The notes under the pieces were generated by a model that made no database searches, was not told the origin of the DNA, and saw only the letters and a list, made by a program, of their open reading frames with translations. A stretch of DNA of 64,000 nucleotides from Patescibacteria group bacterium. GTDB taxonomy: Bacteria; Patescibacteriota; UBA1384; XYA2-FULL-43-10; 1-14-0-10-43-13. Positions 1 to 64,000 of the stretch are shown here, in pieces (the stretch's first letter is position 1; each line of letters opens with the position of its first letter). The stretch spans positions 265,357-329,356 of the forward strand of contig JBAZBD010000001.1 of assembly GCA_041671645.1 (NCBI GenBank). The letters run 5' to 3'. Both the position numbers and the translations under genes were made by a program.

Positions 1-720
1 GGATGTGCGCTTGGAAGCCAGATATGAAGAGGAATAATACCAGCCTTCGTGCCAAAACCAATCAGAGCAAAGATAAAGGCTAGCGTTTGGGTATGCGGAG
101 AAACCAGCCCGATGTTGTTCTTAATTACTTCGAAATCGAAGGAGCCGGTGGAACGATAGAGCAATAGGAAAGCAAGAATGATGAAGGCTGTTCCGACATG
201 AGTCATGATGAAGTACAAGAAGCCGGCCTGGATGTTTTTGATCTCGTTCTTCTCGTAGATCACGAGGAAGTAGGAAGCGAGCGACATGATTTCCCAGACG
301 ATCAGGAAGAAGAGGGCATTGTGCGCGGTCACAACCAGAAGCATGCCGGCGATAAAGGCGTTATAAAAGAAGCCGAGACTTCCGATATTGTACTTGCGAT
401 AATAATGTTTGACGTAGCCATAGCCATAAATTGAGGCGAAAAGAGCTATCAGCGAGATAACAAGGACGAAAAATCCAGAGAGAAGGTCTGCGTGTACAGA
501 GAACGAAAGGGCTGGTAGTGTCGATGGCAAGCTGAAGGAGAAACTGCCACCCTTGAAGATAGTAAGTATCGAAGAGAAAATCCCGAAAATGGAGCCGAAA
601 ATTGCGAAGGCGCTGCTTGTGAAATTTGCGAGCTGGTCCTTTCGGCTGGCTAGCAACGAGAAAATCGCTCCGCATGCGAAGAGGGAAAGTGCAATAATAA
701 AGGAAGACTCGGCGAGGTTC
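1..720 (-). CDS. Partial (N-terminal part; runs off window start) NuoL/NuoM/MnhA/HyfB-family proton-pumping membrane subunit
   Basis: Reverse-strand translation from the ATG at 720 gives MNLAESSFIIALSLFACGAIF... with multiple TM helices and the family motif ...TKAGIIPLHIWLP near the window edge. The start lies 3 nt downstream of the stop of the NuoB-like gene, so the two are probably co-transcribed. The ORF track does not list it because it is truncated by the window. Confidence 0.7.
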
Positions 721-723
721 ATA

Positions 724-1269
724 TTAATTGTCTTTGGCTATTTTAGTTTTGGTCTCGATTTTTTCTAAAATCTCAAGAAGAGCTAGCAGAATTGCTTTTG
801 GTGTTGGTGGATCGCCAGGAATCGAATAATTGACTGGTATTACTTTGTTGACGCCATCCAACACAGCGTAAGAACCTTTGAATATTCCGCCATCGATGGC
901 GTCATCGCCAACGGCTACGACAATCTTGGGGTCGGGAGTCGCTTCGTAAGTCTTGATTAGCGCCTTTTCCATATTTCTTGAGACTGGGCCAGTCACCATC
1001 AGCATATCGGCGTGTCTGGGGGAAGCGACAAAGTGAATGCCAAATCTTTCTGAATCATAAAAACAGTTGGAGAGGGCGGTGAGCTCGTGTTCACAAGCAT
1101 TGGAGGAACCGGCGTCAACTTCGCGAATGGCGAGAGAACCTCTGAACAATTTCTTGACTTTGGCTTCAATCTTTTTGCCAATCAACAAAACTTCGCCGTC
1201 CAAAAGTAAATCTCTGGGCTCGATAATTGTTTTCTGAGTCTTAAGTATTTTAGTAAAGAGGTTGGGCAT
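724..1269 (-). CDS. NuoB / NiFe-hydrogenase small-subunit homolog with degenerate Fe-S ligands (Ehr-like)
   Basis: Strong similarity to the NuoB C-terminal half (SPRHADMLMVTGPVS...IVVAVG..A.DGG...VIPVNYSIPG.PP). Cluster N2 ligand positions read NAC (for CC), GDDAIDGG (for GSCANGGG) and IPGDPP (for GCPP), so only 1 of 4 Cys is retained. Confidence 0.7.
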   Translation of the reverse strand: MPNLFTKILKTQKTIIEPRDLLLDGEVLLIGKKIEAKVKKLFRGSLAIREVDAGSSNACEHELTALSNCFYDSERFGIHFVASPRHADMLMVTGPVSRNMEKALIKTYEATPDPKIVVAVGDDAIDGGIFKGSYAVLDGVNKVIPVNYSIPGDPPTPKAILLALLEILEKIETKTKIAKDN

Positions 1270-1463
1270 TTTCGCTAGATTTCACTCGTGATTTATATGA
1301 ACAATATACTATTAGTGAGGCGAAAAATCAAATCCTGTCGGACGGTTGACTAGTTGCCAATTTAAGGGTAGGCTATTACCTAGTTTTTTCGCTGCAATAT
1401 TGGTTTTTCTCCCCAAGAGGCTAAGTCAGTAGCAGGGCACAAACATTTCTTTGGAGGTCCCCA

Positions 1464-2180
1464 ATGCCGAGGAAATTTATTGGAATAGAGGCAATCCTTG
1501 GTGATTGCTCAGACGTTCGTGTCGAGCCTTATTATGACATGATCGCTGACTATCTTGATGGAGCCCGCAAGCCGAGCCCGGGTTGTAAACTACCCGCTAG
1601 TTCTGACTTTGTGCGGCTCTACACCGATCGCTATCGTAACAACGATGGCATCATCCCTTTTTTGGCCATACCCCATGACAGCCATTGCGCGGCATGGAAT
1701 GGCAACGGTGGTGATGAAGCCGGTTTTGAATATGCCGACTTTTTGATTGATTACCTACTCCGCCATGGTATCCCGGCCGCTTCGCTACGGGCGATCGACG
1801 GCCATCCGCCGATCGTTTCGCATGATGGCTTGACTTGTCATGGGCATAGCGCCCTCCGCGACCGCATCAGGGAGATGTGCGCAGATCCCTATTTAGCGGA
1901 TAGATGGGTATTCCACCATCCGGCCCGGGCTTATTCGGTCAATGTCGGTCATCATTTCTTCCGTCGGCCGTACCAACAGATTCTTCGATTCACTAGCTTC
2001 TATTTTGAAGAGGGTGCGGAGGCTGCTAATACGGTAGGCAGAATTCTGACCCTTTTTGCGCCGGGGGAAGTTCTGCCAGTTTATTTCTCAAAAGAGGTAT
2101 CGTGGCGTCGTCGTCGCGAGATCTCTGATCTTCTGACGGCACACAATCTTCCTCTGGACATCAAGGTGATGTCAGCCTAA
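1464..2180 (+). CDS. Hypothetical protein (His/Cys-rich, GC-rich gene)
   Basis: 238-aa ORF with no recognisable motif. RBS-like GGAGG lies upstream. Confidence 0.45.
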   Translation: MPRKFIGIEAILGDCSDVRVEPYYDMIADYLDGARKPSPGCKLPASSDFVRLYTDRYRNNDGIIPFLAIPHDSHCAAWNGNGGDEAGFEYADFLIDYLLRHGIPAASLRAIDGHPPIVSHDGLTCHGHSALRDRIREMCADPYLADRWVFHHPARAYSVNVGHHFFRRPYQQILRFTSFYFEEGAEAANTVGRILTLFAPGEVLPVYFSKEVSWRRRREISDLLTAHNLPLDIKVMSA

Positions 2181-2287
2181 GCAAACTTGAGGCCGCAAAC
2201 ACTGCGGTCTCTTTTATTTGACCCAGAATTGTACTATAGTGTCGCTTGAAGCAAATGCTTCAAATACAGACGAGGGAGGGATGAACC

Positions 2288-2812
2288 ATGTCGTCTCACG
2301 GAATCTCAAAACCAGATAATGAGAAGTATCTGGACGATTTGCGCTATTTCGTAGAAATAGTGACAAAAGGTAGTATCCCGGGGCAAGACCCGATCACTCG
2401 AGAAATCGATCGGATAGTGCCACTTGGGCCAAGGACGTTGTCACCGGAGGTGATGCATCTCCTGATGGATGCAGGAGTTATCATAGACACGGGACAGAAG
2501 GGTGCCAAATCTGGCGAAATTCGCCCCTACGGCTTACTTGCTGAGAAGAGAAGCCATCGCAACGGTCAACTCTTGTTGGAGCGGGCAAGTTCGCTTGTTC
2601 CAGACATCAATTTTGCGACCCTTTGGCGAGTGTCTTCAACGGTGCTCCGCAATTTGGAGTATTTCCTGACTCGCGAGGGGTCACCGTTGCAAAGGCTGGC
2701 CTGTCGACCTGACCCTGGTCGTCATCCGCGACTTTATTACATGAACGAATTCAACGAATGGTCACTCAACTATGATTTTGTGAAAGATTATATAGGTGAC
2801 CAACAAACCTAA
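2288..2812 (+). CDS. Hypothetical protein
   Basis: 174-aa ORF preceded by GGGAGGGATGAACCATG. No recognisable domain. Confidence 0.45.
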   Translation: MSSHGISKPDNEKYLDDLRYFVEIVTKGSIPGQDPITREIDRIVPLGPRTLSPEVMHLLMDAGVIIDTGQKGAKSGEIRPYGLLAEKRSHRNGQLLLERASSLVPDINFATLWRVSSTVLRNLEYFLTREGSPLQRLACRPDPGRHPRLYYMNEFNEWSLNYDFVKDYIGDQQT

Positions 2813-2931
2813 CCACAACGCCCCCTTGGGGCGTTTTTTAATACGCACGAATTTTGCAAAGAAAAGCAGAAAGTAGTTAAATTAGAAATATACTAAAGAA
2901 TCTCGCTAACTAATTTAGAAGAGAGGCCCAA

Positions 2932-3411
2932 ATGCCAGGAATTGGAATTGAAGGCGAAGTTGAGATGATAGAAGAGACCGCAGTTAATACGGACACTGCT
3001 GCCCCGGCTGAAGCGCCGGAAAAAATCGATTTGCCTATTGTTCGTTTTTGGGTCGGCGAAGAGGTAACTGGTGATGAGCTCAAGAAGAACTGGGAATTTG
3101 AATGCAAGCGCCCCGACTTTTCGTATGATGGCAAAACTTGTGAGAAATGGGTCGTTGGCGGTGACGGAGGACAGATTTGGCTGGCTCGAGATAAGGAACA
3201 AAACAAGTTGATCGGAGTCTTGAGACTGGTGAAAGGTGAGGCAGCAGCCTCAGTAGAGGAACTGAAAAAGTGGCATTTCACGGAAGGGCAGGAGTATAAC
3301 CATGGCGGTGAATATTATACGAATTACGAGTTGCATAATGCCGAGGGGCGTCTGCTTGTAAACAAAAATAGCGGCGTGATTAAGTCTTACACAAAAAATC
3401 CCGATTTCTAA
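2932..3411 (+). CDS. Hypothetical protein
   Basis: 159-aa ORF with an acidic N-terminus. No recognisable domain. Confidence 0.4.
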   Translation: MPGIGIEGEVEMIEETAVNTDTAAPAEAPEKIDLPIVRFWVGEEVTGDELKKNWEFECKRPDFSYDGKTCEKWVVGGDGGQIWLARDKEQNKLIGVLRLVKGEAAASVEELKKWHFTEGQEYNHGGEYYTNYELHNAEGRLLVNKNSGVIKSYTKNPDF

Positions 3412-3431
3412 TTTGTTTTGTTTGGGGGAAT

Positions 3432-4973
3432 ATGGACAAGGTTGCGAAAATCTATAGTGCGGCCACGGTGGGACTCGACTCGTATTTAGTTGAGGTCGAG
3501 GTTGATATTGGGGCTGGATTACCGTCTTTTACCATTGTTGGACTGGGTGACAAGGCGATAGATGAGAGCAAGGAGCGAATTCGGGCGGCGGTCAAGAATT
3601 CTGGTATGCACTTTCCGCAACATCGCTTGACGATCAATTTGGCGCCGGCCGATGTGAAGAAGGAGGGGCCAAATTTTGATTTGCCGATGGCAGTCGGAAT
3701 ATTACTGGCCGGAGAGCAATTTGACAACGTCAAGGACTTCGAGGAGTCGCTCTTTATCGGTGAATTATCGCTCGATGGTAAACTTCGCCATGTCAATGGG
3801 GTTTTGCCGATCGTAATGTTTGCCAAGGAGAAGGGATACAAGCAAGTATTCTTACCGGAAATCAACGCCGCTGAAGCTAGTTTGGTCAAAAATATTGCGA
3901 TCAGACCAATTTCTACGTTAATTCAATTAGTTAAGCATCTGCGAGGCGAACAAATAGTTCAAAGTTATAAAGCTCAAAAAGTCGATAAAGTCGAAAAAGA
4001 GTCGCAATCGGATTTTTGCTATGTGGCTGGGCAGGAACAGGTCAAGCGTGCGCTCGAGATTGCGGCGGCGGGCAATCACAATATCTTACTCTCTGGCCCG
4101 CCAGGGTCGGGCAAGACTCTGCTGGCGCGCACGATGCCAACCATCTTGCCCGAGATGGATGAAGACGAAATGCTCGAAGTGACCAAGATCTACTCTGTGG
4201 CGGGGCACTTGGGCAACGGCGACCCCTTTGTTTCTGACCGACCGTTCCGCTCTCCACATCACACCACTTCAAGTGTGGCGATGGTCGGAGGCGGGACTTG
4301 GCCTCGTCCGGGAGAGATAAGCCTTTCCCATCGAGGTGTCCTCTTTTTGGACGAATTTCCTGAGTTCCCACGCTCGGTTTTGGAAGCCCTTCGCCAGCCA
4401 CTTGAGGACGGCGTGGTCACAGTTTCGCGAGCGACCGGAAGCCTGACCTTCCCAGCTGAATTCTTGCTGGTGGCGGCGCAAAATCCTTGCCCATGCGGCT
4501 TCCTAAGCGACCCGGAGAAGCATTGCACTTGCACGCCGACGCAGATCATCAGATATCAAAAGAAGGTCTCAGGACCGATCCTAGACCGAATCGATATCCA
4601 TATGGAAGTACCGAGATTGAAATACGACAAATTGGCAGGGAGTCCGCCAGCTGGCGGAGTGGCGGAGGAGTCAGCCAAGGTCAGAGCTAGGGTTCAATCT
4701 GCACGGGACAGGCAAACAGAGCGATTCAAAAATACCAAGATCAAGTCGAACTCCGAGATGAGTTCCAAGGAAATCAAGCAGTATTGCAAACTGGAAGAAT
4801 CAGCCGAGAAGCTGATCGCTCAGGCGGTGGACTCAATGAGGCTATCGGCTCGCGTATATCATCGATTGCTCAAATTATCTCGCACAATTGCCGATCTCGA
4901 GGGCGCAGAGAATATTAAATCAGAACATATCGCTGAAGCATTGCAATACAGACCAAAAGAAAAAACGTACTAG
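3432..4973 (+). CDS. comM: YifB/ComM-family Mg-chelatase-like AAA+ ATPase
   Basis: N-terminal Lon-protease-like domain (YSAATVGLDSYLVEVEVDIGAGLPSFTIVGL), Walker A LSGPPGSGKTLLAR and C-terminal Mg-chelatase domain. Length 513 aa is typical of the family. Confidence 0.85.
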   Translation: MDKVAKIYSAATVGLDSYLVEVEVDIGAGLPSFTIVGLGDKAIDESKERIRAAVKNSGMHFPQHRLTINLAPADVKKEGPNFDLPMAVGILLAGEQFDNVKDFEESLFIGELSLDGKLRHVNGVLPIVMFAKEKGYKQVFLPEINAAEASLVKNIAIRPISTLIQLVKHLRGEQIVQSYKAQKVDKVEKESQSDFCYVAGQEQVKRALEIAAAGNHNILLSGPPGSGKTLLARTMPTILPEMDEDEMLEVTKIYSVAGHLGNGDPFVSDRPFRSPHHTTSSVAMVGGGTWPRPGEISLSHRGVLFLDEFPEFPRSVLEALRQPLEDGVVTVSRATGSLTFPAEFLLVAAQNPCPCGFLSDPEKHCTCTPTQIIRYQKKVSGPILDRIDIHMEVPRLKYDKLAGSPPAGGVAEESAKVRARVQSARDRQTERFKNTKIKSNSEMSSKEIKQYCKLEESAEKLIAQAVDSMRLSARVYHRLLKLSRTIADLEGAENIKSEHIAEALQYRPKEKTY

Positions 4974-4998
4974 GTCCTGAAGCGATTGAATAGGCAAT

Positions 4999-5032
4999 TA
5001 AAAAACGCCCCAATATCGATTGGGACGTTTTG
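4999..5032. terminator. Bidirectional rho-independent terminator between convergent genes
   Basis: AAAAACGCCCCAATATCGATTGGGACGTTTT: an 11-bp stem with one mismatch, loop ATCG, an A-run on the left and a T-run on the right. Confidence 0.6.
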
Positions 5033-5039
5033 GTGAGTG

Positions 5040-5327
5040 TCACTCTGCGGAGGCAGAGTTACGGATCATTTGTATTGCGCACGGGGCGCAAATTACAGGG
5101 TCACAGACGCCTTGGTTTTTGACCTCTTCAAAGTCGATTGGCATGCGACAAGTCCTGCTTGTCTGCCGATTTGACTCGTTGTCTTCGACCTCGACGAGGG
5201 CCCAGGTAAAAACCATTCCTTCCACAAGGTTTACAGTGGCGGAGAGAAGTATGTTCTCCTCGTGGTTTTCGATTGAGCGTTCGAGCCAAACGGCCCAAAT
5301 TTGCATGACTGGCTTTCCAGTTTTCAT
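5040..5327 (-). CDS. Hypothetical protein (95 aa)
   Basis: ORF on the same strand as, and downstream of, the kinase and membrane-protein genes. It ends right at the terminator. The overlapping + strand ORF looks less protein-like. Confidence 0.35.
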   Translation of the reverse strand: MKTGKPVMQIWAVWLERSIENHEENILLSATVNLVEGMVFTWALVEVEDNESNRQTSRTCRMPIDFEEVKNQGVCDPVICAPCAIQMIRNSASAE

Positions 5328-5386
5328 TAAAAAATTCCTCCCATAGCGGAATGTGTACTTGTGCTTACTATATCACAAAAGAGTAT

Positions 5387-5719
5387 TTATTGCAACTGAA
5401 AATTGCCGATTTTGTAGATCCAATCGCCGATATTGGTCAGAACATCGGTCTTCTGACCGAGAATATATATGCCGACGAAAATTATAGTGAGGGAGGCGAT
5501 TACGATCAAAAGCTTGTTCACATCTTTGCGGATATGGGCGTATTTGGCATTTAGTTCCGTCTCGCGGTCAACTTTGATTGGAGCTTCTGGCGCAGTTTTG
5601 ACGGTTTCGACTTGAGTATTGCTCGGGTTAGGTATTGAAATCGTGGTTGTCTCTCTTGCAACTTCATTTTGAATTCTTGGTTTTTGAGATTGTCTGAATT
5701 TATTTTTCTTTTTACCCAT
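5387..5719 (-). CDS. Hypothetical membrane-anchored protein (110 aa, basic N-terminus, C-terminal TM helix)
   Basis: MGKKKNKFRQSQKPR... with the hydrophobic segment LLIVIASLTIIFVGIYIL. Confidence 0.45.
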   Translation of the reverse strand: MGKKKNKFRQSQKPRIQNEVARETTTISIPNPSNTQVETVKTAPEAPIKVDRETELNAKYAHIRKDVNKLLIVIASLTIIFVGIYILGQKTDVLTNIGDWIYKIGNFQLQ

Positions 5720-5833
5720 ATATTCCTTTTGTTATCTTGAGTTAAAGGTACTATAAAAAGGACGAAAAGATCAATGGTTGAATTGAAATAAAACGACCAC
5801 CCAAGTTATCGATGGGTGGTCTGTGCTTGTGGG

Positions 5834-7162
5834 CTATGATACCAGCTCTGGGAGCGCGTTCAAAGCCTCTTTGACACTGTCAAATTCTTTGCAGTAGTAG
5901 AGGCCGTTGGCGGCCAGTCCGGCGTGGGTGGAGCTGCTGGCGTGACGGGGAACGACGACATCGAGACCCGAAAATTCAAGCGCTTTGACGAAGGCGGCGT
6001 TTTCGGCCCAGCCACCGGTAATTGCGACTTTGCAAATCAGCGGGATTTGCAAAGTTTCTGCTACACGATCTGCTTCGTGTACCATTGCAACGGCGACTCC
6101 GCGGAGATAGGCGGCAATGCCCTTACTTGGATCTTTGAAATTGGTGCAGACCCAGGCCGGCAGATTCGGAGCCAGAATAGTTTCGAGTGGCAGCGGCTCG
6201 ACCAGTCTGACCACTTCTGCGGCCGACTCGGACGCTTCGCAGTAACTCAGGTCGAAGTGACCGATCAGCTCTTTGTACATGGGGCCGAACATCCCGGTGT
6301 TGGTGACGGCGGCGCGGGTGGGGCCGAGGCCTTCAAAGTTGATGTTGGCCTTGAATGTGGTGCTTGTTGGAACGACGTTGTCAGGAATTCGTACGGTTGT
6401 ACCGAGCCAACTGCCGGTCCAGAAGACCCAATTACACTCAGTCAGCCCAACCAGGCGAGAGAGGACCGAGTCGTGAGAAGTTGCGAGAACTCTCGAACTT
6501 TTGTACCCAGACATTACGGCTCCGTCTTCGAGAATCGGACCTGCTCCAATCATTTCTCCTGGTATTGCACCGAAATTAGCTCCAGCATAAATCGAGGCAG
6601 CGGTCGAAGCGTGCAGTCCCATGCTTTGGCGCATGGTCTCGTCGTGCCCTGGTATTCCGCCGGACAATTTCCAGTTGATTAGTCCGGAAAACGGTACGAC
6701 GCCTAAGATGTCGCTTACGGAGAGTAATTCTGGGCAAAGGCGCTCTGTGGCGGCCAATATGCCAAGCGGTTGATAGAAGGCCGCAGCGGCTCCACCGGAG
6801 AGGAGATACATCTCTTCCCTGGTACGACCGACTTTGGCCAGCGCGTTTTCCAGGTCGGCTTCGGTGACCGATCGGTAATGCGGCAGGGGATACGTTGTCC
6901 CGCCCATACGGAGGCAGAATAGTAAGTCTGCACCCCACATGCCGGAGACGACGATGTCGCCCGGCTCTACAATATTCTTGGTGATCTGGTCGAGAGTGTC
7001 GGCCAGCCACTGGATGGGCCACTCCCAGAGTGGGCCATCAATTATCCAGGGGATCTTCTCTTCAAGCAAGATCCGGGCCCCGTCTTTGTCGTAGCTGACC
7101 ACCGATAACCCAGTAGTAGCACCGAGCACGATGGAAATAACGCGAGAATTGAATTGTGCCAT
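5834..7162 (-). CDS. FGGY-family carbohydrate kinase (rhamnulokinase-like)
   Basis: Actin-fold kinase signatures: N-terminal GMWGADLLF (compare IDTWGVDF), LATSHDSV (compare VASHDTASA) and C-terminal ITGGWAENAAFVKAL (compare IVGGGCQN). The gene looks GC-rich relative to its neighbours. Confidence 0.55.
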   Translation of the reverse strand: MAQFNSRVISIVLGATTGLSVVSYDKDGARILLEEKIPWIIDGPLWEWPIQWLADTLDQITKNIVEPGDIVVSGMWGADLLFCLRMGGTTYPLPHYRSVTEADLENALAKVGRTREEMYLLSGGAAAAFYQPLGILAATERLCPELLSVSDILGVVPFSGLINWKLSGGIPGHDETMRQSMGLHASTAASIYAGANFGAIPGEMIGAGPILEDGAVMSGYKSSRVLATSHDSVLSRLVGLTECNWVFWTGSWLGTTVRIPDNVVPTSTTFKANINFEGLGPTRAAVTNTGMFGPMYKELIGHFDLSYCEASESAAEVVRLVEPLPLETILAPNLPAWVCTNFKDPSKGIAAYLRGVAVAMVHEADRVAETLQIPLICKVAITGGWAENAAFVKALEFSGLDVVVPRHASSSTHAGLAANGLYYCKEFDSVKEALNALPELVS

Positions 7163-7268
7163 GTCATAAACCTCCTTCAGATTCTAATCCTTGGCTTATG
7201 AATGTTAAAACATATTTCGATAAATAAGTCAAAGAAAAAAGCTCCAGCATGAGCTGAAGCATTTTTCT

Positions 7269-7343
7269 TGGAGCGGGTAACGGGAGTCGAACCCGTATCT
7301 CATCCTTGGCAAGGACGTATAATAGCCGCTATACGATACCCGC
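7269..7343 (-). tRNA. tRNA-Gly (GCC), CCA encoded
   Basis: Cloverleaf folded by hand. Acceptor GCGGGTA/TACCCGC, anticodon loop TTGCCAA, T-loop TTCGACT. Confidence 0.8.
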
Positions 7344-7356
7344 AAACGTTTGATTT

Positions 7357-7430
7357 TGGAGGTCTGGCCGGGAATCGAACCCGGCTACGCGGTTTTGCAG
7401 ACCGCTGCCTAACCTCTCGGCCACCAGACC
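7357..7430 (-). tRNA. tRNA-Cys (GCA), CCA encoded
   Basis: Acceptor GGTCTGG/CCAGACC, anticodon loop CTGCAAA, T-loop TTCGATT. Confidence 0.75.
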
Positions 7431-7476
7431 TAATAACTATTATGCAAACGAAGTGGCCAGCCATCCGTAAGAAGAA

Positions 7477-7551
<75 letters not shown>

Positions 7552-7612
7552 GTAAAACAAGAAAATATTAACACTTTTAAGCCGCTAAATCAATATCGCT
7601 AGGGCTCTTCTC

Positions 7613-7641
7613 TTGAAAAATTAGCTGTTCTCAAGTATTAT
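7613..7641 (+). promoter_or_regulatory. Putative sigma70-type promoter for secG
   Basis: TTGAAA - 17 nt spacer - TATTAT, about 30 nt upstream of the secG ATG. Confidence 0.45.
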
Positions 7642-7670
7642 CTAATCTAGGTCGAGAGGCCGATTCACTT

Positions 7671-7892
7671 ATGTCAAACACATTCAAAATTATTCAAATT
7701 ATTCTGGCCATACTTTTGGTCATTTTGATCTTGCTTCAGCAGAGAGGCTCCGGCCTTGGCGCCGCTTTTGGCGGAGGAGACGGTAATGTCTACCGATCAC
7801 GTCGTGGCATAGAGAAGATGATTTTCTACGCTACTATTGTTGTCGCAGTTCTATTTTGTATCGTCGCCCTCTTCTCGGTTTTCTTTTCCTAA
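7671..7892 (+). CDS. secG: Preprotein translocase subunit SecG
   Basis: 73 aa with two TM helices and the LLQQ.GSGLGAAFGGG motif typical of SecG. Confidence 0.7.
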   Translation: MSNTFKIIQIILAILLVILILLQQRGSGLGAAFGGGDGNVYRSRRGIEKMIFYATIVVAVLFCIVALFSVFFS

Positions 7893-7904
7893 TCTCAAAC
7901 TATT

Positions 7905-9431
7905 ATGAAATTACCTTTAGATTTTGATTCTAGAGACAAATTTAAGTTTTTTCACGCGAAGAGAAATCCCTTTTCATTTTTGAGTAAGTTTTTCTTTAAT
8001 TTGAAGAAGAGTTATCTTCTAATGTCCAAGATAGAAAGAGTCGGCGCACTCTTTTTTTCGTTGTTGGCCTTTGTCCTGATTGGATTTAAGCTCTACGACC
8101 TGTATCTTCTCATGACTGTCTCAATCCCGACCTCGGGTGGCGTTTACGAAGAAGCGGTATATGGGGATCTCAAATATATCAATCCGATCACGGCTCAATC
8201 AGAGACCGATAGGTCTGTCTCCAAATTGCTCTTCTCTGGACTTGTCAAAGTCGCGAGCCAGGACAAGATCTTGCCTGATCTGGCGGAAAAATGGGAAACA
8301 TCGACCGATGGCCAGACCTACACCTTCTATCTCAAGAAAAATCTGACTTTTAGCGATGGCGCGGCTTTAACCGCCAACGACGTTGCTTACACCGTCGACT
8401 ATATCAAGGATCCGGCTTCGAAGAGCCCGCTTCTAAACAGCTGGTCAAACGTAACTGTCCAAGTTGTCGACGACTACACCGTCACTTTCTCTCTTCCAAA
8501 AGTCTATGGACCATTCATCTACAACTGTGCTTTTGGCATCCTGCCTTCTCACCTATCGAGTGACGAATTTTCGAAGAAGTTGAGCGGGAGCGGCCCATAC
8601 AAATTCCTGAAATCCAGCAAGACAAAAGATAGTACCAAGATTTCATCAATCGAACTGGTCAAAAACACGAATTATGCCGGCTCGACCCCCTATATTGATA
8701 AACTGAAACTCGATTTCTACGCTAGCAAAGATGAGGCCAAGAGCGCTTATGAGAACGGCAAGAAGGTCAACGGGCTTTTTGGCACGACTTCTGGAGTAGG
8801 CCAGGACAAGAGCTTTCAGTCTGGCCGCCGCCTTGGCTTGATTGCCAATGTTACGAGCGAAAAATTGAAGGATGTTGCGGTCAGACAAAAACTTTTTGAG
8901 GCTACTGCCAAATTTGATACCGCAGTTGACTTAAACCTGGCTACTCTGGACGCTTCGTATCAGCGCGCCAAAGCGGATGAGCTGGTCGCCAAGTACAAAG
9001 AGTTGAACGTGAATTTGAACGTTCAATATTTGACGCCTTTGCAATTTCCAGACGCGATCTCGGCTCGCAAATATGATCTCTTGCTCTATGGATTTGACTT
9101 TGGCTATGACCGAGACCCTTATACTTTCTGGCATTCGAGCCAGGTCGCTAGTGGCATGAACTTCGCTGGCTGGTCAGACAAGGCTTCGGATATCTTGCTT
9201 GAAGATGCTCGCATGATTATTGATCCAGTTCAACGTAATGCCAAATATGACGAATTCTTTGCCAATGTCTTCACCAAGCAGTTCCTGGGCCAATTCTATG
9301 ATCCGATAAGCTACAATTTCGCTGTCAAAGATTCGATCAGGAATGTTGGCAGTATCGCAGGCAATCAGGTATATTCCAGGTACAGCGATATTTCCAGCTG
9401 GCATATCGAGGAGAAGAGAGTACGCAAATAG
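7905..9431 (+). CDS. ABC transporter substrate-binding protein, family 5 (peptide/nickel, OppA/DppA-like)
   Basis: N-terminal TM anchor, then LKYINPITAQSETDRSVSKLLFSGLVKV...EKWETSTDGQTYTFYLKKNLTFSDGAALTANDVAYTV, which is typical of SBP_bac_5. An alternative start is at 8022 (MSKIERV...). Confidence 0.65.
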   Translation: MKLPLDFDSRDKFKFFHAKRNPFSFLSKFFFNLKKSYLLMSKIERVGALFFSLLAFVLIGFKLYDLYLLMTVSIPTSGGVYEEAVYGDLKYINPITAQSETDRSVSKLLFSGLVKVASQDKILPDLAEKWETSTDGQTYTFYLKKNLTFSDGAALTANDVAYTVDYIKDPASKSPLLNSWSNVTVQVVDDYTVTFSLPKVYGPFIYNCAFGILPSHLSSDEFSKKLSGSGPYKFLKSSKTKDSTKISSIELVKNTNYAGSTPYIDKLKLDFYASKDEAKSAYENGKKVNGLFGTTSGVGQDKSFQSGRRLGLIANVTSEKLKDVAVRQKLFEATAKFDTAVDLNLATLDASYQRAKADELVAKYKELNVNLNVQYLTPLQFPDAISARKYDLLLYGFDFGYDRDPYTFWHSSQVASGMNFAGWSDKASDILLEDARMIIDPVQRNAKYDEFFANVFTKQFLGQFYDPISYNFAVKDSIRNVGSIAGNQVYSRYSDISSWHIEEKRVRK

Positions 9432-9466
9432 TTATAAAGTTAAAAGTTTAAAGTTCGTAAAGTCTA
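9431..9466. repeat. Short tandem array of the WAAAGTY repeat family
   Basis: GTTATAAAGTTAAAAGTTTAAAGTTCGTAAAGTCTAT. Confidence 0.5.
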
Positions 9467-9502
9467 TGATTTTCTTTACAACTTTATACTTTTGACTCAT
9501 TT

Positions 9503-9588
9503 GGGCGAATGGTGAAATGGCAGACACGCAGCGTTCAGAGCGCTGTGAGAGCAATCTCGTGGAGGTTCAAGTCCTCTTTCGCCCACCA
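9503..9588 (+). tRNA. tRNA-Leu (CAG), class II with long variable arm, CCA encoded
   Basis: Acceptor GGGCGAA/TTCGCCC, anticodon stem-loop CAGCG-TTCAGAG-CGCTG, T-loop TTCAAGT. Confidence 0.75.
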
Positions 9589-9687
9589 AAATAAGATTCA
9601 AAAGAGGCGGCTTTACGGTCGCTTCTTTTTTTGTTACGGTCTGGTGGGCAAATGCCCGTACACATATATTTTAAGGGGGGTTATCTC

Positions 9688-11019
9688 ATGCGTATATTCG
9701 GAATAGTCGCGGAGCCAGGTATAGATATCTGGCTTGATATCATCGTGGCTCTAAGCCTGCAAGGTTATGCAGGACCGCGAGGATGCGGCTTCGGTCTTCG
9801 GACCAAGGCTGGTCTCCAGCTTTGGCACTCGGCTTTGGTAGCCGCCCAAGCCTTTGCGAGGATGTCCGCTAGCGAAATTTCGGGATATGTAGGCAATATT
9901 GGTATCGGTTGCAATTCAACGACCGGTGTCATGATGCCAATTCGTTTCTCAAATCTCAGCGGGGATGACATTTTAGTGGTTATCGACAGCAATGTTCAAA
10001 CTGCTAAGGATGTTGTTGAGCAAATGGAACGGGGGACAACATTACGTGATTCCGTCGAGATTGCGATGAGGAATGTCGTGGGACATTTTGCTTTGGTCGC
10101 AATGTCGAACGATGATGAGATTGTCTGCGGTCGAAACAGCGGGCTTATGCCCTTATCGATAAGCAAGATAGTCGGCGACCATGGCGTCGAGGCTATGTAC
10201 GTCTCGTCTTCAAGCAGAGTTCTCAACCGAGGCGTCTCGTTCGTCCGTAGCGTTATGCCTGGGGAGATAGCTGTTCTGAGCTGTAATGGCTTTATTGCCG
10301 AAGGTATCAACATAATTGAAAACCTCGGTTGCCCACTGGAGGGATTGTTTCATCTACCGCCAGGCGATCAATTCGGCGGAATTGGGGTTCAGGATATCCG
10401 TTATGCTACCGGGAGAGCTCTCGGTCATAATGTTTTGAGAGATCGCCCCGAAATTATTGATAAGAACTGTGTCGTCATAGCAATCCCTGATGGTGGCAAC
10501 AAAGTAGCCGAAGGATTAGCTTATCAGCTTGGAGTAAAGTTTTTGTCGAACTTGGCTGTTAAAAACCGCTATCCAGACAATAAAGGGATCAAAAACCTGA
10601 CCATTCGTGGAGTTGCAATTAGCAGCAAGTACACTCTAGCAGGTGCAATCCCGATTCGCTTGCCAGGAGTTGAGATGTTCAATGAGATGCTGAATGGAAA
10701 GAACGTGTTCCTTGTCGACGACTCTTTCTATTCTGGTTGGACATTCGAGCATTTTCTCTATCTTTGCAAGGAAGCTGGCGCTGATAAGGTGCATGGATTT
10801 GCACCAACAATTGCGGGTAGTCCGTGCTCTTACGGCAAGGATGCTCATCGTGAAGGATCAAAGGCGCGGGATCACACTGGTCAGATAGATCAGATAGCCA
10901 GGGATATCGGCCTTGATAGTTTTACAACACTTTCTCGTAGGGAGCTTATTGGGGCGATCAACACGCCGCAGAAGATACTCTGCACAGAATGCCTGTGCTT
11001 CTCGCCCCAGCTAGATTAG
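9688..11019 (+). CDS. PurF-like amidophosphoribosyltransferase homolog lacking the N-terminal catalytic Cys (glutaminase-dead paralog)
   Basis: The protein aligns by eye along its whole length with PurF: GNIGIG.., GHFALVAMSNDDEIVCGRNSGLMPL, MYVSSSS, VMPGEIAV, the PRPP loop KNVFLVDDSFYSGWT and C-terminal Cys residues. However the N-terminus reads MRIFGIV rather than MCGIVG. The start is assigned to the ATG after the AAGGGGGG RBS. Confidence 0.6.
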   Translation: MRIFGIVAEPGIDIWLDIIVALSLQGYAGPRGCGFGLRTKAGLQLWHSALVAAQAFARMSASEISGYVGNIGIGCNSTTGVMMPIRFSNLSGDDILVVIDSNVQTAKDVVEQMERGTTLRDSVEIAMRNVVGHFALVAMSNDDEIVCGRNSGLMPLSISKIVGDHGVEAMYVSSSSRVLNRGVSFVRSVMPGEIAVLSCNGFIAEGINIIENLGCPLEGLFHLPPGDQFGGIGVQDIRYATGRALGHNVLRDRPEIIDKNCVVIAIPDGGNKVAEGLAYQLGVKFLSNLAVKNRYPDNKGIKNLTIRGVAISSKYTLAGAIPIRLPGVEMFNEMLNGKNVFLVDDSFYSGWTFEHFLYLCKEAGADKVHGFAPTIAGSPCSYGKDAHREGSKARDHTGQIDQIARDIGLDSFTTLSRRELIGAINTPQKILCTECLCFSPQLD

Positions 11020-11047
11020 CTGGGGCAATTTTAATCCAAATTTTTCT

Positions 11048-11076
11048 TTGACAAAAATAAAGTAATTTGCTATGGT
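11048..11076 (+). promoter_or_regulatory. Putative sigma70-type promoter
   Basis: TTGACA - 17 nt spacer - TATGGT. Confidence 0.4.
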
Positions 11077-11128
11077 GAGTAAGTTAAAACATTATTAAAC
11101 CAGCTTGAATATTTAGATAAGTTATATT

Positions 11129-11149
11129 CGGGCTGCGGCCCGTTTTTTT
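11129..11149 (+). terminator. Rho-independent terminator/attenuator hairpin immediately upstream of tRNA-Val
   Basis: CGGGC-TGCG-GCCCG followed by TTTTTTT. Confidence 0.5.
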
Positions 11150-11151
11150 AT

Positions 11152-11228
11152 GCGCGCTTAGCTCAGTTGGTTAGAGCATCTCGTTTACACCGAGAGGGTC
11201 GGGGGTTCGAATCCCTCAGCGCGCACCA
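11152..11228 (+). tRNA. tRNA-Val (UAC), CCA encoded
   Basis: GCGCGCTTAGCTCAGTTGGTTAGAGC..., anticodon loop TTTACAC, GGTTCGAATCC T-arm. Confidence 0.8.
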
Positions 11229-11315
11229 GGGCGAATGGTGAAATTGGTATACACGCTACCTTGAGGTGGTAGTGGGAGCAATCCCGTGGAGGTTCAAGTC
11301 CTCTTTCGCCCACCA
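11229..11315 (+). tRNA. tRNA-Leu (GAG), class II, CCA encoded
   Basis: Acceptor and T-arm identical to the tRNA-Leu at 9503. Anticodon stem-loop CTACC-TTGAGGT-GGTAG. Confidence 0.7.
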
Positions 11316-11341
11316 ATCTTATTAGTAAGATTTCGATTATT

Positions 11342-11722
11342 ATGTTTGATAAGGCAACGTTATTTAGCCCAATACCTAGCCCGAATGCGCCATATTTCGT
11401 AGTGTTGGCAATTTCGGCAGTGATCGTGATACTGATGGCGACAGCAATATTGCTTTTCATCAAGAACGAATGGAGACGATTTGCCGTCAAATACGTTCCG
11501 CCATTTATGACCTTCGGTGTTCTTGGCCTGATTCACCTGGCGGCTCGATATGAAGGTCTGCCATGGCTTGCATCAAACATTTTCTTTGTTTCACTTCTGG
11601 CCATCTTCTCAATTTGGATCCTCGTTATAGCCGTTTGGAGCTTGAGAGCGATACCAAAATTTGCGAAGGAGCAGGAAGCGAACGAGAGATATGAGAAATA
11701 TTTACCAAAGAAAAAGAAATAA
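11342..11722 (+). CDS. Hypothetical membrane protein (about 3 TM helices, Lys-rich C-terminus)
   Basis: Hydrophobic segments. No recognisable domain. Confidence 0.45.
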   Translation: MFDKATLFSPIPSPNAPYFVVLAISAVIVILMATAILLFIKNEWRRFAVKYVPPFMTFGVLGLIHLAARYEGLPWLASNIFFVSLLAIFSIWILVIAVWSLRAIPKFAKEQEANERYEKYLPKKKK

Positions 11723-11766
11723 TATATATAGAAAATCCGGCGAACCCGGAATAGGAGATATTTAGA

Positions 11767-13050
11767 ATGACAGATGAAGAGAAGAAGGAAGAAGTAGTTG
11801 AGACAGTAGCAGAAGTCGCGCCAGAGGTTGTGAAACCAAAGCATTCTGGCAAGGACACGATGGAGAGCCTTATCGAGGAACTTGGCGATAAGCTTTTGCC
11901 ATTTGCTGAAGGCGATACCGTAGAAGCGGTTATTTTGGCCGTTTCTGGAAACAGAATCTGGGTCGACGTAGCTGGCCAGTCGCTTGGTTTTGTTCCTGAG
12001 AAGGAAATCACATCCAAAACTGGTATGAAGACAGGTGACAAGATTTTGGCCACCGTACTTTCGATGGAAGACGAGGATGGCAATGTTGTCCTTTCACTCA
12101 AACGTGCTGACAGAGAGAAATATTGGGCTGATATGGAAGCCGGATTCAAGAGCGGCGAGCCAGTTACAGTCAAGATCACTGATGCCAACAAGGGCGGACT
12201 TATGACTGATATTGGCGGAATCATGGGCTTCTTGCCCGTTTCACAGCTTGCTCCAGCACATTACCCTAGAGTTACTGGCGGAGACAAAGAAGAAATTTTG
12301 AGTCGTTTACGCAAATATGTCGGTACCGATTTCGTAGTCAAGGTCATCACTTGCGAGAGAGAGACTAGCAAATTGATCTTCTCCGAGAAGGCTGTTAAAG
12401 CTCAGGAAGTCAAAAACAAGATTGATAAATTCGCAGTTGGCGACAAAGTTAAGGGCAAAATTACCGGTATCGTTGATTTTGGTCTGTTTGTCTCTATTGA
12501 CCCTGAAATTGAAGCGCTTGTACATATTTCCGAAGTATCTTGGAACAGAGTTTCAGACCTCAACAGATTATTCAAAGTCGGAGACGAAGTTGAGACTATG
12601 GTTATCTCAGTTGAGGACGGTCGCGTTTCACTTTCTCTCAAGAGATTGCTTCCTGACCCTTGGGTCAAGGCCGCTTCCAAGTACAAAGTTGGCGATGTCG
12701 TCGAGGGTGAAGTGACCAAGATTACCCCATTTGGCGCTTTCGTCTCACTAGACGAAGAGATTGACGGACTTGTCCATGTCTCTGAGCTTTCTGTCGAAAG
12801 AATTGTAGACCCAAGCAAAGTTGTCGAATTGGGCAAGAAATATTCTTTCAAAATTATCTCTATCGAAGCAGAAAATCACAGACTAGGGCTTTCTATGAAA
12901 GTTGATTCCAAGGCTCCAAAAGCTGAAAAAGAAGAGAAAAAGGCCAAAGTAGAAAAAGTAGAAGAAGTTGAGGCCGAAGTCGAAGAGAAACCAAAGAAGG
13001 TCAAGAGAGTGAAGAAAACCAAGATCGACGACCTCGAAGAAATGGCCTAA
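11767..13050 (+). CDS. rpsA: 30S ribosomal protein S1
   Basis: Four to five tandem S1 domains (GDKVKGKITGIVDFGLFVSID, GDVVEGEVTKITPFGAFVSLD, etc.), an acidic N-terminus and a Lys/Glu-rich C-terminus. RBS AGGAG. Confidence 0.85.
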   Translation: MTDEEKKEEVVETVAEVAPEVVKPKHSGKDTMESLIEELGDKLLPFAEGDTVEAVILAVSGNRIWVDVAGQSLGFVPEKEITSKTGMKTGDKILATVLSMEDEDGNVVLSLKRADREKYWADMEAGFKSGEPVTVKITDANKGGLMTDIGGIMGFLPVSQLAPAHYPRVTGGDKEEILSRLRKYVGTDFVVKVITCERETSKLIFSEKAVKAQEVKNKIDKFAVGDKVKGKITGIVDFGLFVSIDPEIEALVHISEVSWNRVSDLNRLFKVGDEVETMVISVEDGRVSLSLKRLLPDPWVKAASKYKVGDVVEGEVTKITPFGAFVSLDEEIDGLVHVSELSVERIVDPSKVVELGKKYSFKIISIEAENHRLGLSMKVDSKAPKAEKEEKKAKVEKVEEVEAEVEEKPKKVKRVKKTKIDDLEEMA

Positions 13051-13078
13051 TTTAACGATTTAAGTACCTGGAGGAATA

Positions 13079-13567
13079 ATGCAGATAAAATACAAGGGTG
13101 ACGCGAAGTTCGAGATCAAGTCCAAAGACTTGGAAGTTATGCTCGACGGCAATATTTCGATCAACGGATTTAAGTTTCCTGGTCCAGGCGAATATGAGAA
13201 GGGCGGAGTAATCCTAAATGGTATTTCTGATGGAAGCAACACGATCTATACCGCCAAAATCGAGGATATGAATGTATGCTATCTTGGACGGATCAATCAT
13301 GAGCTTTCTGAAGAAGAGGCCAAGGGGATTGGCGATACTGACATTTTGTTCCTTCCGCTTGGCGAGGATGGCTCGGCTAATCTCAAAATCGCGCTCAAGA
13401 TTCTTTCAAATATTGACCCTCGCGTAGTGATCCCGATGCTCTATTCAGACCTCTCTGAATTCAAAAAAAGCGAAGGCTATACAGACGGCGAACTAGATGT
13501 GCTCAAAATCAAAAAGAACGAACTACCAGAAGAAGAGAGAAAGCTTGTCATCTTGCAAGCCAATTAG
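13079..13567 (+). CDS. MBL-fold (UPF0173-like) protein without an evident HxHxDH metal motif
   Basis: MQIKYKGDAKFEIKS... and DILFLPLGEDGSANLKIALKILSNIDPRVVIPMLY resemble short metal-dependent hydrolases of the beta-lactamase fold. The His ligands appear substituted. Confidence 0.35.
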   Translation: MQIKYKGDAKFEIKSKDLEVMLDGNISINGFKFPGPGEYEKGGVILNGISDGSNTIYTAKIEDMNVCYLGRINHELSEEEAKGIGDTDILFLPLGEDGSANLKIALKILSNIDPRVVIPMLYSDLSEFKKSEGYTDGELDVLKIKKNELPEEERKLVILQAN

Positions 13568-13573
13568 CAACAG

Positions 13574-13645
13574 AATTTCTAATTAATCTAATTGCTCTAA
13601 TTGACCTAAAATTTAGAAATTAGTAATTAGAAATTAGTAATTGGA
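13574..13645. repeat. AT-rich intergenic repeat array (TAGAAATTAGTAAT family)
   Basis: ...TTTAGAAATTAGTAATTAGAAATTAGTAATTGG.... The same family occurs in reverse orientation at 23552-23615. Confidence 0.5.
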
Positions 13646-13657
13646 GCGAAGCGACCC

Positions 13658-14617
13658 ATGGCCTCATCCACAAAACTCAAGCAAATTCTGGAGGACAAGG
13701 AGAGTTTCTTTTTGATATGCCATGTTGACCCCGACGGCGACGCCATAGGGTCAATCTTGGCTTTGGACGAATATCTGATCGGCCAGGGCAAGAAAACGAC
13801 CTTGCTTTGCCGGGACACTGTTCCCGATATGTTTACTTTCTTGCCGGGGGCAGTGAAAATTTCCATGGATTTTCCGGTTGATCCGCCAGGAGCGATTATT
13901 CTGCTGGACAACGGCGATTTTCGCAGGACTGGCTATCAGGAGGAGATTACAAGAGCGAAGAAATCGGGAGTTTCAATAATCAATATTGATCATCACCCGA
14001 AGAACGATTTGTGGAAAAAAGTGAGTCTAAACTATGCAGACGAGAGTCTATCCTCGACCTGCGAGGTATTATACGGAATTTTTGCAGACTTGAGCTCAAA
14101 TCTGACCTCAGCAATGGCGACCGCTCTTCTGACCGGTATATATTTTGATACCGGGGGATTCCGTCACTCCAATACGACAGACGAGGTCTTGTCGATCGCT
14201 TCTGATCTTCTGAAGAAGGGGGCACGACTTCAAAAGATCACCGAGAATATTGACAACTCACGCTCATTTTCACTTTTCAAACTCTGGGGTATTGCCCTTG
14301 AGCGACTACGATTGAATCGCAAGTATGGGATTTCGGTGTCCGTCATTACAGCGGAAGATATCGCGAAGGCAGGGGCGAGTGAAGAGGAGGTTTCTGGGCT
14401 TGTAAATTTGCTCAATTCGGCTCCAGAATCTGAAGTAGCAATGTTGCTTTGCGAAAGTTTTGATGCTAAAATCAAAGGCAGTTTACGGACGGAGAGCGAC
14501 AAAATCGATGTCTCGCGCCTTGCCAAACTTTTTGGTGGCGGAGGACACAAGAAGGCGGCAGGATTCACGATCGACGGTCGAATCAAGATCGTAGACAATC
14601 GTTGGACAATTATATAG
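13658..14617 (+). CDS. nrnA: DHH-family phosphoesterase NrnA (oligoribonuclease / pAp phosphatase)
   Basis: Motifs HVDPDGDAIGS, NIDHHP, GIYFDTGGFRHSNT and GGGHKKAAGF. Confidence 0.8.
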   Translation: MASSTKLKQILEDKESFFLICHVDPDGDAIGSILALDEYLIGQGKKTTLLCRDTVPDMFTFLPGAVKISMDFPVDPPGAIILLDNGDFRRTGYQEEITRAKKSGVSIINIDHHPKNDLWKKVSLNYADESLSSTCEVLYGIFADLSSNLTSAMATALLTGIYFDTGGFRHSNTTDEVLSIASDLLKKGARLQKITENIDNSRSFSLFKLWGIALERLRLNRKYGISVSVITAEDIAKAGASEEEVSGLVNLLNSAPESEVAMLLCESFDAKIKGSLRTESDKIDVSRLAKLFGGGGHKKAAGFTIDGRIKIVDNRWTII

Positions 14618-14651
14618 TTTTTAACTGGCAGTTTATTATAATTCCAGTTTT

Positions 14652-14684
14652 GACTTTCTACTTTTTACTTTTAACTTTATAACT
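14652..14684. repeat. WAAAGTY-family tandem repeats (reverse orientation)
   Basis: GACTTTCTACTTTTTACTTTTAACTTTATAAC. Confidence 0.45.
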
Positions 14685-14690
14685 TAATCA

Positions 14691-14775
14691 GCCCGAGTGG
14701 TGGAATGGTAGACACAAGGGACTTAAAATCCCTCGCCTAAACAGCGTGCCGGTTCGACTCCGGCCTCGGGTACCA
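14691..14775 (+). tRNA. tRNA-Leu (UAA), class II, CCA encoded
   Basis: Anticodon stem-loop AGGGA-CTTAAAA-TCCCT, long variable arm, T-loop TTCGACT. Confidence 0.75.
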
Positions 14776-14778
14776 TAG

Positions 14779-14808
14779 AAAAAACCTGGCTTTGTGCCAG
14801 GTTTTTTC
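14779..14808. terminator. Bidirectional rho-independent terminator
   Basis: AAAAAACCTGGC-TTTGT-GCCAGGTTTTTT. Confidence 0.7.
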
Positions 14809-14830
14809 TATGTAAAGATTTTGTGTAAAT

Positions 14831-15454
14831 TTATTTACTGATTTTGCTGAGTACTGTGTCGTCGATGAAGCCCATAATCTTGGATCCCGTTGGCTCATAG
14901 ACAAATAAGCCGACAATCAAAACTACGAATACAATCCAGATAATCCATGACATCGCGCTAGCTGGTTTTTTCGTGTTTTCTGGCAGCGGTGCACCCTCTA
15001 ACCGTGCGGCTTCAGGAGAAGCGCTAGGATAGATACCTGTTGCTCCGGTTTGCTCAAGGGTTGGCGGGTCGCTTGGTACACTTGTCGAAATCGGTGTAGT
15101 AATCACAGGATTTTGCGGAGTGGCAGGCGTTGGCTCTGGTATTCCCATCGGAGCTGGAGGTGTAGTAGCAATGGCTGGAGCAGGCTCTGGCCCTTTGCTA
15201 AATGAAATTTGATCCGATGGACCAGGAGTCGGCATTGGCGCAACTGGAGGCATCGGTGGGGCTGGCGCGGCCTGCGCTGGTGAGACAAAGGCTGATTCTA
15301 GGACGCCATGCGTCGTGTCTACTTCGGCGTCCTGCTCTGGTGCTGCGCTGGTGTCAGGCATGGTGTTTGAGGGCGTGGTTGCTACTGGGGCGGGAGCTGG
15401 GTTTGGAACAGTGTTGCTACTCTGGTTTTGACCATTGTTTGTAAGATCGTCCAT
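14831..15454 (-). CDS. Pro/Ala/Thr-rich protein with C-terminal TM anchor
   Basis: Low-complexity PAPAP-rich N-terminal two-thirds. A TM helix WIIWIVFVVLIVGLFVY lies near the C-terminus. Confidence 0.5.
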   Translation of the reverse strand: MDDLTNNGQNQSSNTVPNPAPAPVATTPSNTMPDTSAAPEQDAEVDTTHGVLESAFVSPAQAAPAPPMPPVAPMPTPGPSDQISFSKGPEPAPAIATTPPAPMGIPEPTPATPQNPVITTPISTSVPSDPPTLEQTGATGIYPSASPEAARLEGAPLPENTKKPASAMSWIIWIVFVVLIVGLFVYEPTGSKIMGFIDDTVLSKISK

Positions 15455-15548
15455 AATCCTCCTAGATAAATATTCTTCATTATTATAAACCGTAGAGATA
15501 TTTTTGCAACTATTTGTGAGATTCGGCCAAGTTTGTTAACATCAACTT

Positions 15549-16283
15549 ATGGATCATTGGCAAGAAAATGAATTTGAATCGCATCAGAAGGCGGCAAAAG
15601 CGCTGGACATGATAATGGCCGAGGCTTTTGATTTTATCCAGGAAAACGAGAATTCAGTCTCGGAGTATGATGTCCAGCAGAATATTATGAAAGGTTTTAG
15701 GCGAGCTGGGCTTGTCTCGGACAATGAGCCGCCGATCGTAGCATTCGGGCCGAACACTCGGCATGTTCATTATTTCCCGGGTCAGGATTCGAGGGTTCTA
15801 CAGGAAAATGATTTGATCATGATCGACATCTGGGCCAGTTTTCCAGGCCAAAATCCCTATGCCGATATTACTTGGATGGGCTATCGGGGTACCGAGATTG
15901 ATCCAGAAATCAAATTGAAGACTGACCTTGTTTTTGAGGCTCGCGACCAGGCAATTAAATATCTGAAAAGCTCGTTAGACAAAAATATCATTCCAACCGG
16001 CGAAGAAATTGATCGGGTCGCCAGAGACTACTTTGGAGAGTACGAAGCGAACTTCTTCCACACTCTTGGCCATTCGCTCGGATTTGATTCTCCTCATGGC
16101 AGACATGGTCGACTTGGAGCGGGGAACATCGATCCGCTTCTTCAAAATGTTGGTTACACGATCGAGCCGGGTTTGTATTTTGATCTGTTTGGCGCACGAA
16201 GTGAGATTGATTTTATCATTACTGAAAAGAAAAAAATGATAATTACGACAAAAGTTCAGAGCAAAATAGTGGTAATAAAATAG
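15549..16283 (+). CDS. M24-family metallopeptidase catalytic ('pita-bread') domain protein
   Basis: HTLGHSLGFDSPHG and IEPGLY resemble the HxxGHxxG...EP metal-ligand motifs of Xaa-Pro peptidases. The protein is short (244 aa, no N-terminal domain). Confidence 0.6.
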   Translation: MDHWQENEFESHQKAAKALDMIMAEAFDFIQENENSVSEYDVQQNIMKGFRRAGLVSDNEPPIVAFGPNTRHVHYFPGQDSRVLQENDLIMIDIWASFPGQNPYADITWMGYRGTEIDPEIKLKTDLVFEARDQAIKYLKSSLDKNIIPTGEEIDRVARDYFGEYEANFFHTLGHSLGFDSPHGRHGRLGAGNIDPLLQNVGYTIEPGLYFDLFGARSEIDFIITEKKKMIITTKVQSKIVVIK

Positions 16284-16320
16284 ACAGAAATTCTTCTTTT
16301 ATCGGAGTTTTTGTGATATT

Positions 16321-17010
16321 GTGAAAGAAATGAGGGGAATAAATATGATCAAAAGACACAAAGTTTCAATTTTCATCATTCTGATTTTCGCGGCTGTAGC
16401 TGCCTTCAGCACCTATATTTTCGTGCCAAAGTTTTTCGCAGATGAAGTTTATCCGCTCAAGTACTCTGAGTTTATCGTCAAATATTCAAAAGAGTACAAT
16501 GTCGACCCGGCTCTGCTGGCTGCTCTGATCTTCCAGGAAAGCCGCTTTAATCCCAAGGCTGTGTCTCCAGCTGGTGCACAGGGCATCGCGCAGTTCATGC
16601 CAGGGACAGCCAGGACGATGGCCAACGAACTTGGGCTCAAGACATATGATATTTTCGACGCCGAGACCGGCATTCGTTTTGCGGCTGCCCATCTTCGAGA
16701 CTTGCTCAACAAATACGACAACAACACTGATCAAGCTCTAGCTAGTTACAACGCTGGCACTGGCACGGTTGACCGTTGGGTCAGTCTCAACATCTTTGAG
16801 AAAATTATTGGTGGTAATTCCAAGACCGAGACAGTCAACTACGTCAAAAAGATCACTCGCTATCGGGATGTTTATCGCACGATGTATCCGGTTGAATTGG
16901 GCTTGACAGTACCAGTCGTCAGGACGGTGACTCAGGAAGATACCCAGGCTCAGATCAGAGGCTATATCTGGACCAGGATATTTAGTGATTTGATCACATT
17001 CAATAGATAG
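16321..17010 (+). CDS. Lytic transglycosylase (SLT domain), membrane-anchored
   Basis: N-terminal TM, then LAALIFQESRFNPKAVSPAGAQGIAQFMPGTA...SYNAGTGTV. Confidence 0.8.
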   Translation: MKEMRGINMIKRHKVSIFIILIFAAVAAFSTYIFVPKFFADEVYPLKYSEFIVKYSKEYNVDPALLAALIFQESRFNPKAVSPAGAQGIAQFMPGTARTMANELGLKTYDIFDAETGIRFAAAHLRDLLNKYDNNTDQALASYNAGTGTVDRWVSLNIFEKIIGGNSKTETVNYVKKITRYRDVYRTMYPVELGLTVPVVRTVTQEDTQAQIRGYIWTRIFSDLITFNR

Positions 17011-17075
17011 CCATAATGGATTACCCCAAAGGGGACCCTCCGGGTCGAATTTTCCAAATTACAGATACTATTATC
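17011..17075 (+). promoter_or_regulatory. Conserved twin-hairpin leader motif, copy A (upstream of alaS)
   Basis: CCATAATGGATTACCCCAAAGGGGACCCTCCGGGTCGAATT...AAATTACAGATACTAT. Hairpins are CCCC-AAA-GGGG and GACCC-TCC-GGGTC. It is about 80% identical to the copy at 34581. Confidence 0.5.
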
Positions 17076-18833
17076 ATGAATTCAAACGAATTACGACAGA
17101 AATTTCTAAAATATTTTGAGGGGGAAGGACATAAAGTCTTGCCCTCTTCTTCTCTTGTGCCCGGCGAGACCGATCCGACCGTTCTTTTCACCACAGCTGG
17201 CATGCATCAATTCAAGCGCTATTATTCTGAGCCTCTCGAGGCGCCGTCAGCTCGGGTTACGACAAGTCAAAAATGTGTTCGAACGGGCGATATTGATGAA
17301 GTGGGCGATAAGACTCACCTGACTTTCTTTGAGATGTTGGGCAATTTTTCTTTTGGTTACCCAGAGACAGAACACTCATATTTCAAGAAAGAATCGATCG
17401 ATTTCGCTTGGCGTTTCCTGACAGATGAACTTGGGCTTGATAAGAAAAGAATTTACGCCACATATTTTCAGGGTGAAAACGGAGTAGCGGAGGATCGAGA
17501 GTCATTTGATATTCTGAAAACGATTGAAGGTTTGGACGAGATCAAACCTCAGGGTTTTGATGACAACTTCTGGTCGCTTGGCACAGAGAATTCACCAGGC
17601 GGACCGACAGTCGAATTTTATGTTGATGGCGTCGAGGTCTGGAATTTGGTTTTCAACGAATACACTTTCATCGGTGGCGAATACAAACCTGCCAAGTTCA
17701 AGGGCGTTGACACTGGCATGGGGTTTGAGCGCTTACTTTGTTCTCTAAATAAAGATTTGGATAGTGTTTATCATACTGATTTATTCGATGCGGCACACAA
17801 GAAATTGCATGAACTTCTAAAAAATGAAGATGTCACTGCCGAAAGAGTCATTCTCGATCATATCCGTGCTGCGATTTTCATTATCAACGATGGTGTCGTG
17901 CCCTCAAACAAGGACAAGGGCTACGTCCTGCGCCGCTTGATCCGTCGAGCGATAGTGAAAGCTCAGCAAATCGGTATTACCGAAAATTTTGTTATCAAAA
18001 TAGCAGAACAATATTTTTCTTCCTATGAAGGTGTTTATTCTTTTGACCAGCCGACAATACTTGGTGAATTGGAGAAGGAGGAGGGCAAATTTCGTCATAC
18101 CCTTAGAGCGGGTTTGAAAAAGTTCGAAATAATGAAAACACTTAAGGAAAATTCAATTAAATCAACGACTTCCGCAGCATTTTTTAATGGCAAAGAGTTA
18201 TTCGATCTTTATCAATCAGATGGTTTTCCTCTCGAATTAAGCCTTGAATTGGCTAAAGAGGCTGGTTTGCCAGTTCGGGATCAAGAGGTTGAACTTTTTA
18301 AGCATTTATCGAAATCCCATCAGGAGCTTTCACGTACTGCTTCTGCGGGTATGTTCAAGGGCGGATTGGCTGAAGCTGGCGAGATTACGACCAAATATCA
18401 CACCGCGACTCACTTACTCTTGGCGGCACTTCGCCAGGTCTTGGGAGACCATGTATTCCAAAAAGGCTCTAACATTACAGCTGAGCGGATGAGATTCGAC
18501 TTTTCCCACCCAGACAAGATGACGCCAGAGCAGATCGAAGAAGTTGAGAAAATTGTAAATCAGAAGATTGATGAAGATTTGACTGTTTCAATGGAGGAGA
18601 TGAGCCTCGAAGACGCCAAAGCTTCAGGGGCAATGGGAGTTTTCGAGAACAAATATGGCGATAAGGTCAAAGTATACACGATCGGGCAAACACCTCACAT
18701 ATCTGAGGTGTTTAGTCGCGAGATGTGCGGCGGGCCTCATGTCACCCGCACTGGCGAGCTTGGCCAATTCAAAATATCGAAGGAAGAAGCCTCCTCTTCT
18801 GGAGTCAGAAGAATCAAGGCAGTTCTCAAATAA
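17076..18833 (+). CDS. alaS: Alanyl-tRNA synthetase, short form (catalytic + tRNA-recognition + editing domains, no C-Ala domain)
   Basis: MNSNELRQKFLKYFEGEGHKVLPSSSLVP..DPTVLFTTAGMHQFK...FEMLGNFSFG. The C-terminal editing domain carries HTATHLL...CGGPH. Total about 585 aa. Confidence 0.85.
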   Translation: MNSNELRQKFLKYFEGEGHKVLPSSSLVPGETDPTVLFTTAGMHQFKRYYSEPLEAPSARVTTSQKCVRTGDIDEVGDKTHLTFFEMLGNFSFGYPETEHSYFKKESIDFAWRFLTDELGLDKKRIYATYFQGENGVAEDRESFDILKTIEGLDEIKPQGFDDNFWSLGTENSPGGPTVEFYVDGVEVWNLVFNEYTFIGGEYKPAKFKGVDTGMGFERLLCSLNKDLDSVYHTDLFDAAHKKLHELLKNEDVTAERVILDHIRAAIFIINDGVVPSNKDKGYVLRRLIRRAIVKAQQIGITENFVIKIAEQYFSSYEGVYSFDQPTILGELEKEEGKFRHTLRAGLKKFEIMKTLKENSIKSTTSAAFFNGKELFDLYQSDGFPLELSLELAKEAGLPVRDQEVELFKHLSKSHQELSRTASAGMFKGGLAEAGEITTKYHTATHLLLAALRQVLGDHVFQKGSNITAERMRFDFSHPDKMTPEQIEEVEKIVNQKIDEDLTVSMEEMSLEDAKASGAMGVFENKYGDKVKVYTIGQTPHISEVFSREMCGGPHVTRTGELGQFKISKEEASSSGVRRIKAVLK

Positions 18834-18852
18834 ATTATTCTACTACGAAAAT

Positions 18853-18875
18853 AGCCGCTCGTGCGGCTTTTTTGG
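18853..18875 (+). terminator. Rho-independent terminator after alaS
   Basis: AGCCGC-TCGT-GCGGCT followed by TTTTTT. Confidence 0.7.
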
Positions 18876-18972
18876 TTGACTAAAAAGCCAAATTGTTGTA
18901 CGATGTAGTGTCGTTTGCAACGACCGACATCAATCGTGACCAATGTGGCACGTTGTCGAAGGGGGTTTCCCC

Positions 18973-19791
18973 ATGAAAACATTTTTGGCGAGGCTTCTCG
19001 TCACTGCTATCGGGATTCCCCTGACGATCACATCGATCTTCTTGGGGGACAAGGACTTTTTCTTTGTCATGGTCTTGGTCACTGTTGTCCTTATGGCCAA
19101 CGAATTCTCAGACATGGCAGGAGAAAAGGAATACCTCAAGTGGTCATCTATCGTGACTGCCGTGGCTGCCTACATGGTAGCTTACGCCAGCATTACCGAT
19201 GGCTTTGAGCAGATAATTCTTTGCCTGGCTGGCGCAACCATTATTTTTCTGGGAGCAGAGGTTCTATCCAAGAAGCTCTGGGTCGAACGGGACAATCCGT
19301 TGCGACTCATTCTTTATCTGGGAGTTTTGTCGGCGTTTCTTGCTGCTATTCGTGCCATTCCAGGTGACACAATAGTGCTTGGCTTCCAGACAGGCATAGG
19401 CTCGATCCTGGTCCTAGACTTCCTCTGTGTGGTCTGGGCGATGGATATCTTCGCCTATCTGATCGGTCGGAAGATCGAAAGCCCACATCTTTGCCCTGAA
19501 ATTAGTGCAGGCAAGACGATTGGTGGCAGTATCGCTGGTTTCGCCGTGGCGGTGATCGTGGCGGCTTTGTTCGCCTTCGTACTTCACAAACCTTCACTGG
19601 TCATTATCGGACCAGTTGTAGGCATCCTCGGTCAAATCGGGGATCTGGTCGAATCTTTGCTGAAAAGGAAGTTTGGGGTGAAGGATTCGGGAACACTATT
19701 TCCCGGACATGGCGGAATGTTGGATCGGCTTGATAGCGTGATCTATTCTGCCCCGGTAGTTTATTTCCTTTTCCGTTTAATCGGATTTTGA
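18973..19791 (+). CDS. cdsA: Phosphatidate cytidylyltransferase
   Basis: Multi-TM protein with the C-terminal CTP-transferase signature FPGHGGMLDRLDS. Confidence 0.8.
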   Translation: MKTFLARLLVTAIGIPLTITSIFLGDKDFFFVMVLVTVVLMANEFSDMAGEKEYLKWSSIVTAVAAYMVAYASITDGFEQIILCLAGATIIFLGAEVLSKKLWVERDNPLRLILYLGVLSAFLAAIRAIPGDTIVLGFQTGIGSILVLDFLCVVWAMDIFAYLIGRKIESPHLCPEISAGKTIGGSIAGFAVAVIVAALFAFVLHKPSLVIIGPVVGILGQIGDLVESLLKRKFGVKDSGTLFPGHGGMLDRLDSVIYSAPVVYFLFRLIGF

Positions 19792-19806
19792 GTAAGGAGG
19801 TGCGAT

Positions 19807-20079
19807 ATGGCACTTGATGCCAATCTTAGTCTAAATCGCCCTCATTACGAGAGGGTGAATAGAGCCCACGTGGTAGAGCCAAGCACCGTTGAGATAATTG
19901 TCCGCCACGGTCGAGTGGTACATTTACTCTGTAAAGACGATAAAACAGCTCACAGACTCTGCAAAGCTATTGACGATAGGATCAGGGCAACCATTGTGTA
20001 TTACCTGGAACTTGTCCAAGGTACCAAAGCCGTCTGTGGTATCAGGCTCAAGCAGGCGATTGGACCTGAGAACTTTTAA
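19807..20079 (+). CDS. Hypothetical small protein (90 aa)
   Basis: Strong SD AAGGAGG 7 nt upstream and a terminator downstream. No recognisable domain. Confidence 0.45.
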   Translation: MALDANLSLNRPHYERVNRAHVVEPSTVEIIVRHGRVVHLLCKDDKTAHRLCKAIDDRIRATIVYYLELVQGTKAVCGIRLKQAIGPENF

Positions 20080-20093
20080 GAAAAAATATCTAG

Positions 20094-20126
20094 CCCGCGG
20101 CAAAATTGCCGCGGGTCTTCTATTTA
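20094..20126 (+). terminator. Putative terminator hairpin
   Basis: CCCGCGGC-AAAATT-GCCGCGGG followed by a T-rich tract. Confidence 0.45.
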
Positions 20127-20281
20127 TCGGGCCATATTCTATTGCTATTTCAACACTTTTCTATTATATTGCACAGTATAGGAGGGCTGAATCAGATTCG
20201 AAGTGATTGAGCTCTTTTTGTACTTAGTCGGCAACTGTCGGCTAAACAATTTGTCTCCGACTTGATCGGAGCTGTGCTTCC

Positions 20282-21274
20282 GTGAAAACGGAAAAGGAAA
20301 AAGGTATTGAACCAATGGAAAGAAAATTTATGGATCTCCTCCATGGTCAATGGGACGCTGGGAAATTCTCTTGTGTGGGTCTGGACACTAATCACCGGGA
20401 AATTTCCGATGAGATTAAGGCTTCTTTGGCAAATGCAGTAGGCTCGACGTCTGTTGCCATTGTCAGGCGATTTAATCGCAAGATTATCGAAGCAACGGCA
20501 GACCTGGCTGGGATGTACAAGCCAAACATTGCGTTTTATGAGGCGTTAGGATCTCAAGGTCTGGACGTGCTACGATCGACAGTGGCCTATATCCACCAGG
20601 TTGCTCCGCAAGTGCCGGTGATATTGGATGCTAAGAGGGCCGACATCGGCTCGACAAACAAGGGTTATGTCGACATGATCGACTGGCTTGGGGCCGATGC
20701 TATCACTGCCCACCCGTATCTCGGGAGCGAAGCGTTGGGACCATTTCTGGAACGTAAAGACAAAGGTGTTATTGTCCTTTGTCGAACCTCGAACCCAGGT
20801 GCCAAAGAGTTGCAAAATTATTTTGTCATTGTAAAAACGGGCGATGAGCATAGATTTTTCTTTGAGAATAATTTGGCGAATCATCTTGCGATTGATTATC
20901 GCGATACTCCTAACAACGCAACGTCTCATCAAATTGCCGTTCCTCTCTACCAGCATTTGGCTTACAAGATAAGCACCGCGTGGAATGGTAATGGCAATTG
21001 CTGTCTCGTCGTCGGAGCGACTTATCCGGAAGAGATGGCAATCGTTCGCAAGATTGCGCCCAAACTCCCATTCCTAATACCAGGAGTAGGGAAACAAGGT
21101 GGCACCGCTACTGATGCCGTGAAAAACGGGAAGGATGCGAATGGCCAAGGGATGATTATCAATAGCTCCCGTGGCATCATCTTCGCCTCCAAGGGCATTG
21201 ATTTTCCAACCGTTGCTCGAGAGCAACTCGAAGCTCTCAATGACGAAATTCGCCAGGCGCTTGAAGTCGCCTGA
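20282..21274 (+). CDS. pyrF: Orotidine 5'-phosphate decarboxylase, type 2 (long form)
   Basis: YKPNIAFYEALGSQGLDVL...VILDAKRADIGSTNKGY...ITAHPYLG. The start could be the internal M at 20315. Confidence 0.75.
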   Translation: MKTEKEKGIEPMERKFMDLLHGQWDAGKFSCVGLDTNHREISDEIKASLANAVGSTSVAIVRRFNRKIIEATADLAGMYKPNIAFYEALGSQGLDVLRSTVAYIHQVAPQVPVILDAKRADIGSTNKGYVDMIDWLGADAITAHPYLGSEALGPFLERKDKGVIVLCRTSNPGAKELQNYFVIVKTGDEHRFFFENNLANHLAIDYRDTPNNATSHQIAVPLYQHLAYKISTAWNGNGNCCLVVGATYPEEMAIVRKIAPKLPFLIPGVGKQGGTATDAVKNGKDANGQGMIINSSRGIIFASKGIDFPTVAREQLEALNDEIRQALEVA

Positions 21275-21287
21275 AAGGAGCATAATT

Positions 21288-22043
21288 ATGACTGAACAAG
21301 AGAAAGACTTGATGCAGCCTTTGTTTGTCAGGGGCGGATACTACGATTGCCCCAAGGACCCAGAGGGCATTCGAATGGGGCCGATGGTCGGCTATGCCGG
21401 ACTCGGCGCTAACGGCCTGCAGAAGGTCGGAGACAAATACTTCGATTATTCAACAATCGAAGGTACCGTTCACAACGAGGCGTTTGCTGCTGTGATCGCA
21501 AAGGCGGTTTTTAAGGAATTGAATCCTGAAAGTGTTGTAGTATATGGCATGCCGATGGGCGGTATATATTTAGCTGGCGAAGTGGCACGTTGGCTTCGGT
21601 TTTACACAGAGGCCGAAGCGGCTTTTATGGAAAAAAAGGTTACCGCCTTGGCGACAGAGAGCATCCGTGAGCAGTCGATCTTGTCCTTCGGACGTTATGC
21701 GCCGAAACCGGGCCAGAAAATTCTTCTCTGCGATGATGTTTTCAATAACGGCACCACTACAGGTCTTGCGATTGACATGTTTGAAGAGGCCGGGGCAGAA
21801 GTCATCGGGATACTTTGTGCCATTAATCGGTCATGGCCTTCTATCACTGCTTATGAACGTAAAGGGGACAAGCCGGCGGTTGCAATTATCGCCGGAGTTA
21901 CGCTTCCGACAGAGCAGTGGGAGCAGTCCGATCCGAAGGTTGCAAGCGATTTGAAGCGTTTCCCATTAGTTAAGAAGCCGAAAATGGCACGCAAGGAGTT
22001 GCAGAAGATCATGGCCGATCTCATGTACGGCCAGGTTACCTAA
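21288..22043 (+). CDS. pyrE: Orotate phosphoribosyltransferase-like PRTase
   Basis: PRPP-binding loop KILLCDDVFNNGTTTG. RBS AAGGAG. Lies directly after pyrF. Confidence 0.6.
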   Translation: MTEQEKDLMQPLFVRGGYYDCPKDPEGIRMGPMVGYAGLGANGLQKVGDKYFDYSTIEGTVHNEAFAAVIAKAVFKELNPESVVVYGMPMGGIYLAGEVARWLRFYTEAEAAFMEKKVTALATESIREQSILSFGRYAPKPGQKILLCDDVFNNGTTTGLAIDMFEEAGAEVIGILCAINRSWPSITAYERKGDKPAVAIIAGVTLPTEQWEQSDPKVASDLKRFPLVKKPKMARKELQKIMADLMYGQVT

Positions 22044-22298
22044 TCACGGGGCTTGTTTGACACTGTCAGACGAGCCCTATTTTATTTGGAATCAAAAATC
22101 GTTATAATATTAGAAGCTTGTCTAACGACTACATCTGATAGCTGCGAACGGCCTATTTCGGCTACGAAACACGAATTGCTCGTCAAGGTAGAGTCATCTA
22201 CCTTTCCTCACACTTCCTGCTTCTCGCTCAAAATATTCTCGTTCTCGCCTCAAGAGTAGTCGCTAGACAAGCTTCGGAACCTTAAGCGAGGGATTTTT

Positions 22299-23546
22299 GT
22301 GGCACTATTTGGAAACAAGAAAAAGCATTATGCCATCGGGCTGGATATCGGCACTGAGTATGTCAAAGTGCTTGTTTTCTATGTTCAGGACGACGTCGCA
22401 CATGTGATTGGGACGGGCAAACAACGCCAACAGCTCTCTGATATGCAGGGCGGGCGAGTGACTGATATTTATGGTGTGACCAAGAATTGCGAAGCGGCCC
22501 TCGAGCAAGCCTTCGAAGAAGCCAAAGTGGCGCCACGACAGTGTGTTGTCGGTATTGCTGGTGAATTGGTCAAGGGCGCGACTACCACGATTCATTATCG
22601 TCGCGAGAATCCAACCGAGAAAATCACAATCAAAGAATTACGCGAAATTATCGAGCAAGTTCAACAGCGAGCATTTGACAAGATTAAGGATCAAATTACC
22701 TGGGAGACAGGCCAATCTGAGGTTGACGTGAAATTGGTCAATTCAGCTGTGGTCGACGTCAAAATCGATGGCTACAAAGTGACCAACCCAGTTGGTTTCC
22801 AGGGTCGAGATGTGCTGGTCGGAATCTTCAACGCATTTGCTCCAATCGTTCATACGGGCGCGATACAGACTATTACCGAAGAATTAAAACTTGATTTACT
22901 CTCGATTGTTGCTGAGCCTTATGCGGTGGCCAAAAGTGTCGGACTGGAGGATTCAGCTGAATTCTCTTCTATTTTTATAGACATTGGCGGCGGTACGACC
23001 GATATTGCGGTTGTGCGTGGCGGCGGGCTCGAGGGGACAGAAATGTTTGGCATTGGCGGACGCGTTTTCACCAAGTCGATTGCTGACGCTACGGACAAGA
23101 CTTTCGCCGAGGCGGAGAAATTAAAATTGGATTATTCTGCCGGCAAGATAGACAAGAGCTCAGAGCTTGGCAAATTGATCAAGAATACAGTTCGCGAGAA
23201 TTGCGAAGTCTGGCTCGGTGGGGTAGAATTAGCTTTGGAAGAGTTCACAAATGTCGAGATGTTGCCTAGCAAGATCATGCTTTGCGGTGGCGGCTCGCTT
23301 TTGCCCGAAATTTCCGAGTTTTTGTCTGAGAAGGGCTGGACCGAAAATTTGCCTTTTTCAAGACGGCCAAAAGTAGATTTCATCAAACCATCCGAAGTTG
23401 CGACAGTTGTTGACGAAACTGGTAAGCTCAAAGGAGCCCAGGATATCACGCCAATGGCTCTGGCTAATTTGGCGATTGACCTGGCCGGTGAAGAAAAAGT
23501 GGGGGATGGGATTATGGACAAGATACTTTCAGGGCTTCGGTCATAA
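22299..23546 (+). CDS. ftsA: Cell-division actin-fold ATPase FtsA-like
   Basis: YAIGLDIGTEYVKVLVF (phosphate 1), IFIDIGGGTTDIAVV (phosphate 2) and an S2 subdomain similar to FtsA (KVTNPVGFQGRDVLVGIF). Length 415 aa. Confidence 0.6.
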   Translation: MALFGNKKKHYAIGLDIGTEYVKVLVFYVQDDVAHVIGTGKQRQQLSDMQGGRVTDIYGVTKNCEAALEQAFEEAKVAPRQCVVGIAGELVKGATTTIHYRRENPTEKITIKELREIIEQVQQRAFDKIKDQITWETGQSEVDVKLVNSAVVDVKIDGYKVTNPVGFQGRDVLVGIFNAFAPIVHTGAIQTITEELKLDLLSIVAEPYAVAKSVGLEDSAEFSSIFIDIGGGTTDIAVVRGGGLEGTEMFGIGGRVFTKSIADATDKTFAEAEKLKLDYSAGKIDKSSELGKLIKNTVRENCEVWLGGVELALEEFTNVEMLPSKIMLCGGGSLLPEISEFLSEKGWTENLPFSRRPKVDFIKPSEVATVVDETGKLKGAQDITPMALANLAIDLAGEEKVGDGIMDKILSGLRS

Positions 23547-23551
23547 CCGAA

Positions 23552-23615
23552 GAATTTCTAATTTCTAATTAATAATTTCTAATCAATTACTAATTACAAA
23601 TTAATAATTGAATAA
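23552..23615. repeat. AT-rich intergenic repeat array (reverse orientation of the 13574 family)
   Basis: AATTTCTAATTTCTAATTAATAATTTCTAATCAATTACTAATTAC. Confidence 0.5.
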
Positions 23616-23642
23616 AAATTGAGAAGTAAGATTTAAGAATTA

Positions 23643-25460
23643 TTGATGAATCAGGTTTTTTACATCGAAGCAGATGAGGAGATAACGAAAGTTATCAAAC
23701 GGATGAAAAGCTCCGACAAAGAGGGCGTGATTTTCGTGATCCCTCGTGGCAGTAGCTTGGGCCAGAGTGTCGTAAATCTGAAATTGCTCAAGAGAAGCGC
23801 CCGTGACACGAAGAAGGCTTTGGGTATCGTGACCTCTGATTCAGCGACCAAAAATTTGGCTGACCAAATCGGCGTGACCGTATTTTCCAAAGTGAGCGAG
23901 GCAGAAAAAGCGCCACTTGACATGGAGAAAGCTGTAGATAAAGCGAAAGATACGGCCAATCTCAAAGTGAATACTTACCAGAAATATAGTCTTGGCGGTG
24001 CGAGCGAGTCGGCCAAGGAAGATGAAATTAATGCTCCAGAGCCGAAAGCAGAAGAAGAGCCCGAGGATGAGGCGGCTGTTCTGGAAGCTGGACAATCAGA
24101 GGAAGCGGAGTTATCTTCAGAGGAAGAGGAAGTGCCAGAGGCAGTCGAAAGTCGAAAGTCGAAAGTCGAAAGTGAGGAAGCAGAAGAGGAAGTCGAAAGT
24201 CAGGAGCAAGACGAACAGACAGAAGAACCAATTAAACCGCGCAAAGAGCCAGAGGCGGCTCCGGAGTTTAAGAAAGTGAAAGATATGAGGAGAAAAAGCA
24301 AAAAACCATTGATTATTTTGTTGTCTGCTGTTGTCCTTGTTGCCCTTGGCGCGGCCTATGTTTTCCTACCGAAAGCCAGTATTTCTCTACTTGTAGACAG
24401 CCGAGACGTCTCGCTTGATTACAAGGTAATAGTCGACAAAAATCAGGACAGCGCAAATCTCGAAAAAATGTCATTCTCAGGTCAAATTGTTGAATTGTCA
24501 AAGGATGGCGCCAAACAATACGACGCAACTGGCGCCAAGGATATGGGAACGAAAGCTAGCGGTACAATTACCATTACCAATTCTCTGCTCACAAACCAAG
24601 TCTTGCCTGCTGGCACGAAGGTCACGTCAAGTGATGGCAAAGTTTTTATTATCGCAAAAGGAGTGATTGCGCCTGCAGCAACTTTAATTCAAGCTACTTG
24701 CAAGGTTTCGCTGACTGGGACAGTGGAGTGTGATAGCAACCCAGGCACGATCGATGCTGGCGTTACAGCTGATCAGAATGGTGAAGCCTACAATCTGGCC
24801 GTCAACACGAGTTTTACTGTTGGCAAGATGACAGCCACCAACAAAGCGGCTTTTGTCGGAGGTTTGACCAAAACACAGAAGTTTGTGACGGAGGAAGATC
24901 TCGCAAACGCCTCCAAAGACCTATCGGCCAAAATCAAAACTGATAATGCCGCCGAGTTTACAAAGTTAGTGACTGATAGCAATCTCAAGGTCTTTGAGAA
25001 AAGCCAGGGCGAAGAAGTGATTACTCAGAGCGCGGACAAGAAGGCAAATGACGAAGCTGATGTGTTTCAGTACAGCATGAAACTCAAGATGTTTGCGGTC
25101 GGCTTCGAAGAGTCAAATTTGGAGGAATTCGCAACCAAATATATCGAGTCCAACATTCTAGCCGACGAAGCGGTTCTGGATCAGAAGAGTGTCTCAACCA
25201 CTTATAAGTTTGCGGATGCGAGCTTGGCTAACGGCACAATCAACCTAGACATTACTAGCGCGGCCAAAGTCGGACGCAAGATTGACGTCGCAAAGATCAG
25301 GAGCAGCTTGGTCAACAAAAGCAAGACGGAGGCAAAGAATTATCTGATGGGACTGCCTGGAGTGAACGAAGCGACGGTCAAGGCGACTCCTTCATCTCTA
25401 CCGCTCTTGCCATATTTCAAGAACAATATTTCAATAAACTTTGATTACAAAACAAAATAA
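23643..25460 (+). CDS. Hypothetical bitopic protein: cytoplasmic N-domain, acidic repeat linker, one TM helix, large extracytoplasmic domain
   Basis: N-terminal domain of about 90 aa (VIFVIPRGSSLGQSVVNLKLLKRSARD), a Glu/Lys-rich linker containing the DNA heptamer array, a TM helix LIILLSAVVLVALGAAYVFL and a C-terminal domain of about 370 aa. Occupies the position usually held by ftsZ after ftsA. Confidence 0.5.
   Translation: MMNQVFYIEADEEITKVIKRMKSSDKEGVIFVIPRGSSLGQSVVNLKLLKRSARDTKKALGIVTSDSATKNLADQIGVTVFSKVSEAEKAPLDMEKAVDKAKDTANLKVNTYQKYSLGGASESAKEDEINAPEPKAEEEPEDEAAVLEAGQSEEAELSSEEEEVPEAVESRKSKVESEEAEEEVESQEQDEQTEEPIKPRKEPEAAPEFKKVKDMRRKSKKPLIILLSAVVLVALGAAYVFLPKASISLLVDSRDVSLDYKVIVDKNQDSANLEKMSFSGQIVELSKDGAKQYDATGAKDMGTKASGTITITNSLLTNQVLPAGTKVTSSDGKVFIIAKGVIAPAATLIQATCKVSLTGTVECDSNPGTIDAGVTADQNGEAYNLAVNTSFTVGKMTATNKAAFVGGLTKTQKFVTEEDLANASKDLSAKIKTDNAAEFTKLVTDSNLKVFEKSQGEEVITQSADKKANDEADVFQYSMKLKMFAVGFEESNLEEFATKYIESNILADEAVLDQKSVSTTYKFADASLANGTINLDITSAAKVGRKIDVAKIRSSLVNKSKTEAKNYLMGLPGVNEATVKATPSSLPLLPYFKNNISINFDYKTK
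24144..24171 (+). repeat. Perfect heptanucleotide tandem repeat (GTCGAAA x4) inside the coding sequence
   Basis: GTCGAAAGTCGAAAGTCGAAAGTCGAAA, read in-frame as VESRKSKVES. A gain or loss of one unit would shift the frame. Confidence 0.8.
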
Positions 25461-25461
25461 T

Positions 25462-25884
25462 ATGTATTTGGCGATTGATTATGGCACGAAGCGAATAGGG
25501 GCAGCGATCGGAGAGATGATACCAACTGGGCTCCCGATCATATTGAATGAAGGCGAAAAAGCCGTGTTAAGGCTTCTCGAGATTATCGAGAGAGAAGAAA
25601 TCAGCGCGATCGTTGTCGGTTTGCCGACTCGCTCTCAGGGCGAAGAAGGCACGATCTCTCCAGAGATTAGAGAGTTTGCTCGGAAGCTAAGTGAACAAGC
25701 CCACAAGCCCGTTTTCTTCGAGCCAGAGGAGCTGACATCGATGGAGGCAGAGTCCATGATCAAGCAAAATAATTTGAAATATGCAGTTGATGAATTGGCG
25801 GCTGTTCTGATCCTGGAGCAGTTTATCAATCGAGTGAATCATGAAGGTTATGATAATTTAAAGCCGGATATTGGAGTCGTTTGA
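25462..25884 (+). CDS. ruvX: Holliday-junction resolvase-like protein YqgF/RuvX
   Basis: MYLAIDYGTKRIGAAIG...IVVGLP. Confidence 0.8.
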   Translation: MYLAIDYGTKRIGAAIGEMIPTGLPIILNEGEKAVLRLLEIIEREEISAIVVGLPTRSQGEEGTISPEIREFARKLSEQAHKPVFFEPEELTSMEAESMIKQNNLKYAVDELAAVLILEQFINRVNHEGYDNLKPDIGVV

Positions 25885-26867
25885 TGGAAGAAAAAAAGAA
25901 GAAAAGCAAAATAATTTGGTGGGTCATGGGAATCGTCCTGACACTAGCGCTTGTAGCCCTCGCGCTTGTTTTTTTCTTTTTAAGCGGCGTCAGAGCGACG
26001 AACAGTTTGAGCGAGCCGACATTGATTCTGGTAAAGAACGAGGATGGAATTAATGGGATCTCTGACAAGTTGATCTCGAAAAATGTCATCGCAAGCAAAA
26101 AATTATTTTATTACTACGCCAAATTCAATCTGGTCACGATCAAGGCTGGCTATTATGAATTTCCCTCTGGCGCTAGTATCGTCTCTGTCGTCAACCAGCT
26201 TCGAGATGGCAAGACCAAGATTGTGAAGTTGACCTTTCCGGAGGGATTTCGAGCCGAGCAAATGGCGATCAGATTGGCAGATAGCAAAGTCGTCTCTTAT
26301 GCAGATTTCTTGATCGCCGCTCGGAAATATGAAGGTAAATTGTTTCCTGATACATACTTTTTCAATCCGATTATGACTGGCGAGGAAGTGGTGAAGATGA
26401 TGCTGGATGATTATTCCGATCGAACCAAAGATTTGGTTGTGACAAATCATAATCTGATTGTCGCTTCAATCGTCGAGAAAGAATCATCGAATGACGCTGA
26501 TCGACCATTGATCGCCGGAATCTATTTAAATCGCGTCAAGGCTGGCATGAAGTTGCAGTCTGACCCGACCGTTGCCTACGGTCGCGACACAAACGCCCTG
26601 GCCAAGTTGTCTGAGTCGGCCCAGAAGGAGTACACTTTTTGGAAAGCGGCCAAGACGGTGGAATTTACGAGTGTGATTTCGCCATACAATACTTATCTAA
26701 ATAGCTTGCCCATTGGCCCGATCTGCAATCCAGGGATCAAAAGCATTGAAGCGACGTTAAACCCACAAACTAGCAACTATTATTACTTCCTCTATGGGCG
26801 GGACGGCAAGATTTACCCGGCCAAAACTCAGGCCGAGCACGAAGCCAATGTTGCTAAGTATATGTAA
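25881..26867 (+). CDS. mltG: Endolytic murein transglycosylase MltG (YceG-like)
   Basis: N-terminal TM and YceG-like domain (KAGYYEF, LQSDPTVAYG, NTYLNSLPIGPICNPG). Confidence 0.75.
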   Translation: MMEEKKKKSKIIWWVMGIVLTLALVALALVFFFLSGVRATNSLSEPTLILVKNEDGINGISDKLISKNVIASKKLFYYYAKFNLVTIKAGYYEFPSGASIVSVVNQLRDGKTKIVKLTFPEGFRAEQMAIRLADSKVVSYADFLIAARKYEGKLFPDTYFFNPIMTGEEVVKMMLDDYSDRTKDLVVTNHNLIVASIVEKESSNDADRPLIAGIYLNRVKAGMKLQSDPTVAYGRDTNALAKLSESAQKEYTFWKAAKTVEFTSVISPYNTYLNSLPIGPICNPGIKSIEATLNPQTSNYYYFLYGRDGKIYPAKTQAEHEANVAKYM

Positions 26868-26942
26868 ATCAGTTTAATTGCATTTTCTCAAATAAAAAAC
26901 CGCCACGATGTAATATCGGAGCGGTGGATTTGGCGAGGGAAT

Positions 26943-27107
26943 TTAGTCGCTCTCTCCAGATTTTTCCTTGGATTTTGCATTGATCCACATTATGACCATG
27001 ATAATGATCAAGATTGGCCAACCAAATATCAATCTTCGCATGAGAAGGGACACAAAAGCTAAGCCCAAGATGTAAACGAATGCGATGATTAACAGAAAGG
27101 TTAACAT
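26943..27107 (-). CDS. Small membrane protein (54 aa, two TM helices); below the ORF-track length cutoff
   Basis: MLTFLLIIAFVYILGLAFVSLLMRRLIFGWPILIIIMVIMWINAKSKEKSGESD. AAGGAG RBS 8 nt upstream. Confidence 0.45.
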   Translation of the reverse strand: MLTFLLIIAFVYILGLAFVSLLMRRLIFGWPILIIIMVIMWINAKSKEKSGESD

Positions 27108-27149
27108 GGCATTTCTCCTTCGGCAGGAATTTTCACTGCCAGAATGGAT

Positions 27150-27530
27150 TTAAGCGGGTTGACCTTCCTTGGTCTCGAGTTCGAGTATGGCCTCCCAGGT
27201 CTCGCCCGAAACCGTGATCACGGAAACACCATTCTGGCATTTCATGAGAACATCTTCAGAACTTTGGCGATCGCCTGGCCACAGGAACGTAATGACACTC
27301 GCGATGGCAATGATCACGGATATGATTCCGCATAGGGCGAAAAATATCAGTGTCAACGGCCACCAGATGATGGCCAGATCTGATTCTCCATCGTCGAAGA
27401 TTAGCCCGAGGAATATGACCATTCCGCAGTAGATGCCAAGACTGATGGCTAAAGTGTACATATGATACCTCCAAAAATATTTTCCATCCTTGGATTGGTA
27501 AACAATATAACAAATACCTCTAAATGTCAA
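27150..27530 (-). CDS. Hypothetical membrane protein (2-3 TM) with C-terminal soluble tail
   Basis: Hydrophobic helices. The start may be the internal M at 27462. Confidence 0.4.
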   Translation of the reverse strand: MTFRGICYIVYQSKDGKYFWRYHMYTLAISLGIYCGMVIFLGLIFDDGESDLAIIWWPLTLIFFALCGIISVIIAIASVITFLWPGDRQSSEDVLMKCQNGVSVITVSGETWEAILELETKEGQPA

Positions 27531-27707
27531 GAAATTTCTCTCTGTTCAGCAGTGTTTCGATTGAAAGATTGGAGACATCATGATATTGACCGCAGTTACG
27601 AATTGAATTAAACTGGAGAGGCTCTGGCAGAAAAGGATTGCAGATTAAACAGATAACAGATGAGGCGGTATTATCGGTCATCGGTAAGATCAGCCATCCT
27701 TTTTTGT

Positions 27708-28760
27708 ATGAGAAATCCATTTTCAAAATTATTAGGCCATTTCTCCCATGACATCGGGATTGATTTGGGCACGGCCAACACCCTGATTTATGTCCGAGGG
27801 CGTGGCGTTGTGATTCGCGAACCTTCCGTGGTAGCGATCAACAAGCACACCAAAGATATTTTGGCTGTTGGCGAAGAGGCCAAGCGGATGGTCGGCCGAA
27901 CACCATCTCATATTGTGGCGATCCGCCCGCTGGTGGACGGCGTTATTTCTGACTTTGAAATTACTGAGCAGATGCTCAAATACTTTTTTGATCGAGTTCA
28001 CAGAGAGAAATTTGCTTTCATCCCTCGTCCTCGAGTTGTGATTGGCATACCGCACAACGTTACCGAAGTAGAGCGTCGTGCTGTTGAGGAGGGCGCGATC
28101 AACGCCGGTGCGAGAGAAGTCTATCTAATCGAAGAGCCGATCGCAGCCGCCATCGGGGCCAGATTACCAATCCAGGACGCGTCTGGAAGCATGATTATTG
28201 ATATTGGTGGAGGCACGACCGAAGTGGCGATTATCTCTCTCGGTGGTGTGGTCGCTTCACGCTCACTCAGAATCGCTGGGGACGAAATGAACGAAGATAT
28301 TATTCAATATGCTAGAGACAAGTTTAATCTCCTTCTGGGCGAGCGAACGGCCGAGGATATCAAAATCAAAATCGGTAGTGCCATGGAGATGAAAGAAAAA
28401 CTTGAGGCTCCCATGCGTGGGCGGGACTTGGTAACAGGACTGCCCAAGGAAATTATCGTGAGCGACACTCAGATTCGAGAAGCGATCAAGAAATCAGTAA
28501 ATCAGATATTGGAAAGTATTCGTGCGACGATGGAAGAATCTCCGCCAGAATTACTTGCCGATATTATGGATCGCGGAATTGTTCTCTCCGGCGGCGGCGC
28601 GCTCTTGCGTGGGCTTGACCATCGAATCGCGATCGAGACTCAAACTCAGGTTATCATCGCTGACGACCCGCTGACCGGGGTGGTCCGAGGTACGGGAATG
28701 GTCCTGGAGGATATCGAGATGCTTCATGATGTCCTGTTGCCAAGAGAATTTAATCGATAG
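27708..28760 (+). CDS. mreB: Rod-shape determining actin homolog MreB
   Basis: FSHDIGIDLGTANTLIYVRGRGVVIREPSVVAI...IDIGGGTTEVAIIS, with a close match to the E. coli MreB N-terminus. The start is placed at the second ATG. Confidence 0.9.
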   Translation: MRNPFSKLLGHFSHDIGIDLGTANTLIYVRGRGVVIREPSVVAINKHTKDILAVGEEAKRMVGRTPSHIVAIRPLVDGVISDFEITEQMLKYFFDRVHREKFAFIPRPRVVIGIPHNVTEVERRAVEEGAINAGAREVYLIEEPIAAAIGARLPIQDASGSMIIDIGGGTTEVAIISLGGVVASRSLRIAGDEMNEDIIQYARDKFNLLLGERTAEDIKIKIGSAMEMKEKLEAPMRGRDLVTGLPKEIIVSDTQIREAIKKSVNQILESIRATMEESPPELLADIMDRGIVLSGGGALLRGLDHRIAIETQTQVIIADDPLTGVVRGTGMVLEDIEMLHDVLLPREFNR

Positions 28761-28762
28761 AG

Positions 28763-29548
28763 ATGAACAAAAGAGCCAAACAATTGATCATGTCATTTGT
28801 CATTTTGCTCCTCTGCCTGATTGTATTCTATGGGCCGATCAAGCAGGTCTTTCGAGGTGCGTTTTCGGCTTCAACTCGATCCACTCGCGGTTTTCTGGCC
28901 CAAAGCGGCATGAACTTCCGGCACAGCTTTGACTTCATTTTCAAGATTAAGGATCTAAGAAATGAAAATGAAGAACTCTCCAATAAATTACTTCAGCTAG
29001 AAGTTGATCACAGTTATACTGCCGAGCTCGAGATTGAAAATGCAATGCTGAAAAAGGAGCTCGGTTTCCTGTCTGAAGCAGAAAAGGGAAGCCTCGTCCC
29101 AGCTCGAATTATCCAGCGCGACCCGATCGCTTTCTTGGACTATATCGTCATAGACAAAGGGGAGAAGGACGGTATCGCTCTCAGGGCGGCCGTGGTCTAC
29201 AACAATGTCCTGGTCGGACAGGTAAGCGAAGTTTTTTCGACTTCCGCCCGAGTTACTTTGATCACGAGCAAAGATTCAATGGTGCAGGCGATGCTTCAAA
29301 ATTCTCGATCAAATGGGCTTCTCAAAGGTGGCATTTCTGGTCTATATATTGATAATATTGTCTTGGATACCGAATATGTGGCAGGGGAGAATATTATAAC
29401 ATCCGGGCTCGGCGGGACGATGAAACAGGGGATTTTGATCGGGACGGCCGGCAAAGTCGAATCATATTCGTCGGGAATTTTCAAAAGCATCGAAGTCCAG
29501 CCATTGGTAGATTTGTCAAAATTAGAGATGGTATTTGTAGAAAAATGA
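28763..29548 (+). CDS. mreC: Rod-shape determining protein MreC
   Basis: N-terminal TM, a coiled-coil (NEELSNKLLQLEVD...ENAMLKKELGF) and a beta-barrel domain. Lies immediately after mreB. Confidence 0.7.
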   Translation: MNKRAKQLIMSFVILLLCLIVFYGPIKQVFRGAFSASTRSTRGFLAQSGMNFRHSFDFIFKIKDLRNENEELSNKLLQLEVDHSYTAELEIENAMLKKELGFLSEAEKGSLVPARIIQRDPIAFLDYIVIDKGEKDGIALRAAVVYNNVLVGQVSEVFSTSARVTLITSKDSMVQAMLQNSRSNGLLKGGISGLYIDNIVLDTEYVAGENIITSGLGGTMKQGILIGTAGKVESYSSGIFKSIEVQPLVDLSKLEMVFVEK

Positions 29549-30048
29549 ATTATTTCAAAAACATCATTATCATTTTAGCATCGTTCCTGACGGTATTGTT
29601 TGACGTCGCGTTTTTCTCAAATTTCCAATTTTTCGAAGCGAATGTTCTCTCTTGTGTCGCTATCCTGTTTACGCTCGCGATTTTTGACAAGAAAGGACGC
29701 TGGCTTCTTTTGTACGCTCTCTCCACAGTATTTTTCTTTGCGATTCTGTCCTCATTGCCCTTGTGGGTGATTCTGCTTGATTTCCTCCTCTTGCCAGTAT
29801 TTCTCAACTTGATCCGCCGCCGCTTTTTCCCAGAACCAAATGTTTTCACCCTGCTGTTTTTCTCAATACCCTTCCTAGCCTTACTGGGGACAGTTATCCT
29901 GGCTAGCGCTACCGAATTCAGCTTTCCGGTACTGAAAGTCCTACTGGCCTTCGTGGTCGCCAACCAGGTGTTAGTATCGCTTGTCGCTGGATTTTATTTG
30001 TTGGTGGGAAATTTTTATCTCAAAAGAATTGGTTTTATCAAAACTTGA
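29545..30048 (+). CDS. mreD: Rod-shape determining protein MreD-like polytopic membrane protein
   Basis: 167 aa with 4-5 TM helices. Overlaps mreC and pbp2 by 4 nt each, consistent with the mreBCD-mrdA order. Confidence 0.5.
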   Translation: MNYFKNIIIILASFLTVLFDVAFFSNFQFFEANVLSCVAILFTLAIFDKKGRWLLLYALSTVFFFAILSSLPLWVILLDFLLLPVFLNLIRRRFFPEPNVFTLLFFSIPFLALLGTVILASATEFSFPVLKVLLAFVVANQVLVSLVAGFYLLVGNFYLKRIGFIKT

Positions 30049-31988
30049 ATATGGATATTTTTGGAAATTTCTACAAACTCAAGGGCGACAAAGAAGTTAG
30101 AAAAGTTCAGTCTAAGGCTGAGCTTGATTTTTCGTATTCAGATGTCGCCTCGCTTCCGGTGGGCAAGATCGAGAGCGTGGCCAAGCCTGTTTCTCTCAAA
30201 ATATTTCAAATCGTCATAGTCTTGGCCTTTGCGCTTTTGCTCGGTCGTCTTTTCACGATCCAGGTGACCAAGGGAGAAATCAACCAAAAGTTGGCCGAGG
30301 GCAACCGAATTCGTCCTCGTATTCTCGAGGCGGCCAGGGGAATTATTTCTGATGCCAACGGTGTCTGGCTGGCTCGAAACCGTGCCTCCTTTGCCTTGGC
30401 GGTTTACCCCTCCGATCTGCCGAAGAATAAGGTGGAGCGTGAGCAGATCTATGCTCGGCTTGCCGAATTAACTGGCCTTGCCGCGGCTGAGATCAAGACT
30501 GAAGCAGAGAAAAATACTCTGGCTTCACTCGATGAAGTGATTATCAAAGATAATATTTCGCATGACGATGCGCTGATTTTGGAAGAGAAGGCCAACGGTT
30601 TGCAGGGCGTTTTTGTGGCCAAGAAGCCGACGAGGGAATATCAGAGCGTCGCGGGGATGGCTCATCTTTTGGGTTATACCGGTATCATTTCGGAGAATAA
30701 TTTGAAGGAGCATCCAGAGTATTATTCCTCAGACAAGATCGGCAAGACTGGCCTCGAGGCGACTTATGAGGATTATCTGCGGGGTGTACACGGCATAGAG
30801 CAGATGGAGGTTGATTCGAAGGGTAATGTCGTCAAGATTTTGGTCAAAGAGGAGAATCAGCAACCAGTGTCGGGTGACAATCTGGTTCTGAACCTCGACT
30901 TTGATCTACAAACGAAAGCGGCGGAGGCATTGCAAAGGGGATTGGACTCGGCCAAGGCGGCGACTCAGGTAGAAGCTCTGGGCGGAGTGGTCGCAATAAT
31001 GGACGTGAACAGCGGTGCAGTTAAATCCTTGGTTTCACTGCCTAGCTACGATAATAATATTTTTTCTACCAAGATTAGCGCAATTGATTATCAAACAATA
31101 ATCAATGACCCGAATCTGCCGATGTTTAACCGCGCCACCATGGGGGTTTACCCTCCTGGGTCAGTTTCAAAGATTATTTTGGCCTCTGCCGGGCTGGCTG
31201 AGGGCACTATCACCAAGAATACTTCGATTGTGACACCGGCGGCCATTACGATTGGCGAATATGTTTTCCCAGACTGGAAAGACCACAGTTACGAATCGAC
31301 CAACGTTGAGCGCGCAATTGCCGAGTCCAACAATGTATTTTTCTATTCACTAGGTGGCGGGTATGACAAGATCAAGGGCTTGGGTATCGACAAGATCAAG
31401 AAATATTGGCAATTGTTTGGCTTGGGTCAGCCGACTGGAATTGATCTGACCAGCGAGGCGAGTGGTCTCTTGCCTGACGCAGCTTGGAAAAAGAAGGTTC
31501 AGAATCTGCCATGGTATTTGGGTGATACTTATCATGCCTCGATCGGCCAGGGCGATCTATTAGTGACTCCCTTGCAAATGCTTCGGGCGACTGCGGCTAT
31601 AGCGAACGGGGGCAAATTAATCAGTCCGCAGATCGTGAACAGAGTGGTGGCACCCGACGGCCAAGTCGTGAAAACTTTTGAGCCTCGGGTAGAGAATCCT
31701 AGTGTGGTGCCTGCCGACGTAATCAAAACAGTCCAGGAGGGCATGCGACTGACAATTACCGACGGCTCGGCCCGTAATCTTAGCGATTTGCCCTTCTCTG
31801 TTGCCGGCAAAACTGGCACAGCCCAGTTTCTAAACAATCAGAAGACCCATGCTTGGTTTGAGGCCTACGCGCCATACGAAAATCCAGAAATCGCAATATT
31901 AGTAATGGTCGAAGGTGGAGGCGGCGGTCACGAAATCGCCGCTCCGGTAGCAAAAGAAATTTTGCAGTACTATTTTAGTAAAAAGTAA
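30045..31988 (+). CDS. mrdA: Penicillin-binding protein 2 (elongasome transpeptidase)
   Basis: N-terminal TM, dimerisation domain and transpeptidase motifs SxxK (PPGSVSK), SxN and KTGTAQ. Confidence 0.85.
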   Translation: MNMDIFGNFYKLKGDKEVRKVQSKAELDFSYSDVASLPVGKIESVAKPVSLKIFQIVIVLAFALLLGRLFTIQVTKGEINQKLAEGNRIRPRILEAARGIISDANGVWLARNRASFALAVYPSDLPKNKVEREQIYARLAELTGLAAAEIKTEAEKNTLASLDEVIIKDNISHDDALILEEKANGLQGVFVAKKPTREYQSVAGMAHLLGYTGIISENNLKEHPEYYSSDKIGKTGLEATYEDYLRGVHGIEQMEVDSKGNVVKILVKEENQQPVSGDNLVLNLDFDLQTKAAEALQRGLDSAKAATQVEALGGVVAIMDVNSGAVKSLVSLPSYDNNIFSTKISAIDYQTIINDPNLPMFNRATMGVYPPGSVSKIILASAGLAEGTITKNTSIVTPAAITIGEYVFPDWKDHSYESTNVERAIAESNNVFFYSLGGGYDKIKGLGIDKIKKYWQLFGLGQPTGIDLTSEASGLLPDAAWKKKVQNLPWYLGDTYHASIGQGDLLVTPLQMLRATAAIANGGKLISPQIVNRVVAPDGQVVKTFEPRVENPSVVPADVIKTVQEGMRLTITDGSARNLSDLPFSVAGKTGTAQFLNNQKTHAWFEAYAPYENPEIAILVMVEGGGGGHEIAAPVAKEILQYYFSKK

Positions 31989-32059
31989 GTTGATTTTCCG
32001 TGCTCGATATTGTAAGTTCTCTCTAGGGAACCAAATTTTTGGCTTGAAAGGAGCAAATT

Positions 32060-32641
32060 ATGGCTAAGCTTGCGTTACTGTCCGTCTACAATAAGGACGG
32101 CATTGTCGAGTTTGCTAAGTCGTTAATCGAACTTGGCTTTTCAATCATCTCTTCTGGCGGCACTGCCAAGTGTCTGCAGGAGAATGGTGTTGAGACTTCT
32201 CTTGTCGCTGACTTAGTCGGCGGCGGTCCGATCCTCGGTCACCGTGTTGTCACTCTTTCGCGGGAAATACACGCAGCGCTTCTGGCTACCGAGAAAGATA
32301 GCGAAGAGCTGGCGGAGCTGGGCATTCCTCGGATCGATCTGGTCTGCGTCGATCTTTACCCACTACAGGATGAGATTGACAGACCTGGTGCCACTCTGGA
32401 ATCGATCATCGAGATGACTGATATCGGCGGTCCGTGCATGCTGCGCTCAGCTGCCAAGGGCAATCGCATCGTCATCTCCGACTTTGCTCAGCGAGTGAAG
32501 GTTCTCAAATGGCTTAAAGATGGTGAACCAAATCCTGAATTCATCCGGAACAGCCTTGCAATCAGGGCCGAGGAAATCGTTGCTTATTATTGCTTGGTTT
32601 CCGCAAAGGCCAGACGCGATCATGCACCCGATTTTGATTAA
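32060..32641 (+). CDS. Stand-alone PurH N-terminal (MGS-like / IMP cyclohydrolase) domain protein
   Basis: LALLSVYNKDGIVEFAKSLIELGFSIISSGGTAKCL...IDLVCVDLYPLQ...TDIGGPCMLRSAAKGN matches the PurH IMPCH domain. No AICAR-formyltransferase domain follows; the protein ends at 193 aa. Confidence 0.65.
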   Translation: MAKLALLSVYNKDGIVEFAKSLIELGFSIISSGGTAKCLQENGVETSLVADLVGGGPILGHRVVTLSREIHAALLATEKDSEELAELGIPRIDLVCVDLYPLQDEIDRPGATLESIIEMTDIGGPCMLRSAAKGNRIVISDFAQRVKVLKWLKDGEPNPEFIRNSLAIRAEEIVAYYCLVSAKARRDHAPDFD

Positions 32642-32747
32642 GCTAAACTCTGAGGCTAGTTAAGTATATCTTGCTAGCCTATTTTATTTGGCAAAAATAA
32701 AAATCCCCCGCCAGCTAATGCTGTGGGGGTGGGAGTGGAGGAAGAAA

Positions 32748-33899
32748 TTATCCTGCAACCCAGCCGTTGAGGCCGTGTTCCTGTTGAGCGGAGTGGGAGC
32801 AGATGTAGAAATCTGCATATTCCCAGAGTTTTTCAATCCGCTGGCATCCTTGCGCGTACATTCCTTCAACGATTGCGGCTTGCATTTCTGCAATTTTGTC
32901 GCTGATAGGACCACAGGCGGGAACCCAGATCTCTCCGCCGGCCGGCAGACGGGTATTTTTCAACCCGTGATATTCGCGCTGCTTGAGCTTGAGCGAGTGC
33001 TCGATTTCTTTCGGCGAGCCCATGCCACTATAGAGGCAGAACTCCTTACTTTTCCATTTTCCGAAATATCGATGGTACCGTTCGGGGACATCTTCTTTGC
33101 GAAATCGTTTGCGTGGAGCGGGCGATTCGTCGCATCCCGCGAACTGATTCCCCATCATTACTGCACTGGCGCCGAGGGCCAGAGCGATAACGATCTGTCC
33201 GTTTGTCTCGATCCCTCCGTCTGCAATAAGTTGCACTGACCGATTACTAACGGCCAAGGCTCGAGCAACCTCGCGAATGGCGGTTGCTTGGGGCACGCCG
33301 TTTCCGGTCTGTGTCCGATATATACAAATATGGCCGGGACCAATCCCAACACGCAATGTGCTGGCGCCTGCGTCTATTAGGTAAGAGGCGGCGTCGTAAG
33401 TGGCAATATTCCCACCCATCGTTACAATATGAGGGAATTCTTGTTTCAGGGCACTAACCACTTTGCAGACTTGAGCAAGCGAGTCGCCGTACCAGTCTGC
33501 GTCTGCGTCGGCCGTGTCGCCGAGGATCAAGTCGGCGCCTGCTTTTACGGCTCTTTCGACCAGCCGCATCAGTTTGAGAAACTCTGTTCCGTCTCGATAG
33601 CTCAAGTCTAGAGCCACCCCAACAGGGACTTCGTGTTGTTTGGCCCGAAAGATTGTCTCAATCAGGTCATCGGGAAGATATGAACGGGGCAAAATACCAA
33701 GTGCGCCAGCTCTACCGGCCGCAATTGTAGTTTCAAGCCCTGTTACGGATCGCATCGGTGAAGTGATGATTGGAACTCGGAGTTGCAATTTTCTGTCCAA
33801 ATTAATTGATGTATCAACTTGGGCAGGGAATATTGAGCTGTGCCGTGGTTTCAATATCAAATCGCCGTAAGAATATCCTGGGTCAAATTTTGTTGGCAT
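32748..33899 (-). CDS. IMP dehydrogenase / GMP reductase family TIM-barrel protein without CBS pair
   Basis: Catalytic Cys loop GIGPGHICIYRTQTG, IADGGI and GASAVMMG. No CBS subdomain insertion. Confidence 0.7.
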   Translation of the reverse strand: MPTKFDPGYSYGDLILKPRHSSIFPAQVDTSINLDRKLQLRVPIITSPMRSVTGLETTIAAGRAGALGILPRSYLPDDLIETIFRAKQHEVPVGVALDLSYRDGTEFLKLMRLVERAVKAGADLILGDTADADADWYGDSLAQVCKVVSALKQEFPHIVTMGGNIATYDAASYLIDAGASTLRVGIGPGHICIYRTQTGNGVPQATAIREVARALAVSNRSVQLIADGGIETNGQIVIALALGASAVMMGNQFAGCDESPAPRKRFRKEDVPERYHRYFGKWKSKEFCLYSGMGSPKEIEHSLKLKQREYHGLKNTRLPAGGEIWVPACGPISDKIAEMQAAIVEGMYAQGCQRIEKLWEYADFYICSHSAQQEHGLNGWVAG

Positions 33900-34120
33900 T
33901 GTGCCATACCTCCTCTCGCAGTCTCGCGGATATTAGAAGGATAATAGCACAATTAAGCGTTATTGCAACTTTTGATTGATTGGGAGAGATGCTCTGACCT
34001 GGCATTTTCTCTCTCAAACTATTGACAAAAGTGATCTAGTTTGAGAAACTGGTGGCGAATTTATAAGGGGTTCTGCCGCACGATTAGTCGTGTGACAATT
34101 TTTTTAGAAAGGGTCCGAAA

Positions 34121-34573
34121 ATGAGCAATTACGTCACAAAAGAAGGTCTGGAAAAACTGAAAATCCAGCTCGAGGAAACTAGGAACAAATTAAAAGAAAC
34201 CAGTATCAAGATCAAAGAAGCTCGCGAACTTGGTGATCTTTCAGAAAACGCTGAATATCACGAAGCCAAGAACGAGCAGTCTTTTTTGATGGGCAAAGAA
34301 GCCGAACTTGATCAAAAAATAAAGAATGCACAGGTAATCGAAAAATCAGGCAAGACTGATGTTATCATGGTTGGCTCGACTGTGAAGATTGACGATGATG
34401 GTGAAATCATGGAGTACGCACTTGTCGGATCTGACGAAGCTGACCCGATGAAGGGTATGATCTCAGTCGATTCTCCAATCGGCGCATCATTGATCGGTCA
34501 CAAGAAGGGCGACAGCATCGAAGTGAAAACTCCAGGCGGAAGCTCAATGTGCAAGATCATTAGCGTCAGCTAA
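34121..34573 (+). CDS. greA: Transcription elongation factor GreA
   Basis: YVTKEGLEKLKIQLEETRN..., a coiled-coil N-domain and an FKBP-like C-domain (VGSTVKIDDDG). Confidence 0.85.
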   Translation: MSNYVTKEGLEKLKIQLEETRNKLKETSIKIKEARELGDLSENAEYHEAKNEQSFLMGKEAELDQKIKNAQVIEKSGKTDVIMVGSTVKIDDDGEIMEYALVGSDEADPMKGMISVDSPIGASLIGHKKGDSIEVKTPGGSSMCKIISVS

Positions 34574-34580
34574 AGCTTCG

Positions 34581-34645
34581 CCATAAGGGATTACCCCGAA
34601 GGGGACCCTTCGGGTCGGATTGAACAAATTACGAATACTATACGA
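34581..34645 (+). promoter_or_regulatory. Conserved twin-hairpin leader motif, copy B (between greA and lysS)
   Basis: CCATAAGGGATTACCCCGAAGGGGACCCTTCGGGTCGGATT...AAATTACGAATACTAT. Same stems as copy A; only the loops differ. Confidence 0.5.
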
Positions 34646-34646
34646 A

Positions 34647-34676
34647 AACAGCGGCTCTTGGGCCGTTGTTTTTTGT
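34647..34676 (+). terminator. Putative terminator after greA
   Basis: CAGCGGC-TCTTGG-GCCGTTG (one G-U pair) followed by TTTTTT. Confidence 0.45.
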
Positions 34677-34723
34677 CGCGAGCTCTTTGCTTCATTTCCA
34701 TTTTCATTTATGCTATAAATTAA

Positions 34724-34766
34724 ATAAGTCCGTAAAGTCCATAAAGTTCGTAAAGTCATAAAGTTC
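34724..34766. repeat. WAAAGTY-family tandem array immediately upstream of lysS
   Basis: ATAAGTCCGTAAAGTCCATAAAGTTCGTAAAGTCATAAAGTTC. Confidence 0.55.
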
Positions 34767-34776
34767 AAGGAATAAA

Positions 34777-36150
34777 ATGCCACAAGATTTGGGTGCGACC
34801 GAAAAAGAGCTTATCGAAAATAGAAAAAGCAAGATCTCTGATCTTATCAAGTTGGGAGTAGATCCATTCCCTTCCGAAACCGGAAGAAACACCACTGCCG
34901 CCGAGATTATTGACCAGCAGGATACATTGATCAAATCAGAAAAAGAAGTGACTGCGGCTGGCCGTATTATGGCTCGTAGGGGGCATGGCAAGCTTTGCTT
35001 CGTTGATTTAGTTGACGAGTCGGGCAAAATCCAGGCGGTGCTTCGAGCGGACTTCCTACCAGAAAAAGATTTGGAAGTTGTCGCTCTGCTCGATGCTGGC
35101 GACTTTCTAGAGGTTACTGGCAAAGTTTTCGTGACCAAAGCAGGGGAGCTTTCGATCGAAGCTCATGCGGCCAAGATTTTGACCAAGTCAATCCGTCCGC
35201 TTCCCGAGCAGTGGTTTGGCCTGAAAGACGTCGAGACGAGATACCGAGAGCGTTATGTCGATCTGATTGTCAACTCAGAAGTCAAAGAGAAGTTTTATAT
35301 TCGGTCCAAAGTCATCCAATCATTACGCGAATTCCTTATTGGCCAGGGCTTTATGGAAGTAGATACGCCTGTTCTCCAACCAATTCCTGGCGGAGCCTCA
35401 GCAAAGCCATTTCAGACCCATTACAACGCCTATGAGACGGATGTATTTCTGCGGATTGCACCAGAGCTATATTTGAAGAGATTGGTCGTCGGAGGATTTG
35501 AAAAAGTTTTCGAATTCGCCCGAAGCTTTCGCAATGAAGGTGTTGATGCGACTCACAACCCTGAGTTTACAAATCTCGAATTCTATTGGGCCTATGCTGA
35601 TTATGAGAAATTGATGAATCTGACTGAAGAGATGATCCGTTCTGTTGTTAAATCAATCAATGGCGGAAAGCTTGAGATGGAGCTCGATGGCAAGCAGATT
35701 GATTTTGGCCAAAAATTCACAAGAGTTACATTTGACGAGTTAACCCACGGGCAGAATACTGACGCTGCATTTAAGGAAGGCGTAGCTAAGATTGTGGCTC
35801 CAACATTTGTGACCAACCATCCGACTGAGCTTATTCCGTTGGCCAAGAGAAACGCCAAGAATCCAGAGGTTGTCGACACTTTCCAGCTTGTTATAAATGG
35901 CTTGGAGATGGCCAAAGCTTTCTCGGAGCTGAACGACCCTGTTGACCAAAGAAACAGATTTGAGGCGCAGATGAAACTTCGCGAGAAGGGCGACCAGGAA
36001 GCTCAGCTGATTGACGAGGATTTCCTAAAGGCGATAGAATATGGCATGCCACCGACGGCTGGGTTCGGTATCGGGGTAGACCGCTTCGTCAGATTGCTCA
36101 CAAATTCGAAAACCTTGAGAGAGATATTATTCTTCCCATTCATGAAATAA
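34777..36150 (+). CDS. lysS: Lysyl-tRNA synthetase (class II)
   Basis: OB-fold anticodon-binding N-domain and class II motifs (FRNEG, GGFEKVFEF, GMPPTAGFGIGVDR). Confidence 0.9.
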   Translation: MPQDLGATEKELIENRKSKISDLIKLGVDPFPSETGRNTTAAEIIDQQDTLIKSEKEVTAAGRIMARRGHGKLCFVDLVDESGKIQAVLRADFLPEKDLEVVALLDAGDFLEVTGKVFVTKAGELSIEAHAAKILTKSIRPLPEQWFGLKDVETRYRERYVDLIVNSEVKEKFYIRSKVIQSLREFLIGQGFMEVDTPVLQPIPGGASAKPFQTHYNAYETDVFLRIAPELYLKRLVVGGFEKVFEFARSFRNEGVDATHNPEFTNLEFYWAYADYEKLMNLTEEMIRSVVKSINGGKLEMELDGKQIDFGQKFTRVTFDELTHGQNTDAAFKEGVAKIVAPTFVTNHPTELIPLAKRNAKNPEVVDTFQLVINGLEMAKAFSELNDPVDQRNRFEAQMKLREKGDQEAQLIDEDFLKAIEYGMPPTAGFGIGVDRFVRLLTNSKTLREILFFPFMK

Positions 36151-36165
36151 AAACATTGGAGATGT

Positions 36166-37422
36166 ATGCTGGATATTAAGTTAATTCGCGAAAACCCAGA
36201 AGAAATTAAGAAAGCTATTGCTCGCAAAGGATCGGAGCCAGCTCTAATTGACGATGCACTCGATCTGGACAAACGTCGCCGAGATTTGACGGTCAAAATC
36301 GAAGATCTCCAAAGCAAATTGAATAAACTTTCCAAGGACGTAGTTTCACTTCACGGCCAGCAGAAGATCGATATTATCAACGAGGCCAGCACGGTCTCAG
36401 AGAAGATCAAACAATTGAAGCCGGAACTGGATAAGACCAATATCGAATATCGAAATATCATGATGGAGCTTCCCAACCCGCCTGCTAAAGAGGTGATTGA
36501 TGGAGAGTCCGACAAGGATAATACTGTCAACCGCAAATGGGGAGAGCCAACCAAGTTCGATTACAAAGTCCAAGATAATGTTGAAATCGGTTTGAACCTT
36601 GATCTTATAGATACCGAAAGAGCTGGCAAAGTGGCAGGCTCTAGGTTCTATTATCTGAAGCGCGAAATGGTCGTCTTGGAGATGGCGTTGTTCCATTATG
36701 CTCTCGATACATTGATGGCCGAGGGATTCATCCCGATGATACCTCCCGTCATGCTCAACAAGGCCTCAATGGAGGGCGCTGGATACTTGCCGCAGGGCGC
36801 GGACGAGATCTACAAAACACAAGATGACTTGTATCTGGTTGGCACAGCTGAGCAGCCGCTGGCGGCCTATCACTCAAACGAAGTCTTGGCCGAGAAGGAA
36901 TTGCCGCTTCGATACGCGGGCATCTCTACTTGTTTTCGTCGTGAAGCGGGAAGCCATGGCAAGGATGTTCGTGGGATTCTGCGAGGTCACCAATTCAACA
37001 AAATTGAGATGTTTTCCTTCACCAAGCCAGAGGATTCTGCCAAGGAGCATGATTTTCTAGTATCACTAGAAGAAAAAATAATGCAGGGGCTAGAACTTCC
37101 ATATCAAGTGGTCAATATTTGTGCCGGCGACCTGGGCGCTCCAGCGTCGAAGAAATTTGATCTTGAAGTTTGGATGCCAGGGGAGGAGGCCTATCGTGAG
37201 ACGCACTCTTGTTCCAATTGCACCGATTTCCAAGCTCGACGTTTGAATATCCGTTACAAGACCAAGGCGGGCAAGACTGAATTCGTTCACACTTTGAACG
37301 GTACTGCCTTTTCTGAGAGACCATTGATCGCAATTCTGGAAAATTATCAAGAGAAGGACGGTTCGATTAGAGTTCCCAAGGTGCTCCAAAAATATTGTGG
37401 ATTTGATGTAATTAAAAGATAG
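36166..37422 (+). CDS. serS: Seryl-tRNA synthetase
   Basis: MLDIKLIRENPEE..., a coiled-coil arm and a class II core (FRREAGSHGKD.RGI.R.HQF.K.E). RBS GGAG. Confidence 0.9.
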   Translation: MLDIKLIRENPEEIKKAIARKGSEPALIDDALDLDKRRRDLTVKIEDLQSKLNKLSKDVVSLHGQQKIDIINEASTVSEKIKQLKPELDKTNIEYRNIMMELPNPPAKEVIDGESDKDNTVNRKWGEPTKFDYKVQDNVEIGLNLDLIDTERAGKVAGSRFYYLKREMVVLEMALFHYALDTLMAEGFIPMIPPVMLNKASMEGAGYLPQGADEIYKTQDDLYLVGTAEQPLAAYHSNEVLAEKELPLRYAGISTCFRREAGSHGKDVRGILRGHQFNKIEMFSFTKPEDSAKEHDFLVSLEEKIMQGLELPYQVVNICAGDLGAPASKKFDLEVWMPGEEAYRETHSCSNCTDFQARRLNIRYKTKAGKTEFVHTLNGTAFSERPLIAILENYQEKDGSIRVPKVLQKYCGFDVIKR

Positions 37423-37432
37423 GAGGAGGCTT

Positions 37433-37798
37433 ATGAAGGTTGAGTTTCACATCAAGGAGATCGTAATCACGGCCAAACAAAAGTCGTTGATCGAAAAGAA
37501 AATTTTAAAGTTGAAGAGATATATTAAGGACGAGCCACTCGTCGTCGACGTTTATCTGCGAGACGAGACTAGCGCCGAAAAGGGTGGAGTAGATCAGTCG
37601 GTTGAATTGTCAGCTACATTTGGGACTGAGAAAATGTTTGTCAAAGAGATCGATGATCGTCTGATGAGAGCATTTGCCTTTGCATACAAGAAGCTAGAGA
37701 GAAATTTACAAGAATTTCATCGCAAAAGAGTCGACTTCAGCCAGGGTAAAGAGGGCCGCATCAACAAGCTTCTCAAAAGGTTTGGACTAAGAAGATAA
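37433..37798 (+). CDS. hpf: Ribosome hibernation-promoting factor / RaiA family protein
   Basis: About 120 aa. MKVEFHIKEIVITAKQKSLIEKKILKLKRYIKD...VDVYL pattern and a basic C-terminus. RBS AGGAGG. Confidence 0.6.
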   Translation: MKVEFHIKEIVITAKQKSLIEKKILKLKRYIKDEPLVVDVYLRDETSAEKGGVDQSVELSATFGTEKMFVKEIDDRLMRAFAFAYKKLERNLQEFHRKRVDFSQGKEGRINKLLKRFGLRR

Positions 37799-37892
37799 AT
37801 TTGGACTCAGAGCAAAATTTCGCAGGTGGACACACTTGCGTTATTTTGTGTTTGTGGTATGGTTTACACGTTTTCGAACCTTGAAATTACAT

Positions 37893-37964
37893 CCTTTGGG
37901 CTTAATTGTTTATCTTTTCGTAGGTAATCAGCTAAGCCCAAAGGGCTACTTATCCTCATAGTGA
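37893..37964 (+). promoter_or_regulatory. Structured leader: 12-bp perfect hairpin with 28-nt loop, plus second small hairpin
   Basis: CCTTTGGGCTTA...TAAGCCCAAAGG (37893-37904 / 37933-37944), then CCTCA-TAG-TGAGG. Located in the roughly 210-nt leader of the next ORF. Confidence 0.4.
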
Positions 37965-39001
37965 GGAATAAGAGTGGTCGTGGCGGACGTAAAAACGCTA
38001 AAGGGAATGCCATGAAAAAAGAGGCATCTTTTAAACAAGGGAAGCACCTAATGGGATTGCTCCCTGAAGATGGAGACCAACTCCAGGCGCTCGCAGAAAA
38101 CTGGGATTTGGTCAATATGCTGATGAGTGTATCGGACCCTAAGCTGATTGATCGGAATGCGCTCCGCGCCTTTCTGACCAAATCCAAGCAAACTGTCAAT
38201 CCGCATGCTGATCAGATCGAAAAATCGACGTGGGATTATCCGTCGAACTTCGAGATGAAGGACTGGAAAACACAGTTCAATATCCTGAACGACATCTACC
38301 CCGGCTTCAACGCCGACGGATTGCAAGAGATGGCTGAAGGTTGGCTTGCCGACAAAGCGATTTGGGAAGAAACCTATGATTGCTGGATCCATGATGCCAA
38401 GAAGCCTCTCTACGATGGGCTGCTCGTTTTTCTACTTCCTGGTCGTGTTGCCAAAGCCAGGTTGAGCTCAGATCTGTGGTCTGATATCAAGAAAGGCCGC
38501 GAAGGTGAGGGCGTCTGGGGTCAACTCTGCGAAGAGATGCTTTTCCCACATTTCGCCGAAAATGATCGCTACAATGGTTTTGTAAATTGGCGCGAGGGCA
38601 AGATGGGTTCGGATCATTTCCATCCAACTGTTCCCGTTGCCATTTGGCTCGAACAACTGGAAGCTCAGGCCAAAGGAGACTTTGTCTGTCGTCCATACAG
38701 TTTTGGCCGAGCTACGGCAGGACACTCAGTCCAAAGCAGTCGCTGGCATATCGAGAATATTCACAATGGCATTTCTGGTCCGACTTGGATTAATGGCCAA
38801 GCGCTCCAGACTCATCCGGAACGTCTGCCTAATGCTAGCTGTCTCTGGATGAACAATGGCGGTGACCAATACCGTTTGGCGGACGGTCTCAGGTTCCTGG
38901 ACACTCCTTACTTCTGCCGCAGTGACGACGGGCTCGCCTTTGGCACGAGCGATATCTTTGTCACCCATGACAAGTATGGTTTTGGCTTCGTCCGCAGGTA
39001 G
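37961..39001 (+). CDS. Hypothetical protein (GC-rich, Trp-rich); alternative start 38011
   Basis: 346-aa ORF with no recognisable motif. The ATG at 38011 has an AAAGGG RBS. Confidence 0.45.
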   Translation: MRNKSGRGGRKNAKGNAMKKEASFKQGKHLMGLLPEDGDQLQALAENWDLVNMLMSVSDPKLIDRNALRAFLTKSKQTVNPHADQIEKSTWDYPSNFEMKDWKTQFNILNDIYPGFNADGLQEMAEGWLADKAIWEETYDCWIHDAKKPLYDGLLVFLLPGRVAKARLSSDLWSDIKKGREGEGVWGQLCEEMLFPHFAENDRYNGFVNWREGKMGSDHFHPTVPVAIWLEQLEAQAKGDFVCRPYSFGRATAGHSVQSSRWHIENIHNGISGPTWINGQALQTHPERLPNASCLWMNNGGDQYRLADGLRFLDTPYFCRSDDGLAFGTSDIFVTHDKYGFGFVRR

Positions 39002-39154
39002 TTCTCTCCCTGTAATATCTTTTCCGGGCCTCGTCATAGACGAGGCCTATTTTATTTTCATCTTCTTGGTTGAACTAAAATGAGCTTAATGATAGTATAA
39101 GACTGGTTCGCACTAGTAAATTTTCAGTTTTTAATTATCAATTTCAAAACATCC

Positions 39155-41887
39155 ATGAGTTTTCTCGACAAAATTTACAATCCAAGCAAGAAGGTCATAT
39201 CTCAACTCCAAAGGCAGGTTGATGAGATTAATGAACTCGAAAAAGTGATCTCGAAATTGACAGATGCGGAGTTGAAGGCAAAAACGGTCGATTTTCGCAA
39301 GAAAATCGAGGAACGTGGGGCAGAGAACGAGGAGCAAGTTATCGGAGAAACCACGGCCGAAGCCTTTGCCGTGCTCCGCGAAGCGATGAAGCGAGTTTGG
39401 GGGGAGCGCCACTTCGACGTTCAGTTGATTGGTGGACTTGTACTTCATCAGGGTAAAATTGCTGAGATGAAGACTGGCGAGGGCAAGACGATCGTGGCGA
39501 CTCTGCCATTATATTTAAATGCGTTGGCCGGTCGAGGTGCTCATTTGGTCACGGTCAATGATTATCTTTCCAAGCATCAGGGCGAGGGAATGGGCGAGGT
39601 TTTCGCTTTTCTTGGCCTCACGACTGGTATCATCCAGAGCAATCAGGAAACTTATCGATTTGCCAAGAAACAAGATTACAAGCACTATTCCGAGTGTGAA
39701 GGTCTCAATCTCGAGCCGTGTTCGAGGAAGGAAGCTTACGCTTGCGATATTACTTATGGCACGAACAATGAATTTGGTTTTGATTATCTTCGTGACAATA
39801 TGGCGCCCGATATCATGTCTTGCGCTCAGCGAGAATTGCACTTTGCGATCGTGGACGAGGTAGACTCGATTTTGATCGATGAGGCTCGTACTCCGCTCAT
39901 TATTTCGGCTCCAGCGGAGGAATCTGCCAGTTTATACCAACAATTTGCCTCTCTGGTCCCACGTCTCAAAGAGACAGAGGATTATATTATCGATGAAAAG
40001 GAGCGGACCGTCACTCTGACCGACAAGGGTATTGCCGAGATGGAGAAGATGCTTCATATCAAGAATATCTATGAGGCAGGCGGTATCACTCTGGTTCATC
40101 ATCTCGAGCAAGCCCTGAAGGCTTGGGCGCTGTTCAAGAAGGACAAAGATTACGTCGTTCGAGAGGGTGAAATTTTGATCGTTGACGAGTTTACCGGTCG
40201 TTTGATGGTCGGCCGACGCTATTCTGAGGGTTTGCATCAGGCGATTGAGGCCAAGGAAAATGTCGAAGTCAAAAGCGAATCTCAAACTTTGGCTACAATT
40301 TCTTTCCAAAACTTATTTCGAATTTATCACAAACTCTCTGGTATGACAGGAACGGCTGCGACTGAAGCTGAAGAGTTCTACAAAATATACAAATTGGACG
40401 TTGTCGAGATCCCGACCAACAAAAATGTGGTGAGGAAAGATTCGCCCGATCGGATTTACAAGAGTGAAGACGCCAAGATAGACGCAATCGTAGCCGAGGT
40501 GAAGGAGCGAAGCGCTATGGGCCAGCCAATCTTGATCGGTACTGTCTCGGTCCAGAAAAACGAGCTTATTTCGAGCAAATTGAAAAAAGCAGGGGTCAAG
40601 CACGAAGTTTTGAACGCTAAGCATCATGATCGTGAGGCCAAGATTATTGTTCGCGCAGGGCAAAAAGGGGCCGTTACCGTAGCCACCAATATGGCTGGCC
40701 GCGGTACTGATATTAAGCTTGGCGAGGGTGTTCGTGAAGTTGGTGGATTGCACGTCTTGGGTACGGAGAGACATGAAGCCAGAAGAATCGACAATCAGCT
40801 TCGTGGTCGCGCCGGTCGCCAGGGCGATCCTGGTTCTTCTCAATTTTTTGTCTCGATGGATGATGATTTGATGAGAATATTTGGTGGTGAGAAGCTCAAG
40901 TCCCTGATGAATTCTCTCGGTCTTCCTGATGATGTTCCTGTTGAGAACAAGATGATTTCTCGTTCGATCGAATCAGCACAACGCAGAGTTGAAGGATTCA
41001 ATTTCGACAGTCGCAAGCATTTGGTCGAATACGACGACGTGATGAACAAACATCGCGAGGTTATTTATCGAAAACGACGTAAGATTTTGGATACTTACGC
41101 TTCTGACCGCACTTCCACCATGCTGAAAGAGGAGATTCTGGAGATTATAAATTCTGAGATAGAGAGAATTTTCGCTCAATATTTTGAGGAAAAAGAATCA
41201 ATCGGCAACGAACTCAAGGCAATATTCGGAGACGTCAAATTGCCAGACCTTGAAGCCGATAAGATCAAAGAATTCGCCAAAAACTTATACGATGAACGTG
41301 AGAAGTCATACGGCCTCGAGGTGATGAGAGATATCGAGCGAGTGATCTCACTTCGGACCATCGATATGCTTTGGATTGAGCATTTGACCACCATGGACGA
41401 ATTGCGCACCGGCATCGGACTTCGCGGTTACGGCCAGCGTGATCCACTTGTTGAGTACAAACATGACGCTTACCAATTCTTCGATGGGCTACTATCAAAC
41501 ATCGATGGCTCCATAGCCAAGACAATATACAAGGTTGAGGTATCGAAGGCTCAAGAAAATCCAGCTCCGAAGCCAATGTCTTTCCAGGGACCTGACGAAT
41601 CTTCTATCGGAAGTTTTGAGGCCGAGGAAACCTCCGAAGCCAGAGCGAAAATTTTGGAGGCGGAGAGACAAGATAATGTTGTTGCTCAAAAGATGATGGC
41701 AGACCAGGCAAGCTGCTCTTCTAGCGTTGCGAGCGTAATGGGCAAAAGCAAATCAGTCTTCGATCGTATGAAAGAAAATTCGACCAACGGTCCTGCTTCA
41801 CAGGTAAGGACTGGAGCCAAAGTCGGTCGCAATGATCTTTGCCCATGTGGTAGCGGGAAAAAATACAAAAAGTGTTGCGGAAAATAA
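39155..41887 (+). CDS. secA: Preprotein translocase ATPase SecA
   Basis: DEAD-like motor (MKTGEGKT, DEVD), HSD/HWD domains and the C-terminal zinc finger CPCGSGKKYKKCCG. Confidence 0.95.
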   Translation: MSFLDKIYNPSKKVISQLQRQVDEINELEKVISKLTDAELKAKTVDFRKKIEERGAENEEQVIGETTAEAFAVLREAMKRVWGERHFDVQLIGGLVLHQGKIAEMKTGEGKTIVATLPLYLNALAGRGAHLVTVNDYLSKHQGEGMGEVFAFLGLTTGIIQSNQETYRFAKKQDYKHYSECEGLNLEPCSRKEAYACDITYGTNNEFGFDYLRDNMAPDIMSCAQRELHFAIVDEVDSILIDEARTPLIISAPAEESASLYQQFASLVPRLKETEDYIIDEKERTVTLTDKGIAEMEKMLHIKNIYEAGGITLVHHLEQALKAWALFKKDKDYVVREGEILIVDEFTGRLMVGRRYSEGLHQAIEAKENVEVKSESQTLATISFQNLFRIYHKLSGMTGTAATEAEEFYKIYKLDVVEIPTNKNVVRKDSPDRIYKSEDAKIDAIVAEVKERSAMGQPILIGTVSVQKNELISSKLKKAGVKHEVLNAKHHDREAKIIVRAGQKGAVTVATNMAGRGTDIKLGEGVREVGGLHVLGTERHEARRIDNQLRGRAGRQGDPGSSQFFVSMDDDLMRIFGGEKLKSLMNSLGLPDDVPVENKMISRSIESAQRRVEGFNFDSRKHLVEYDDVMNKHREVIYRKRRKILDTYASDRTSTMLKEEILEIINSEIERIFAQYFEEKESIGNELKAIFGDVKLPDLEADKIKEFAKNLYDEREKSYGLEVMRDIERVISLRTIDMLWIEHLTTMDELRTGIGLRGYGQRDPLVEYKHDAYQFFDGLLSNIDGSIAKTIYKVEVSKAQENPAPKPMSFQGPDESSIGSFEAEETSEARAKILEAERQDNVVAQKMMADQASCSSSVASVMGKSKSVFDRMKENSTNGPASQVRTGAKVGRNDLCPCGSGKKYKKCCGK

Positions 41888-41957
41888 TTTGTTCTCTTCC
41901 GACATATAGCTCTGACTGCTATAATGGGAGTAACTAAAAGTGCGTTGGAGGGGACGG

Positions 41958-43526
41958 ATGTCGCAAAATAAAGTGCTTCTTATGATATTGGACGGTTGGG
42001 GACTTTCACCTGAGAAAAAGGGAAATGCCCCTCTTTTGGCGAAGACCCCGACTCTAGATTATGTCTATTCTAGTTATCCCAAGACATCGTTGACCGCTTC
42101 TGGTATGGAAGTTGGCTTGAGCCCAGGAGAGCCAGGAAACTCTGAAGTCGGTCATGCCAATATTGGCTTGGGCCGAGTTGTCTGGGAAAATTTGCCCCGA
42201 ATCGATCAGGATATCGCTCAGGGACGCTTTTTCGAAAACAAGATTCTCAATGATCTCTATGATAATGTGATCAAGAATAATTCAACTTTGCACCTAATCG
42301 GGCTTGTCTCTGACGGCGGAGTGCATTCCCATATTCGTCATCTTATAAGCCTGCTCGAGCTTGCGGCCAAGAAAAAGATCAAGAATGTTTGTGTCCACAT
42401 GATCAGTGATGGCCGAGATACAGCGCCGAAGAATGCGCTTGAATATGTCAAACAACTGGACGCTGCCTTCGAATATTTCAAGATTGGCAAGATCGCCACT
42501 ATCATCGGACGATACTCTGCCATGGACCGTGACAAAAACTGGAATAGACAGATCAAGGCTTTCGATCTCTTTGTTGATAATATTGGCGATGCTTATGCCA
42601 CAGCGGAAGAAGCGATCAACGCAAATTACAAAAATGGCAAAAGCGATGAGTTCCTCGAGGCCTGTGTGATCGGTGAGGGTGGGAAGATTGGCCCCAAGGA
42701 TAGCGTTGTCCTTTTCAACCATAGAAGCGATCGGATGAGGCAAACCTTGGAGCTTTTCACCGGGGTCAAAAAGACCAAGAATTTGCCCAGGGGGGTCAAA
42801 ATTGTCTCAATGACGGAGTATGACAAGACGCAGAAAGCACCTCCAATATTTCCGCCGATAAATCTCGAAAATACTCTTTCGGATCTGATTTCGAAGAAGG
42901 GCATGACTCAGCTTCATACCGCCGAGACAGAGAAATTTGCCCATGTTACATATTTTTTCAAAGCGGGAAATGAGAAGGTTCTCCGGGGCGAAAAAGACGA
43001 AATTGTGCCCTCTAAGAAAGTTTCTTCCTATGATAAATTACCGGTAATGTCGGTGGCAGAAGTGACCAAGAAGGTAGAGACAGGGCTCGACAAGGAGTTT
43101 AATTTTATCGTTGTCAATTATGCCAACGGCGATATGGTCGGCCATACCGGGGTGTTGGAGGCGGCCGTCAAGGCTTGCGAGGCAGTCGACGCCGTTTTGC
43201 TCGAAGTTTTGGCCAAGGCGTCAGAAAAAGGCTACAAAGTCTTCATCACTGCTGATCATGGAAATTGCGAGAAAATGATTAGCGAGAAGGGCGAACCGGA
43301 CAAAGAACACACGATCAATCCAGTCCCATTTGTCTTCCTTGATTTCTCGAAGAAACCCTTTGTCTTCGATCCGAGTGTTAAATATAGCGAAGAAGATTAT
43401 CTCCAATACGCCTCATCGACCCCGATTGGTGTTCTGGCTGATATTGCTCCCTCCATCCTTGCAAATCTGAAAATTGGGCAAGCCAAGGAAATGTCGGGGA
43501 TGGATTTAAGCATCGCCATGATATAG
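41958..43526 (+). CDS. gpmI: 2,3-bisphosphoglycerate-independent phosphoglycerate mutase
   Basis: LLMILDGWGLS, Ser-phosphoryl region GNSEVGHANIG and the C-terminal metal site ADHGN. Confidence 0.9.
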   Translation: MSQNKVLLMILDGWGLSPEKKGNAPLLAKTPTLDYVYSSYPKTSLTASGMEVGLSPGEPGNSEVGHANIGLGRVVWENLPRIDQDIAQGRFFENKILNDLYDNVIKNNSTLHLIGLVSDGGVHSHIRHLISLLELAAKKKIKNVCVHMISDGRDTAPKNALEYVKQLDAAFEYFKIGKIATIIGRYSAMDRDKNWNRQIKAFDLFVDNIGDAYATAEEAINANYKNGKSDEFLEACVIGEGGKIGPKDSVVLFNHRSDRMRQTLELFTGVKKTKNLPRGVKIVSMTEYDKTQKAPPIFPPINLENTLSDLISKKGMTQLHTAETEKFAHVTYFFKAGNEKVLRGEKDEIVPSKKVSSYDKLPVMSVAEVTKKVETGLDKEFNFIVVNYANGDMVGHTGVLEAAVKACEAVDAVLLEVLAKASEKGYKVFITADHGNCEKMISEKGEPDKEHTINPVPFVFLDFSKKPFVFDPSVKYSEEDYLQYASSTPIGVLADIAPSILANLKIGQAKEMSGMDLSIAMI

Positions 43527-43565
43527 AATATAGAAGTAAGTTCATTTATTATTTTAGGGAACTTA

Positions 43566-44393
43566 ATGATTTCTGATCTCATAAAAACAAAAACCAAAGA
43601 CCTGCCCGCAGATGCTAAAGCACAGCTTTTGCAGGCGGGTGAACCCCCAGAATCGAAAGAAGAAGCCAAGAAAGAGGCCAAGGCCACATCAGATGACCAT
43701 GGTGGTGATATTGTTATTGAATTTGACGAAGTATCAAAGGTTTATCCGGGCAAAGTCGAGGCCTTGATCGATGTTAGTTTCAATGTCAAAATCGGTGAAT
43801 TTATTTCTCTCGTAGGTCCATCTGGCGCTGGCAAATCGACCATCATCAAGTTGCTCACTCGCGAAGAGGAGCCTACATCAGGCAAAATCTTGGTCGCTGG
43901 CCGTGACATATCGAAGCTCTCTAAGAAGGAATTACCATTTTTCCGACGCAAAGTCGGCGTTATTTTTCAGGACTTCAAACTGCTTCCAAAGAAGAGAGTA
44001 TACGAAAACATCGCTTATGCTCTTGAGGTTTGTGACGCGACCAACGAAGAAATTGAGGATAAGGTGCCCAAGATTATTGAGCTGGTCGGCCTGACTCAGC
44101 GCGCTTTTGCCTTTTCGGAGGAGCTTTCTGGCGGAGAGAAACAGAGAGTTTCGATCGCTCGGGCCTTGGTCCACAATCCGAAACTTTTGATTGCCGATGA
44201 ACCTACTGGAAATCTGGATCCAGTTTCGACATGGGAAATTATCGAATTGCTTTTCAAGATCAACAAGCAGGGGACGATCGTTCTGCTAGCAACACATGAC
44301 AAGGAAGTTGTCGATTCGCTAGAGAAGCGGGTGATTTCGATCAGAGACGGCAAGATTTTCTCAGATCAGGAGAAAGGAAAGTACAACTTATAA
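43566..44393 (+). CDS. ftsE: Cell-division ABC ATPase FtsE (with ~50-aa acidic/Lys-rich N-terminal extension)
   Basis: Walker A GPSGAGKST, signature LSGGEKQRVSIARAL and Walker B LLIADEPTGNLD. Followed by ftsX. Confidence 0.8.
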   Translation: MISDLIKTKTKDLPADAKAQLLQAGEPPESKEEAKKEAKATSDDHGGDIVIEFDEVSKVYPGKVEALIDVSFNVKIGEFISLVGPSGAGKSTIIKLLTREEEPTSGKILVAGRDISKLSKKELPFFRRKVGVIFQDFKLLPKKRVYENIAYALEVCDATNEEIEDKVPKIIELVGLTQRAFAFSEELSGGEKQRVSIARALVHNPKLLIADEPTGNLDPVSTWEIIELLFKINKQGTIVLLATHDKEVVDSLEKRVISIRDGKIFSDQEKGKYNL

Positions 44394-44394
44394 T

Positions 44395-45306
44395 ATGATG
44401 TATTTTACTTCAATTTATCGGATCCTTCGAACCTCGGCAGTTTCGCTTTGGCGAAACCGTTGGCTTTCGCTTGGGGCAGTCCTAATCATGGTGATGACGC
44501 TATTTTCGATCTCGTTTTTCACTACCCTTCTTGTTGTGAGCGGCAAGATGACAGTATTGCTTCGAGAAAAGGTAGATATCGCTGTTTATTTCAATGATGA
44601 CGCCTCCAAGGACCAGGTTTATTCAATCCAAAACACTTTGCTCGGCCGTGATGACATCAAATCAGTTGACTATATTTCCAAGGAAAAGGCCCTGGAGAGA
44701 TGGCAGGAGCGCAATAAGAGCAACGAAAATGTGAAAAATATTATTACCGCTGATTATAATCCCTTGCCACGAAGTTTGGAGATCAAAACAGACAAAACAG
44801 AGGATCTGGAGAAAGTTTATGATTTTGTAAATTCTGCTGAGTTTAAGCCTCTGATCAAGGAGATCAGCTACCAGAAAAACAAGGTTTTGATCAACAGATT
44901 GATCAAGGCGACCACCTTTATCAAATATATCGGTTGGGCCGAATCAAGCATATTCATCCTGATTTCGATCCTAATTATTTATAATACAATTCGGTTGACG
45001 ATCTACGCTCGGTCGCAGGAAATTGAGATTATGAAATTGGTTGGCGCCTCTGATTGGTATGTCCAGGGTCCTTTCATCGTCGAGGGCATCGCCTATGGTC
45101 TGGTCGCTTCAATAATCTCCACTTTGATCCTCTGGGTTATTTACCATTTTTCCCTTCCTTCAGTCGAGGGATATCTCGGCGTTACCTTGGCCAGCTCGAT
45201 CTACAGCGGAGTCAACATCGGTATGATTTTCCTATTCCAAATTATTATCGGTCTAGCTTTGGGCACGGGTTGCTCCATGCTGGCGGTCAAAAAATACCTT
45301 AAATGA
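44395..45306 (+). CDS. ftsX: Cell-division permease FtsX
   Basis: One TM, a periplasmic loop domain and three C-terminal TM helices. Coupled to ftsE (1-nt gap). Confidence 0.75.
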   Translation: MMYFTSIYRILRTSAVSLWRNRWLSLGAVLIMVMTLFSISFFTTLLVVSGKMTVLLREKVDIAVYFNDDASKDQVYSIQNTLLGRDDIKSVDYISKEKALERWQERNKSNENVKNIITADYNPLPRSLEIKTDKTEDLEKVYDFVNSAEFKPLIKEISYQKNKVLINRLIKATTFIKYIGWAESSIFILISILIIYNTIRLTIYARSQEIEIMKLVGASDWYVQGPFIVEGIAYGLVASIISTLILWVIYHFSLPSVEGYLGVTLASSIYSGVNIGMIFLFQIIIGLALGTGCSMLAVKKYLK

Positions 45307-46535
45307 AAAGAAAAACGATATTAAAATTTGCCGGAAGATTGCTAGCTATCATCTTGGTGGCTAATTTTTTGCTTCCGGTGCCGATTACGAAGGCTGACAG
45401 TTTGACTGACTTGCAAAGTCAATTGAACAAGCTCATGCAACAGAAGAAGCAGAACACGGCTGCCATTGCTCAGAAGCAGCAGGACATCAACACGCTTAAA
45501 CAACAAATTCAAACAGTTGACGGCCAGATCTCTAGCACGACCAGAGCGATCGGGACTACGGCCGAGCAGATTGATTCGACTTCTACTACAATCGCTGATC
45601 TCAAGGCTCAGATCGAACAAGAGGAAGCTAGCCTGAATAAAGAGCAGGACAATTTAAGCAGCGTCCTTTCCTCTTGGTATATGGAGGGCGATAGCAGTCT
45701 TCTCGAAGCTATCTTCATGTCAGACAATTTATCCGAAATGTTTAATCGTTCTGAATACTACGAATCTGTCCGTCAGCAAGTCGAAGTTGCCATAGAGCGT
45801 ATCGACAAGGCGAAAGATGAGCTGAATCTCCAAAAAGGCGATCAGGAGAGGAAACTGGCTGAGCTTTCTGATCTGAAAAATTCGCAGGAGAGCCAGAAAA
45901 ATTATCTAGAAAATCGCAAGGACCTGAAGAGCTCTCTACTCAATAATACAACCTCGGCGGTTTCAAGTCTGCAAACCGAACAAAAGAATACCGACTCCTT
46001 GATTGCCGACATCCAGGGTAGAATCGATAAGATTAGGGCTGCTTCCGTAGGAGCGGGCGGAGATTTGGTCTCAGCGGTTGATTCGAGTTGGTATTTCCAG
46101 CAAGACGATTCAAGATGGAAAAATGATAAAATCGGTGCATATGCCACGATTGGTGAAGTCGGTTGTTTGCTTACTTCGCTCACCATGATCGCCAAATATT
46201 ATGGCAAAAATTATGACCCGCCTAGCGCCGCTGACGCTTCAGCCTTTGTCCGTGGCGGACGATACGATGGTTCCCTGATTAGTACACCAATCGTTTCGGA
46301 TGGCCATTCTCAGACTATCGACTGGGCAGTGGTGGACAACGAGCTTGCCAACAATCGTCCAGTTGTCGTTGGTGTAGCCCTTGGCGTCGATATGGGAAAT
46401 TCCTATGGCGTTTCTCACTTTGTTGTAGTAAAATCAAAAATTGGTACTGGCAAATACGCAATTCATGATCCGTTGGGTCCTGGACGGGGTTATATGAAAT
46501 CTCAGGTCAAGGCGATGCGTATTATACGGCCATAG
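45303..46535 (+). CDS. PcsB/EnvC-like FtsEX-coupled hydrolase: signal anchor, long coiled-coil, C-terminal papain-like Cys-peptidase (CHAP/C39-like) domain
   Basis: About 200 aa of heptad-rich Q/K/E sequence, then a C-terminal domain with the putative nucleophile GEVGCLLTSL and the His VSHFVVV. Overlaps the ftsX stop. Confidence 0.55.
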   Translation: MKRKTILKFAGRLLAIILVANFLLPVPITKADSLTDLQSQLNKLMQQKKQNTAAIAQKQQDINTLKQQIQTVDGQISSTTRAIGTTAEQIDSTSTTIADLKAQIEQEEASLNKEQDNLSSVLSSWYMEGDSSLLEAIFMSDNLSEMFNRSEYYESVRQQVEVAIERIDKAKDELNLQKGDQERKLAELSDLKNSQESQKNYLENRKDLKSSLLNNTTSAVSSLQTEQKNTDSLIADIQGRIDKIRAASVGAGGDLVSAVDSSWYFQQDDSRWKNDKIGAYATIGEVGCLLTSLTMIAKYYGKNYDPPSAADASAFVRGGRYDGSLISTPIVSDGHSQTIDWAVVDNELANNRPVVVGVALGVDMGNSYGVSHFVVVKSKIGTGKYAIHDPLGPGRGYMKSQVKAMRIIRP

Positions 46536-46559
46536 CAAATACTATAGAAAACAGAAAAA

Positions 46560-47795
46560 TTGATGCAAATATTTTCAAACAAAAAAGGTAAAATTCGGCT
46601 AAAGCAAGCCCTATTTTTTGTCTCGACACTCCTACTTCTGGGAGCGAGTTTTTGGTTTGGCGTCTCTTGCGGGAAGGGCAACGTCCCAATTCTTCGTGAT
46701 CTATCCTCTCAGGTTGTGAACAAAGAGGAGGACAAACCGAGTCAACTTGATTTTTCAATCTACTGGGATGCTTGGAACAAACTGGTTGAAAAAGCGGTAA
46801 TCAAGCCAGATCAGCAGAAGATGATCTATGGTTCGATCTCAGGCATGCTCTCGTCGCTCAATGATCCCTATACAGTGTTTTTCACACCAGAAGATGCCAA
46901 GAGATTCAAAGAAGATATCCAGGGTGAATTTGATGGCATCGGAGTTGAATTGATCCAGAAAAATGGTATACCAACAGTGGTAGCCCCGCTTTCAAAAACC
47001 CCGGCCGAGGCGGCTGGTATCAAAGCGGGCGACTTGATCGCCGAAGTTGATGGCACCAAGACTGAGACAATGGGATTCAATGAGGTGGTTGATAAGATAC
47101 GAGGCAAGAAGGGCACTACGGTGACGCTTAAAATTGTCCGTGAGGGGAAAGACGAGCCGATTACTGTCCTGGTGGTGCGTGACACAATTATCGTCAAAAG
47201 CGTCGAGTGGGAATTCAAGGATCAGGATGGCAAGAAGATTGGAATCGTCAAAATCAGACAATTTGGCGACGATACAAACTCGCTTTTTGATCAATTTGCC
47301 GCTGAAGCGATCAAAAATAAGGCCGATAGTGTCGTGGTCGACCTAAGAAACAACCCTGGCGGCTACCTCGAATCTGCGATTACTTTATCCAGCTATTTCA
47401 TTGATGGCGGTACTATTGTCAAAGAGAAAGATCGTAACGACAATGTTCGGGAATACAATGCCAACAAGAAAGCTACTCTGAAAAATATTAAGACTGCAGT
47501 GCTGGTCAACAAAGGATCGGCTTCTGCTTCTGAAATTTTCTCCGGCGCATTGCAAGACAGAAAAGTAGGCAAGATCATCGGCGAAAAGACATTTGGCAAG
47601 GGTTGCGTTCAGGAAATTATTGAGTTGAAAGATCAATCTGCAGTCAAAATTACGGTGGCCAACTGGCTGACGCCAAACGGCCGAGCGATAAATGGTGAAG
47701 GAATTACTCCTGATATCACAATCGTCAAAACTGACGACGCCAAAACAGATAATCAACTGGATCGGGCCATTCAATTTTTGACAAAAGGGGAGTAG
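46560..47795 (+). CDS. ctpA: C-terminal processing (tail-specific) protease, S41 family, with PDZ domain
   Basis: N-terminal TM, PDZ domain (GIGVEL...GIKAGDLIAEVDG) and the catalytic stretch NKGSASASEIF...FGKG. Confidence 0.85.
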   Translation: MMQIFSNKKGKIRLKQALFFVSTLLLLGASFWFGVSCGKGNVPILRDLSSQVVNKEEDKPSQLDFSIYWDAWNKLVEKAVIKPDQQKMIYGSISGMLSSLNDPYTVFFTPEDAKRFKEDIQGEFDGIGVELIQKNGIPTVVAPLSKTPAEAAGIKAGDLIAEVDGTKTETMGFNEVVDKIRGKKGTTVTLKIVREGKDEPITVLVVRDTIIVKSVEWEFKDQDGKKIGIVKIRQFGDDTNSLFDQFAAEAIKNKADSVVVDLRNNPGGYLESAITLSSYFIDGGTIVKEKDRNDNVREYNANKKATLKNIKTAVLVNKGSASASEIFSGALQDRKVGKIIGEKTFGKGCVQEIIELKDQSAVKITVANWLTPNGRAINGEGITPDITIVKTDDAKTDNQLDRAIQFLTKGE

Positions 47796-47797
47796 AA

Positions 47798-47825
47798 TTA
47801 AGTCATAAAGTTATCAAGTTCAGTC
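47798..47825. repeat. WAAAGTY-family short repeat
   Basis: TTAAGTCATAAAGTTATCAAGTTCAG. Confidence 0.35.
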
Positions 47826-47845
47826 TGTAAGCTCTAGGAGGGGCG

Positions 47846-49729
47846 ATGCCAGATACTCAACAAAACACTAATACGCCAACAACAGCCCCGAAGGGGTCTC
47901 CTTTGGGAACGCAGACAACAACACCTGCGCCTACTTCGAGTCCGTGGGAAGAACCTTTGCCTTTGGAAGATACCAAGCCGAAAATGATGGGCACTCTATC
48001 AAAAGAGGAATCGGCCGCTGTACCAGATTCAGCGCCCCCAAAGGGGGCCCCTTCGGGGCCGGTCTTTTCGTTGCCTAGCAATCCAGAGGAAAATGTTGTG
48101 CCCAAGCCTGTAACGCCTGCTGATTTGCCGGTATCTTCCCCAAAGGGGGCCCCTTCGGGGCCGGCTCCAGCTGCGCCTCCGCCCCCTGTCCCACCTGTCC
48201 CGCCCGTAACTCCGAAGGCTCCAGCTCCAAAAGTGGAGCCAGCTGTCGCCCCGGCCGCCCCGGTCAAAGCCCCCTCGATATTTGCAAGATTGGCCAAGAC
48301 CAAATCGATCGGCCTCGAATTGTTGAAGAGCAAAGCTGATGTAACACCACCTGTTGCGGCTCCGGCCGAAAATACTGCTTCGCCTGCACCTACGGTTGCT
48401 CCGGCTCCGATAGTTGAGAAAAAGATTGCTCCGACAATTCCAAATCTGAATGAATCAAAGCCAGCAATTTCTGGCGATATTTCTCCGGCTAAGCCCGTTG
48501 CTCCTGTTCCTGCCCCTGTTGTAGTGCCTCCACCTGTCGTGGCAGAGCCTATCGCTGCGGCTGTTCCGCAAGCTGCCCCTCCTGCACCAGCAGTGGTCAA
48601 GCAGCCCAAAGCCCCAATCAAAATCTCTCCTAGGAAGCTTTGGACGGCTGGCGTCATTGTCGGTCTTTTGGCTATATTTTCGCTGATGACTTGGCTGACA
48701 GAGATTGGATTTGTCTCAGTCGGCTTGGAAAAGGTTTATGGTGCGGTTAATATCCAAGCACTTTGGGGTGGTTTGCCAGCAAACGGTGAACTTGCTCTTG
48801 GCAAATCATTTGTCGTGATGAAGGACAACCCAAACTTTGAAGTATCTGGCACGCTTGTCGTAGATATCGACCGAACCAAGAATTCTACCGTGACTAAGCC
48901 TCTCGTCTCATATTTTCCCGATATCTATGTCAAAGAAACTGTCCAGAAGGCAAAATTGGCAGTTTATACTGGTTATGATGTCGATGGCTCATCGGTGGAT
49001 GCAACTCCTACGGACACTACGACTTCGACCGACACAACGGACAGCAGCGCTACTTCAGATACAACTACAGCGGCAGATACAACAACTTCTGCTAGCTCAG
49101 TTGCGAGCTCTTCGAAGCAGGAGGATTTTCCGGCTTACCAAAACGTAACTTCAACGATCAAAGAATTGAATGCAGATGTCACTGGCAGTTTCACGGACAA
49201 TGGCGGTAGCGCCAAATTTCAGTTCAAGAAACCTGTCGGATCGACAGATGTTGAGCTCAAACAGCAGGCGGGCAAGCTTTGGCTAAAGAGCAAGATTGCC
49301 TTCACCAAGAACCAAGATGCCACCAAATGGATGGAGATGGGCATGGGCCCAGTTAAGGCGGGGAACAGTATTGTCGAGAGTCTTTTTAGCGCCTCACCGG
49401 CCGACGGTTTGTCAGCGACAGGCTCGAGGGTGGGCAATGAGAAAATTGGCAATGTTCGAACATACCACTATAATTTCAAATCCCTGGAGATCGGCGATTC
49501 GCTTATCGCCCTTGGAATCAAGAATGAAATGGTCGACAGTATCTCAGGAGACGTCTGGATCGGAATCAAGGACCAAAAAATCCAAAAGATTGATCTCAAG
49601 ATCACTCCAGCGCCGTCCTATTCAGTTACAATGCTGAAATTATCCCTAACTCTCAGTAACTTCGGTGAAGCTGAATTTGCCAAACCGCTTGCGACTGAGA
49701 TTCTGCCTGCCAGTTTTGTATCTCAATAA
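47846..49729 (+). CDS. Pro/Ala-rich membrane-anchored surface protein (N-terminal low-complexity, central TM, Thr/Ser-rich linker, C-terminal domain)
   Basis: PAPAP/PPV-rich region of about 270 aa containing two PKGAPSGP repeats, a TM helix LWTAGVIVGLLAIFSLMTWL, a T/S-rich tract and a C-terminal domain of about 200 aa. Confidence 0.55.
   Translation: MPDTQQNTNTPTTAPKGSPLGTQTTTPAPTSSPWEEPLPLEDTKPKMMGTLSKEESAAVPDSAPPKGAPSGPVFSLPSNPEENVVPKPVTPADLPVSSPKGAPSGPAPAAPPPPVPPVPPVTPKAPAPKVEPAVAPAAPVKAPSIFARLAKTKSIGLELLKSKADVTPPVAAPAENTASPAPTVAPAPIVEKKIAPTIPNLNESKPAISGDISPAKPVAPVPAPVVVPPPVVAEPIAAAVPQAAPPAPAVVKQPKAPIKISPRKLWTAGVIVGLLAIFSLMTWLTEIGFVSVGLEKVYGAVNIQALWGGLPANGELALGKSFVVMKDNPNFEVSGTLVVDIDRTKNSTVTKPLVSYFPDIYVKETVQKAKLAVYTGYDVDGSSVDATPTDTTTSTDTTDSSATSDTTTAADTTTSASSVASSSKQEDFPAYQNVTSTIKELNADVTGSFTDNGGSAKFQFKKPVGSTDVELKQQAGKLWLKSKIAFTKNQDATKWMEMGMGPVKAGNSIVESLFSASPADGLSATGSRVGNEKIGNVRTYHYNFKSLEIGDSLIALGIKNEMVDSISGDVWIGIKDQKIQKIDLKITPAPSYSVTMLKLSLTLSNFGEAEFAKPLATEILPASFVSQ
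48036..48062 (+). repeat. 27-bp direct repeat copy 1 (in-frame, encodes PKGAPSGP)
   Basis: CCCAAAGGGGGCCCCTTCGGGGCCGG. Twin-hairpin architecture like the alaS/lysS leader motif. Confidence 0.7.
48138..48164 (+). repeat. 27-bp direct repeat copy 2 (identical)
   Basis: Identical 27-mer 102 bp downstream of copy 1. Confidence 0.7.
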
Positions 49730-49822
49730 TTGGAGTATGGTGACCTTTACTATTCGACTTAGCCATAGTATATTCTTCATGACAAACAAATAAATTATCC
49801 GCCAGCTGGCGGAAGGAGTAAA

Positions 49823-50374
49823 ATGACTTGGTTTTTAATCATTGTTGCGGTAGCCGTGGTCGCTGTGATCGGAATTTATAACAAATTGGTCCAATTGAAC
49901 ATTCGAACCGATGAGGCTTGGAGCGATATTGACGTCCAGATGAAACGTCGGGCAGATTTGATCCCAAACCTAATTGAGACAGTCAAGGGTTACGCGAAGC
50001 ACGAAAAAGGTGTTTTTGAGGGCGTGACAGAGGCCAGAACTCAGATGCTCGGGGCAAAATCAGTTGGCGAGAAGGCCAAAGCCGAGAACATGATGGAAAG
50101 TGCGCTCAAATCAATTTTTGCCGTCGCTGAGGCTTATCCAGATCTCAAAGCAAATCAGAATTTTGCTCAGCTTCAGGCTGACTTGACTGACACAGAAGAT
50201 AAGATCCAAGCTTCAAGAAGATTCTATAACGCCAACGTTCGTGATCTGAATATTGCAATCCAGTCTTTCCCAACGAACATTTTTGCTAGCATGTTCAAAT
50301 ACAAGAAAAGAGATCTTTTTGAGATCACTAATGCCGCCGAAAAAGAGCCAGTTAAAGTCGACTTCAACAATTAA
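49823..50374 (+). CDS. lemA: LemA-family membrane protein
   Basis: N-terminal TM and the LemA signature YNKLV.L...E.WS.IDVQ..RR.DLIPNL..TVKGYA.HEK. Confidence 0.8.
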   Translation: MTWFLIIVAVAVVAVIGIYNKLVQLNIRTDEAWSDIDVQMKRRADLIPNLIETVKGYAKHEKGVFEGVTEARTQMLGAKSVGEKAKAENMMESALKSIFAVAEAYPDLKANQNFAQLQADLTDTEDKIQASRRFYNANVRDLNIAIQSFPTNIFASMFKYKKRDLFEITNAAEKEPVKVDFNN

Positions 50375-50386
50375 GGAAATACCCAT

Positions 50387-50734
50387 ATGGCACTAAAGAA
50401 AATCAAAATACCAAAGATGAACTTCAAGAAGCTTGATTGGTCAAAGTGGAATTTTCGTAAGATGAACTGGCAGACAATATTGGCGGTAATTGCTTATTTG
50501 CCTGTTTTGACAATCATTTCACTTGTTTTCTCTTCCAAAAACCCATATCTAACTTTCCACGTTAGACAGGGTATTGCCCTTCACCTACTCTGGATTCTCT
50601 TCGTCTTTTCATTTTTCCTGCCCCTGATCCCATGGATTCTAGCGGTCGCTCTTTTGGCGCTCACTGTGATCGGAATTATCAATGTTGTTTCGGGTCATGA
50701 AAGAAAATTGCCAGTCGTTGGTCAATTAATATAA
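50387..50734 (+). CDS. Hypothetical small membrane protein (2-3 TM)
   Basis: Lys-rich N-terminus followed by hydrophobic helices. Lies between lemA and htpX. Confidence 0.45.
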   Translation: MALKKIKIPKMNFKKLDWSKWNFRKMNWQTILAVIAYLPVLTIISLVFSSKNPYLTFHVRQGIALHLLWILFVFSFFLPLIPWILAVALLALTVIGIINVVSGHERKLPVVGQLI

Positions 50735-50743
50735 GCACTCAAT

Positions 50744-51655
50744 ATGAATATCTGGAAACAAGTCGATGCTAATAAGCAGAGGAGCATTTTTCTGGTCTTC
50801 ATATTTGTGCTAGTCGTGATTGGGATCGGCTGGTTGTTCTCCAATTATTACGGTAATCCTGCGATTTTGTATTTTGCAGTCGCTCTCGCCTTGACCCAAT
50901 CATTGGTCGGCTATTATGGCGGTGACAGCATAATCTTGAGTTCTTCTGGCGCCCAGCTTGTCACCAAAAGAAGCGATCTGCCAGTGCTCTGGAATGCGGT
51001 CGAAAATATGTCGATTGCTTCTGGCCTACCGATGCCGAAGGTCTACGTCATCAACGATCCCGCGCCCAATGCCTTTGCCACTGGCCGGGATCCGAAGCAT
51101 GCCTCAATCGCCGCTACGACTGGTCTGTTGCAAGTTTTGGACAAGAATGAGCTAGAGGGCGTCGTCGCCCATGAAATGTCTCACGTCGGCAACTATGACA
51201 TTCGCCTGATGACGATTATTACCGTTCTAGTCTCCGTCATTGCGATACTCTCTGACATTTTTGTCCGTTCCCAGATATTTGGATTTGGCCGGAAGCGTGA
51301 CAACAATAGTGAGGGCGGTGGTCTGATGGCAATTTTGAGTATTGTGGCGCTGGTACTAGCACCGATTGTCGGCACTATTATCCAGCTTGCAATCTCTCGC
51401 AAGCGCGAATTTTTGGCTGATGCCGATGGGGCATTGCTGACTGGTTACCCAGCCGGATTGGCTGGCGCTTTGGAGAAAATTTCAAAGTTTAGCAAGCCCT
51501 TAGAGCGTGCCAATACTGCCACTGCTCATCTTTATATTTCCAATCCATTGGGCGGGGGAAATCCAGAAGAAAAGGAGCCTGGTTTTCTCGCAAAAACGTT
51601 TTCTACCCATCCACCGATCAAGGAGCGGATCAGATTGCTTCGTCAAATGAGCTAG
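50744..51655 (+). CDS. htpX: M48-family zinc metalloprotease HtpX-like
   Basis: Two N-terminal TM helices, HEMSHV (HExxH), additional TM helices and a C-terminal Glu ligand region. Confidence 0.85.
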   Translation: MNIWKQVDANKQRSIFLVFIFVLVVIGIGWLFSNYYGNPAILYFAVALALTQSLVGYYGGDSIILSSSGAQLVTKRSDLPVLWNAVENMSIASGLPMPKVYVINDPAPNAFATGRDPKHASIAATTGLLQVLDKNELEGVVAHEMSHVGNYDIRLMTIITVLVSVIAILSDIFVRSQIFGFGRKRDNNSEGGGLMAILSIVALVLAPIVGTIIQLAISRKREFLADADGALLTGYPAGLAGALEKISKFSKPLERANTATAHLYISNPLGGGNPEEKEPGFLAKTFSTHPPIKERIRLLRQMS

Positions 51656-51675
51656 ACAGTTTTTGATCTTGGGAC

Positions 51676-51697
51676 AACCTCCTGGCGGAGGTTTTTT
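51676..51697 (+). terminator. Rho-independent terminator after htpX
   Basis: AACCTCC-TGGC-GGAGGTT followed by TTTTT. Confidence 0.6.
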
Positions 51698-51768
51698 GAT
51701 TGACAAGAATCACTTAATGTTATATAGTTTCAGGTCATCGTACATGACAATTTGAGGAGGTAGTAGTT

Positions 51769-52737
51769 ATGTCTATCGGTACGAATTGGTTCGGCATATT
51801 TGTCGATTCCATAATGTCACTGGGGAAGCATGGCTTCCGTCCGCCTTTGCAGAAGATTGCAAAGGAAATCGAGCTTTGGTTCGCGGAGCATTATCCGACC
51901 GTGAACAGAAAGTTCAAAGTCTCTGTTTCTTGCCGTAGGATTCCAGTCAACGACTGTTTCTATGGCGTTGACGCTCTCCGGATCCCTCCGGACCGTCTAA
52001 CGACAGTTGAACTGAGAGTTCGCCTCCGTGGAGAACTGAATCAGTGGCAGGTTTTCCTGGCTTGTGGTGATGTCCTTACCGCCAAGAACATTTTTTCTAT
52101 CCTGCGCCCTGAGGCGATGCAATACCTCGAGCGATACGAAGGGACGTGGGAAAAGCGAGTCAAGGATAGTTCGCCCAATCCGCATCCGATTTTTCGGGAT
52201 CCAAAGAGATCGGAGAAAAATAGGAAAGCAACTTCGGAAAGCCGTATGCATACGGAGATCCAAAAGATGCTTAGCACTCCTCGGGCCTTGGCAAAGCTTT
52301 GCGGCAGCAGCGCCTACTACGCTGAGACGGATGGCTCGATCAGCAAGACAAATTTTGCTCGAATTATGAGTACCATTGTTTTGGCACAGCTGAATGATGA
52401 GGCGAAATGGCACCTGACCTATCAGTTGGTGTTTATGTGTATCGTCGATCCTATCCCGGATCGACCAGAGCTCTTCATGCCAAAATCGCTCTTTTGGGAG
52501 TATGTGGAAGAGTATCACAAGATGATGACAGGCAGCCGTCAGCGAGCGCTGGAACGGCAAATCGTAGAGGTATTTCAGAAAATCCAGGGCATTCGGGCCG
52601 AACGAGGTAATCTTCTTGCTCGGATCAGGTTGGCCGAGGAAAAAGAAGAAAAGCTGAACAACCAGCTTGCCTCTCTCGGGGCGGAGAAAGCGGAGGTCGA
52701 TTTGGCCTTAGCCCAGTTCCTCTCGAAACAAAAGTAA
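51769..52737 (+). CDS. Hypothetical protein (GC-rich, C-terminal coiled-coil)
   Basis: 322-aa ORF. RBS GAGGAGG. No recognisable domain. Confidence 0.45.
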   Translation: MSIGTNWFGIFVDSIMSLGKHGFRPPLQKIAKEIELWFAEHYPTVNRKFKVSVSCRRIPVNDCFYGVDALRIPPDRLTTVELRVRLRGELNQWQVFLACGDVLTAKNIFSILRPEAMQYLERYEGTWEKRVKDSSPNPHPIFRDPKRSEKNRKATSESRMHTEIQKMLSTPRALAKLCGSSAYYAETDGSISKTNFARIMSTIVLAQLNDEAKWHLTYQLVFMCIVDPIPDRPELFMPKSLFWEYVEEYHKMMTGSRQRALERQIVEVFQKIQGIRAERGNLLARIRLAEEKEEKLNNQLASLGAEKAEVDLALAQFLSKQK

Positions 52738-52771
52738 TTTCATCTCGTCATCATATACTGGTGGCGAGTTT

Positions 52772-52981
52772 TTATATCCGAAAGGTGATTTTCCTCTCTG
52801 ACTTTGACACTTCCGTTTTCAGTTTTCGGATAGTGATCAGAGAGAGATCCTCGATATTAAGAATGCGGCCGTCCTCAAGCAGGATTTTGCCGCTTTTTTT
52901 GTCCTTAAATTTCCCGGTCGATGTTTCGCCGTCTTTGAATTTGAAATATAGAGGAGTGCCTTTGGGGAAGCTAGTGTGCAT
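52772..52981 (-). CDS. Hypothetical small Lys-rich protein (69 aa)
   Basis: More protein-like than the overlapping + strand ORF. A convergent terminator-like hairpin lies at 52749-52778. Confidence 0.3.
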   Translation of the reverse strand: MHTSFPKGTPLYFKFKDGETSTGKFKDKKSGKILLEDGRILNIEDLSLITIRKLKTEVSKSERKITFRI

Positions 52982-53083
52982 ATTTTCAGAATATCACAAT
53001 TTGCAAAATAATGTTTAACATGAAAATATCTAGTTCCAGACTATATAATTTACATGTACATCTCATATCTCATGTGTTTTCTG

Positions 53084-53112
53084 TTGACATATCGTTAGCG
53101 ATTATGTATCAT
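53084..53112 (+). promoter_or_regulatory. Putative sigma70-type promoter
   Basis: TTGACA - 17 nt spacer - TATCAT, upstream of the TrpR-like gene. Confidence 0.45.
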
Positions 53113-53148
53113 CGTGTTAACACAGTGAAGCATAATCAACATACAAAA

Positions 53149-53448
53149 ATGAAACGAGAATTAGAATCACAATTAGAAACACCGGCGGCCAAGAGACTTT
53201 ATGAAGTTCTGGCGCTTATCGATAAGCCAGAAGACATGGCCAACTTTTTACGTGATCTTTTGACGCTCGAAGAAATAGAAGAGGCGAGTCGGAGATTGCT
53301 CTCGGCCAAGTTGCTCAAAGAGGGCAAGAGCATTCGCTACATTGCCAAAGAAATTGGTGTGTCGACGACGACAGTTGTTCGTATTAACTATTGGCTCCAT
53401 CACGGTATGGGCGGTTACGACCTGGCTTTGGAGAAATTAAAGTCTTAA
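53149..53448 (+). CDS. TrpR-like (YerC/YecD family) helix-turn-helix protein
   Basis: About 99 aa. ...LLTLEEIEEASRRLLSAKLLKEGKSIRYIAKEIGVSTTTVVRINYWL... is typical of the Trp-repressor fold. Confidence 0.55.
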   Translation: MKRELESQLETPAAKRLYEVLALIDKPEDMANFLRDLLTLEEIEEASRRLLSAKLLKEGKSIRYIAKEIGVSTTTVVRINYWLHHGMGGYDLALEKLKS

Positions 53449-53531
53449 TTTTTCTATAAGCTCGATCGTTTCTGCCAATCAATTCCGCCTAACGGCGGTT
53501 TTTTGGTTGTGCAGAAAATTCAAAACGACGA

Positions 53532-53855
53532 GTGGTGAAGGGGACTGTTATGAATAAGCACCTTAAAAAATTAGAACCAGGAGATCAACTCGATTTCCAA
53601 AGCAATGGCGGATATTTGCCTTGCTACTGCCTCGATGATGTTAGCGGTAAAATTGTTTTTATCGCTATGATCGCAGAACATTTTTACCAAGCCATGATGA
53701 GGTCCTATTGTAGCGGAAGTTATTGGGCTGCAAGTATAACTTGCGGAATTCCCTATAAGACCAAATCGCTTCATTTCGATGAGATAGATCATAGTATTAT
53801 TTGTCGAGTGGAGATGTTTGTTCATCCTGATTTGATGACTGGTAGGAGGATGTGA
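53532..53855 (+). CDS. Hypothetical Cys-rich protein (107 aa)
   Basis: Translationally coupled to the next ORF (GGAGGATGTGAGATG). Confidence 0.4.
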   Translation: MVKGTVMNKHLKKLEPGDQLDFQSNGGYLPCYCLDDVSGKIVFIAMIAEHFYQAMMRSYCSGSYWAASITCGIPYKTKSLHFDEIDHSIICRVEMFVHPDLMTGRRM

Positions 53856-53856
53856 G

Positions 53857-54411
53857 ATGAAACTTGATTTTGACAAACTGTTTGCATTATTGATTGATGC
53901 AAAGGTCGCTGACGGATTTTTGGTCACAGTCCGCGACATTATGACAAATGTGATTTTATACTCTGATCGAATATCGGTCGAGAATATCAAGGCACTTTTG
54001 TCTTGCCGTGATGCTACATATTGGCGTGCCGGAGATGATTGGGAAAGAACAGGTTTGTATATCCTTTCGGCTTGGATTGATGAAAGCAATCTTAATATTT
54101 GTTTTTTGACAGAGCCAAGACCACGTAGATCTTTCCTGAATATTCGAAACGAAAAAGGGGGGCTTTCGATGAGTAAACCCAGAAAAATCAATGATGAAAT
54201 AATCCCCGGAACTATTACCAGTTCTGTTGAGGATCCCTTGATAACTGAAAATACATTGTTTATGTGCCTCTGGACTTGTCCAGCTTGTGATATAAAAATA
54301 TATTCTCCAGTTTATCTAGATATGAACTTACAGTTGCGTCGTTGCCAGAAATGCGACGAATGCTATCCTGTTGATTTCTCAGAATACCTTAAGGAGGTAA
54401 ATCATGAGTAA
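53857..54411 (+). CDS. Hypothetical protein with C-terminal CxxC...CxxC zinc-ribbon
   Basis: CPACD...CQKCDEC near the C-terminus. Overlaps the hisI start by 8 nt. Confidence 0.45.
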   Translation: MKLDFDKLFALLIDAKVADGFLVTVRDIMTNVILYSDRISVENIKALLSCRDATYWRAGDDWERTGLYILSAWIDESNLNICFLTEPRPRRSFLNIRNEKGGLSMSKPRKINDEIIPGTITSSVEDPLITENTLFMCLWTCPACDIKIYSPVYLDMNLQLRRCQKCDECYPVDFSEYLKEVNHE

Positions 54412-54784
54412 ATTCATCGAAGTCTCGAGTCAAGTTTTAGGACTTGATTGGAGCAAAATGTTTGGTTTTGTAATCGTGGTAATTCAAGATTCCAAGACCA
54501 ATGTAGTGCTGATGGTCGGGGTAATGAATGAAGCGGCGCTTCGCATTACCTTGGCCACCGGGAAGGTGACTTTTTGGTCTAGAACTCGAGATAAACTATG
54601 GACCAAGGGGGAAACTTCCGGCAATTTCCTAAATGTTTGTGAGATCTTGGTCGACTGCGACCGAGATACACTTCTCATTCTAGTCGAGCCAATCGGCCCG
54701 ACTTGCCACACTGGTGCCGTTAGCTGTTTTGAAGAGGCTAATGGTGAATTGCGAATCTTCAAAATGGGAGAAGAAAATGTTTGA
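54404..54784 (+). CDS. hisI: Phosphoribosyl-AMP cyclohydrolase (monofunctional HisI)
   Basis: VVIQDSKTNVVLMVGVMNEAALRITLATGKVTFWSRTRDKLWTKGETSGNFLNV.EILVDCDRDTLLILVEP.GPTCHTGAVSCF matches the HisI core including the metal-binding Cys residues. Confidence 0.8.
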   Translation: MSKFIEVSSQVLGLDWSKMFGFVIVVIQDSKTNVVLMVGVMNEAALRITLATGKVTFWSRTRDKLWTKGETSGNFLNVCEILVDCDRDTLLILVEPIGPTCHTGAVSCFEEANGELRIFKMGEENV

Positions 54785-55679
54785 ATTTTTAGCGGGTTTT
54801 GCTCTGGCAGTGCCAGATGGGTCCATGGAAGCAGTCGTGATCAATTGGCTCAAAAAAGCTGGAATCGCGATTCTCTTTTCGAACGGTCGAGTCAAAACTG
54901 GTACGACCAATGTTCCTTTTATTCAATCATTGACGTTATTGCGTCCGCAGGAAATACCGATATATCTCGAAAAAGGGTGTTTCCAGGTGGCAATTGCCAA
55001 CGAAGATTGGATTGCAAATTGGCAGTCTGATGTAGTCATCCTTGCTCGTTTTCCGATTGCGAGGGCGACAAATCAGGCGGTGAGAATAGTTCTAGCCGTG
55101 TCTAAGGCAAGTGGCTATGAGGCTATCGGAGATTTGCCCAAAGGGTCAACGATAGCGACCGAATATGTCGAGTTGACAGGGCAGTATCTAGCCCAAAAGG
55201 GCCGAGCTGATATCGAGGTGATTCGTTCTTGGGGCGGCACCGAACAGAAGATAAAGTTTGGTGCTGCTGCGATTGTTGAATTAACCGAAACGGGTAGCTC
55301 ACTTATCTCAAACGGTTTGAAAATTATCGATGAAATCATGATTTCCAATACTGTTATCGCGGTAAATCGCGAGGCATACAATAACATAGATCTGCGTCCG
55401 CAGATAGATTGGTTTGTTGAGGTGATGAAGGGTGCAAATCTGGCAGATAGTTATGTATTCGTTCAGGCCAATGTTTCGGAAGGAGCAGTAAAGAAAGCGT
55501 CCGAAATTCTTGGCGGAATGTATGCGCCGACTATCAGCTCGCTTACAACTTCTGGCTGGTATTCGATATCTGCCTATGTGCTAAAAAATTGTCAGCACGA
55601 AATAGTCTTCCAATTATTGCAGATGGAAGTAAAAGATATCTGTGTTCACGATAATATATCCATGGTCTTGGGTCGTTAA
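54777..55679 (+). CDS. hisG: ATP phosphoribosyltransferase, long form with C-terminal regulatory domain
   Basis: PRPP-binding region AIVELTETGSSLISNGLKII and length about 300 aa. The start overlaps the hisI stop. Confidence 0.75.
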   Translation: MFEFLAGFALAVPDGSMEAVVINWLKKAGIAILFSNGRVKTGTTNVPFIQSLTLLRPQEIPIYLEKGCFQVAIANEDWIANWQSDVVILARFPIARATNQAVRIVLAVSKASGYEAIGDLPKGSTIATEYVELTGQYLAQKGRADIEVIRSWGGTEQKIKFGAAAIVELTETGSSLISNGLKIIDEIMISNTVIAVNREAYNNIDLRPQIDWFVEVMKGANLADSYVFVQANVSEGAVKKASEILGGMYAPTISSLTTSGWYSISAYVLKNCQHEIVFQLLQMEVKDICVHDNISMVLGR

Positions 55680-55790
55680 TATTTCCCAATATTAAAATAC
55701 AATTTCACAAAGCGCTTTGATTTTTTATCGGAGCGCTTTTTTAAATTTATTTTTGCTATAATGGCAGGAGAATACTAAACGGGAGAAAAA

Positions 55791-56321
55791 ATGTTTTCAG
55801 AGACAGTAGACGAATCGGGAAGTGACAATCTAGGAGAACCGGCTGGGAATCTTGTTACCGGTACGACACCTGAAACACCAGCGCCGAGCGATGAGACCCC
55901 TGCTAGGTTTGCGGGTTGGGAGAAGTCAACAATTGAGAAGGTCAAGCAAAGAGCTGACATCAAAGCTGACATTTTGAATGCGTTTAACAATGGGAATGTA
56001 GATATGGCTACCGAAGCTCTTATTAGAGCTGGCCATTATCTTCTTGATCTGGAGGCCGAGACAGAATATAAACAGCAAAATTTTGAAGGGACAGAGACGC
56101 ACGGTCCAATATATTGGCGAAATAGACAAGTTCCGGCGATAATCGATGGTACGGCTTCAGGAGACATGCAAATTGTGTATCTGAGCAGTGTCGATAGACT
56201 TCATTTCCGCCGAAAGGATGGCGGGTTTGAGGTATATCTTTGTGGACCGCCAAGCCCGAGGGCAAAACAGAGATGGGAGCTTGTCGAGCAGGCATATGAT
56301 ATTTACTATGGTTCAAATTAG
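55791..56321 (+). CDS. Hypothetical protein
   Basis: 176-aa ORF with an acidic/Thr-rich N-terminus. A terminator lies downstream. Confidence 0.45.
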   Translation: MFSETVDESGSDNLGEPAGNLVTGTTPETPAPSDETPARFAGWEKSTIEKVKQRADIKADILNAFNNGNVDMATEALIRAGHYLLDLEAETEYKQQNFEGTETHGPIYWRNRQVPAIIDGTASGDMQIVYLSSVDRLHFRRKDGGFEVYLCGPPSPRAKQRWELVEQAYDIYYGSN

Positions 56322-56342
56322 TGCTGTATTGTCTCCCAATTA

Positions 56343-56372
56343 GCAAACACCTCACATATGTGAGGTGTTTGC
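56343..56372 (+). terminator. Rho-independent terminator (perfect 13-bp palindrome)
   Basis: GCAAACACCTCACA-TA-TGTGAGGTGTTTGC followed by TTGTTAT. Confidence 0.6.
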
Positions 56373-56481
56373 TTGTTATAGTCATTGACTATTCAATCGT
56401 TTGTATAATTATTTGAAAAATGGTATTAAATACCCAGTATCTTGATCAAGAAATTGAGGCAAAGAAAGGGGGATACCACAA

Positions 56482-57186
56482 GTGGGCATTTTTGAAAATC
56501 TTCTTTTTAAGAAAGGTAGTCATGCGCGGCTGTGCATAATGCTCCAGAAATATTTGGCCAGCCAAGAATTGTCAGACTGGATTATATTTGGCTTGGTGAC
56601 AACCATTGTCAGAGAGTTTATGCCGAAACATCCATTGCCGAGTGCCACTCTTGCGGAGTGCGTATCGGGGACGGATTTCGTCACATATCATACTGAGTAT
56701 GATGATGTTTTGAATAAGCTAACGAGTCTTATTTGCTGGTTTCGATTAAGTTTAACGCCTGGCAGCAAATATGCTCTGGATCGTCTTCCTGGCGGTAGTG
56801 GCTTGGCGGCCAGTGTGGAAATCTTGCACAAGCTGATTCGGCTACATTGCTGGGATCAGCGACTTTCCATTATTGAGCAATCGTTAACGCCGTTTCAAGC
56901 AGATCGAGGGAGTTGGCCACTCGTTATCCAGCCAATTGTGGCTCGGCTTGAAGAGATTACCACTGTCGCGAAGGCGACCGACGAAAAATTCAAGCCAGTC
57001 CAGGTCTGTATGGGCCATCCAGCAATGCATCTTCGATGCTATGGCGGAGGCGTGCCGGTTCAAGGTTCTATCTGCTCGGGCATATGCTCCGACAAGTCAC
57101 GCGATCTTGAGGAATGCCTCAGACGATATAACGAGGCTACCGCCAATGGCAAGATCAAGGATCATGGCTATCCAGAAAAGGAATAG
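56482..57186 (+). CDS. Hypothetical protein (GC-rich, Cys-rich)
   Basis: 234-aa ORF. No recognisable domain. Confidence 0.4.
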   Translation: MGIFENLLFKKGSHARLCIMLQKYLASQELSDWIIFGLVTTIVREFMPKHPLPSATLAECVSGTDFVTYHTEYDDVLNKLTSLICWFRLSLTPGSKYALDRLPGGSGLAASVEILHKLIRLHCWDQRLSIIEQSLTPFQADRGSWPLVIQPIVARLEEITTVAKATDEKFKPVQVCMGHPAMHLRCYGGGVPVQGSICSGICSDKSRDLEECLRRYNEATANGKIKDHGYPEKE

Positions 57187-57296
57187 ATTCAATTTATCAC
57201 GGTCAGCTTATCCAAGCTGGCCATTTTTATTTCATTGCACAAGTTATGGAGTCTATTTTGACTTGAATTGCCTCACGCTTAAAGGTAAAATCAAAT

Positions 57297-59329
<2,033 letters not shown>

Positions 59330-59331
59330 AT

Positions 59332-60195
59332 ATGGCAAAATTTGATATCCATAATTTAGACGTACACCAAATTGAGAAGATGAAGCATCTGGGCAAGGCT
59401 GACATTCACATGCACAGCAACCGCTCAGACGGTCGGCCCAGCGTGCAGGAAATTCTTGATTGGGTCGAGGAAAAAACAGATTTAGATATCATCGCAATCA
59501 CGGATCATGATACGATGGACGGCTATTTCGAGGCGGTTGAATTGATGAAGAAGAAGAAATACCGCTTTGAGCTGATTCCTGGCGAAGAAGTCACGAGTAT
59601 CGAAGGTCACATCTTGGCTCTTTGGATCAAGGAACCAATCAGGGGCGGTCTCGAAGCCCATACAGTGCTCAAGAAAATTCACGAGCAAGGAGGAATCGCT
59701 ATCGCCGCCCATCCGTTTCAACACGTTCGGGTTAGGGAACCGAAATATTTGACCCTTGATGGCGTTGGTTTAGTTACGCTCCTCAAAGAGAAGGATCTCT
59801 GGCATGGCGTAGAAGTTTTGAATGCGACGCCGACTTTGGGTGAAGAAAATCTCCGAGCCGCATTTGTGAATCGGACCATGTTACTCAAGGCTGAAACTGG
59901 TTCGTCGGACGCACATATCCTGGAGGCTATTGGGAAGGGCTACACGGTCTTTGAGGGCAAAACTGCCCATGAATTGAAGGAAGCCATTCGACATCGCCAA
60001 ACTCAAGCCCTGTATTCCAAATGGACTGTTTTCGCCCTTTTCAAATATCTCTTTTTCTTCATCCCGATTGGCTTGAGATTGATGGTGTACACGATGATGC
60101 ACGGGAGGAGCAAGAAGCGTCCGCAGATCGTAAATGTGCCTGGTACTACAGTCAAAGAGACTTTCCGCTTCAGAGACGGCGAAGAGTTGAAGTAG
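59332..60195 (+). CDS. PHP-family metal-dependent phosphoesterase with C-terminal hydrophobic segment
   Basis: ADIHMHSNRSDGRPSVQE..., IIAITDHDTMDGY and AHPF (PHP motifs). Starts 2 nt after the ligA stop. Confidence 0.7.
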   Translation: MAKFDIHNLDVHQIEKMKHLGKADIHMHSNRSDGRPSVQEILDWVEEKTDLDIIAITDHDTMDGYFEAVELMKKKKYRFELIPGEEVTSIEGHILALWIKEPIRGGLEAHTVLKKIHEQGGIAIAAHPFQHVRVREPKYLTLDGVGLVTLLKEKDLWHGVEVLNATPTLGEENLRAAFVNRTMLLKAETGSSDAHILEAIGKGYTVFEGKTAHELKEAIRHRQTQALYSKWTVFALFKYLFFFIPIGLRLMVYTMMHGRSKKRPQIVNVPGTTVKETFRFRDGEELK

Positions 60196-60240
60196 CTTCT
60201 TGATCATGCTAGTATTTGAACTAAATTAACCAGAACTTTC

Positions 60241-60534
60241 ATGGCAAAATTATCAATTCAAGAAATCGAACATATCGCCAAGCTTTCTAGGCTCGAACTC
60301 TCCGAGGATGAGAAGGAATTATATTCCCACCAGCTCTCGGATGTTTTGGCGTACGTCGAACAGTTAAACGAGGTCAATACTGACAATGTCGAGCCGGCTG
60401 CCAACGTAACGGGGCTAGAGAACATTTGGCGAGACGATGAAGTTGAAAATTCCGGAATAGTTCACAAAGATATCGAATCAAATGCGCCAGAATTCAAAGC
60501 CGGTAGTTTTGTCGTGCCAGGCGTGTTCGAATAA
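60241..60534 (+). CDS. gatC: Asp/Glu-tRNA amidotransferase subunit C
   Basis: IEHIAKLSRLELSEDE...LSDVLAYVEQLNEV. Confidence 0.8.
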   Translation: MAKLSIQEIEHIAKLSRLELSEDEKELYSHQLSDVLAYVEQLNEVNTDNVEPAANVTGLENIWRDDEVENSGIVHKDIESNAPEFKAGSFVVPGVFE

Positions 60535-60552
60535 TACGAAAATTACGAAAAA

Positions 60553-62067
60553 ATGAATTTTTATTCACTTACAATCAAGGAAGCATCGGGTTTGCTCGCC
60601 AAGGGCGAGATTACTTCGGTCGAATTGACCGAGGCTATCTTTGCACGAATTAAAGAAGTCGAGCCAAAAGTAGGTGCGTATATCACTTTGTGTGAAGACA
60701 AGGCGCTCGAGATGGCCAAAGCTTCGGATAAGCGTCGAAAGAGTGGCAAGACCTTGAGCGAAATTGATGGAATACCGATTGCGGTCAAGGATTTATTCCT
60801 CACCAAGGGCGTCAAGACGACGGCTGCCTCAGAAATATTGAATGATTTTGTCCCGATATACGAATCTGCGGTGACCGACAAACTCTGGAATGCCGGAGCA
60901 GTTCTAATAGGAAAGACAAATCTCGATCAGTTCGCGATGGGATCTTCGACTGAGACATCAGCATATAATACCTCAAAAGAATTTGATTCTACAACTAGAA
61001 ACCCATGGGATTTGGGCAGAATCCCAGGCGGCTCGTCTGGTGGCTCTGCCGCCGCCGTGGCGGCCGATCTTTGCATCGCCGCAGTTGGTACTGATACTGG
61101 TGGTTCGATCCGCCAGCCGGCCTCACATTGCTCGATAACGGGGCTCAAGCCAACTTATGGTCGTGTCTCACGTTATGGGACTATCGCCATGGCCTCTTCG
61201 CTTGATCAGGCAGGACCGATGACCAAAACCGTAGAGGACGCCGCTATATTGCTCAAAATAATCTCTGGCTATGACAAACACGATTCAACTTCATTTGAGA
61301 AGGAAGTGCCAGATTACAGTGGAGAACTTAAGGCGGAAAATATAAAGAAAATGAAAATCGGCGTGCCAAAAGAATTTTTTGGCGAAGGTTTGGACCCAGA
61401 AATAGAGAAAACCGTTCGTACAGCCATTTCTCAATATGAAAAATTGGGGGCCGAAATAGTACCTGTCTCATTGCCGATGGCTCATTACGCTTTGGCGGTT
61501 TATTATATTCTGATGCCGGCCGAAGTAAGCTCAAATTTGGCTCGATATGATGGAATACGCTTTGGGTTTTCAACCCAAAAAGTCGAAAGTCTAAAGTCAA
61601 AAGTCGAAAGATTAGAACAAGTTTATAGTATTTCTCGGGCCGAAGGTTTTGGTGCTGAGGCCAAACGCAGAATTATGCTCGGAAGCTATGTCCTATCTGC
61701 TGGATATTATGACGCTTATTACAAGAAGGCACAGAAGGTCAGAACCCTAATCAAACAAGAATTTGAAAAAATATTTGAATCAGTTGATTTACTTATTGCT
61801 CCTGTCTCTCCTGTACCGGCATTCAAATTTGGCGAAAAAGCAGATGACCCGTTGGCGATGTATCTTTCTGACGTTTTGACAGTTCCGGTCAATCCTGCAG
61901 GATTGCCAGCTATGAGCATCCCTGCTGGCTTTATGAATCGTGACGGCAAGGAATTGCCAGTTGGACTGCAGCTGATGGGGCCTCATTGGGGCGAGCAGGC
62001 CATCCTGGACGCTGGCCATGCTTTCCAACAAGCTACTGATTGGCACAAGGCCAAACCAATACTTTAA
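60553..62067 (+). CDS. gatA: Asp/Glu-tRNA amidotransferase subunit A (amidase)
   Basis: Amidase signature GGSSGGSAAAVAA, Ser-cisSer-Lys triad context and EGFGAEAKRRIMLG. Confidence 0.9.
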   Translation: MNFYSLTIKEASGLLAKGEITSVELTEAIFARIKEVEPKVGAYITLCEDKALEMAKASDKRRKSGKTLSEIDGIPIAVKDLFLTKGVKTTAASEILNDFVPIYESAVTDKLWNAGAVLIGKTNLDQFAMGSSTETSAYNTSKEFDSTTRNPWDLGRIPGGSSGGSAAAVAADLCIAAVGTDTGGSIRQPASHCSITGLKPTYGRVSRYGTIAMASSLDQAGPMTKTVEDAAILLKIISGYDKHDSTSFEKEVPDYSGELKAENIKKMKIGVPKEFFGEGLDPEIEKTVRTAISQYEKLGAEIVPVSLPMAHYALAVYYILMPAEVSSNLARYDGIRFGFSTQKVESLKSKVERLEQVYSISRAEGFGAEAKRRIMLGSYVLSAGYYDAYYKKAQKVRTLIKQEFEKIFESVDLLIAPVSPVPAFKFGEKADDPLAMYLSDVLTVPVNPAGLPAMSIPAGFMNRDGKELPVGLQLMGPHWGEQAILDAGHAFQQATDWHKAKPIL

Positions 62068-62133
62068 TTTTACATTTTTCATTAATTTAAAAATTTATCA
62101 ATTGATCAATTAACGAGTAATGGTCAATGGTAA

Positions 62134-62898
62134 ATGTTAAATACGACTGCAAGGAGTACTTTGGGTAAGAAATCACAACTTCGGAGGGAGAAGAAGGAAC
62201 AATTTGCGAAGGAAAGAGTGGCATATCGCCGACAGATGGAATTTGCCAACACTCCCTGGCTTTTGTTTTGGCGTCGAGTTGATTTTTGGATCTATAGCGT
62301 CTGTTTGGCCCTAGTAATCACTTTCCCGTTTGTGATGAGAGATTCTCTGGTAATAGGCGACCAAGCCACAATTCATACCTCGAAGGGTGATATAGAAGTC
62401 TCTTTTTATCCCAAGGAGACACCGAAAGCAGTCGAAAATTTTACCGGACTCGCGAAGAATGGTTATTACAATAATACAATCTGGCATCGCGTAATCAAAG
62501 GATTCATGATTCAGGGCGGTGATCCAGGTGGGACCGGCACAGGTGGTGAGAGTCTTTTTGGCGGTCCGTTTGATGACGAGATCAATGCTTATGGTCTCGG
62601 TATGGCAACTGCTGATATCACAAAGTTGGAAGAGAAGGGTTATCGATACAACCAAACCATTACTACTCATCCAGTCCAAGTCGGAAGTTTGGCCATGGCC
62701 AACGCCGGGCCGAATACGAACGGAAGTCAATTTTTCATCGTGACCGAGCAAGACCAGCCTCATCTTAACGGCCAGCACACAGTATTTGGCCGTGTGACAA
62801 AAGGTTTAGAAATTGCCAAAGCGATTTCCGAAGTTCCGATTGATAGTAATGATAAGCCAACTGAAGATGTAAAAATATTATCAGTTGATCTGAAGTAA
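62134..62898 (+). CDS. Cyclophilin-type peptidyl-prolyl cis-trans isomerase, membrane-anchored
   Basis: N-terminal TM and the cyclophilin core ([27 protein letters not shown]...[18 protein letters not shown]). Confidence 0.85.
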
Positions 62899-62902
62899 AA
62901 AT

Positions 62903-63358
62903 ATGTCGCAAAAACACAAAAAAAATCAGGAACCGGATATCCTTCAAGTTATCGTTGTTGGTATTTTCAAGATGATATGGTGGATTCTGACTTTGCCGTT
63001 CAAGGGCTTGAGACGTGGCAAAAGCGGTTTGAGCGTTGAAAAAAAGAATTATATTGCTTCGAAACGGCAAGAAATTATTGGGCTGTCAGAAAGTCAATCA
63101 ATAATTGAATTGAAGCATGCAGTGATGGAAGCAGATAAACTAGTCGACTTTACCCTGAAAAATAAGGGTTTTGCCGGTGAGACCTTCGCCGATAGATTAC
63201 GCTCAGCTGAATCATCAATGTCGAAGGACGTATACAATAGTGTCTGGACAGGCCACAAGGTCAGAAATCAGATTGCCCACGAATCAGAGTCGAGAATCGA
63301 ATACGGGGAGCTTAGGGGAGCAATTGATCAGCTATTAAAATACACGAGAGCGATATGA
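62903..63358 (+). CDS. Hypothetical membrane-anchored protein
   Basis: 151 aa, one N-proximal TM. Coupled to the next ORF by an ATGA overlap. Confidence 0.4.
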   Translation: MSQKHKKNQEPDILQVIVVGIFKMIWWILTLPFKGLRRGKSGLSVEKKNYIASKRQEIIGLSESQSIIELKHAVMEADKLVDFTLKNKGFAGETFADRLRSAESSMSKDVYNSVWTGHKVRNQIAHESESRIEYGELRGAIDQLLKYTRAI

Positions 63359-63792
63359 GCGAAATCGAAGAAGTCGGTGAACAACTCAGCCAGGAAGAAA
63401 TCTCCAAGGAGATAGAAGAGCTTATTATCGCTTTGCGGCCATACAACAACTTGAAAACTTCGGTAATGCATAACAAACATCACGGCGTGGCTTCTGTCGA
63501 GGCTGACCCTCGAAGCTTGGAGGGGAACACTCCGGATGATATTAAATTTAGGAATGTTGTTAAGCGATGGGAAGAATATTCTGATGAATTACGCAAGGGA
63601 ATGGTTACTGTCGACTTAGAGCCAGGACATGGTTATGCATATCAGGATGTCAGATCGAGGGATGGGAAGCGGATGATAGACCTGATTTTTTTGCGAGAGT
63701 ATTACGAAAAAATTAAAAATCTGCACGAGATACTTAGCCAAAAATGGGATCAGAGCATAATGGGGACGACCTTTGAGGGCGACAAAAATTAA
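63355..63792 (+). CDS. Hypothetical acidic protein
   Basis: 145 aa. No recognisable domain. Confidence 0.4.
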   Translation: MSEIEEVGEQLSQEEISKEIEELIIALRPYNNLKTSVMHNKHHGVASVEADPRSLEGNTPDDIKFRNVVKRWEEYSDELRKGMVTVDLEPGHGYAYQDVRSRDGKRMIDLIFLREYYEKIKNLHEILSQKWDQSIMGTTFEGDKN

Positions 63793-63804
63793 TCCTTGAT
63801 AATT

Positions 63805-64000
63805 ATGGAAAATTTACATACAAAAATTGGATTGGAAATTCATGTTCAGCTCAAGACCAAGAGCAAGATGTTTTGTCGTTGCGACAATGACGCACAGGGC
63901 AAGACACCAAATAGCGTAGTCTGCCCGGTCTGCCTCGGATTGCCTGGCGCTTTGCCAGTCGCGAATGAGCAAGCAATCGAGTGGACGATCAAGACTGGAT
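63805..64000 (+). CDS. gatB: Asp/Glu-tRNA amidotransferase subunit B, N-terminal fragment (runs off window)
   Basis: [28 protein letters not shown]......[13 protein letters not shown] is the canonical GatB N-terminus. Confidence 0.85.

Follow-up and report, generated by a model that had tools for sequence, protein, structure and literature searches.

By its predicted proteins, the edge of the window (the whole 64-kb stretch of Patescibacteria DNA analysed) carries the first two genes of a six-gene relative of complex I and the membrane hydrogenases. The whole locus is classed on its predicted subunits as a complete, six-subunit Ehr (energy-converting hydrogenase-related) complex, with a small subunit of a type called Cys-less here. 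The best explanation, held at a probability of roughly 45%, is that the Cys-less Ehr is a redox-independent, gradient-coupled ion translocator of Patescibacteria in which all redox-cofactor sites have been lost.

EhrS (724..1269, minus strand) is an open reading frame of 181 aa. As originally predicted, its product is a homolog of NuoB and of the [NiFe]-hydrogenase small subunits. It matches Pfam PF01058 (Oxidored_q6, E=1.5e-24) and NCBIfam NuoB PRK06411 (118.4 bits, cutoff 116), and aligns with the solved small subunits HycG (7Z0S_G, 9e-31), MbhJ (6CFW_J, 1.2e-29), and NDUFS7 (~1e-24). The next gene, EhrA (1..722, minus strand), encodes an HyfB/NuoL-type antiporter-like subunit and exits the window after its first 240 codons. 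The gap between the EhrS stop (TAA, 726..724) and the EhrA start (ATG, 722..720) is 1 nt, not the 3 nt given in the original prediction. The visible 240 residues of EhrA match Pfam Proton_antipo_M (1.8e-21), with hydrogenase-4 subunit B as the best NCBIfam match (1.7e-65), in agreement with the NuoL/MnhA/HyfB-like neighbour first noticed there. A weak promoter-like site, TTGATT-17-TATATT (1303..1331, minus strand), lies some 34 nt ahead of the EhrS start, within a 194-nt divergent intergenic region. The consensus scan that located it gave a site count not above the shuffled expectation.

The full operon is seen in another assembly of this locus, a short Logan contig from the same sample (L001). 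It contains six genes in the order EhrS-EhrA-EhrB-EhrC-EhrD-EhrL, which represent a small subunit, HyfB-like, NuoH-like, HyfE-like, and HyfF-like subunits, and a NuoC-NuoD fusion. EhrS has 181 aa and the other products have 679, 309, 219, 481, and 518 aa, with a spacing of 0-3 nt between genes. Searches of Pfam, NCBIfam, and PDB match these five to HyfB, NuoH/HycD, HyfE, HyfF, and NuoC plus NuoD, and full-length EhrA (679 aa) passes the cutoff of the NCBIfam HyfB equivalog (689.7 vs 667 bits). An AtpI-like gene directly follows the operon. The NuoC/NuoD/NuoH-like partners that were to be looked for past position 1 are therefore present, and the minimal two-gene module proposed at first gives way to a complete six-subunit complex.

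Residue-level alignments to HycG, MbhJ, and NDUFS7 place S56, C59, D123, and D153 of EhrS at the ligand positions of the [4Fe-4S] cluster. Three of the four ligands are replaced (S56, D123, D153), and C59 is kept. S56 (codon 1102..1104, minus strand) is opposite the first Cys of the hydrogenase CxxC in the HycG and MbhJ alignments, while A58 is opposite the complex I 'CC'. C59 (TGT, 1093..1095, minus strand) is the sole ligand position kept, and it is a Glu in a sister subtype, xEGx. D123 (GAC, 901..903, minus strand) replaces the third cluster Cys and lies within an acidic loop, VAVGDDAIDGG. D153 (GAT, 811..813, minus strand) replaces the fourth, changing IPGCPP to IPGDPP; no other position is 90% or more conserved in each of the two groups but with a different residue, here Cys in cluster-bearing and Asp in Cys-less small subunits. 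The alignment to NDUFS7 does not recover the cluster N2 ligands of complex I, and C59 alone is left of the proximal [4Fe-4S] ligands of a group 4 [NiFe]-hydrogenase. The strings NAC, GDDAIDGG, and IPGDPP were read correctly in the original prediction; the ligand loss deduced from them holds for three positions but not for C59. Among the 120 nearest homologs (68-100% identity), Thr or Ser is present at position 56 in 117, C59 in 117, D123 in 119, and D153 in all 120. Because these homologs carry the same residues, a frame or sequencing error as the source of the Cys loss is ruled out. An AlphaFold2 model of EhrS from a 42-sequence alignment (pLDDT 45.7, pTM 0.39) is too poor for pocket geometry.

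The large subunit has lost its cofactor residues as well. The homolog without CxxC motifs that was suggested as a search target is EhrL, in which all four NiFe cysteines are gone and S220, S223, S512, and G515 stand in their place in the alignment to HycE. The motif RVCGICGFAH has become KISGDSAFSH, and DPCYSCTD has become NLSYSGND, so that neither the L1 nor the L2 NiFe cysteines of a group 4 [NiFe]-hydrogenase are found. The EhrL of all related loci has this Cys-free pattern, mostly as S-x-S-G with variants at positions 1 and 4. In the alignment to Nqo4 (2FUG_4), H38 is opposite I172 and Y87 is opposite a Gly. His38 and Tyr87 of Nqo4 (T. thermophilus numbering) are the complex I quinone-site residues, and both are gone.

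Electron partners were also not found. The L001 operon has no NuoI/HyfH-type ferredoxin gene, and neither L001 nor the window encodes NuoI, NuoE, NuoF, or NuoG. A CxxCxxCxxxCP ORF is missing from the 4 kb around every Cys-less operon, and none of the ORFs in the 64-kb window has an Fe-S (CxxCxxCxxxC) or heme motif. Clustering of the flanking ORFs of 47 Cys-less loci showed no conserved redox partner next to the operon. No flanking family is present in more than 8 of the 47, the top clusters being ribosomal proteins and subclade synteny, and a universal partner gene adjoining the operon was rejected. Since the [4Fe-4S] site, the NiFe and quinone residues, and the ferredoxin are all lost, the Cys-less Ehr is predicted to be unable to act as a hydrogenase or an electron-driven pump.

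An Ehr is defined as a hydrogenase/complex I-type operon whose large subunit lacks the NiFe CxxC (PMC6349859, PMC3569383, PMC10284858). The locus is placed there because the core homologs are present, the NiFe cysteines of EhrL are lost, and there is no NuoI/HyfH-type ferredoxin. L001 has the core subunit set of the group 4 hydrogenases and complex I, and its large subunit lacks both NiFe CxxC motifs. A+B+L were placed in a neighbour-joining tree, a distance tree only, with a true hydrogenase (L059b) as the root; the large and membrane subunits group with Ehr and not with true hydrogenases, in agreement with Jaffe et al. 2020 (PMC7304191). That study found monophyletic large subunits without NiFe cysteines in CPR Ehr and judged them unable to interact with H2, and its clade is very probably the same as the one described here. 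The loss of the NiFe cysteines in CPR Ehr large subunits is thus already published. The available text of that study (PMC7304191) deals with the large subunit only and does not mention cluster or ferredoxin loss, gene order, or neighbours. A literature search found no report of total cofactor-site loss in an Ehr complex, and nothing on Patescibacteria with hyfB or on CsoSCA with CPR. According to the literature, the role of Ehr has never been investigated (PMC7894505, PMC10284858).

Four cluster cysteines and a NuoI-like ferredoxin are typical but non-defining traits of Ehr. Neither is present here, which sets the Cys-less subclade apart from other Ehr. The comparison covers 85 Cys-less loci and 75 classical cluster-bearing Ehr loci. 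All four small-subunit cysteines are kept in 75/75 of these more distant loci. The likeness to Ehr that had been proposed is therefore borne out by the six subunit types, but the Cys-less small subunit given as part of that likeness is atypical of Ehr and appears to be the mark of a derived, mainly Patescibacteria subclade. Among the loci scanned for a 2x[4Fe-4S] ferredoxin, most of those with intact cysteines and the order A-B-C-D-L-S carry one, as a gene of its own or as part of EhrS; none was seen in about ten cluster-bearing loci. Three loci that have the cluster but no ferredoxin (L045, L046, L067) place the small-subunit gene first and are candidate intermediates. The order S-A-B-C-D-L occurs in 44/44 complete Cys-less loci. 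The neighbour-joining tree contains one main Cys-less clade and two long-branch Moranbacteria loci elsewhere, and strict monophyly of the Cys-less state has a bootstrap of 19/100. The ex-ligand combinations in Cys-less loci include TCDD, S-E-G-D (xEGx), DADD, DVEN, and SEAN.

The membrane arm comprises two antiporter-like subunits together with the NuoH-like and HyfE-like subunits, and its sequences retain the charged ion-transfer residues of complex I/Mrp-type subunits. EhrA residues E144, K226, H233, K257, H351, K355, and E410 do not vary across 70 sequences; the TM5 Glu (E144) and the TM7 Lys and His (K226, H233) fall within the part in the window. In EhrD, all 64 sequences have E134, K222, and K339, and H229 and H335 have one exception each. 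The exception to the retained set is N253 of EhrD, which takes the place of the TM8 Lys in Cys-less and cluster-bearing Ehr alike. Mean pairwise identity in the Cys-less clade is 0.63 for S, 0.59 for B, 0.56 for L, 0.54 for A, 0.52 for D, and 0.45 for C. The small subunit is the most conserved, compared with 0.68 for the small subunit of the cluster-bearing relatives, and these values indicate purifying selection on the peripheral arm comparable to that in cofactor-bearing relatives.

The former ligand positions are acidic in most of the clade. At least two Asp or Glu are found among the four positions in 83/85 Cys-less small subunits, the carboxylate changes place by subtype (C59/D123 vs E59/G123), and D122 is gained in every Cys-less subtype. 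A strict family-wide metal site of C59, D123, and D153 was considered and rejected, as the sister subtype is S-E-G-D and other combinations occur. The former active-site motifs SGDSxFxH and SYSGND in EhrL and PFDNPATHLELTMIHEAMILEYSG in EhrB are also those of cluster-bearing Ehr. This may point to a chemistry at that site which both kinds of Ehr have in common, and it counts against the preferred explanation below.

In the preferred explanation, the Cys-less Ehr would work in a fermentative cell as an Mrp-like cation/proton exchanger alongside the H+ F1Fo ATPase, and its peripheral arm may have a non-redox part in gating, coupling, or ion entry. The pocket that once held the cluster would be rebuilt as a putative acidic pocket of D122, D123, D126, D153, E60, and E62, which may bind a cation atop the NuoH-like channel. 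A secondary antiporter has no obvious need for a large conserved peripheral arm, and Mrp works without one. The ex-ligand residues also differ between subclades, so that a strict metal or ion site there is only putative.

Neighbouring genes give some context. Seven Cys-less loci have F1 ATPase genes at a distance of up to 10 kb, and neither an F1 ATPase nor an AtpI-like neighbour was found in any of the 75 cluster-bearing loci. ATP synthase linkage is seen in 8 loci in total, which is about 2-4x chance for a 1-Mb genome and is not phylogenetically independent. This adjacency is weak evidence, to be taken as context and not as proof. In the SEGD subclade, a Na+/H+ exchanger gene and a DedA/VTT gene are directly upstream of the operon.

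A CsoSCA-like carbonic anhydrase gene adjoins eight Cys-less Ehr operons (L025, L028, L032, L037, L066, L083, L084, and L085). In the first five of these loci, the proteins have 340-400 aa and the CsoSCA catalytic domain, with PF20686 above cutoff (3.4e-10 to 1.8e-6) in 3 of the 4 full-length proteins, a match to PDB 2FGY at 5.4e-5, and the conserved motifs C-x-D-x-R and H-[FY]-S-x7-G-C. The protein of L028 has a weak DabA match only. These genes raise the unlikely alternative that the carbonic anhydrase docks on a cofactor-free, energised Ehr for vectorial CO2/HCO3- interconversion, a non-redox chemistry, in the manner of DabAB and of CupA on cyanobacterial NDH-1. The ion gradient would pull the CO2-hydration proton, or it would itself be fed by the reaction running in reverse. 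The family is tiny (13 clusters among 5.8 billion proteins), and three of its four contexts looked up are divergently adjacent to EhrS (L083, L084, L085), which favours such a link. So do the adjacency in L025, L028, L032, L037, and L066, its occurrence in differing orientations and in the xEGx as well as the TCDD subtype, and the lack of a CsoSCA-like neighbour in all 75 cluster-bearing loci. However, the gene is present in just 5/85 Cys-less loci, and the fourth family context (L086) is beside a nitrate reductase instead of an Ehr. Searches of the 64-kb window by tblastn and profile HMM found no homolog, and hence no partner of the DAB/Cup kind.

It is very unlikely that the Ehr is still a redox enzyme, with a non-canonical cluster or metal held by C59, D123, and D153, or with an electron partner encoded elsewhere. 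The near invariance of these three residues in the 120 closest homologs is consistent with a retained site, as are the EhrL and EhrB motifs that match those of cluster-bearing Ehr. Some proteins do have Asp as a ligand of an Fe-S cluster. On the other hand, there is no known precedent for a cluster with three non-Cys ligands, and the sister subtype S-E-G-D, like DADD, DVEN, and SEAN among the other combinations, argues against a site built on these residues, the sister subtype being without any Cys. There is also no ferredoxin subunit, no NiFe or quinone residue to accept electrons, and no Fe-S or heme-motif ORF in the window.

Decay of a hydrogenase or Ehr into a functionless relic is highly improbable. 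The loss of all cofactor sites and the reduced genomes of Patescibacteria are in its favour, but the six ORFs are intact, tightly spaced, and in the same order in the 44 complete loci across many lineages. Mean pairwise identities of 45-63% with invariant ion-transfer residues also speak against it, and a 7-kb relic would not last in genomes of about 1 Mb. The chance that EhrS and EhrA are part of a canonical complex I or [NiFe]-hydrogenase extending past the window edge, as the database names NuoB (NCBI) and Ni,Fe-hydrogenase III small subunit (JGI) would have it, is next to nil, being refuted at this locus by the whole operon of L001, which has an EhrL without NiFe or quinone residues, no NuoI/E/F/G, and an AtpI-like gene next to it; the original prediction had likewise thought a full complex of either kind unlikely.

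Complex I, the membrane hydrogenases, and Mrp have a common coupling machine whose mechanism is still debated. The Cys-less Ehr is a natural experiment in this respect, as a peripheral arm that is conserved and widespread without redox sites implies a role of the arm beyond electron carriage. It is also a simpler object for the study of communication between the arm and the ion channel. Patescibacteria are thought to be fermentative and without electron transport chains. A conserved 7-kb complex predicted to translocate ions bears on their membrane potential, pH, and sodium. There is a small chance that the Cys-less Ehr uses the ion gradient for non-redox chemistry on or close to the peripheral arm, in some lineages for CO2/HCO3- interconversion through the CsoSCA-like enzyme. 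If so, this would be the third independent recruitment of an antiporter module for a vectorial carbonic anhydrase, after Cup and DAB, and the complex would be central to an otherwise puzzling energy metabolism. The recurring association with this rare carbonic-anhydrase family in some lineages is a testable lead to the function of Ehr complexes, none of which has been characterised.

Classical Ehr complexes (EhrABCDLS of Geobacter sulfurreducens, and those of Margulisbacteria, Firmicutes, Nitrospira, and Methanoperedens) have the same six subunit types (PMC7894505; PMC6349859), and share PFDNPATHLELTMIHEAMILEYSG in EhrB and the SYSGND C-terminus of EhrL. They contain four small-subunit cysteines, mostly a NuoI-like 2x[4Fe-4S] ferredoxin, and the order A-B-C-D-L-S. 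In contrast, the complex described here has Ser, Thr, Asp, Glu, or Gly in place of Cys, lacks the ferredoxin, and has the small-subunit gene at the front.

E. coli Hyf/Hyc (7Z0S) gives the best NCBIfam or PDB matches for 5 of the 6 subunits (HycG 9e-31, HycE 7e-71, HycD 9e-54), and HyfB, HyfE, and HyfF are the best family matches of the Ehr membrane subunits. The best PDB match of EhrD is MbsH (6U8Y_H, 1.4e-31), with HycC at 1.9e-21. The features of Hyf/Hyc that the locus lacks are the NiFe site, the proximal cluster, the HyfA/HyfH or HycB/HycF ferredoxins, and the formate dehydrogenase. The MBS/Mbx (6U8Y) and MBH (6CFW) complexes of Pyrococcus furiosus belong to the same fold family and have the same antiporter-like modules. 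MBS, a respiratory complex derived from a hydrogenase, likewise lacks the NiFe cysteines in its large subunit. It is reported to keep three [4Fe-4S] clusters and to reduce polysulfide, whereas no cluster-binding site is left here.

DabAB, and CupA/CupB on cyanobacterial NDH-1, use antiporter-like subunits to energise a carbonic-anhydrase-like partner and not redox chemistry. Here, the partner in relatives is CsoSCA-like instead of DabA or Cup, and there are six subunits including a peripheral arm. The Mrp antiporter (7QRU, 7D3U) has MrpA/MrpD-type subunits with the same Glu/Lys/His chain as EhrA and EhrD, and the TM5 Glu, TM7 Lys, TM8 Lys/His, and TM12 Lys/Glu are found here except for N253 of EhrD. 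Mrp is without the NuoB/NuoD/NuoH-like module, while the Ehr has this peripheral arm and lacks MrpB, C, E, F, and G. As a redox-independent machine, Mrp is most likely the closest working model for the Cys-less Ehr.

The 181-aa product of ehrS (724..1269, minus strand) is a homolog of NuoB and hydrogenase small subunits, as the original prediction had it. It matches Pfam Oxidored_q6 (E=1.5e-24) and the NCBIfam NuoB subfamily PRK06411, the latter barely over the cutoff (118.4 bits, cutoff 116). The top matches in solved structures are E. coli formate hydrogenlyase HycG (7Z0S_G, 9e-31) and Pyrococcus MBH MbhJ (6CFW_J, 1.2e-29), followed by complex I NDUFS7/Nqo6. Residue-level alignments confirm the strings NAC, GDDAIDGG and IPGDPP at the Fe-S ligand positions, but the claimed loss of all four ligands holds for three only. 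The first cysteine of the hydrogenase CxxC is replaced by S56 (the complex I 'CC' aligns with A58), and the third and fourth [4Fe-4S] cysteines by D123 and D153, while the second is kept as C59. The best 120 homologs (68-100% identity, NCBI-named Patescibacteria/Paceibacterota) have T/S56 in 117, C59 in 117, D123 in 119 and D153 in 120. The substitutions are real because they are conserved across these homologs, which contradicts a translation or frame error.

The ehrS stop codon TAA (726..724, minus) is followed after 1 nt, not the predicted 3, by the ATG (722..720, minus) of ehrA, which exits the window as expected. The 240 visible EhrA residues match Proton_antipo_M, with hydrogenase-4 subunit B as top family. 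The operon was completed from L001, a 13.6-kb contig with identical EhrS from another assembly of this organism, in which five further genes follow ehrS at gaps of 0-3 nt. Its products are EhrS (181 aa), EhrA (679 aa, HyfB-like, exceeding the NCBIfam HyfB equivalog cutoff), EhrB (309 aa, NuoH/HycD-like; 7Z0S_D, 8.6e-54), EhrC (219 aa, HyfE-like), EhrD (481 aa, HyfF-like) and EhrL (518 aa, a NuoC-NuoD fusion; HycE 7Z0S_E, 7.3e-71). The suggested minimal module of a small and an antiporter-like subunit thus gives way to a six-gene operon. Divergent from ehrS, the window has plus-strand ORFs of 238, 174 and 159 aa (1464-2180, 2288-2812 and 2932-3411) with no Pfam match at E<=0.01, and then a ComM/Mg-chelatase-like gene (3432-4973). 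The annotated portion of the window (about one third, via short contigs of the same sample) consists of housekeeping genes, including ribosomal protein S1, DHH phosphoesterase, FtsX, proteases and histidine biosynthesis.

The other redox sites are also missing. Compared with HycE, RVCGICGFAH becomes KISGDSAFSH and DPCYSCTD becomes NLSYSGND in EhrL, leaving none of the four NiFe cysteines. Against T. thermophilus Nqo4, His38 is replaced by Ile172 and Tyr87 by Gly, two positions that belong to the quinone site. CxxCxxCxxxCP does not occur in any ORF up to 4 kb from the operon, the Fer4 domain is absent from all six Ehr proteins of L001, and no window ORF of at least 80 aa carries CxxCxxCxxxC or two or more CxxCH motifs. 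The complex lacks sites for NiFe, the small-subunit cluster and ferredoxin-type clusters, as well as the complex-I quinone residues. The large-subunit homolog without CxxC motifs that the original prediction proposed to look for is EhrL, and the presence of all six subunit types bears out the Ehr assignment.

A survey of one genome per GTDB species and of JGI metagenomes, scanned with small-subunit patterns, yielded 160 further loci. By classification, the small subunit is Cys-less in 85 loci (L001 among them), and 75 cluster-bearing loci have all four cysteines. NiFe cysteines are missing from every large subunit of both groups (most often S-x-S-G), the sole exception being in L059. This Methanomassiliicoccus contig has an Ehr operon (176-7769) and, directly after it, a true group-4 hydrogenase with all NiFe and Fe-S cysteines (9140-13769), which served as outgroup. 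As Ehr are defined as group 4 hydrogenase relatives without NiFe ligands (PMC6349859, PMC3569383, PMC10284858, PMC7894505), all these loci fit the published definition.

Cluster-bearing Ehr occur in Methanoperedens, Bacillota, Acidobacteriota, Nitrospirota, Omnitrophota and others. Cys-less Ehr occur in Magasanik-, Levy-, Vogel-, Kaiser-, Adler-, Staskawicz-, Moran- and Saccharibacteria, in Paceibacterota, and in a few MAGs labelled Dadabacteria, Thermoleophilia, Fibrobacteria and Bdellovibrionales. Contigs with a non-CPR assignment include L004 (2.79 Mb), L005 (Dadabacteria) and L019, L020 and L022 (Thermoleophilia), so the variant is either not strictly confined to Patescibacteria or was transferred. 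The gene order is mostly A-B-C-D-L-S in cluster-bearing loci and S-A-B-C-D-L in all 44 complete Cys-less loci. A 2x[4Fe-4S] ferredoxin usually accompanies the former, either from a separate 112-aa gene ahead of S or joined to an S of 240-300 aa, with none detected in about ten scanned loci; none was found in Cys-less loci. A second EhrD lies past EhrL in L021 (17223-18680), several cluster-bearing loci have tandem EhrA copies, and extra antiporter-like genes are listed for L045, L046, L054, L061 and L062; the family is therefore not uniform in its number of pump modules. The divergent Moranbacteria loci L052 (4224-5618) and L066 (3933-5528) have a NuoH-like gene of 465-532 aa and no separate HyfE-like gene was detected in them, which suggests an EhrB-EhrC fusion.

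A neighbour-joining tree of EhrA+B+L, rooted with the true hydrogenase, places 31 Cys-less loci in one clade nested among cluster-bearing Ehr. Strict monophyly has a bootstrap of only 19/100 because two long-branch Moranbacteria Cys-less loci fall elsewhere. Six S-first loci (L043, L045, L046, L047, L065 and L067) have all four cysteines and no detected ferredoxin; four come from MAGs with the label Chloroflexi/Anaerolineales, the others from KSB1 and Acidobacteria. Such loci may be transitional forms linking classical with cofactor-free Ehr and would be compatible with stepwise cofactor loss.

The ion-translocation apparatus is kept intact. By alignment to E. coli NuoM, E144, K226, H233, K257, H351, K355 and E410 of EhrA are invariant in 70 sequences. 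In 64 EhrD sequences E134, K222 and K339 are invariant, H229 and H335 have one exception each, and either E or K occupies position 394. The TM8 lysine position of EhrD (NuoM K265) is Asn in both groups, and is therefore an Ehr trait rather than a Cys-less defect. The charged residues needed by complex I and Mrp-type antiporter-like subunits are thus all conserved.

Among the first 47 Cys-less loci, even the most frequent flanking gene family occurs in no more than 8, and the six genes are thus a self-contained unit. Genes for F1 alpha or beta are found at most 10 kb from Ehr in 7 Cys-less loci and in 0 of 75 cluster-bearing loci. In L024 the entire atpBEFHAGDC operon stops 210 nt upstream of ehrS, and its c subunit, read by eye, has the E. 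coli-type 'LVDA' Asp carboxylate. In L001 an AtpI-like gene (13333-13566) lies 118 nt after ehrL at the contig end (Pfam ATPase_gene1, 24.5 bits, slightly below the 26.6 cutoff). Altogether 8 loci show ATP synthase beside Cys-less Ehr, in two arrangements (L001, L024 (580-7055), L002, L009, L090, L107, L120 and L154), only a modest excess over chance in a 1-Mb genome. The SEGD subclade, named for its residues at the four former ligand positions, has a same-strand DedA/VTT-domain gene about 97 nt upstream of the operon in 8 loci and a same-strand Na_H_Exchanger (PF00999, 700 aa) preceding it in 6. The loci recorded for these upstream genes are L030, L035, L038, L041, L044 and L048, and also L036, L039 and L118.

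The cofactor-free Ehr would translocate ions without electron transfer. In a Patescibacteria cell that lives by fermentation and has an H+ F1Fo ATPase, the most economical role for it would be to exchange cations for protons as Mrp does, or to convert gradients, and the NuoH-like/HyfE-like channel with the acidic former cluster pocket could provide a second ion path or gate. This reading as a whole is tentative, at a probability of roughly 0.45. Its real weakness is that it leaves unexplained the motifs at the former active site common to Cys-less and cluster-bearing Ehr, namely PFDNPATHLELTMIHEAMILEYSG in EhrB and GPVHAGIIEPGHFRF, SGDSxFxH and DFPLINKSFNLSYSGNDL in EhrL.

As the main alternative, the peripheral arm could be a platform on which non-redox chemistry is docked and coupled, for instance vectorial CO2 hydration, to which the carbonic anhydrase neighbours of Cys-less Ehr point. 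A protein of 340-400 aa that resembles the carboxysomal carbonic anhydrase CsoSCA adjoins the Cys-less operon, mostly divergent from ehrS, in L025 (1-483, minus), L028 (2703-3773, minus), L032 (7378-8418, minus), L037 (11147-12355, minus) and L066 (180-1199, plus); further copies are in L083 (2785-3828), L084 (10001-11044) and L085 (8610-9668). The catalytic domain PF20686 is over cutoff in L032, L037 and L066 (3.4e-10 to 1.8e-6), the match to PDB 2FGY is 5.4e-5, and the domain scan of the L028 protein gave merely a weak DabA hit. The motifs of the zinc site, C-x-D-x-R and H-[FY]-S-x7-G-C, are conserved in this very small family (13 clusters). Of four contexts retrieved by starting from the carbonic anhydrase, three divergently adjoin a Cys-less ehrS; the fourth, L086, is beside narGHJI instead. 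The 64-kb window has no CsoSCA-like homolog, and for this organism the platform is unlikely.

A non-canonical metal centre in the complex is poorly supported and less probable still. Consensus sequences of EhrS, EhrB and EhrL, compared between the groups, have a single position at least 90% conserved in each yet different, C to D at 153. The EhrS loop vAvGaCa.sGG of cluster-bearing Ehr becomes VAVGD(D/G)AI(D)GG throughout the Cys-less subtypes. Of the 85 Cys-less EhrS, 83 carry two or more Asp/Glu at the four former ligand positions, and the two main subtypes swap the carboxylate between neighbouring ligand positions (C59/D123 versus E59/G123). This pattern points to an acidic pocket that has been conserved, and away from a specific metal centre.

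That the operon is a relic is also poorly supported, and very improbable. Mean pairwise identity in the Cys-less clade is highest for S (0.63), followed by B (0.59), L (0.56), A (0.54), D (0.52) and C (0.45). Cluster-bearing Ehr have nearly the same values for S (0.68) and L (0.53), with the caveat that loci were found via small-subunit similarity. Selection on the peripheral arm was therefore not relaxed when the cluster was lost, and purifying selection acts strongly on both arms; judged from conservation, the peripheral arm is not vestigial, nor is the operon a relic. A canonical Nuo or hydrogenase, already thought unlikely in the original prediction, has a negligible probability and poor support, as the L001 large subunit lacks the NiFe cysteines and has His38 and Tyr87 replaced.

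The papers searched do not mention that the small-subunit cluster and the ferredoxin subunit are lost as well, nor do they mention a gene order with S first, an acidic pocket or carbonic anhydrase and ATP synthase neighbourhoods; the founding comparative paper on Ehr, Marreiros et al. 2013, may describe them already. Ehr complexes as such are already known. Jaffe et al. 2020 (PMC7304191) already reported CPR large subunits as a monophyletic clade of Ehr in which the NiFe cysteines are missing. The ferredoxin-small subunit fusion of the cluster-bearing loci matches that of NuoI and NuoB in the Ehr of Margulisbacteria and Firmicutes (supplementary note 4, PMC6349859).

What the first reader, a model, noticed from the sequence alone, without database searches (positions are those of the whole stretch)
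9503..11315. Glutaminase-dead PurF paralog carried between two near-identical tRNA-Leu direct repeats
The ORF at 9688-11019 matches PurF along both the Ntn-glutaminase and PRTase domains. It lacks the obligatory N-terminal Cys (MRIFGIV instead of MCGIVG) and has altered oxyanion and PRPP-loop residues (DDSFYSGWT instead of DDSIVRGTT). It is flanked by tRNA-Leu(CAG) at 9503-9588 and tRNA-Leu(GAG) at 11229-11315. These two tRNAs share identical 5' 16 nt and 3' ~40 nt (acceptor and T-arm) and differ only in the D/anticodon region, so they act as 86-nt direct repeats bracketing a 1.6-kb cassette. Three readings are possible: an inactive regulatory paralog, a PRPP-dependent enzyme using ammonia or another nucleophile, or a cassette inserted or duplicated at a tRNA-Leu locus. 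The rest of de novo purine synthesis (purD, M, C, E, K, N, L, B) is absent from the window.
Basis: partly seen in the sequence, partly recalled or inferred. Interest (0 to 1): 0.7.

Follow-up and report, generated by a model that had tools for sequence, protein, structure and literature searches.

The report
Diverged glutaminase-dead PurF-like iron-sulfur protein
This gene from a tiny-genome groundwater-type (CPR/Patescibacteria) bacterium encodes a real, conserved relative of the first purine-synthesis enzyme, PurF, that has lost its glutamine-splitting machinery; the tRNA genes on either side are ordinary neighbours, not the ends of a mobile cassette.

Summary
ORF 9688-11019 encodes a 443-aa protein with the two-domain PurF fold. 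It has no N-terminal Cys and none can be restored upstream. It lies between tRNA-Leu(CAG) and tRNA-Leu(GAG), which are 85% identical.

The protein belongs to a small family found only in Berkelbacteria-like Patescibacteria. Across the family the glutamine site is dismantled, and the residues that hold the pyrophosphate of PRPP are also lost. The four [4Fe-4S] cysteines and the ribose-5-phosphate loop are kept. dN/dS is 0.15-0.22 in both domains.

The tRNA-Leu / gene / tRNA-Val / tRNA-Leu arrangement recurs in about 18 loci, down to 26% protein identity. Relatives without the gene still carry all three tRNAs. So this is an old resident locus with a patchy distribution, not a recently inserted cassette.

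My best reading is a glutamine-independent protein that binds a phosphoribosyl compound or nucleotide and carries an Fe-S cluster, with a non-canonical role. The main rival is an ammonia-dependent phosphoribosylamine synthase; a purD gene lies next to the locus in one relative. Function is unproven. I rate it a new variant of a known kind, of moderate interest.

The parts
9503..9588 (+). tRNA-Leu(CAG), complete gene. It is conserved directly downstream of the SBP_bac_5 gene in carriers and in non-carriers.
   Evidence: ARAGORN; Rfam tRNA 49.8 bits; synteny maps
9600..9636 (+). Terminator-like hairpin plus T-run after tRNA-Leu(CAG). It separates the tRNA from the PurF-like ORF.
9688..11019 (+). 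PurF-like ORF, 443 aa (P0001). Residues 1 to about 205 are a degenerate Ntn/class-II glutaminase-like domain without a nucleophile. Residues from about 215 to 443 are a type-I PRTase domain.
9985..9987 (+). Codon for Asp100. It occupies the position of the oxyanion-hole Asn101 of PurF and is Asp in 28 of 29 family members.
10330..10332 (+). Cys215 codon, equivalent to B. subtilis PurF Cys236 ([4Fe-4S] ligand). Invariant in the family.
10348..10350 (+). Phe221 codon. It replaces the invariant Tyr (E. coli Y258) that contacts the pyrophosphate of PRPP.
   Evidence: role of the Tyr from PMC7056826
10561..10698 (+). Region after the conserved VKNRY motif (residues about 292-337). It replaces the PurF flexible loop. 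The equivalents of R332, F334, I335 and P337 are absent, and the clade has its own SKYTLAG motif. Model confidence is low here.
10717..10743 (+). PRPP (ribose-5-phosphate) loop, DDSFYSGWT. The acidic pair and the Gly are retained; the Arg of PurF's RGTT is replaced by Ser.
10825..10827 (+). Cys380 codon ([4Fe-4S] ligand equivalent). Conserved in 28 of 29 family members.
10981..10992 (+). Cys432-x-x-Cys435 (CTEC), the last two [4Fe-4S] ligand equivalents. Invariant in the family.
11004..11036 (+). Terminator-like hairpin overlapping the stop codon of the ORF.
11048..11076 (+). Promoter-like site (TTGACA, 17 nt, TATGGT, with an extended TG) upstream of the tRNA-Val / tRNA-Leu pair.
   Evidence: a consensus match only
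It lies between the ORF and the second tRNA-Leu.
   Evidence: 72.5 bits
11229..11315 (+). tRNA-Leu(GAG), complete gene, 85% identical to tRNA-Leu(CAG).

Best explanation
The ORF is a resident, lineage-specific and strongly diverged descendant of a B. subtilis-type (Fe-S-containing) PurF. It is found only in Berkelbacteria-like Patescibacteria and always at this tRNA-rich locus.

Shown: it cannot work as a glutamine amidotransferase. It has no N-terminal nucleophile (Met-Arg start). The glutamine-binding and oxyanion residues are gone, and a 19-residue segment of the glutaminase domain is deleted.

Shown: the PRTase half is also remodelled. [quoted passage not shown]

Shown: what is kept under purifying selection is the overall two-domain fold, the four [4Fe-4S] cysteine ligands (the best-conserved feature of the family), the ribose-5-phosphate-binding PRPP loop, and a new set of conserved polar residues in the old glutamine pocket (Arg2, Tyr27, Asp100, Asn150).

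Inferred: the protein most likely acts as a glutamine-independent Fe-S protein that binds a 5-phosphoribosyl compound or nucleotide at the surviving site. In PurF that site is where AMP and GMP bind. I therefore favour a sensor, regulatory or otherwise non-canonical role over the canonical first step of purine synthesis.

Shown: the flanking tRNA-Leu genes are two ordinary isoacceptor genes that have been partly homogenised in this lineage. They are not attachment-site repeats.
For: Fold and family.
- TIGR01134 scores 90 bits, below the 350 cutoff. PF00156 scores 28.6 bits, above its 26.3 cutoff.
- The AF2 model has pLDDT 90.5 and TM 0.78-0.80 to 1ECB, 1AO0 and 6CZF.

Loss of glutaminase residues in all 29 family sequences.
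- Cys1 is kept in only 8 of 29. The others have S, G, A, D, P or Met-Arg.
- HRG is changed to Y-A-G.
- The RYST stretch is deleted.
- N101 is changed to Asp in 28 of 29.
- D127 is deleted.

Loss of PRPP-pyrophosphate contacts.
- E. coli Y258 is Phe in 83% of the family (F221 here).
- The R332 equivalent is kept in 0%.
- The flexible-loop residues are absent.
- The second Thr of RGTT is kept in 3%. PMC7056826 reports that mutating this Tyr nearly abolishes activity.

Retention.
- C215, C432 and C435 are at 100%, C380 at 97%, D345 at 97% and G350 at 97%.
- dN/dS is 0.15-0.22 overall, 0.16-0.26 in the N domain and 0.13-0.18 in the C domain, among four close homologues.

Residency.
- The gene order is identical in about 18 carrier loci down to 26% identity.
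- Divergence of the gene tracks that of its flanking genes.

Other.
- No riboswitch lies upstream of the gene.
- No PurD from the 867,751-bp or 971,566-bp contigs appears among the best 120 PurD relatives.
Against: - No ligand, partner or activity has been demonstrated, so 'sensor/regulator' is inference from what is conserved.
- There is no DNA-binding domain. There is also no conserved partner gene, because the neighbourhood is simply inherited synteny.
- A bona fide purD (406 bits) lies 2.3 kb upstream of the orthologous gene in one Berkelbacteria MAG (L005), and a weak PurN-like gene lies in the same position in L001. The window itself keeps a PurH IMP-cyclohydrolase domain and an IMPDH-like gene. 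This is compatible with a still-working purine role.
- Type-I PRTases bind PPi largely through backbone atoms and Mg2+, so side-chain losses do not prove loss of catalysis.
- The clade-specific conserved SKYTLAG loop could be a functional replacement of the flexible loop.
- The AF2 alignment included canonical PurFs, which biases the model toward the PurF fold.
Confidence: 0.45

Rival explanations
1. Ammonia-dependent phosphoribosylamine synthase. The PRTase domain still condenses PRPP with free NH3. The glutaminase domain has become a structural appendage. The enzyme feeds a residual, dispersed purine (or thiamine-precursor) pathway.
For: - The DDS PRPP loop and the VKNRY motif are retained in this protein.
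- A bona fide purD lies beside the ortholog in L005 and a PurN-like gene lies beside it in L001.
- A PurH IMP-cyclohydrolase domain and an IMPDH-like gene are in the window.
- The gene is under purifying selection.
- No canonical PurF from the same contigs appeared in the PurF-directed searches.
- From established knowledge: Cys1 mutants of PurF keep NH3-dependent activity.
Against: - The Y258 equivalent is Phe, the R332 equivalent is missing and the flexible loop is replaced. Mutating the Tyr alone nearly abolishes activity in AtGPRAT2.
- The first Asp of the DD pair and other site residues vary across the family.
- No PurD from this contig is among the top 120 PurD relatives.
- The gene is absent from sister genomes (L009, L008, L006, L007).
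Confidence: 0.25
2. Neo-functionalised enzyme. The remodelled pockets carry out a different reaction on a phosphoribosyl substrate or another amide, possibly using the Fe-S cluster. The relevant features are Arg2, Tyr27, Asp100, Asn150 and Gln175 in the former glutamine site, and the new loop near the PRPP site.
For: - Family-specific residues are conserved where the canonical ones were lost: D100 at 97%, R2 at 83%, Y27 at 79%, G269 at 100%.
- Cys or Ser follows the initiator Met in 15 of 29 family members.
- Both domains are under purifying selection.
Against: - The window's own clade has Gly, Ala or Met-Arg at the N-terminus, so no Ntn nucleophile is possible there.
- The candidate catalytic residues are not invariant.
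- Gene context does not point to any substrate.
Confidence: 0.15
3. Mobile or duplicated cassette. A 1.6-1.8-kb segment was inserted at, or mobilised between, tRNA-Leu genes that act as direct repeats.
For: - The two tRNA-Leu genes are 85% identical here.
- The gene is patchily distributed among relatives. The slot after tRNA-Leu(CAG) holds different genes in different genomes: a 481-aa ORF in L003, a GIY-YIG ORF in L001, and two hydrolase-like ORFs in L006.
- Simple parsimony on NJ trees allows one ancient transfer instead of 5-6 losses.
Against: - The slot and order are the same in about 18 carriers down to 26% identity, and divergence matches the flanks.
- Empty sites keep all three complete tRNAs, so no deletion occurred between the repeats.
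- Both repeats are full tRNAs with different anticodons. There is no integrase or transposase, and GC is 0.46-0.48, like the rest of the window.
- High Leu/Leu identity does not track presence of the gene.
Confidence: 0.05
4. Functionless relic of a purine pathway that is being lost.
For: - Both catalytic sites are degraded.
- The gene is missing in many sister genomes.
- Other pur genes in the lineage are fragmentary or scattered: a PurH IMP-cyclohydrolase domain alone here, purD only in L005.
Against: - The reading frame is intact in all of about 30 diverse sequences.
- dN/dS is 0.15-0.22 in both halves.
- The Fe-S ligands are invariant.
- The protein is 443 aa, retained in a genome of under 1 Mb.
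Confidence: 0.05
5. PRTase-domain toxin or effector of an anti-phage system, ShosT/PsyrT-like, sitting in a variable hotspot.
For: - Weak PADLOC hits to PsyrT (24.7 bits) and ShosT (17.5 bits), limited to the PRPP-loop region.
- The slot is variable among relatives.
Against: - The hits cover only the generic PRTase motif.
- No ShosA/PsyrA-like partner gene is adjacent; the gene stands alone between tRNAs.
- The full-length PurF architecture and long vertical residency do not fit a defence island.
Confidence: 0.03

Closest known systems
Bacillus subtilis-type glutamine PRPP amidotransferase (PurF, EC 2.4.2.14; PDB 1GPH/1AO0; TIGR01134)
   Same: - Two-domain Ntn plus type-I PRTase fold (TM about 0.78).
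- All four [4Fe-4S] cysteine ligands.
- The RxxGxxPL, PGE and VKNRY motifs and the DDS...G PRPP loop.
- It is the best sequence match in the PDB: E 4e-22 for the single sequence, 4.5e-56 for the family profile.
   Different: - No Cys1 and no propeptide.
- R26, R73-Y74, N101 and D127 are replaced or deleted, and 19 residues are deleted after the N101 position.
- The Y258 equivalent is Phe, the R332 equivalent and flexible loop are replaced, and PDSG is PDGG.
- The C-terminus ends right after the CxxC motif.
- It scores 90 bits against the 350-bit equivalog cutoff.
Escherichia coli PurF (PDB 1ECB/1ECC/6CZF)
   Same: Overall fold (TM 0.78-0.80) and PRPP-loop chemistry.
   Different: E. coli PurF has no Fe-S cluster and has a C-terminal helix. 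It has the full glutaminase and channel apparatus, which this protein lacks.
PRTase-fold proteins that bind PRPP or nucleotides without (or besides) catalysis, such as B. subtilis PurR and PyrR (from my own knowledge, not tested here)
   Same: The functional analogy I favour: a type-I PRTase core with a retained PRPP loop used for ligand sensing.
   Different: Those proteins have DNA- or RNA-binding functions and no Ntn domain or Fe-S cluster. There is no sequence relationship beyond the PRTase core, and no nucleic-acid-binding domain here.
Amidotransferase-derived pseudoenzymes, for example the viral pseudo-GATs reviewed in PMC7605207 (abstract seen)
   Same: A purine-pathway amidotransferase homologue that has lost catalytic residues but is retained for another role.
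   Different: A different parent family, a viral context, and no PRTase domain or Fe-S cluster.
ShosT / PsyrT PRTase-domain defence toxins (PADLOC)
   Same: Weak similarity at the PRPP-loop region (17-25 bits).
   Different: No partner gene, a different architecture, and a stable syntenic locus. Considered and rejected.

Membership tests
PurF / amidophosphoribosyltransferase (TIGR01134 equivalog) | Whole-protein score at or above the curated cutoff (350 bits) | tested here: not met
   90.3 bits for the window protein, and 73 and 97 bits for family members from L005 and L004.
PurF / amidophosphoribosyltransferase | Two-domain architecture: N-terminal Ntn glutaminase fold plus C-terminal type-I PRTase | tested here: met
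   AF2 model with pLDDT 90.5. Foldseek TM 0.78-0.80 to 1ECB, 1AO0 and 6CZF over about 480 columns. Caveat: canonical PurFs were in the input alignment.
PurF / amidophosphoribosyltransferase | N-terminal catalytic Cys (Cys1), exposed by Met or propeptide removal | tested here: not met
   The protein starts MRIFGIV and there is no in-frame Cys upstream. The nine members of its clade have G, A or R after Met. PMC7056826 reports that mutating the N-terminal Cys abolishes activity.
PurF / amidophosphoribosyltransferase | Glutamine-site residues (E. coli R26, R73/Y74, N101/G102, D127) | tested here: not met
   R26 is Ala. The RYST stretch is deleted. N101 is Asp100. D127 falls in a deleted segment. 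The residue roles come from the established PurF literature, cited from my own knowledge.
PurF / amidophosphoribosyltransferase | PRPP loop (DDS...G) binding ribose-5-phosphate | tested here: met
   DDSFYSGWT at residues 344-352. D345 and G350 are 97% conserved in the family.
PurF / amidophosphoribosyltransferase | PRPP-pyrophosphate contacts and the flexible loop (E. coli Y258, K326, R332, loop 326-350) | tested here: not met
   Y258 is replaced by F221. The R332 equivalent is kept in 0% of the family. F334, I335 and P337 are absent. Only the K/R/Y of VKNRY are kept.
PurF, B. subtilis class | Four Cys ligands of the [4Fe-4S] cluster | tested here: met
   C215, C380, C432 and C435 align with the cluster cysteines and are 97-100% conserved. 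Actual cluster binding cannot be tested with these tools.
PurF as part of de novo purine synthesis | Co-occurrence with purD, purN, purL, purM, purC, purB and purH in the same genome | tested here: inconclusive
   In the 64-kb window only a PurH IMP-cyclohydrolase domain and an IMPDH-like gene are present. No PurD from this contig is among the best 120 PurD relatives. purD is adjacent in relative L005. The whole genome could not be read.
Type-I phosphoribosyltransferase domain (Pfam PF00156) | Pfam gathering score | tested here: met
   28.6 bits against a 26.3 cutoff, residues 258-369.
Class-II (Ntn) glutamine amidotransferase domain (PF13522, PF13537, PF00310) | Pfam match and N-terminal nucleophile | tested here: not met
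   No GATase Pfam hit at E <= 1, and none is precomputed for P0001-P0009. There is no nucleophile. Only the fold is retained.
tRNA-targeted integrative element / genomic island | Integrase or recombinase gene in the segment | tested here: not met
   The only sizeable ORF between the tRNAs is the PurF-like gene.
tRNA-targeted integrative element / genomic island | Direct repeat formed by a partial tRNA copy (attL/attR), with an empty site holding a single tRNA | tested here: not met
   Both repeats are complete tRNAs with different anticodons. Empty-site relatives L007, L008, L009, L013 and L014 keep Leu(CAG), Val and Leu(GAG).
tRNA-targeted integrative element / genomic island | Compositional anomaly, or a phylogeny incongruent with the flanking genes | tested here: not met
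   GC is 0.46-0.48 against a window mean of about 0.46. PurF-like identities scale with those of SBP, S1 and ComM. An ancient transfer cannot be strictly excluded.
ShosTA / PsyrTA defence systems | Toxin HMM match plus an adjacent antitoxin partner | tested here: not met
   17-25-bit hits restricted to the PRPP loop, and no partner gene.

The most novel reading that the evidence does not exclude
The family is a previously undescribed functional class derived from PurF. It is an Fe-S-cluster protein that has given up glutamine hydrolysis. One possibility is that it is the sole, ammonia-dependent entry point to purine synthesis in Berkelbacteria-like CPR bacteria. Another is that it has become a redox- and nucleotide/PRPP-sensing protein, or a new phosphoribosyl-utilising enzyme that uses a rebuilt pocket (Arg2, Tyr27, Asp100, Asn150).
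Probability: 0.3. Interest if true: 0.6.

Novelty: new variant of a known kind. Interest (0 to 1): 0.4.

Why it matters
CPR/Patescibacteria are thought to depend on hosts for nucleotides, and pathway calls in their genomes rest on automatic names. This protein is labelled 'amidophosphoribosyltransferase' or 'glutamine PRPP amidotransferase' in JGI and 'phosphoribosyltransferase family protein' in NCBI.

The analysis shows that it cannot be a glutamine-dependent PurF, so metabolic reconstructions that count it as step 1 of purine synthesis are unsafe.

If it is an ammonia-dependent PRA synthase, it would show a minimal route into purines in ultra-small bacteria. If it is a pseudoenzyme, it is a clean case of a central amidotransferase being kept for its Fe-S or ligand-binding scaffold in a genome of under 1 Mb.

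It also shows that near-identical neighbouring isoacceptor tRNA genes can mimic att repeats.

Tried and rejected
- AF2 on the 9-sequence clade alignment gave an unusable model (pLDDT 43). It was redone with 74 sequences.
- The word-indexed profile search with the 27-sequence family alignment recovered almost none of the distant family. The exhaustive representative search was the informative one.
It was repeated with 10 sequences.
- I searched for PurD of the same genome by looking for contig length 867,751 or 971,566 among PurD relatives. None appeared in the best 120, so this is only weak evidence of absence.
- The PurD contexts of the top relatives (L086-L088) contained no PurF-like gene and were uninformative.
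- I looked for PurF-like pseudogene remnants in nine empty or alternative sites. Nothing was above chance; the best E-value was 0.24.
- Rfam found only the three tRNAs. No purine, PRPP or ZTP riboswitch lies upstream.
- PADLOC gave only generic PRTase-motif hits.
- Literature searches for Berkelbacteria purine metabolism, Patescibacteria amidophosphoribosyltransferase and Cys-less PurF paralogues found nothing on this family.
- Extending the window with contigs from another assembly showed only hydrogenase/Mrp-like genes on the left side and the same window genes on the right.
- The afdb50 fold library was unavailable.
Full report
**1. What is in the sequence**

The region reads, in order:
- tRNA-Leu(CAG), 9503-9588
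- a terminator-like hairpin, 9600-9629 plus a T-run
- a Shine-Dalgarno-like AAGGGGGG run
- an ORF from ATG 9688 to the stop at 11017-11019 (443 aa, MRIFGIV...)
- a hairpin overlapping the stop codon, 11004-11026
- a promoter-like TTGACA-17-TATGGT site, 11048-11076
- tRNA-Val(TAC), 11152-11228
- tRNA-Leu(GAG), 11229-11315

The in-frame sequence upstream of the ATG, back to the stop at 9592-9594, contains no cysteine. The refuting condition 'an upstream extension restores Cys1' therefore fails.

The two tRNA-Leu genes are 75/88 identical. They share 16 identical bases at the 5' end and 31 at the 3' end, then one mismatch and 8 more. The third tRNA-Leu (TAA, 14691-14775) is only 54/89 identical to the CAG gene.

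**2. What the protein is**

Pfam sees only a type-I PRTase domain: PF00156, 28.6 bits against a 26.3 cutoff, residues 258-369. NCBIfam gives purF TIGR01134 at 90.3 bits, far below the 350-bit equivalog cutoff, covering residues 99-436. The best PDB sequence matches are B. subtilis PurF 1GPH/1AO0 (E 4e-22), followed by E. coli and Arabidopsis PurF.

A first AlphaFold run on nine sequences failed (pLDDT 43). A second run on a 74-sequence alignment gave pLDDT 90.5 and pTM 0.89. Foldseek matched that model over its full length to PurF structures, with TM 0.78-0.80 to 1ECB, 1AO0, 6CZF, 8W7D and 6LBP. The next-best matches, GlmS/GFAT, share only the Ntn domain. So both PurF domains are present as folds. 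One caveat is that canonical PurFs were part of the input alignment.

**3. The family**

The identical protein is on record: P0001, from an NCBI 'MAG: Patescibacteria group bacterium', on an 867,751-bp contig. NCBI names it 'phosphoribosyltransferase family protein' and JGI names it a glutamine PRPP amidotransferase.

Eight homologues at 37-52% identity follow. After them there is a gap down to canonical PurFs at E about 1e-19.

An exhaustive profile search of 1.84 billion representative proteins found about 25 further, more distant clusters of 397-440 aa that match from the N-terminus. Two of these carry Candidatus Berkelbacteria names.

I aligned 29 family sequences against 45 canonical PurFs and checked the key positions with HMM alignments to PDB chains.

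Glutaminase half:
- The residue at the Cys1 position is Cys in only 8 of 29. It is Ser in 7, Gly in 6 and Ala in 4, with Asp, Pro or Met-Arg in the rest.
- The window's own clade has Gly, Ala or Met-Arg, none of which can be an Ntn nucleophile.
- HRG (E. coli R26) becomes Y-A-G.
- The R73-Y74-S-T stretch is deleted.
- N101 is Asp in 28 of 29.
- D127 falls in a 19-residue deletion.
- The canonical 'RD' and 'ASE' motifs become 'RN' and 'SSQ'.

PRTase half:
- The invariant Tyr (E. coli Y258) is Phe in 83% of the family (F221 here). PMC7056826 reports that this Tyr contacts the PRPP pyrophosphate and that mutating it nearly abolishes activity.
- The R332 equivalent and the following flexible-loop residues (F334, I335, P337) are absent.
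- PDSG is PDGG in all members.
- The second Thr of RGTT is retained in 3%.

What is retained:
- The four cysteines that ligate the [4Fe-4S] cluster in B. subtilis-type PurF: C215, C432 and C435 at 100%, and C380 at 97%.
- The second Asp and the Gly of the PRPP loop, both at 97%. This protein has the full DDS...SG.T form.
- The VKNRY, RxxGxxPL and PGE motifs.
- A set of family-specific conserved residues: R2, Y27, D100, N150 and Q175.

**4. Is it under selection?**

I computed Nei-Gojobori dN/dS for four close homologues whose DNA I could fetch (L003, L089, L090, L091). It is 0.15-0.22 overall, 0.16-0.26 in the N-terminal half and 0.13-0.18 in the C-terminal half. The 'dead' domain is therefore still constrained, and the gene is not a pseudogene. 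All family sequences have intact reading frames.

**5. Is it a cassette?**

Gene order around the gene is ComM ... tRNA-Phe/Cys/Gly - (SecG) - SBP_bac_5 - tRNA-Leu(CAG) - PurF-like - tRNA-Val/tRNA-Leu(GAG) - 126-aa membrane protein - S1 - Lactamase_B_3 - DHH - tRNA-Leu(TAA).

This order is reproduced in every carrier locus I could find. That is about 18 loci from JGI, ENA, Logan and NCBI. They include distant ones where the PurF-like protein is only 26-30% identical and S1 only 52-53% identical: L004, L099, L100 and L101.

I scanned GTDB genomes with the upstream SBP gene as the query. This returned 80 loci, and none of them carries the PurF-like gene. The closest of these show two patterns:
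- L007, L008, L009, L013 and L014 have tRNA-Leu(CAG), tRNA-Val and tRNA-Leu(GAG) side by side.
- L006 has two unrelated hydrolase-like ORFs in the slot.

No remnants of the PurF-like gene are detectable in these sites.

NJ trees of ComM, S1, SBP and DHH place the carriers in two groups. The first (window, L001, L003/L097, L005) is nested deep in the tree. The second (L004, L100, L101) is basal. Non-carriers form a ladder between them. Two histories fit this:
- The gene is ancestral and was lost 5-6 times. This is plausible for reductive CPR genomes. It also fits the scattered purD (L005) and PurN-like (L001) genes at the same neighbouring position.
- There was one ancient transfer into the same slot.

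PurF-like identities scale with those of the flanking genes. SBP is about 50% identical within the first group and 27-30% between groups. PurF-like is 36-49% and 26-30% respectively. I therefore favour vertical descent. Either way, the arrangement predates the divergence of the window's clade.

Further points against a mobile element:
- There is no integrase, and GC is unremarkable.
- Both flanking repeats are complete tRNAs with different anticodons.
- The CAG/GAG identity is 94% in L001, 85% in the window and L097, and 90% in L006, which has no PurF-like gene. It is about 65% in carriers L003, L004 and L005 and in the empty sites L007-L009.
- So the similarity reflects lineage-specific homogenisation of neighbouring isoacceptor genes, not att repeats.

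The slot after tRNA-Leu(CAG) is nonetheless variable among relatives. L003 has a 481-aa coiled-coil ORF there, L001 a GIY-YIG ORF, and L006 two hydrolase-like ORFs. This is the one part of the cassette idea that survives.

**6. Purine context**

It does contain the following:
- a stand-alone PurH IMP-cyclohydrolase domain at 32060-32641 (154 bits to profile positions 5-185 of 510), with no AICAR-formyltransferase domain beside it
- a CBS-less IMPDH/GMP-reductase-family gene at 32748-33899(-)
- PyrF, and a weak PyrE-like PRTase
- a lone long-form HisG

A bona fide purD (406 bits against a 288 cutoff) lies 2.3 kb upstream of the ortholog in the Berkelbacteria MAG GCA_026397135.1 (L005).

I searched with that PurD against the protein collection. 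Among the best 120 hits there was none from an 867,751-bp or 971,566-bp contig. This is only weak evidence that those genomes lack purD. I could not read the whole genome.

**7. Interpretation**

Firm conclusions:
- This is a real, conserved, lineage-restricted PurF derivative.
- It cannot hydrolyse glutamine by the Ntn mechanism.
- It sits in an old syntenic locus rather than a mobile cassette.

Inferred:
- The pyrophosphate contacts and the closing loop are lost as well. Even the first Asp of the DD pair and the residue at the Cys1 position vary across the family. The Fe-S ligands and the ribose-5-phosphate loop are what selection keeps most strictly.
- From this I favour a glutamine-independent, phosphoribosyl- or nucleotide-binding Fe-S protein with a non-canonical (sensor, regulatory or new) role, at about 0.45.
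- Ammonia-dependent PRA synthesis is the main rival, at about 0.25. It is supported by the purD neighbour and the retained DDS/VKNRY motifs.
- A neo-functionalised enzyme is at about 0.15.
- A recent cassette, a functionless relic, or a defence toxin (PADLOC hits only to the generic PRTase motif) are each unlikely.

**8. Novelty**

I found no paper on this family. Databases give it generic or misleading names. It is best described as a new variant of a known kind. It is of moderate interest, mainly as a caution for CPR metabolic reconstruction and as a candidate pseudoenzyme or minimal PurF.

Noticed in passing
window 32060-32641 (+): A 193-aa gene encodes only the N-terminal IMP-cyclohydrolase (MGS-like) domain of PurH (NF002049, 154 bits, profile positions 5-185 of 510). 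No AICAR-formyltransferase domain is adjacent. It is a truncated or split purine gene.
   Followed up: partly
window 32748-33899 (-): A 383-aa IMPDH/GMP-reductase family protein without CBS domains (TIGR01302, 203 bits, below its cutoff), convergent with the PurH-fragment gene.
   Followed up: no
window 54714-55679 (+): A long-form HisG (ATP phosphoribosyltransferase, HisG plus HisG_C domains) with no other histidine-biosynthesis gene next to it. This is another lone PRPP-using 'first-step' enzyme in the same genome.
   Followed up: no
window 20282-22043 (+): PyrF (TIGR02127, 219 bits) overlapping or abutting a weak PyrE-like PRTase (40 bits, below its cutoff). The genome keeps the last steps of pyrimidine synthesis.
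   Followed up: no
window 5834-7162 (-): A 442-aa ORF with no Pfam, NCBIfam or PADLOC hit, in a GC-rich stretch (0.56 against a window mean of 0.46). It lies between ComM and the tRNA-Gly/Cys/Phe cluster. Relatives have purD (L005) or a PurN-like gene (L001) near this position.
   Followed up: partly
window 11048-11149 (+): A promoter-like site (TTGACA-17-TATGGT) is followed about 55 nt later by a GC hairpin and a T7 run (11129-11149), immediately before tRNA-Val. This may be a short transcript or a processing or attenuation signal. There is no Rfam match.
   Followed up: partly
L003 8449-9894; L001 9585-9824; L006 9673-11196: The slot between tRNA-Leu(CAG) and the next gene holds different cargo in relatives. 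L003 has a 481-aa coiled-coil ORF, L001 a 79-aa GIY-YIG ORF, and L006 an alpha/beta-hydrolase-like ORF plus a HAD-like ORF in place of the PurF-like gene. This is a local hotspot of gene-content variation.
   Followed up: partly
tRNA-Leu(CAG)/(GAG) pairs in window, L001, L097 and L006 versus L003-L005 and L007-L009: Identity between the two isoacceptor genes ranges from about 65% to 94% among related genomes. This points to repeated gene conversion or anticodon-shift replacement between neighbouring tRNA-Leu genes.
   Followed up: partly
PurF-like genes of L003, L089, L090, L091: Synonymous divergence differs two- to three-fold between the N- and C-terminal halves, in opposite directions for different pairs (for example dS 0.95 versus 0.27, and 0.24 versus 0.67). 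This suggests intragenic recombination among related populations.
   Followed up: no
L103 (left of the window) and window 724-1269 (-): A cluster of Oxidored_q6, Proton_antipo_M, NADHdh and Complex1_30/49kDa genes. It looks like a membrane-bound hydrogenase or Mrp-like complex in this small genome.
   Followed up: no

Follow-up and report, generated by a model that had tools for sequence, protein, structure and literature searches.

Two identical repeats of 27 nt are embedded in frame in a gene of a Saccharibacteria relative. Each of them is probably a miniature GC-rich twin-hairpin insertion element, resembling REP and SDR elements, which is translated and tolerated in a Pro-rich protein tail. 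The gene belongs to a DNA stretch of 64,000 nt (64 kb of the 868-kb genome), hereafter referred to as the window. Three copies of the element occur in this gene and two in intergenic spacers of the window (Table 1). Further copies are found at unrelated sites in other genomes.

Table 1. Positions of the twin-hairpin copies, of the longer repeat unit and of the host gene in the window
Feature	Positions	Strand	Basis or context
Host gene, 627 aa	47846..49729	+	ORF; AGGAGG at 47836-47841
Copy A, older decayed twin-hairpin copy	47886..47909	+	CCCCGAAGGGGTCTCCTTTGGGAA, match at 2 edits or fewer
Copy B, twin-hairpin element	48036..48062	+	Exact match, reading frame, fold, missing from orthologues
Copy C, twin-hairpin element	48138..48164	+	27 of 27 nt same as copy B
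Canonical 22-nt copy, A-variant, TCC loop	17024..17045	+	CCCCAAAGGGGACCCTCCGGGT, spacer between SLT-domain gene and alaS
Canonical 22-nt copy, A-variant	34594..34615	+	CCCCGAAGGGGACCCTTCGGGT, 21 nt past the greA stop codon
62-nt longer repeat unit, first copy	17010..17071	+	Encloses 22-nt element
62-nt longer repeat unit, second copy	34580..34641	+	Encloses 22-nt element

Three copies of the element in one gene

The 27-nt block CCCCAAAGGGGGCCCCTTCGGGGCCGG occurs exactly twice in the window, as copies B and C, with a spacing of 102 nt. Both copies are in the same frame of the host ORF and are read as PKGAPSGP, as had been proposed from the letters of the window alone (hereafter the sequence-only reading). 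The peptides are (P)PKGAPSGP for copy B and (S)PKGAPSGP for copy C, within the contexts ..APPKGAPSGPVF.. and ..SSPKGAPSGPAP.., respectively. The 26-mer quoted in that reading is found exactly at 48037-48062 and 48139-48164 on the + strand, with no further match in the window at up to 3 mismatches and no match in 100 dinucleotide-preserving shuffles. Copy B is organized as hairpin 1 (CCCC-AAA-GGGG), hairpin 2 (GCCCC-TTC-GGGGC) and a following CGG, and its predicted fold consists of two adjacent hairpins (-16.1 kcal/mol). Copies B and C form a 27-nt subfamily, the length of which is divisible by three and hence codon-compatible.

A third genic copy, copy A, had been overlooked. It lies 2 edits away from the T-variant of the 22-nt unit described below and is read as APKGSPLG. 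All three genic copies are located within the first 320 nt of the host gene. An overlapping-match search of the window gives a total of five copies, whether 2, 3 or 4 edits are allowed, where the expectation from shuffles is 0.00, 0.00 and 0.27 copies per window, respectively. The idea of a single small family of repeats, located both inside genes and between them and at least four in number over 64 kb, is thus confirmed and extended. The left flanks of the five copies are ATTA, ATTA, ACAG, GCGC and TCTT.

The host protein starts with a tail (aa 1-262, 25% Pro) that is probably disordered, followed by one transmembrane helix at about aa 266-288, as judged from hydropathy. Its C-terminal domain is conserved, and no Pfam family was matched. 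The public gene call omits 129 codons containing the repeats. The repeat-bearing tail comes before the only transmembrane helix, and the positive charges are on this side of it. The tail is therefore probably cytoplasmic, which departs from the earlier description of a surface protein. In the same vein, a recombination or slippage hotspot changing the repeat number in a surface protein had been envisaged. In principle, recombination between exact 27-nt direct repeats could remove 102 nt (34 codons) without a change of frame. However, such a mechanism has hardly any probability here. The only other assembly available for comparison, an independent one (Logan, SRR18595301; L001), shows no difference from the window (100% identity) across 12,757 nt, copies B and C included. 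Furthermore, the flanks contain no tandem or slippage unit, the tail is probably not exposed and, among the matches listed, the family consists mostly of single copies in housekeeping genes.

A tandem duplication of 102 nt was ruled out as the origin of copies B and C, the sequences between and around them being dissimilar. Copy C sits in a hypervariable stretch of the gene, and intragenic copying from one repeat to the other could also explain their identity. No sign of a gained function accompanies the supposed domestication of the repeats into coding sequence; the copies do no more than keep the frame of a tail containing 25% Pro. The repeats are best regarded as tolerated passengers in this tail, neither a regulatory leader nor a variable surface epitope.

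Evidence for insertion

Two orthologues, P0002 and P0003 (47% and 42% identity), share with the host protein the N-terminus MPDxQN..SPWEEPLP..MGTL..F(A/S)LPxNPExNVVPK as well as synteny. In both, the flanking N-terminal motifs are kept, the hairpin motif is missing and the sequence is shorter exactly at the copies. At copy B, the orthologues are 21 nt shorter than the window. Over the copy A stretch, both are 27 nt shorter according to the MAFFT gap, and manual realignment gives copy A 8 codons (24 nt), with NTNTPTT[APKGSPLG]TQ facing NTNQPVA-TQ. Because the orthologues keep the N-terminal surroundings without the hairpins, the copies are insertions relative to them.

Other sites lead to a similar picture. 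In the syntenic Saccharibacteria relative L245, the spacer between the SLT-domain gene and alaS measures 9 nt, compared with 65 nt in the window, and the element is absent. The reverse case is a 24-nt copy in the S1 tail of L245 which is missing from the window. Clean 22-nt insertions are also evident from comparisons with paralogous intact tRNAs, and others lie inside repeat arrays of period 7. Target-site duplications are not above chance at the family copies among the matches listed. On the left side of the 204 copies compared among these matches, the favoured 5′ motif is the short, purine-rich NNAG, present in 62 cases, including GTAG in 8. No insertion polymorphism was seen between near-identical genomes, the sole close relative (L001) being identical, so that active mobility is something that we infer.

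Intergenic copies beside alaS and greA/lysS

The likeness of the genic repeats to motifs on the alaS and lysS sides, pointed out previously, is borne out, since the two canonical copies located there match the 22-nt unit. The second one is located some 160 nt upstream of lysS and is followed by a terminator-like hairpin with a T-run. Each is enclosed in a longer unit of 62 nt, made of 14 nt (GCCATAAkGGATTA), the element and 26 nt (CGrATTnnnCAAATTACrrATACTAT). The two longer units are mutually alignable (92% over 38 nt, with a 3′ flank that is also similar) and align with no other of the 245 loci listed. The 62-nt unit is lineage-specific. Neither it nor the element has a match in Rfam.

The view that these motifs would be leaders of aminoacyl-tRNA synthetase genes finds no support. 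On the lysS side, the copy is placed between the greA stop codon and the terminator-like hairpin with its T-run. On the alaS side, the short junction of L245 is devoid of it. In addition, no Rfam family, T-box included, reaches its gathering score in the window, and matches at 16950-17150 are at chance level only. An intrinsic terminator was also rejected: only copy B (48046-48060 with GGTCTTTTCG) fits the hairpin/T-run pattern, which makes 1 site versus 1.3 in shuffles, and the other four window copies have no T-run directly after the hairpin.

A family present in several phyla

The core unit of the family has 22 nt, with hairpin 1 as CCCC-RAA-GGGG and hairpin 2 as N-CCC-TTC-GGG-N′. Pattern scans returned at least 120 matches in metagenomes and at least 120 in GTDB genomes, corresponding to at least 240 unique sites with unrelated flanks (metagenomes and MAGs). 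As the search pattern fixed 20 of the 22 positions, the description of the family is biased to the consensus. The carriers among the matches listed are mostly Patescibacteria/CPR and Bacteroidota; the few matches in GC-rich genomes (Streptomyces, Propionicimonas) are probably due to chance. No cyanobacterium occurs among the 120 genome loci listed. A BLAST search with the T-variant gave no match among 72,556 plasmids, cyanobacterial ones included, and one match was obtained in 2.9 million viral contigs. On this basis, plasmids and phages of cultured collections are not carriers of the element. The literature searched for the element sequence itself contained nothing relevant. Tandem arrays of period 6-8 contain 29 of the 240 copies among the matches listed (e.g., L028 and L044) and none of the five window copies.

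Position 22 was left free in the search pattern. Among the matches listed, 222 of 237 copies have it paired with position 12, and this closing pair of hairpin 2 uses all four Watson-Crick combinations. Compensatory changes have thus preserved the hairpin. The possibility of one long hairpin was discarded, the covarying pair belonging to hairpin 2 only, and so was that of a general stem enclosing both hairpins, with a pairing of the flanks of 25-50%, near chance.

Copies in other genes and in tRNAs

Among the matches listed, 45 copies are read through with at least 60 codons on each side. For the copies in ORFs, the orientation is that of the ORF in 23 cases and the opposite one in 14. The conserved proteins hosting in-frame copies include QueA, BipA, YajQ, UvrA, SMC, DnaJ, DnaX and a XerC/D-like recombinase. 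Compared with solved structures, the element region amounts to 11 extra residues in QueA, 11 in BipA and 5 in YajQ. At 3 sites among the matches listed, an ORF appears only after deletion of the element. Removal at the RNA level or translational bypass was rejected on this basis, genic copies in frame prevailing 45 to 3.

Whether the similarity between copies might reduce to generic Pro/Gly codon usage can be answered in the negative. The exact 27-mer recurs in other genes of two other genomes, a Saccharibacteria MAG (L146, in the G/F-rich region of DnaJ) and a Peribacteria MAG (L203). Moreover, a comparison of two diverged orthologues of YajQ gives 22 identical nt out of 22 for the element versus 62% identity gene-wide, despite saturated synonymous sites elsewhere in the gene (41 of 107 third positions identical). 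This perfect conservation in YajQ fits better with a selected structure or with homogenisation than with a purely selfish, decaying insert.

Some copies are located in loops of redundant tRNA copies. These insertions were judged by direct comparison with neighbouring intact tRNAs. ARAGORN, applied to 150 nt on either side of every metagenome match, with and without in silico deletion of the element, called no tRNA. Most of the tRNA sequences with a hairpin consist of a 5′ fragment or contain more than one insert, and the Rfam tRNA model recognises intact genes only, plus the 3′ part of one locus (L171). Finally, about 12% of the copies among the matches listed are followed, after 10-75 nt, by the start of a small Slx1/UPF0213-like GIY-YIG gene.

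These contexts bear on three other readings of the repeats. It may first be imagined that PKGAPSGP is a selected short linear motif, for instance a docking site, with identical codons reflecting recent duplication or gene conversion. In the disordered tail, the motif is indeed present at three places which all share one reading frame, and the identity of the two best copies is expected after recent copying. However, PKGxPxG is missing from the orthologues despite conserved neighbouring motifs, and the surroundings of copies B and C are unrelated. The same nucleotides also occur in non-coding DNA, in tRNA-like sequences, and in other frames or on the opposite strand of other genes, where they are read as PEGAPFGG, PQRGPFG or PKGPLRG. 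Selection at the peptide level is therefore very improbable.

Secondly, instead of a mobile insert, the element might be a functional nucleic-acid structure, in other words a DNA or RNA module under selection. It might be bound or cleaved by a structure-specific protein, protect mRNA from decay, or make transcription or translation pause. The covariation of the closing pair of hairpin 2 and the YajQ identity argue for such a module, as do the two window copies directly past stop codons, in 3′UTR-like positions, the fixed position upstream of GIY-YIG starts and the fit of copy B plus TCTTTTCG to a terminator pattern. On the other side, the terminator-like match is no commoner than in shuffles, and folding energies are not better than those of shuffles of the same composition. 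The contexts, which comprise loops of conserved enzymes, redundant tRNAs, tandem arrays and both ORF orientations, are too varied for a single role. In addition, the element is missing at orthologous sites of relatives and one window copy has decayed. A selected module in place of a mobile insert thus seems rather unlikely.

Thirdly, a DNA-uptake signal for natural transformation would account for the conservation of nucleotides within genes, as in YajQ, and for several hosts involved in DNA maintenance (UvrA, DnaX, SMC, XerC/D-like recombinase). Known uptake signals are also found in frame in genes, conserved at the nucleotide level and enriched in genome-maintenance genes. However, DUS and USS are lineage-specific and occur about once per kb, whereas the present unit is common to several phyla and, with 5 copies per 64 kb, far rarer. 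We know of no uptake sequence with parallels in tRNA loops or beside GIY-YIG genes. An uptake signal is barely conceivable in view of these properties, and the insertion element described above remains the preferred reading.

Comparison with known small repeats

REP/BIME repeats, tagged by GTAG or CGTC, are GC-rich palindromes of 20-40 nt that are dispersed and frequently follow ORFs at a short distance (Di Nocera et al., 2013, PMC3733652). They sometimes lie in frame within proteins, including uvrA and other repair genes, and are read as loop or linker insertions (PMC3733652). The twin-hairpin unit resembles them, being short (22-27 nt), GC-rich, dispersed, without target-site duplication and in frame in genes. 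Yet it has two adjacent 4-bp stems instead of one stem of 5-13 bp. The GTAG tag stands beside the 8 copies mentioned above and beside none of the five window copies, which sets the element apart from GTAG/CGTC-tagged repeats. Its sequence is common to several phyla whereas REPs are species-specific, and it is carried by MAGs of CPR and Bacteroidota instead of by Proteobacteria. The ORFs scanned in the window include no RAYT gene.

Cyanobacterial SDR1-8, described by Elhai et al. in 2008 (Genome Res 18:1484, as cited in PMC5861425), are reported to be dispersed sequences of 21-27 nt forming hairpins with compensatory changes, often embedded in tandem heptamer repeats, and to have been proposed as the smallest mobile elements. 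As far as this description goes, the twin hairpin is alike in its dispersion, length (22-27 nt), compensatory changes and occurrence in arrays of period 6-8. SDRs have reportedly been found in Nostocaceae only, a host range unlike that of the present element, for which the 120 genome loci listed include no cyanobacterium and the plasmids searched no match.

Rickettsia palindromic elements are inserted in frame in unrelated housekeeping genes and add a peptide at fold-compatible positions (PMC10969869). The twin hairpin is likewise palindromic and inserted in frame into protein genes. However, the Rickettsia elements are about 100-150 bp long and restricted to this genus, in contrast with a unit of 22-27 nt occurring in several phyla, the window host being a Saccharibacteria relative. 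Lastly, mitochondrial double-hairpin elements and yeast GC clusters form double hairpins with a higher G+C content than the genome around them. Spacers, protein genes and variable regions of structural RNA genes all receive such insertions, which stay in transcripts (PMC2800124; PMC4478555). Read-through of the twin hairpin agrees with such non-removal from transcripts. Nevertheless, these elements are organellar and of another sequence, and the analogy is one of architecture only.

Possible origin and spread

According to the preferred model, three copies would have landed in the early part of one gene, an old one of the T-variant and two of the 27-nt subfamily. The ribosome would read straight through them, and the 7-9 added residues (P-K-G-A/S-P-S/L-G) would cause no harm. 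Because the element contains no stop codon in any of the six frames, a fit to the frame is the sole requirement for genic insertion. An enzyme acting in trans and recognising hairpin or cruciform nucleic acid would place, or would have placed, copies of the element at new sites. A small Slx1/UPF0213-like GIY-YIG nuclease may be envisaged as the first candidate; a RAYT-type HUH transposase or an RNA intermediate would be alternatives. No candidate mobilising gene was found among the ORFs scanned in the 64-kb window, and the literature yielded nothing linking YhbQ-type GIY-YIG genes with tRNA genes.

A more daring scheme, which we regard as speculative and somewhat doubtful, would make of the 22-nt unit a pan-phylum 'nano-element' entering single-stranded loops without target duplication. 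It would be the non-autonomous partner or the recognition structure of the Slx1/UPF0213-like GIY-YIG nucleases of about 80 aa encoded beside tRNA genes of CPR and Bacteroidota. Nuclease-hairpin cassettes would carry it between phyla. Solo copies would settle in spacers, in loops of redundant tRNAs and, in frame, in loops of housekeeping proteins, their sequence being held constant by re-copying or by selection.

Significance

Palindromic repeats of small size have been described within genes of Rickettsia and of Proteobacteria rich in REPs. To our knowledge, the way in which very small repeats spread has not been established so far. As regards the window, the conclusion is a modest one. At the level of the family, one 22-nt sequence is present at hundreds of unrelated sites in minimal CPR genomes and in Bacteroidota, including loops of essential enzymes and tRNA-like copies, and a minimal structure-specific GIY-YIG nuclease offers a concrete candidate enzyme for its spread. 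Annotation is affected as well: a gene call leaves out 129 repeat-bearing codons, and tRNA finders miss hairpin-bearing copies. The family also provides a natural catalogue of protein positions tolerating an 8-residue insertion. If the 'nano-element' scheme is true, the element would be among the smallest insertion elements known.

Repeats in the host gene

The 26-mer described in the sequence-only reading has exactly two exact matches in the window, at 48037-48062 and 48139-48164, and no further match there at up to 3 mismatches; 100 shuffles gave 0. With the preceding C, the common block is 27 nt long and the spacing of the two copies is 102 nt. As had been proposed, both are read in one frame of the host ORF as PKGAPSGP. 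A third, degenerate copy is found in the same gene, and the window contains five copies whether 2, 3 or 4 edits are tolerated (shuffles: 0, 0 and 0.27). An assembly artefact is excluded, as a locus assembled independently from another read set (L001) matches the window without any difference over 12.7 kb. Tandem duplication of the 27-nt copies is also ruled out, since the DNA between and outside them is unrelated.

Relative to two orthologues of the host ORF (47% and 42% identity), the copies in this gene are insertions. Both orthologues lack the hairpins and are shorter precisely at the hairpin copies. At copy A, MAFFT opens a gap of 27 nt, manual realignment giving an element of 24 nt (8 codons); at copy B, the gap is 21 nt; around copy C, the stretch is not alignable. 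The three genes share the same neighbourhood (FtsX, C39-like peptidase, S41 peptidase, the ORF, LemA, M48 peptidase). The JGI gene call (P0001, 498 aa) leaves out 129 N-terminal codons, those with all three hairpin copies. However, the N-terminal motifs MPDxQN, SPWEEPLP, MGTL and F(A/S)LPxNPExNVVPK are kept in both orthologues, so that the repeat region is coding despite this later start; the missing codons are also backed by a strong AGGAGG. It may be that gene callers are misled by the GC-rich hairpins.

No Pfam domain was found in the host ORF. Its product has one hydrophobic helix, at about aa 266-288, and the first 262 residues contain 25% proline. Five Lys/Arg are located within 15 residues on the N-terminal side of the helix and one within 15 residues on the C-terminal side. 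By this charge distribution (positive-inside rule), the tail that carries the repeats is probably cytoplasmic, which argues against the earlier designation as a surface protein. The host gene belongs to a conserved cell-envelope/division cluster, a context that may give a clue to what the uncharacterised C-terminal domain does.

Positions of the twin hairpins and associated features (window coordinates, or locus coordinates for L-numbered loci)
Feature	Position	Description
Copy before alaS	17024-17045	in the spacer (65 nt) that separates an SLT-domain gene from alaS
Copy after greA	34594-34615	21 nt past the greA stop, ahead of a terminator-like hairpin with T-run; about 160 nt upstream of lysS
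62-nt units	17010-17071, 34580-34641	element flanked by 14 nt (5') and 26 nt (3')
Copy A	47886-47909	translated APKGSPLG
Copy B	48036-48062	27-nt copy
Copy C	48138-48164	27-nt copy
Host ORF	47846-49729	AGGAGG at 47836-47841
Codons left out of P0001	47846-48232	P0001 begins at GTG 48233
Gene cluster	43566-51655	FtsX; coiled-coil protein with C39-like peptidase domain; S41 (CtpA-like) peptidase with PDZ; host ORF; LemA; small membrane protein; M48 peptidase
L155 (Roseivirgaceae MAG)	7100-7950	tRNA-Ser(TGA) and small GIY-YIG gene, tandem x3; inserts in anticodon loop and T-loop
L230	1280-1520	hairpin-bearing tRNA copies; inserts in D- and T-loops
L062	8300-9200	hairpin-bearing tRNA copies; inserts in D-loop, variable region and T-loop
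tRNA fragment-hairpin-GIY-YIG cassettes		L057, L140, L196, L220, L084, L076, L032, L116, L166, L233, L143, L137, L184, others

Intergenic copies

The two intergenic copies had been taken for leader motifs of alaS and lysS. The motif is real at both sites, but these are not leaders. In L245, a Saccharibacteria MAG locus syntenic with window 11.7-25 kb (protein identity 51-76%), the SLT-alaS spacer is 9 nt long and without the element; Rfam returned only seven tRNAs over the window and no family at the element; the other copy directly follows greA, ahead of the terminator-like hairpin. Both copies are embedded in a 62-nt unit (GCCATAAkGGATTA, element, CGrATTnnnCAAATTACrrATACTAT) that starts 0-6 nt past the stop codon of the upstream gene. 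This unit was found in no other fetched locus, the syntenic L245 included. An ATG at 17016, in frame with alaS, would span the element (MDYPKGDPPGRIFQITDTII-MNSNELRQKF, 17016-17075). This extension is probably untranslated, because alaS begins at ATG 17076 according to both Pfam and the L245 orthologue. No Shine-Dalgarno sequence precedes either ATG.

A dispersed family

The pattern CCCCRAAGGGGNCCC(N)TYCGGG, which holds most positions fixed and therefore misses divergent relatives, gave at least 120 matches in each of the metagenome and GTDB genome collections, and a match in one of 2.9 million viral contigs. At least 240 unique sites have unrelated flanks. The unit is 22 nt long, with hairpin 1 CCCC-RAA-GGGG and hairpin 2 N-CCC-TTC-GGG-N'. 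Position 22, which lay outside the search pattern, is complementary to position 12 in 222 of the 237 copies compared among the matches listed (T-A 88, C-G 103, A-T 25, G-C 6). Such compensatory pairing is evidence for the twin-hairpin fold and excludes one long hairpin. With intact paralogous tRNAs as reference, clean insertions of 22 nt are evident, such as ctcag|ttggt, catag|tggtc and tcttg|aaaacc. Among the matches listed, direct repeats flanking the element do not exceed chance frequency, and 62 of 204 copies have NNAG immediately to their left.

About two thirds of the named carrier genomes among the matches listed are Patescibacteria/CPR (Peribacteria, Saccharibacteria, Berkelbacteria, Falkowbacteria, Paceibacterota and others); about twenty are Bacteroidota, and a few are Ignavibacteria, low-GC 'Gammaproteobacteria' MAGs, Deltaproteobacteria, Phycisphaerae and Udaeobacter. 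A few single matches in GC-rich genomes are probably due to chance. About 29 of the 240 copies (among the matches listed) break tandem arrays of 6-8-nt units such as GTGATTA, GTTGAAA or AATTCAG, on CPR, Ignavibacteria and Bacteroidota contigs (L028, L044, L136, L167, L186, L198, L242 and others).

The element is best filed as a kind of small palindromic repeat belonging to no named family, because it lacks the GTAG tag of REPs, is far smaller (22-27 nt) than RPEs, and has no cyanobacterium among its listed genome matches, SDRs being cyanobacterial. SDR elements are reportedly 21-27 nt long and set in heptamer arrays, a tandem-array embedding paralleled by the 6-8-nt arrays. REP/BIME elements (20-40 nt) have known in-frame intragenic copies, uvrA included (PMC3733652), and Rickettsia RPEs (~150 bp) are also in frame (PMC10969869). 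Mitochondrial double-hairpin elements and GC clusters stay in transcripts and are not removed (PMC2800124).

Copies inside genes

Among the matches listed, 45 unique copies lie in an open frame that continues through them for at least 60 codons to either side, versus three sites where an ORF appears solely upon deletion of the element. Genic copies are therefore translated rather than removed. The element has a stop codon in none of its frames. Carrier genes encode QueA, BipA/TypA, YajQ, the CCA-adding enzyme, UvrA, SMC, DnaX, PheT, a XerC/D-like recombinase, DnaJ (in the G/F-rich region) and S1 (in the tail). Compared with solved structures, the element region lengthens a loop by 11 residues in both QueA and BipA, and by 5 in YajQ.

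Several observations place the conservation at the level of the nucleotide sequence and not of the peptide. Orientation in ORFs is the same in 23 cases and opposite in 14 (among the matches listed), frames vary (PKGAPSG, PEGAPFGG, PQRGPFG, PKGPLRG), and two other MAGs share the exact 27-mer of the window, one from Saccharibacteria (L146; in DnaJ, on the opposite strand) and one from Peribacteria (L203). Finally, two YajQ orthologues (L109 and L152) have 62% DNA identity with saturated synonymous positions (41/107 identical), and their elements are identical at 22/22 nt. The element sequence can thus stay constant over a long time, a constancy not explained by an insert that is purely selfish and decays. 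This identity points to nucleotide-level selection, homogenisation from other copies, or repeated site-specific insertion.

tRNA copies and GIY-YIG genes

About 30 copies among the matches listed lie within tRNA-like sequences adjoining an intact tRNA of the same type. In these redundant copies, inserts occupy loops only, never stems, and in most cases the D-loop. In the L155 array, the first tRNA alone is intact; in the later ones, the anticodon loop holds a twin hairpin and the T-loop a variant one, TGCCAAGGGCATCCCTTTGGGA.

Among the matches listed, 28 copies sit 10-75 nt 5' of the start of an ORF of ~80 aa. This ORF corresponds to a GIY-YIG domain whose nearest solved relatives are UPF0213 proteins and SLX1; prokaryotic Slx1-like proteins represent the minimal form of this domain (Dunin-Horkawicz et al., PMC1564403). 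A cassette recurs in several CPR classes and Bacteroidota: a 5' tRNA fragment with the hairpin in its D-loop, the Slx1/UPF0213-like ORF (~80 aa) starting 10-75 nt downstream, and an intact tRNA of the same type. No description of it was found in the searchable literature. The 64-kb window contains no Slx1-like GIY-YIG gene.

Possible mechanism

The family is dispersed, its hairpins are maintained, NNAG is preferred, target duplication is absent and genic copies are read through in frame. It is inferred that a trans-acting enzyme, working on hairpin or cruciform nucleic acid, copies the element to new sites. The candidate put forward is the Slx1-like GIY-YIG nuclease, its link with the element being one of association; a RAYT-type transposase or an RNA intermediate are possible alternatives. 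Coding sequence makes up roughly 90% of CPR genomes, but genic copies account for only about a fifth of those among the matches listed. Hence, most genic insertions would presumably be lost, the survivors being in frame, in loops, linkers and disordered tails. The identical copies B and C would represent either two recent insertions of the 27-nt subfamily or one copied from the other. This subfamily is codon-compatible, which may be the reason why it is the form found in ORFs, and the three copies of the host gene fit the picture of in-frame survivors.
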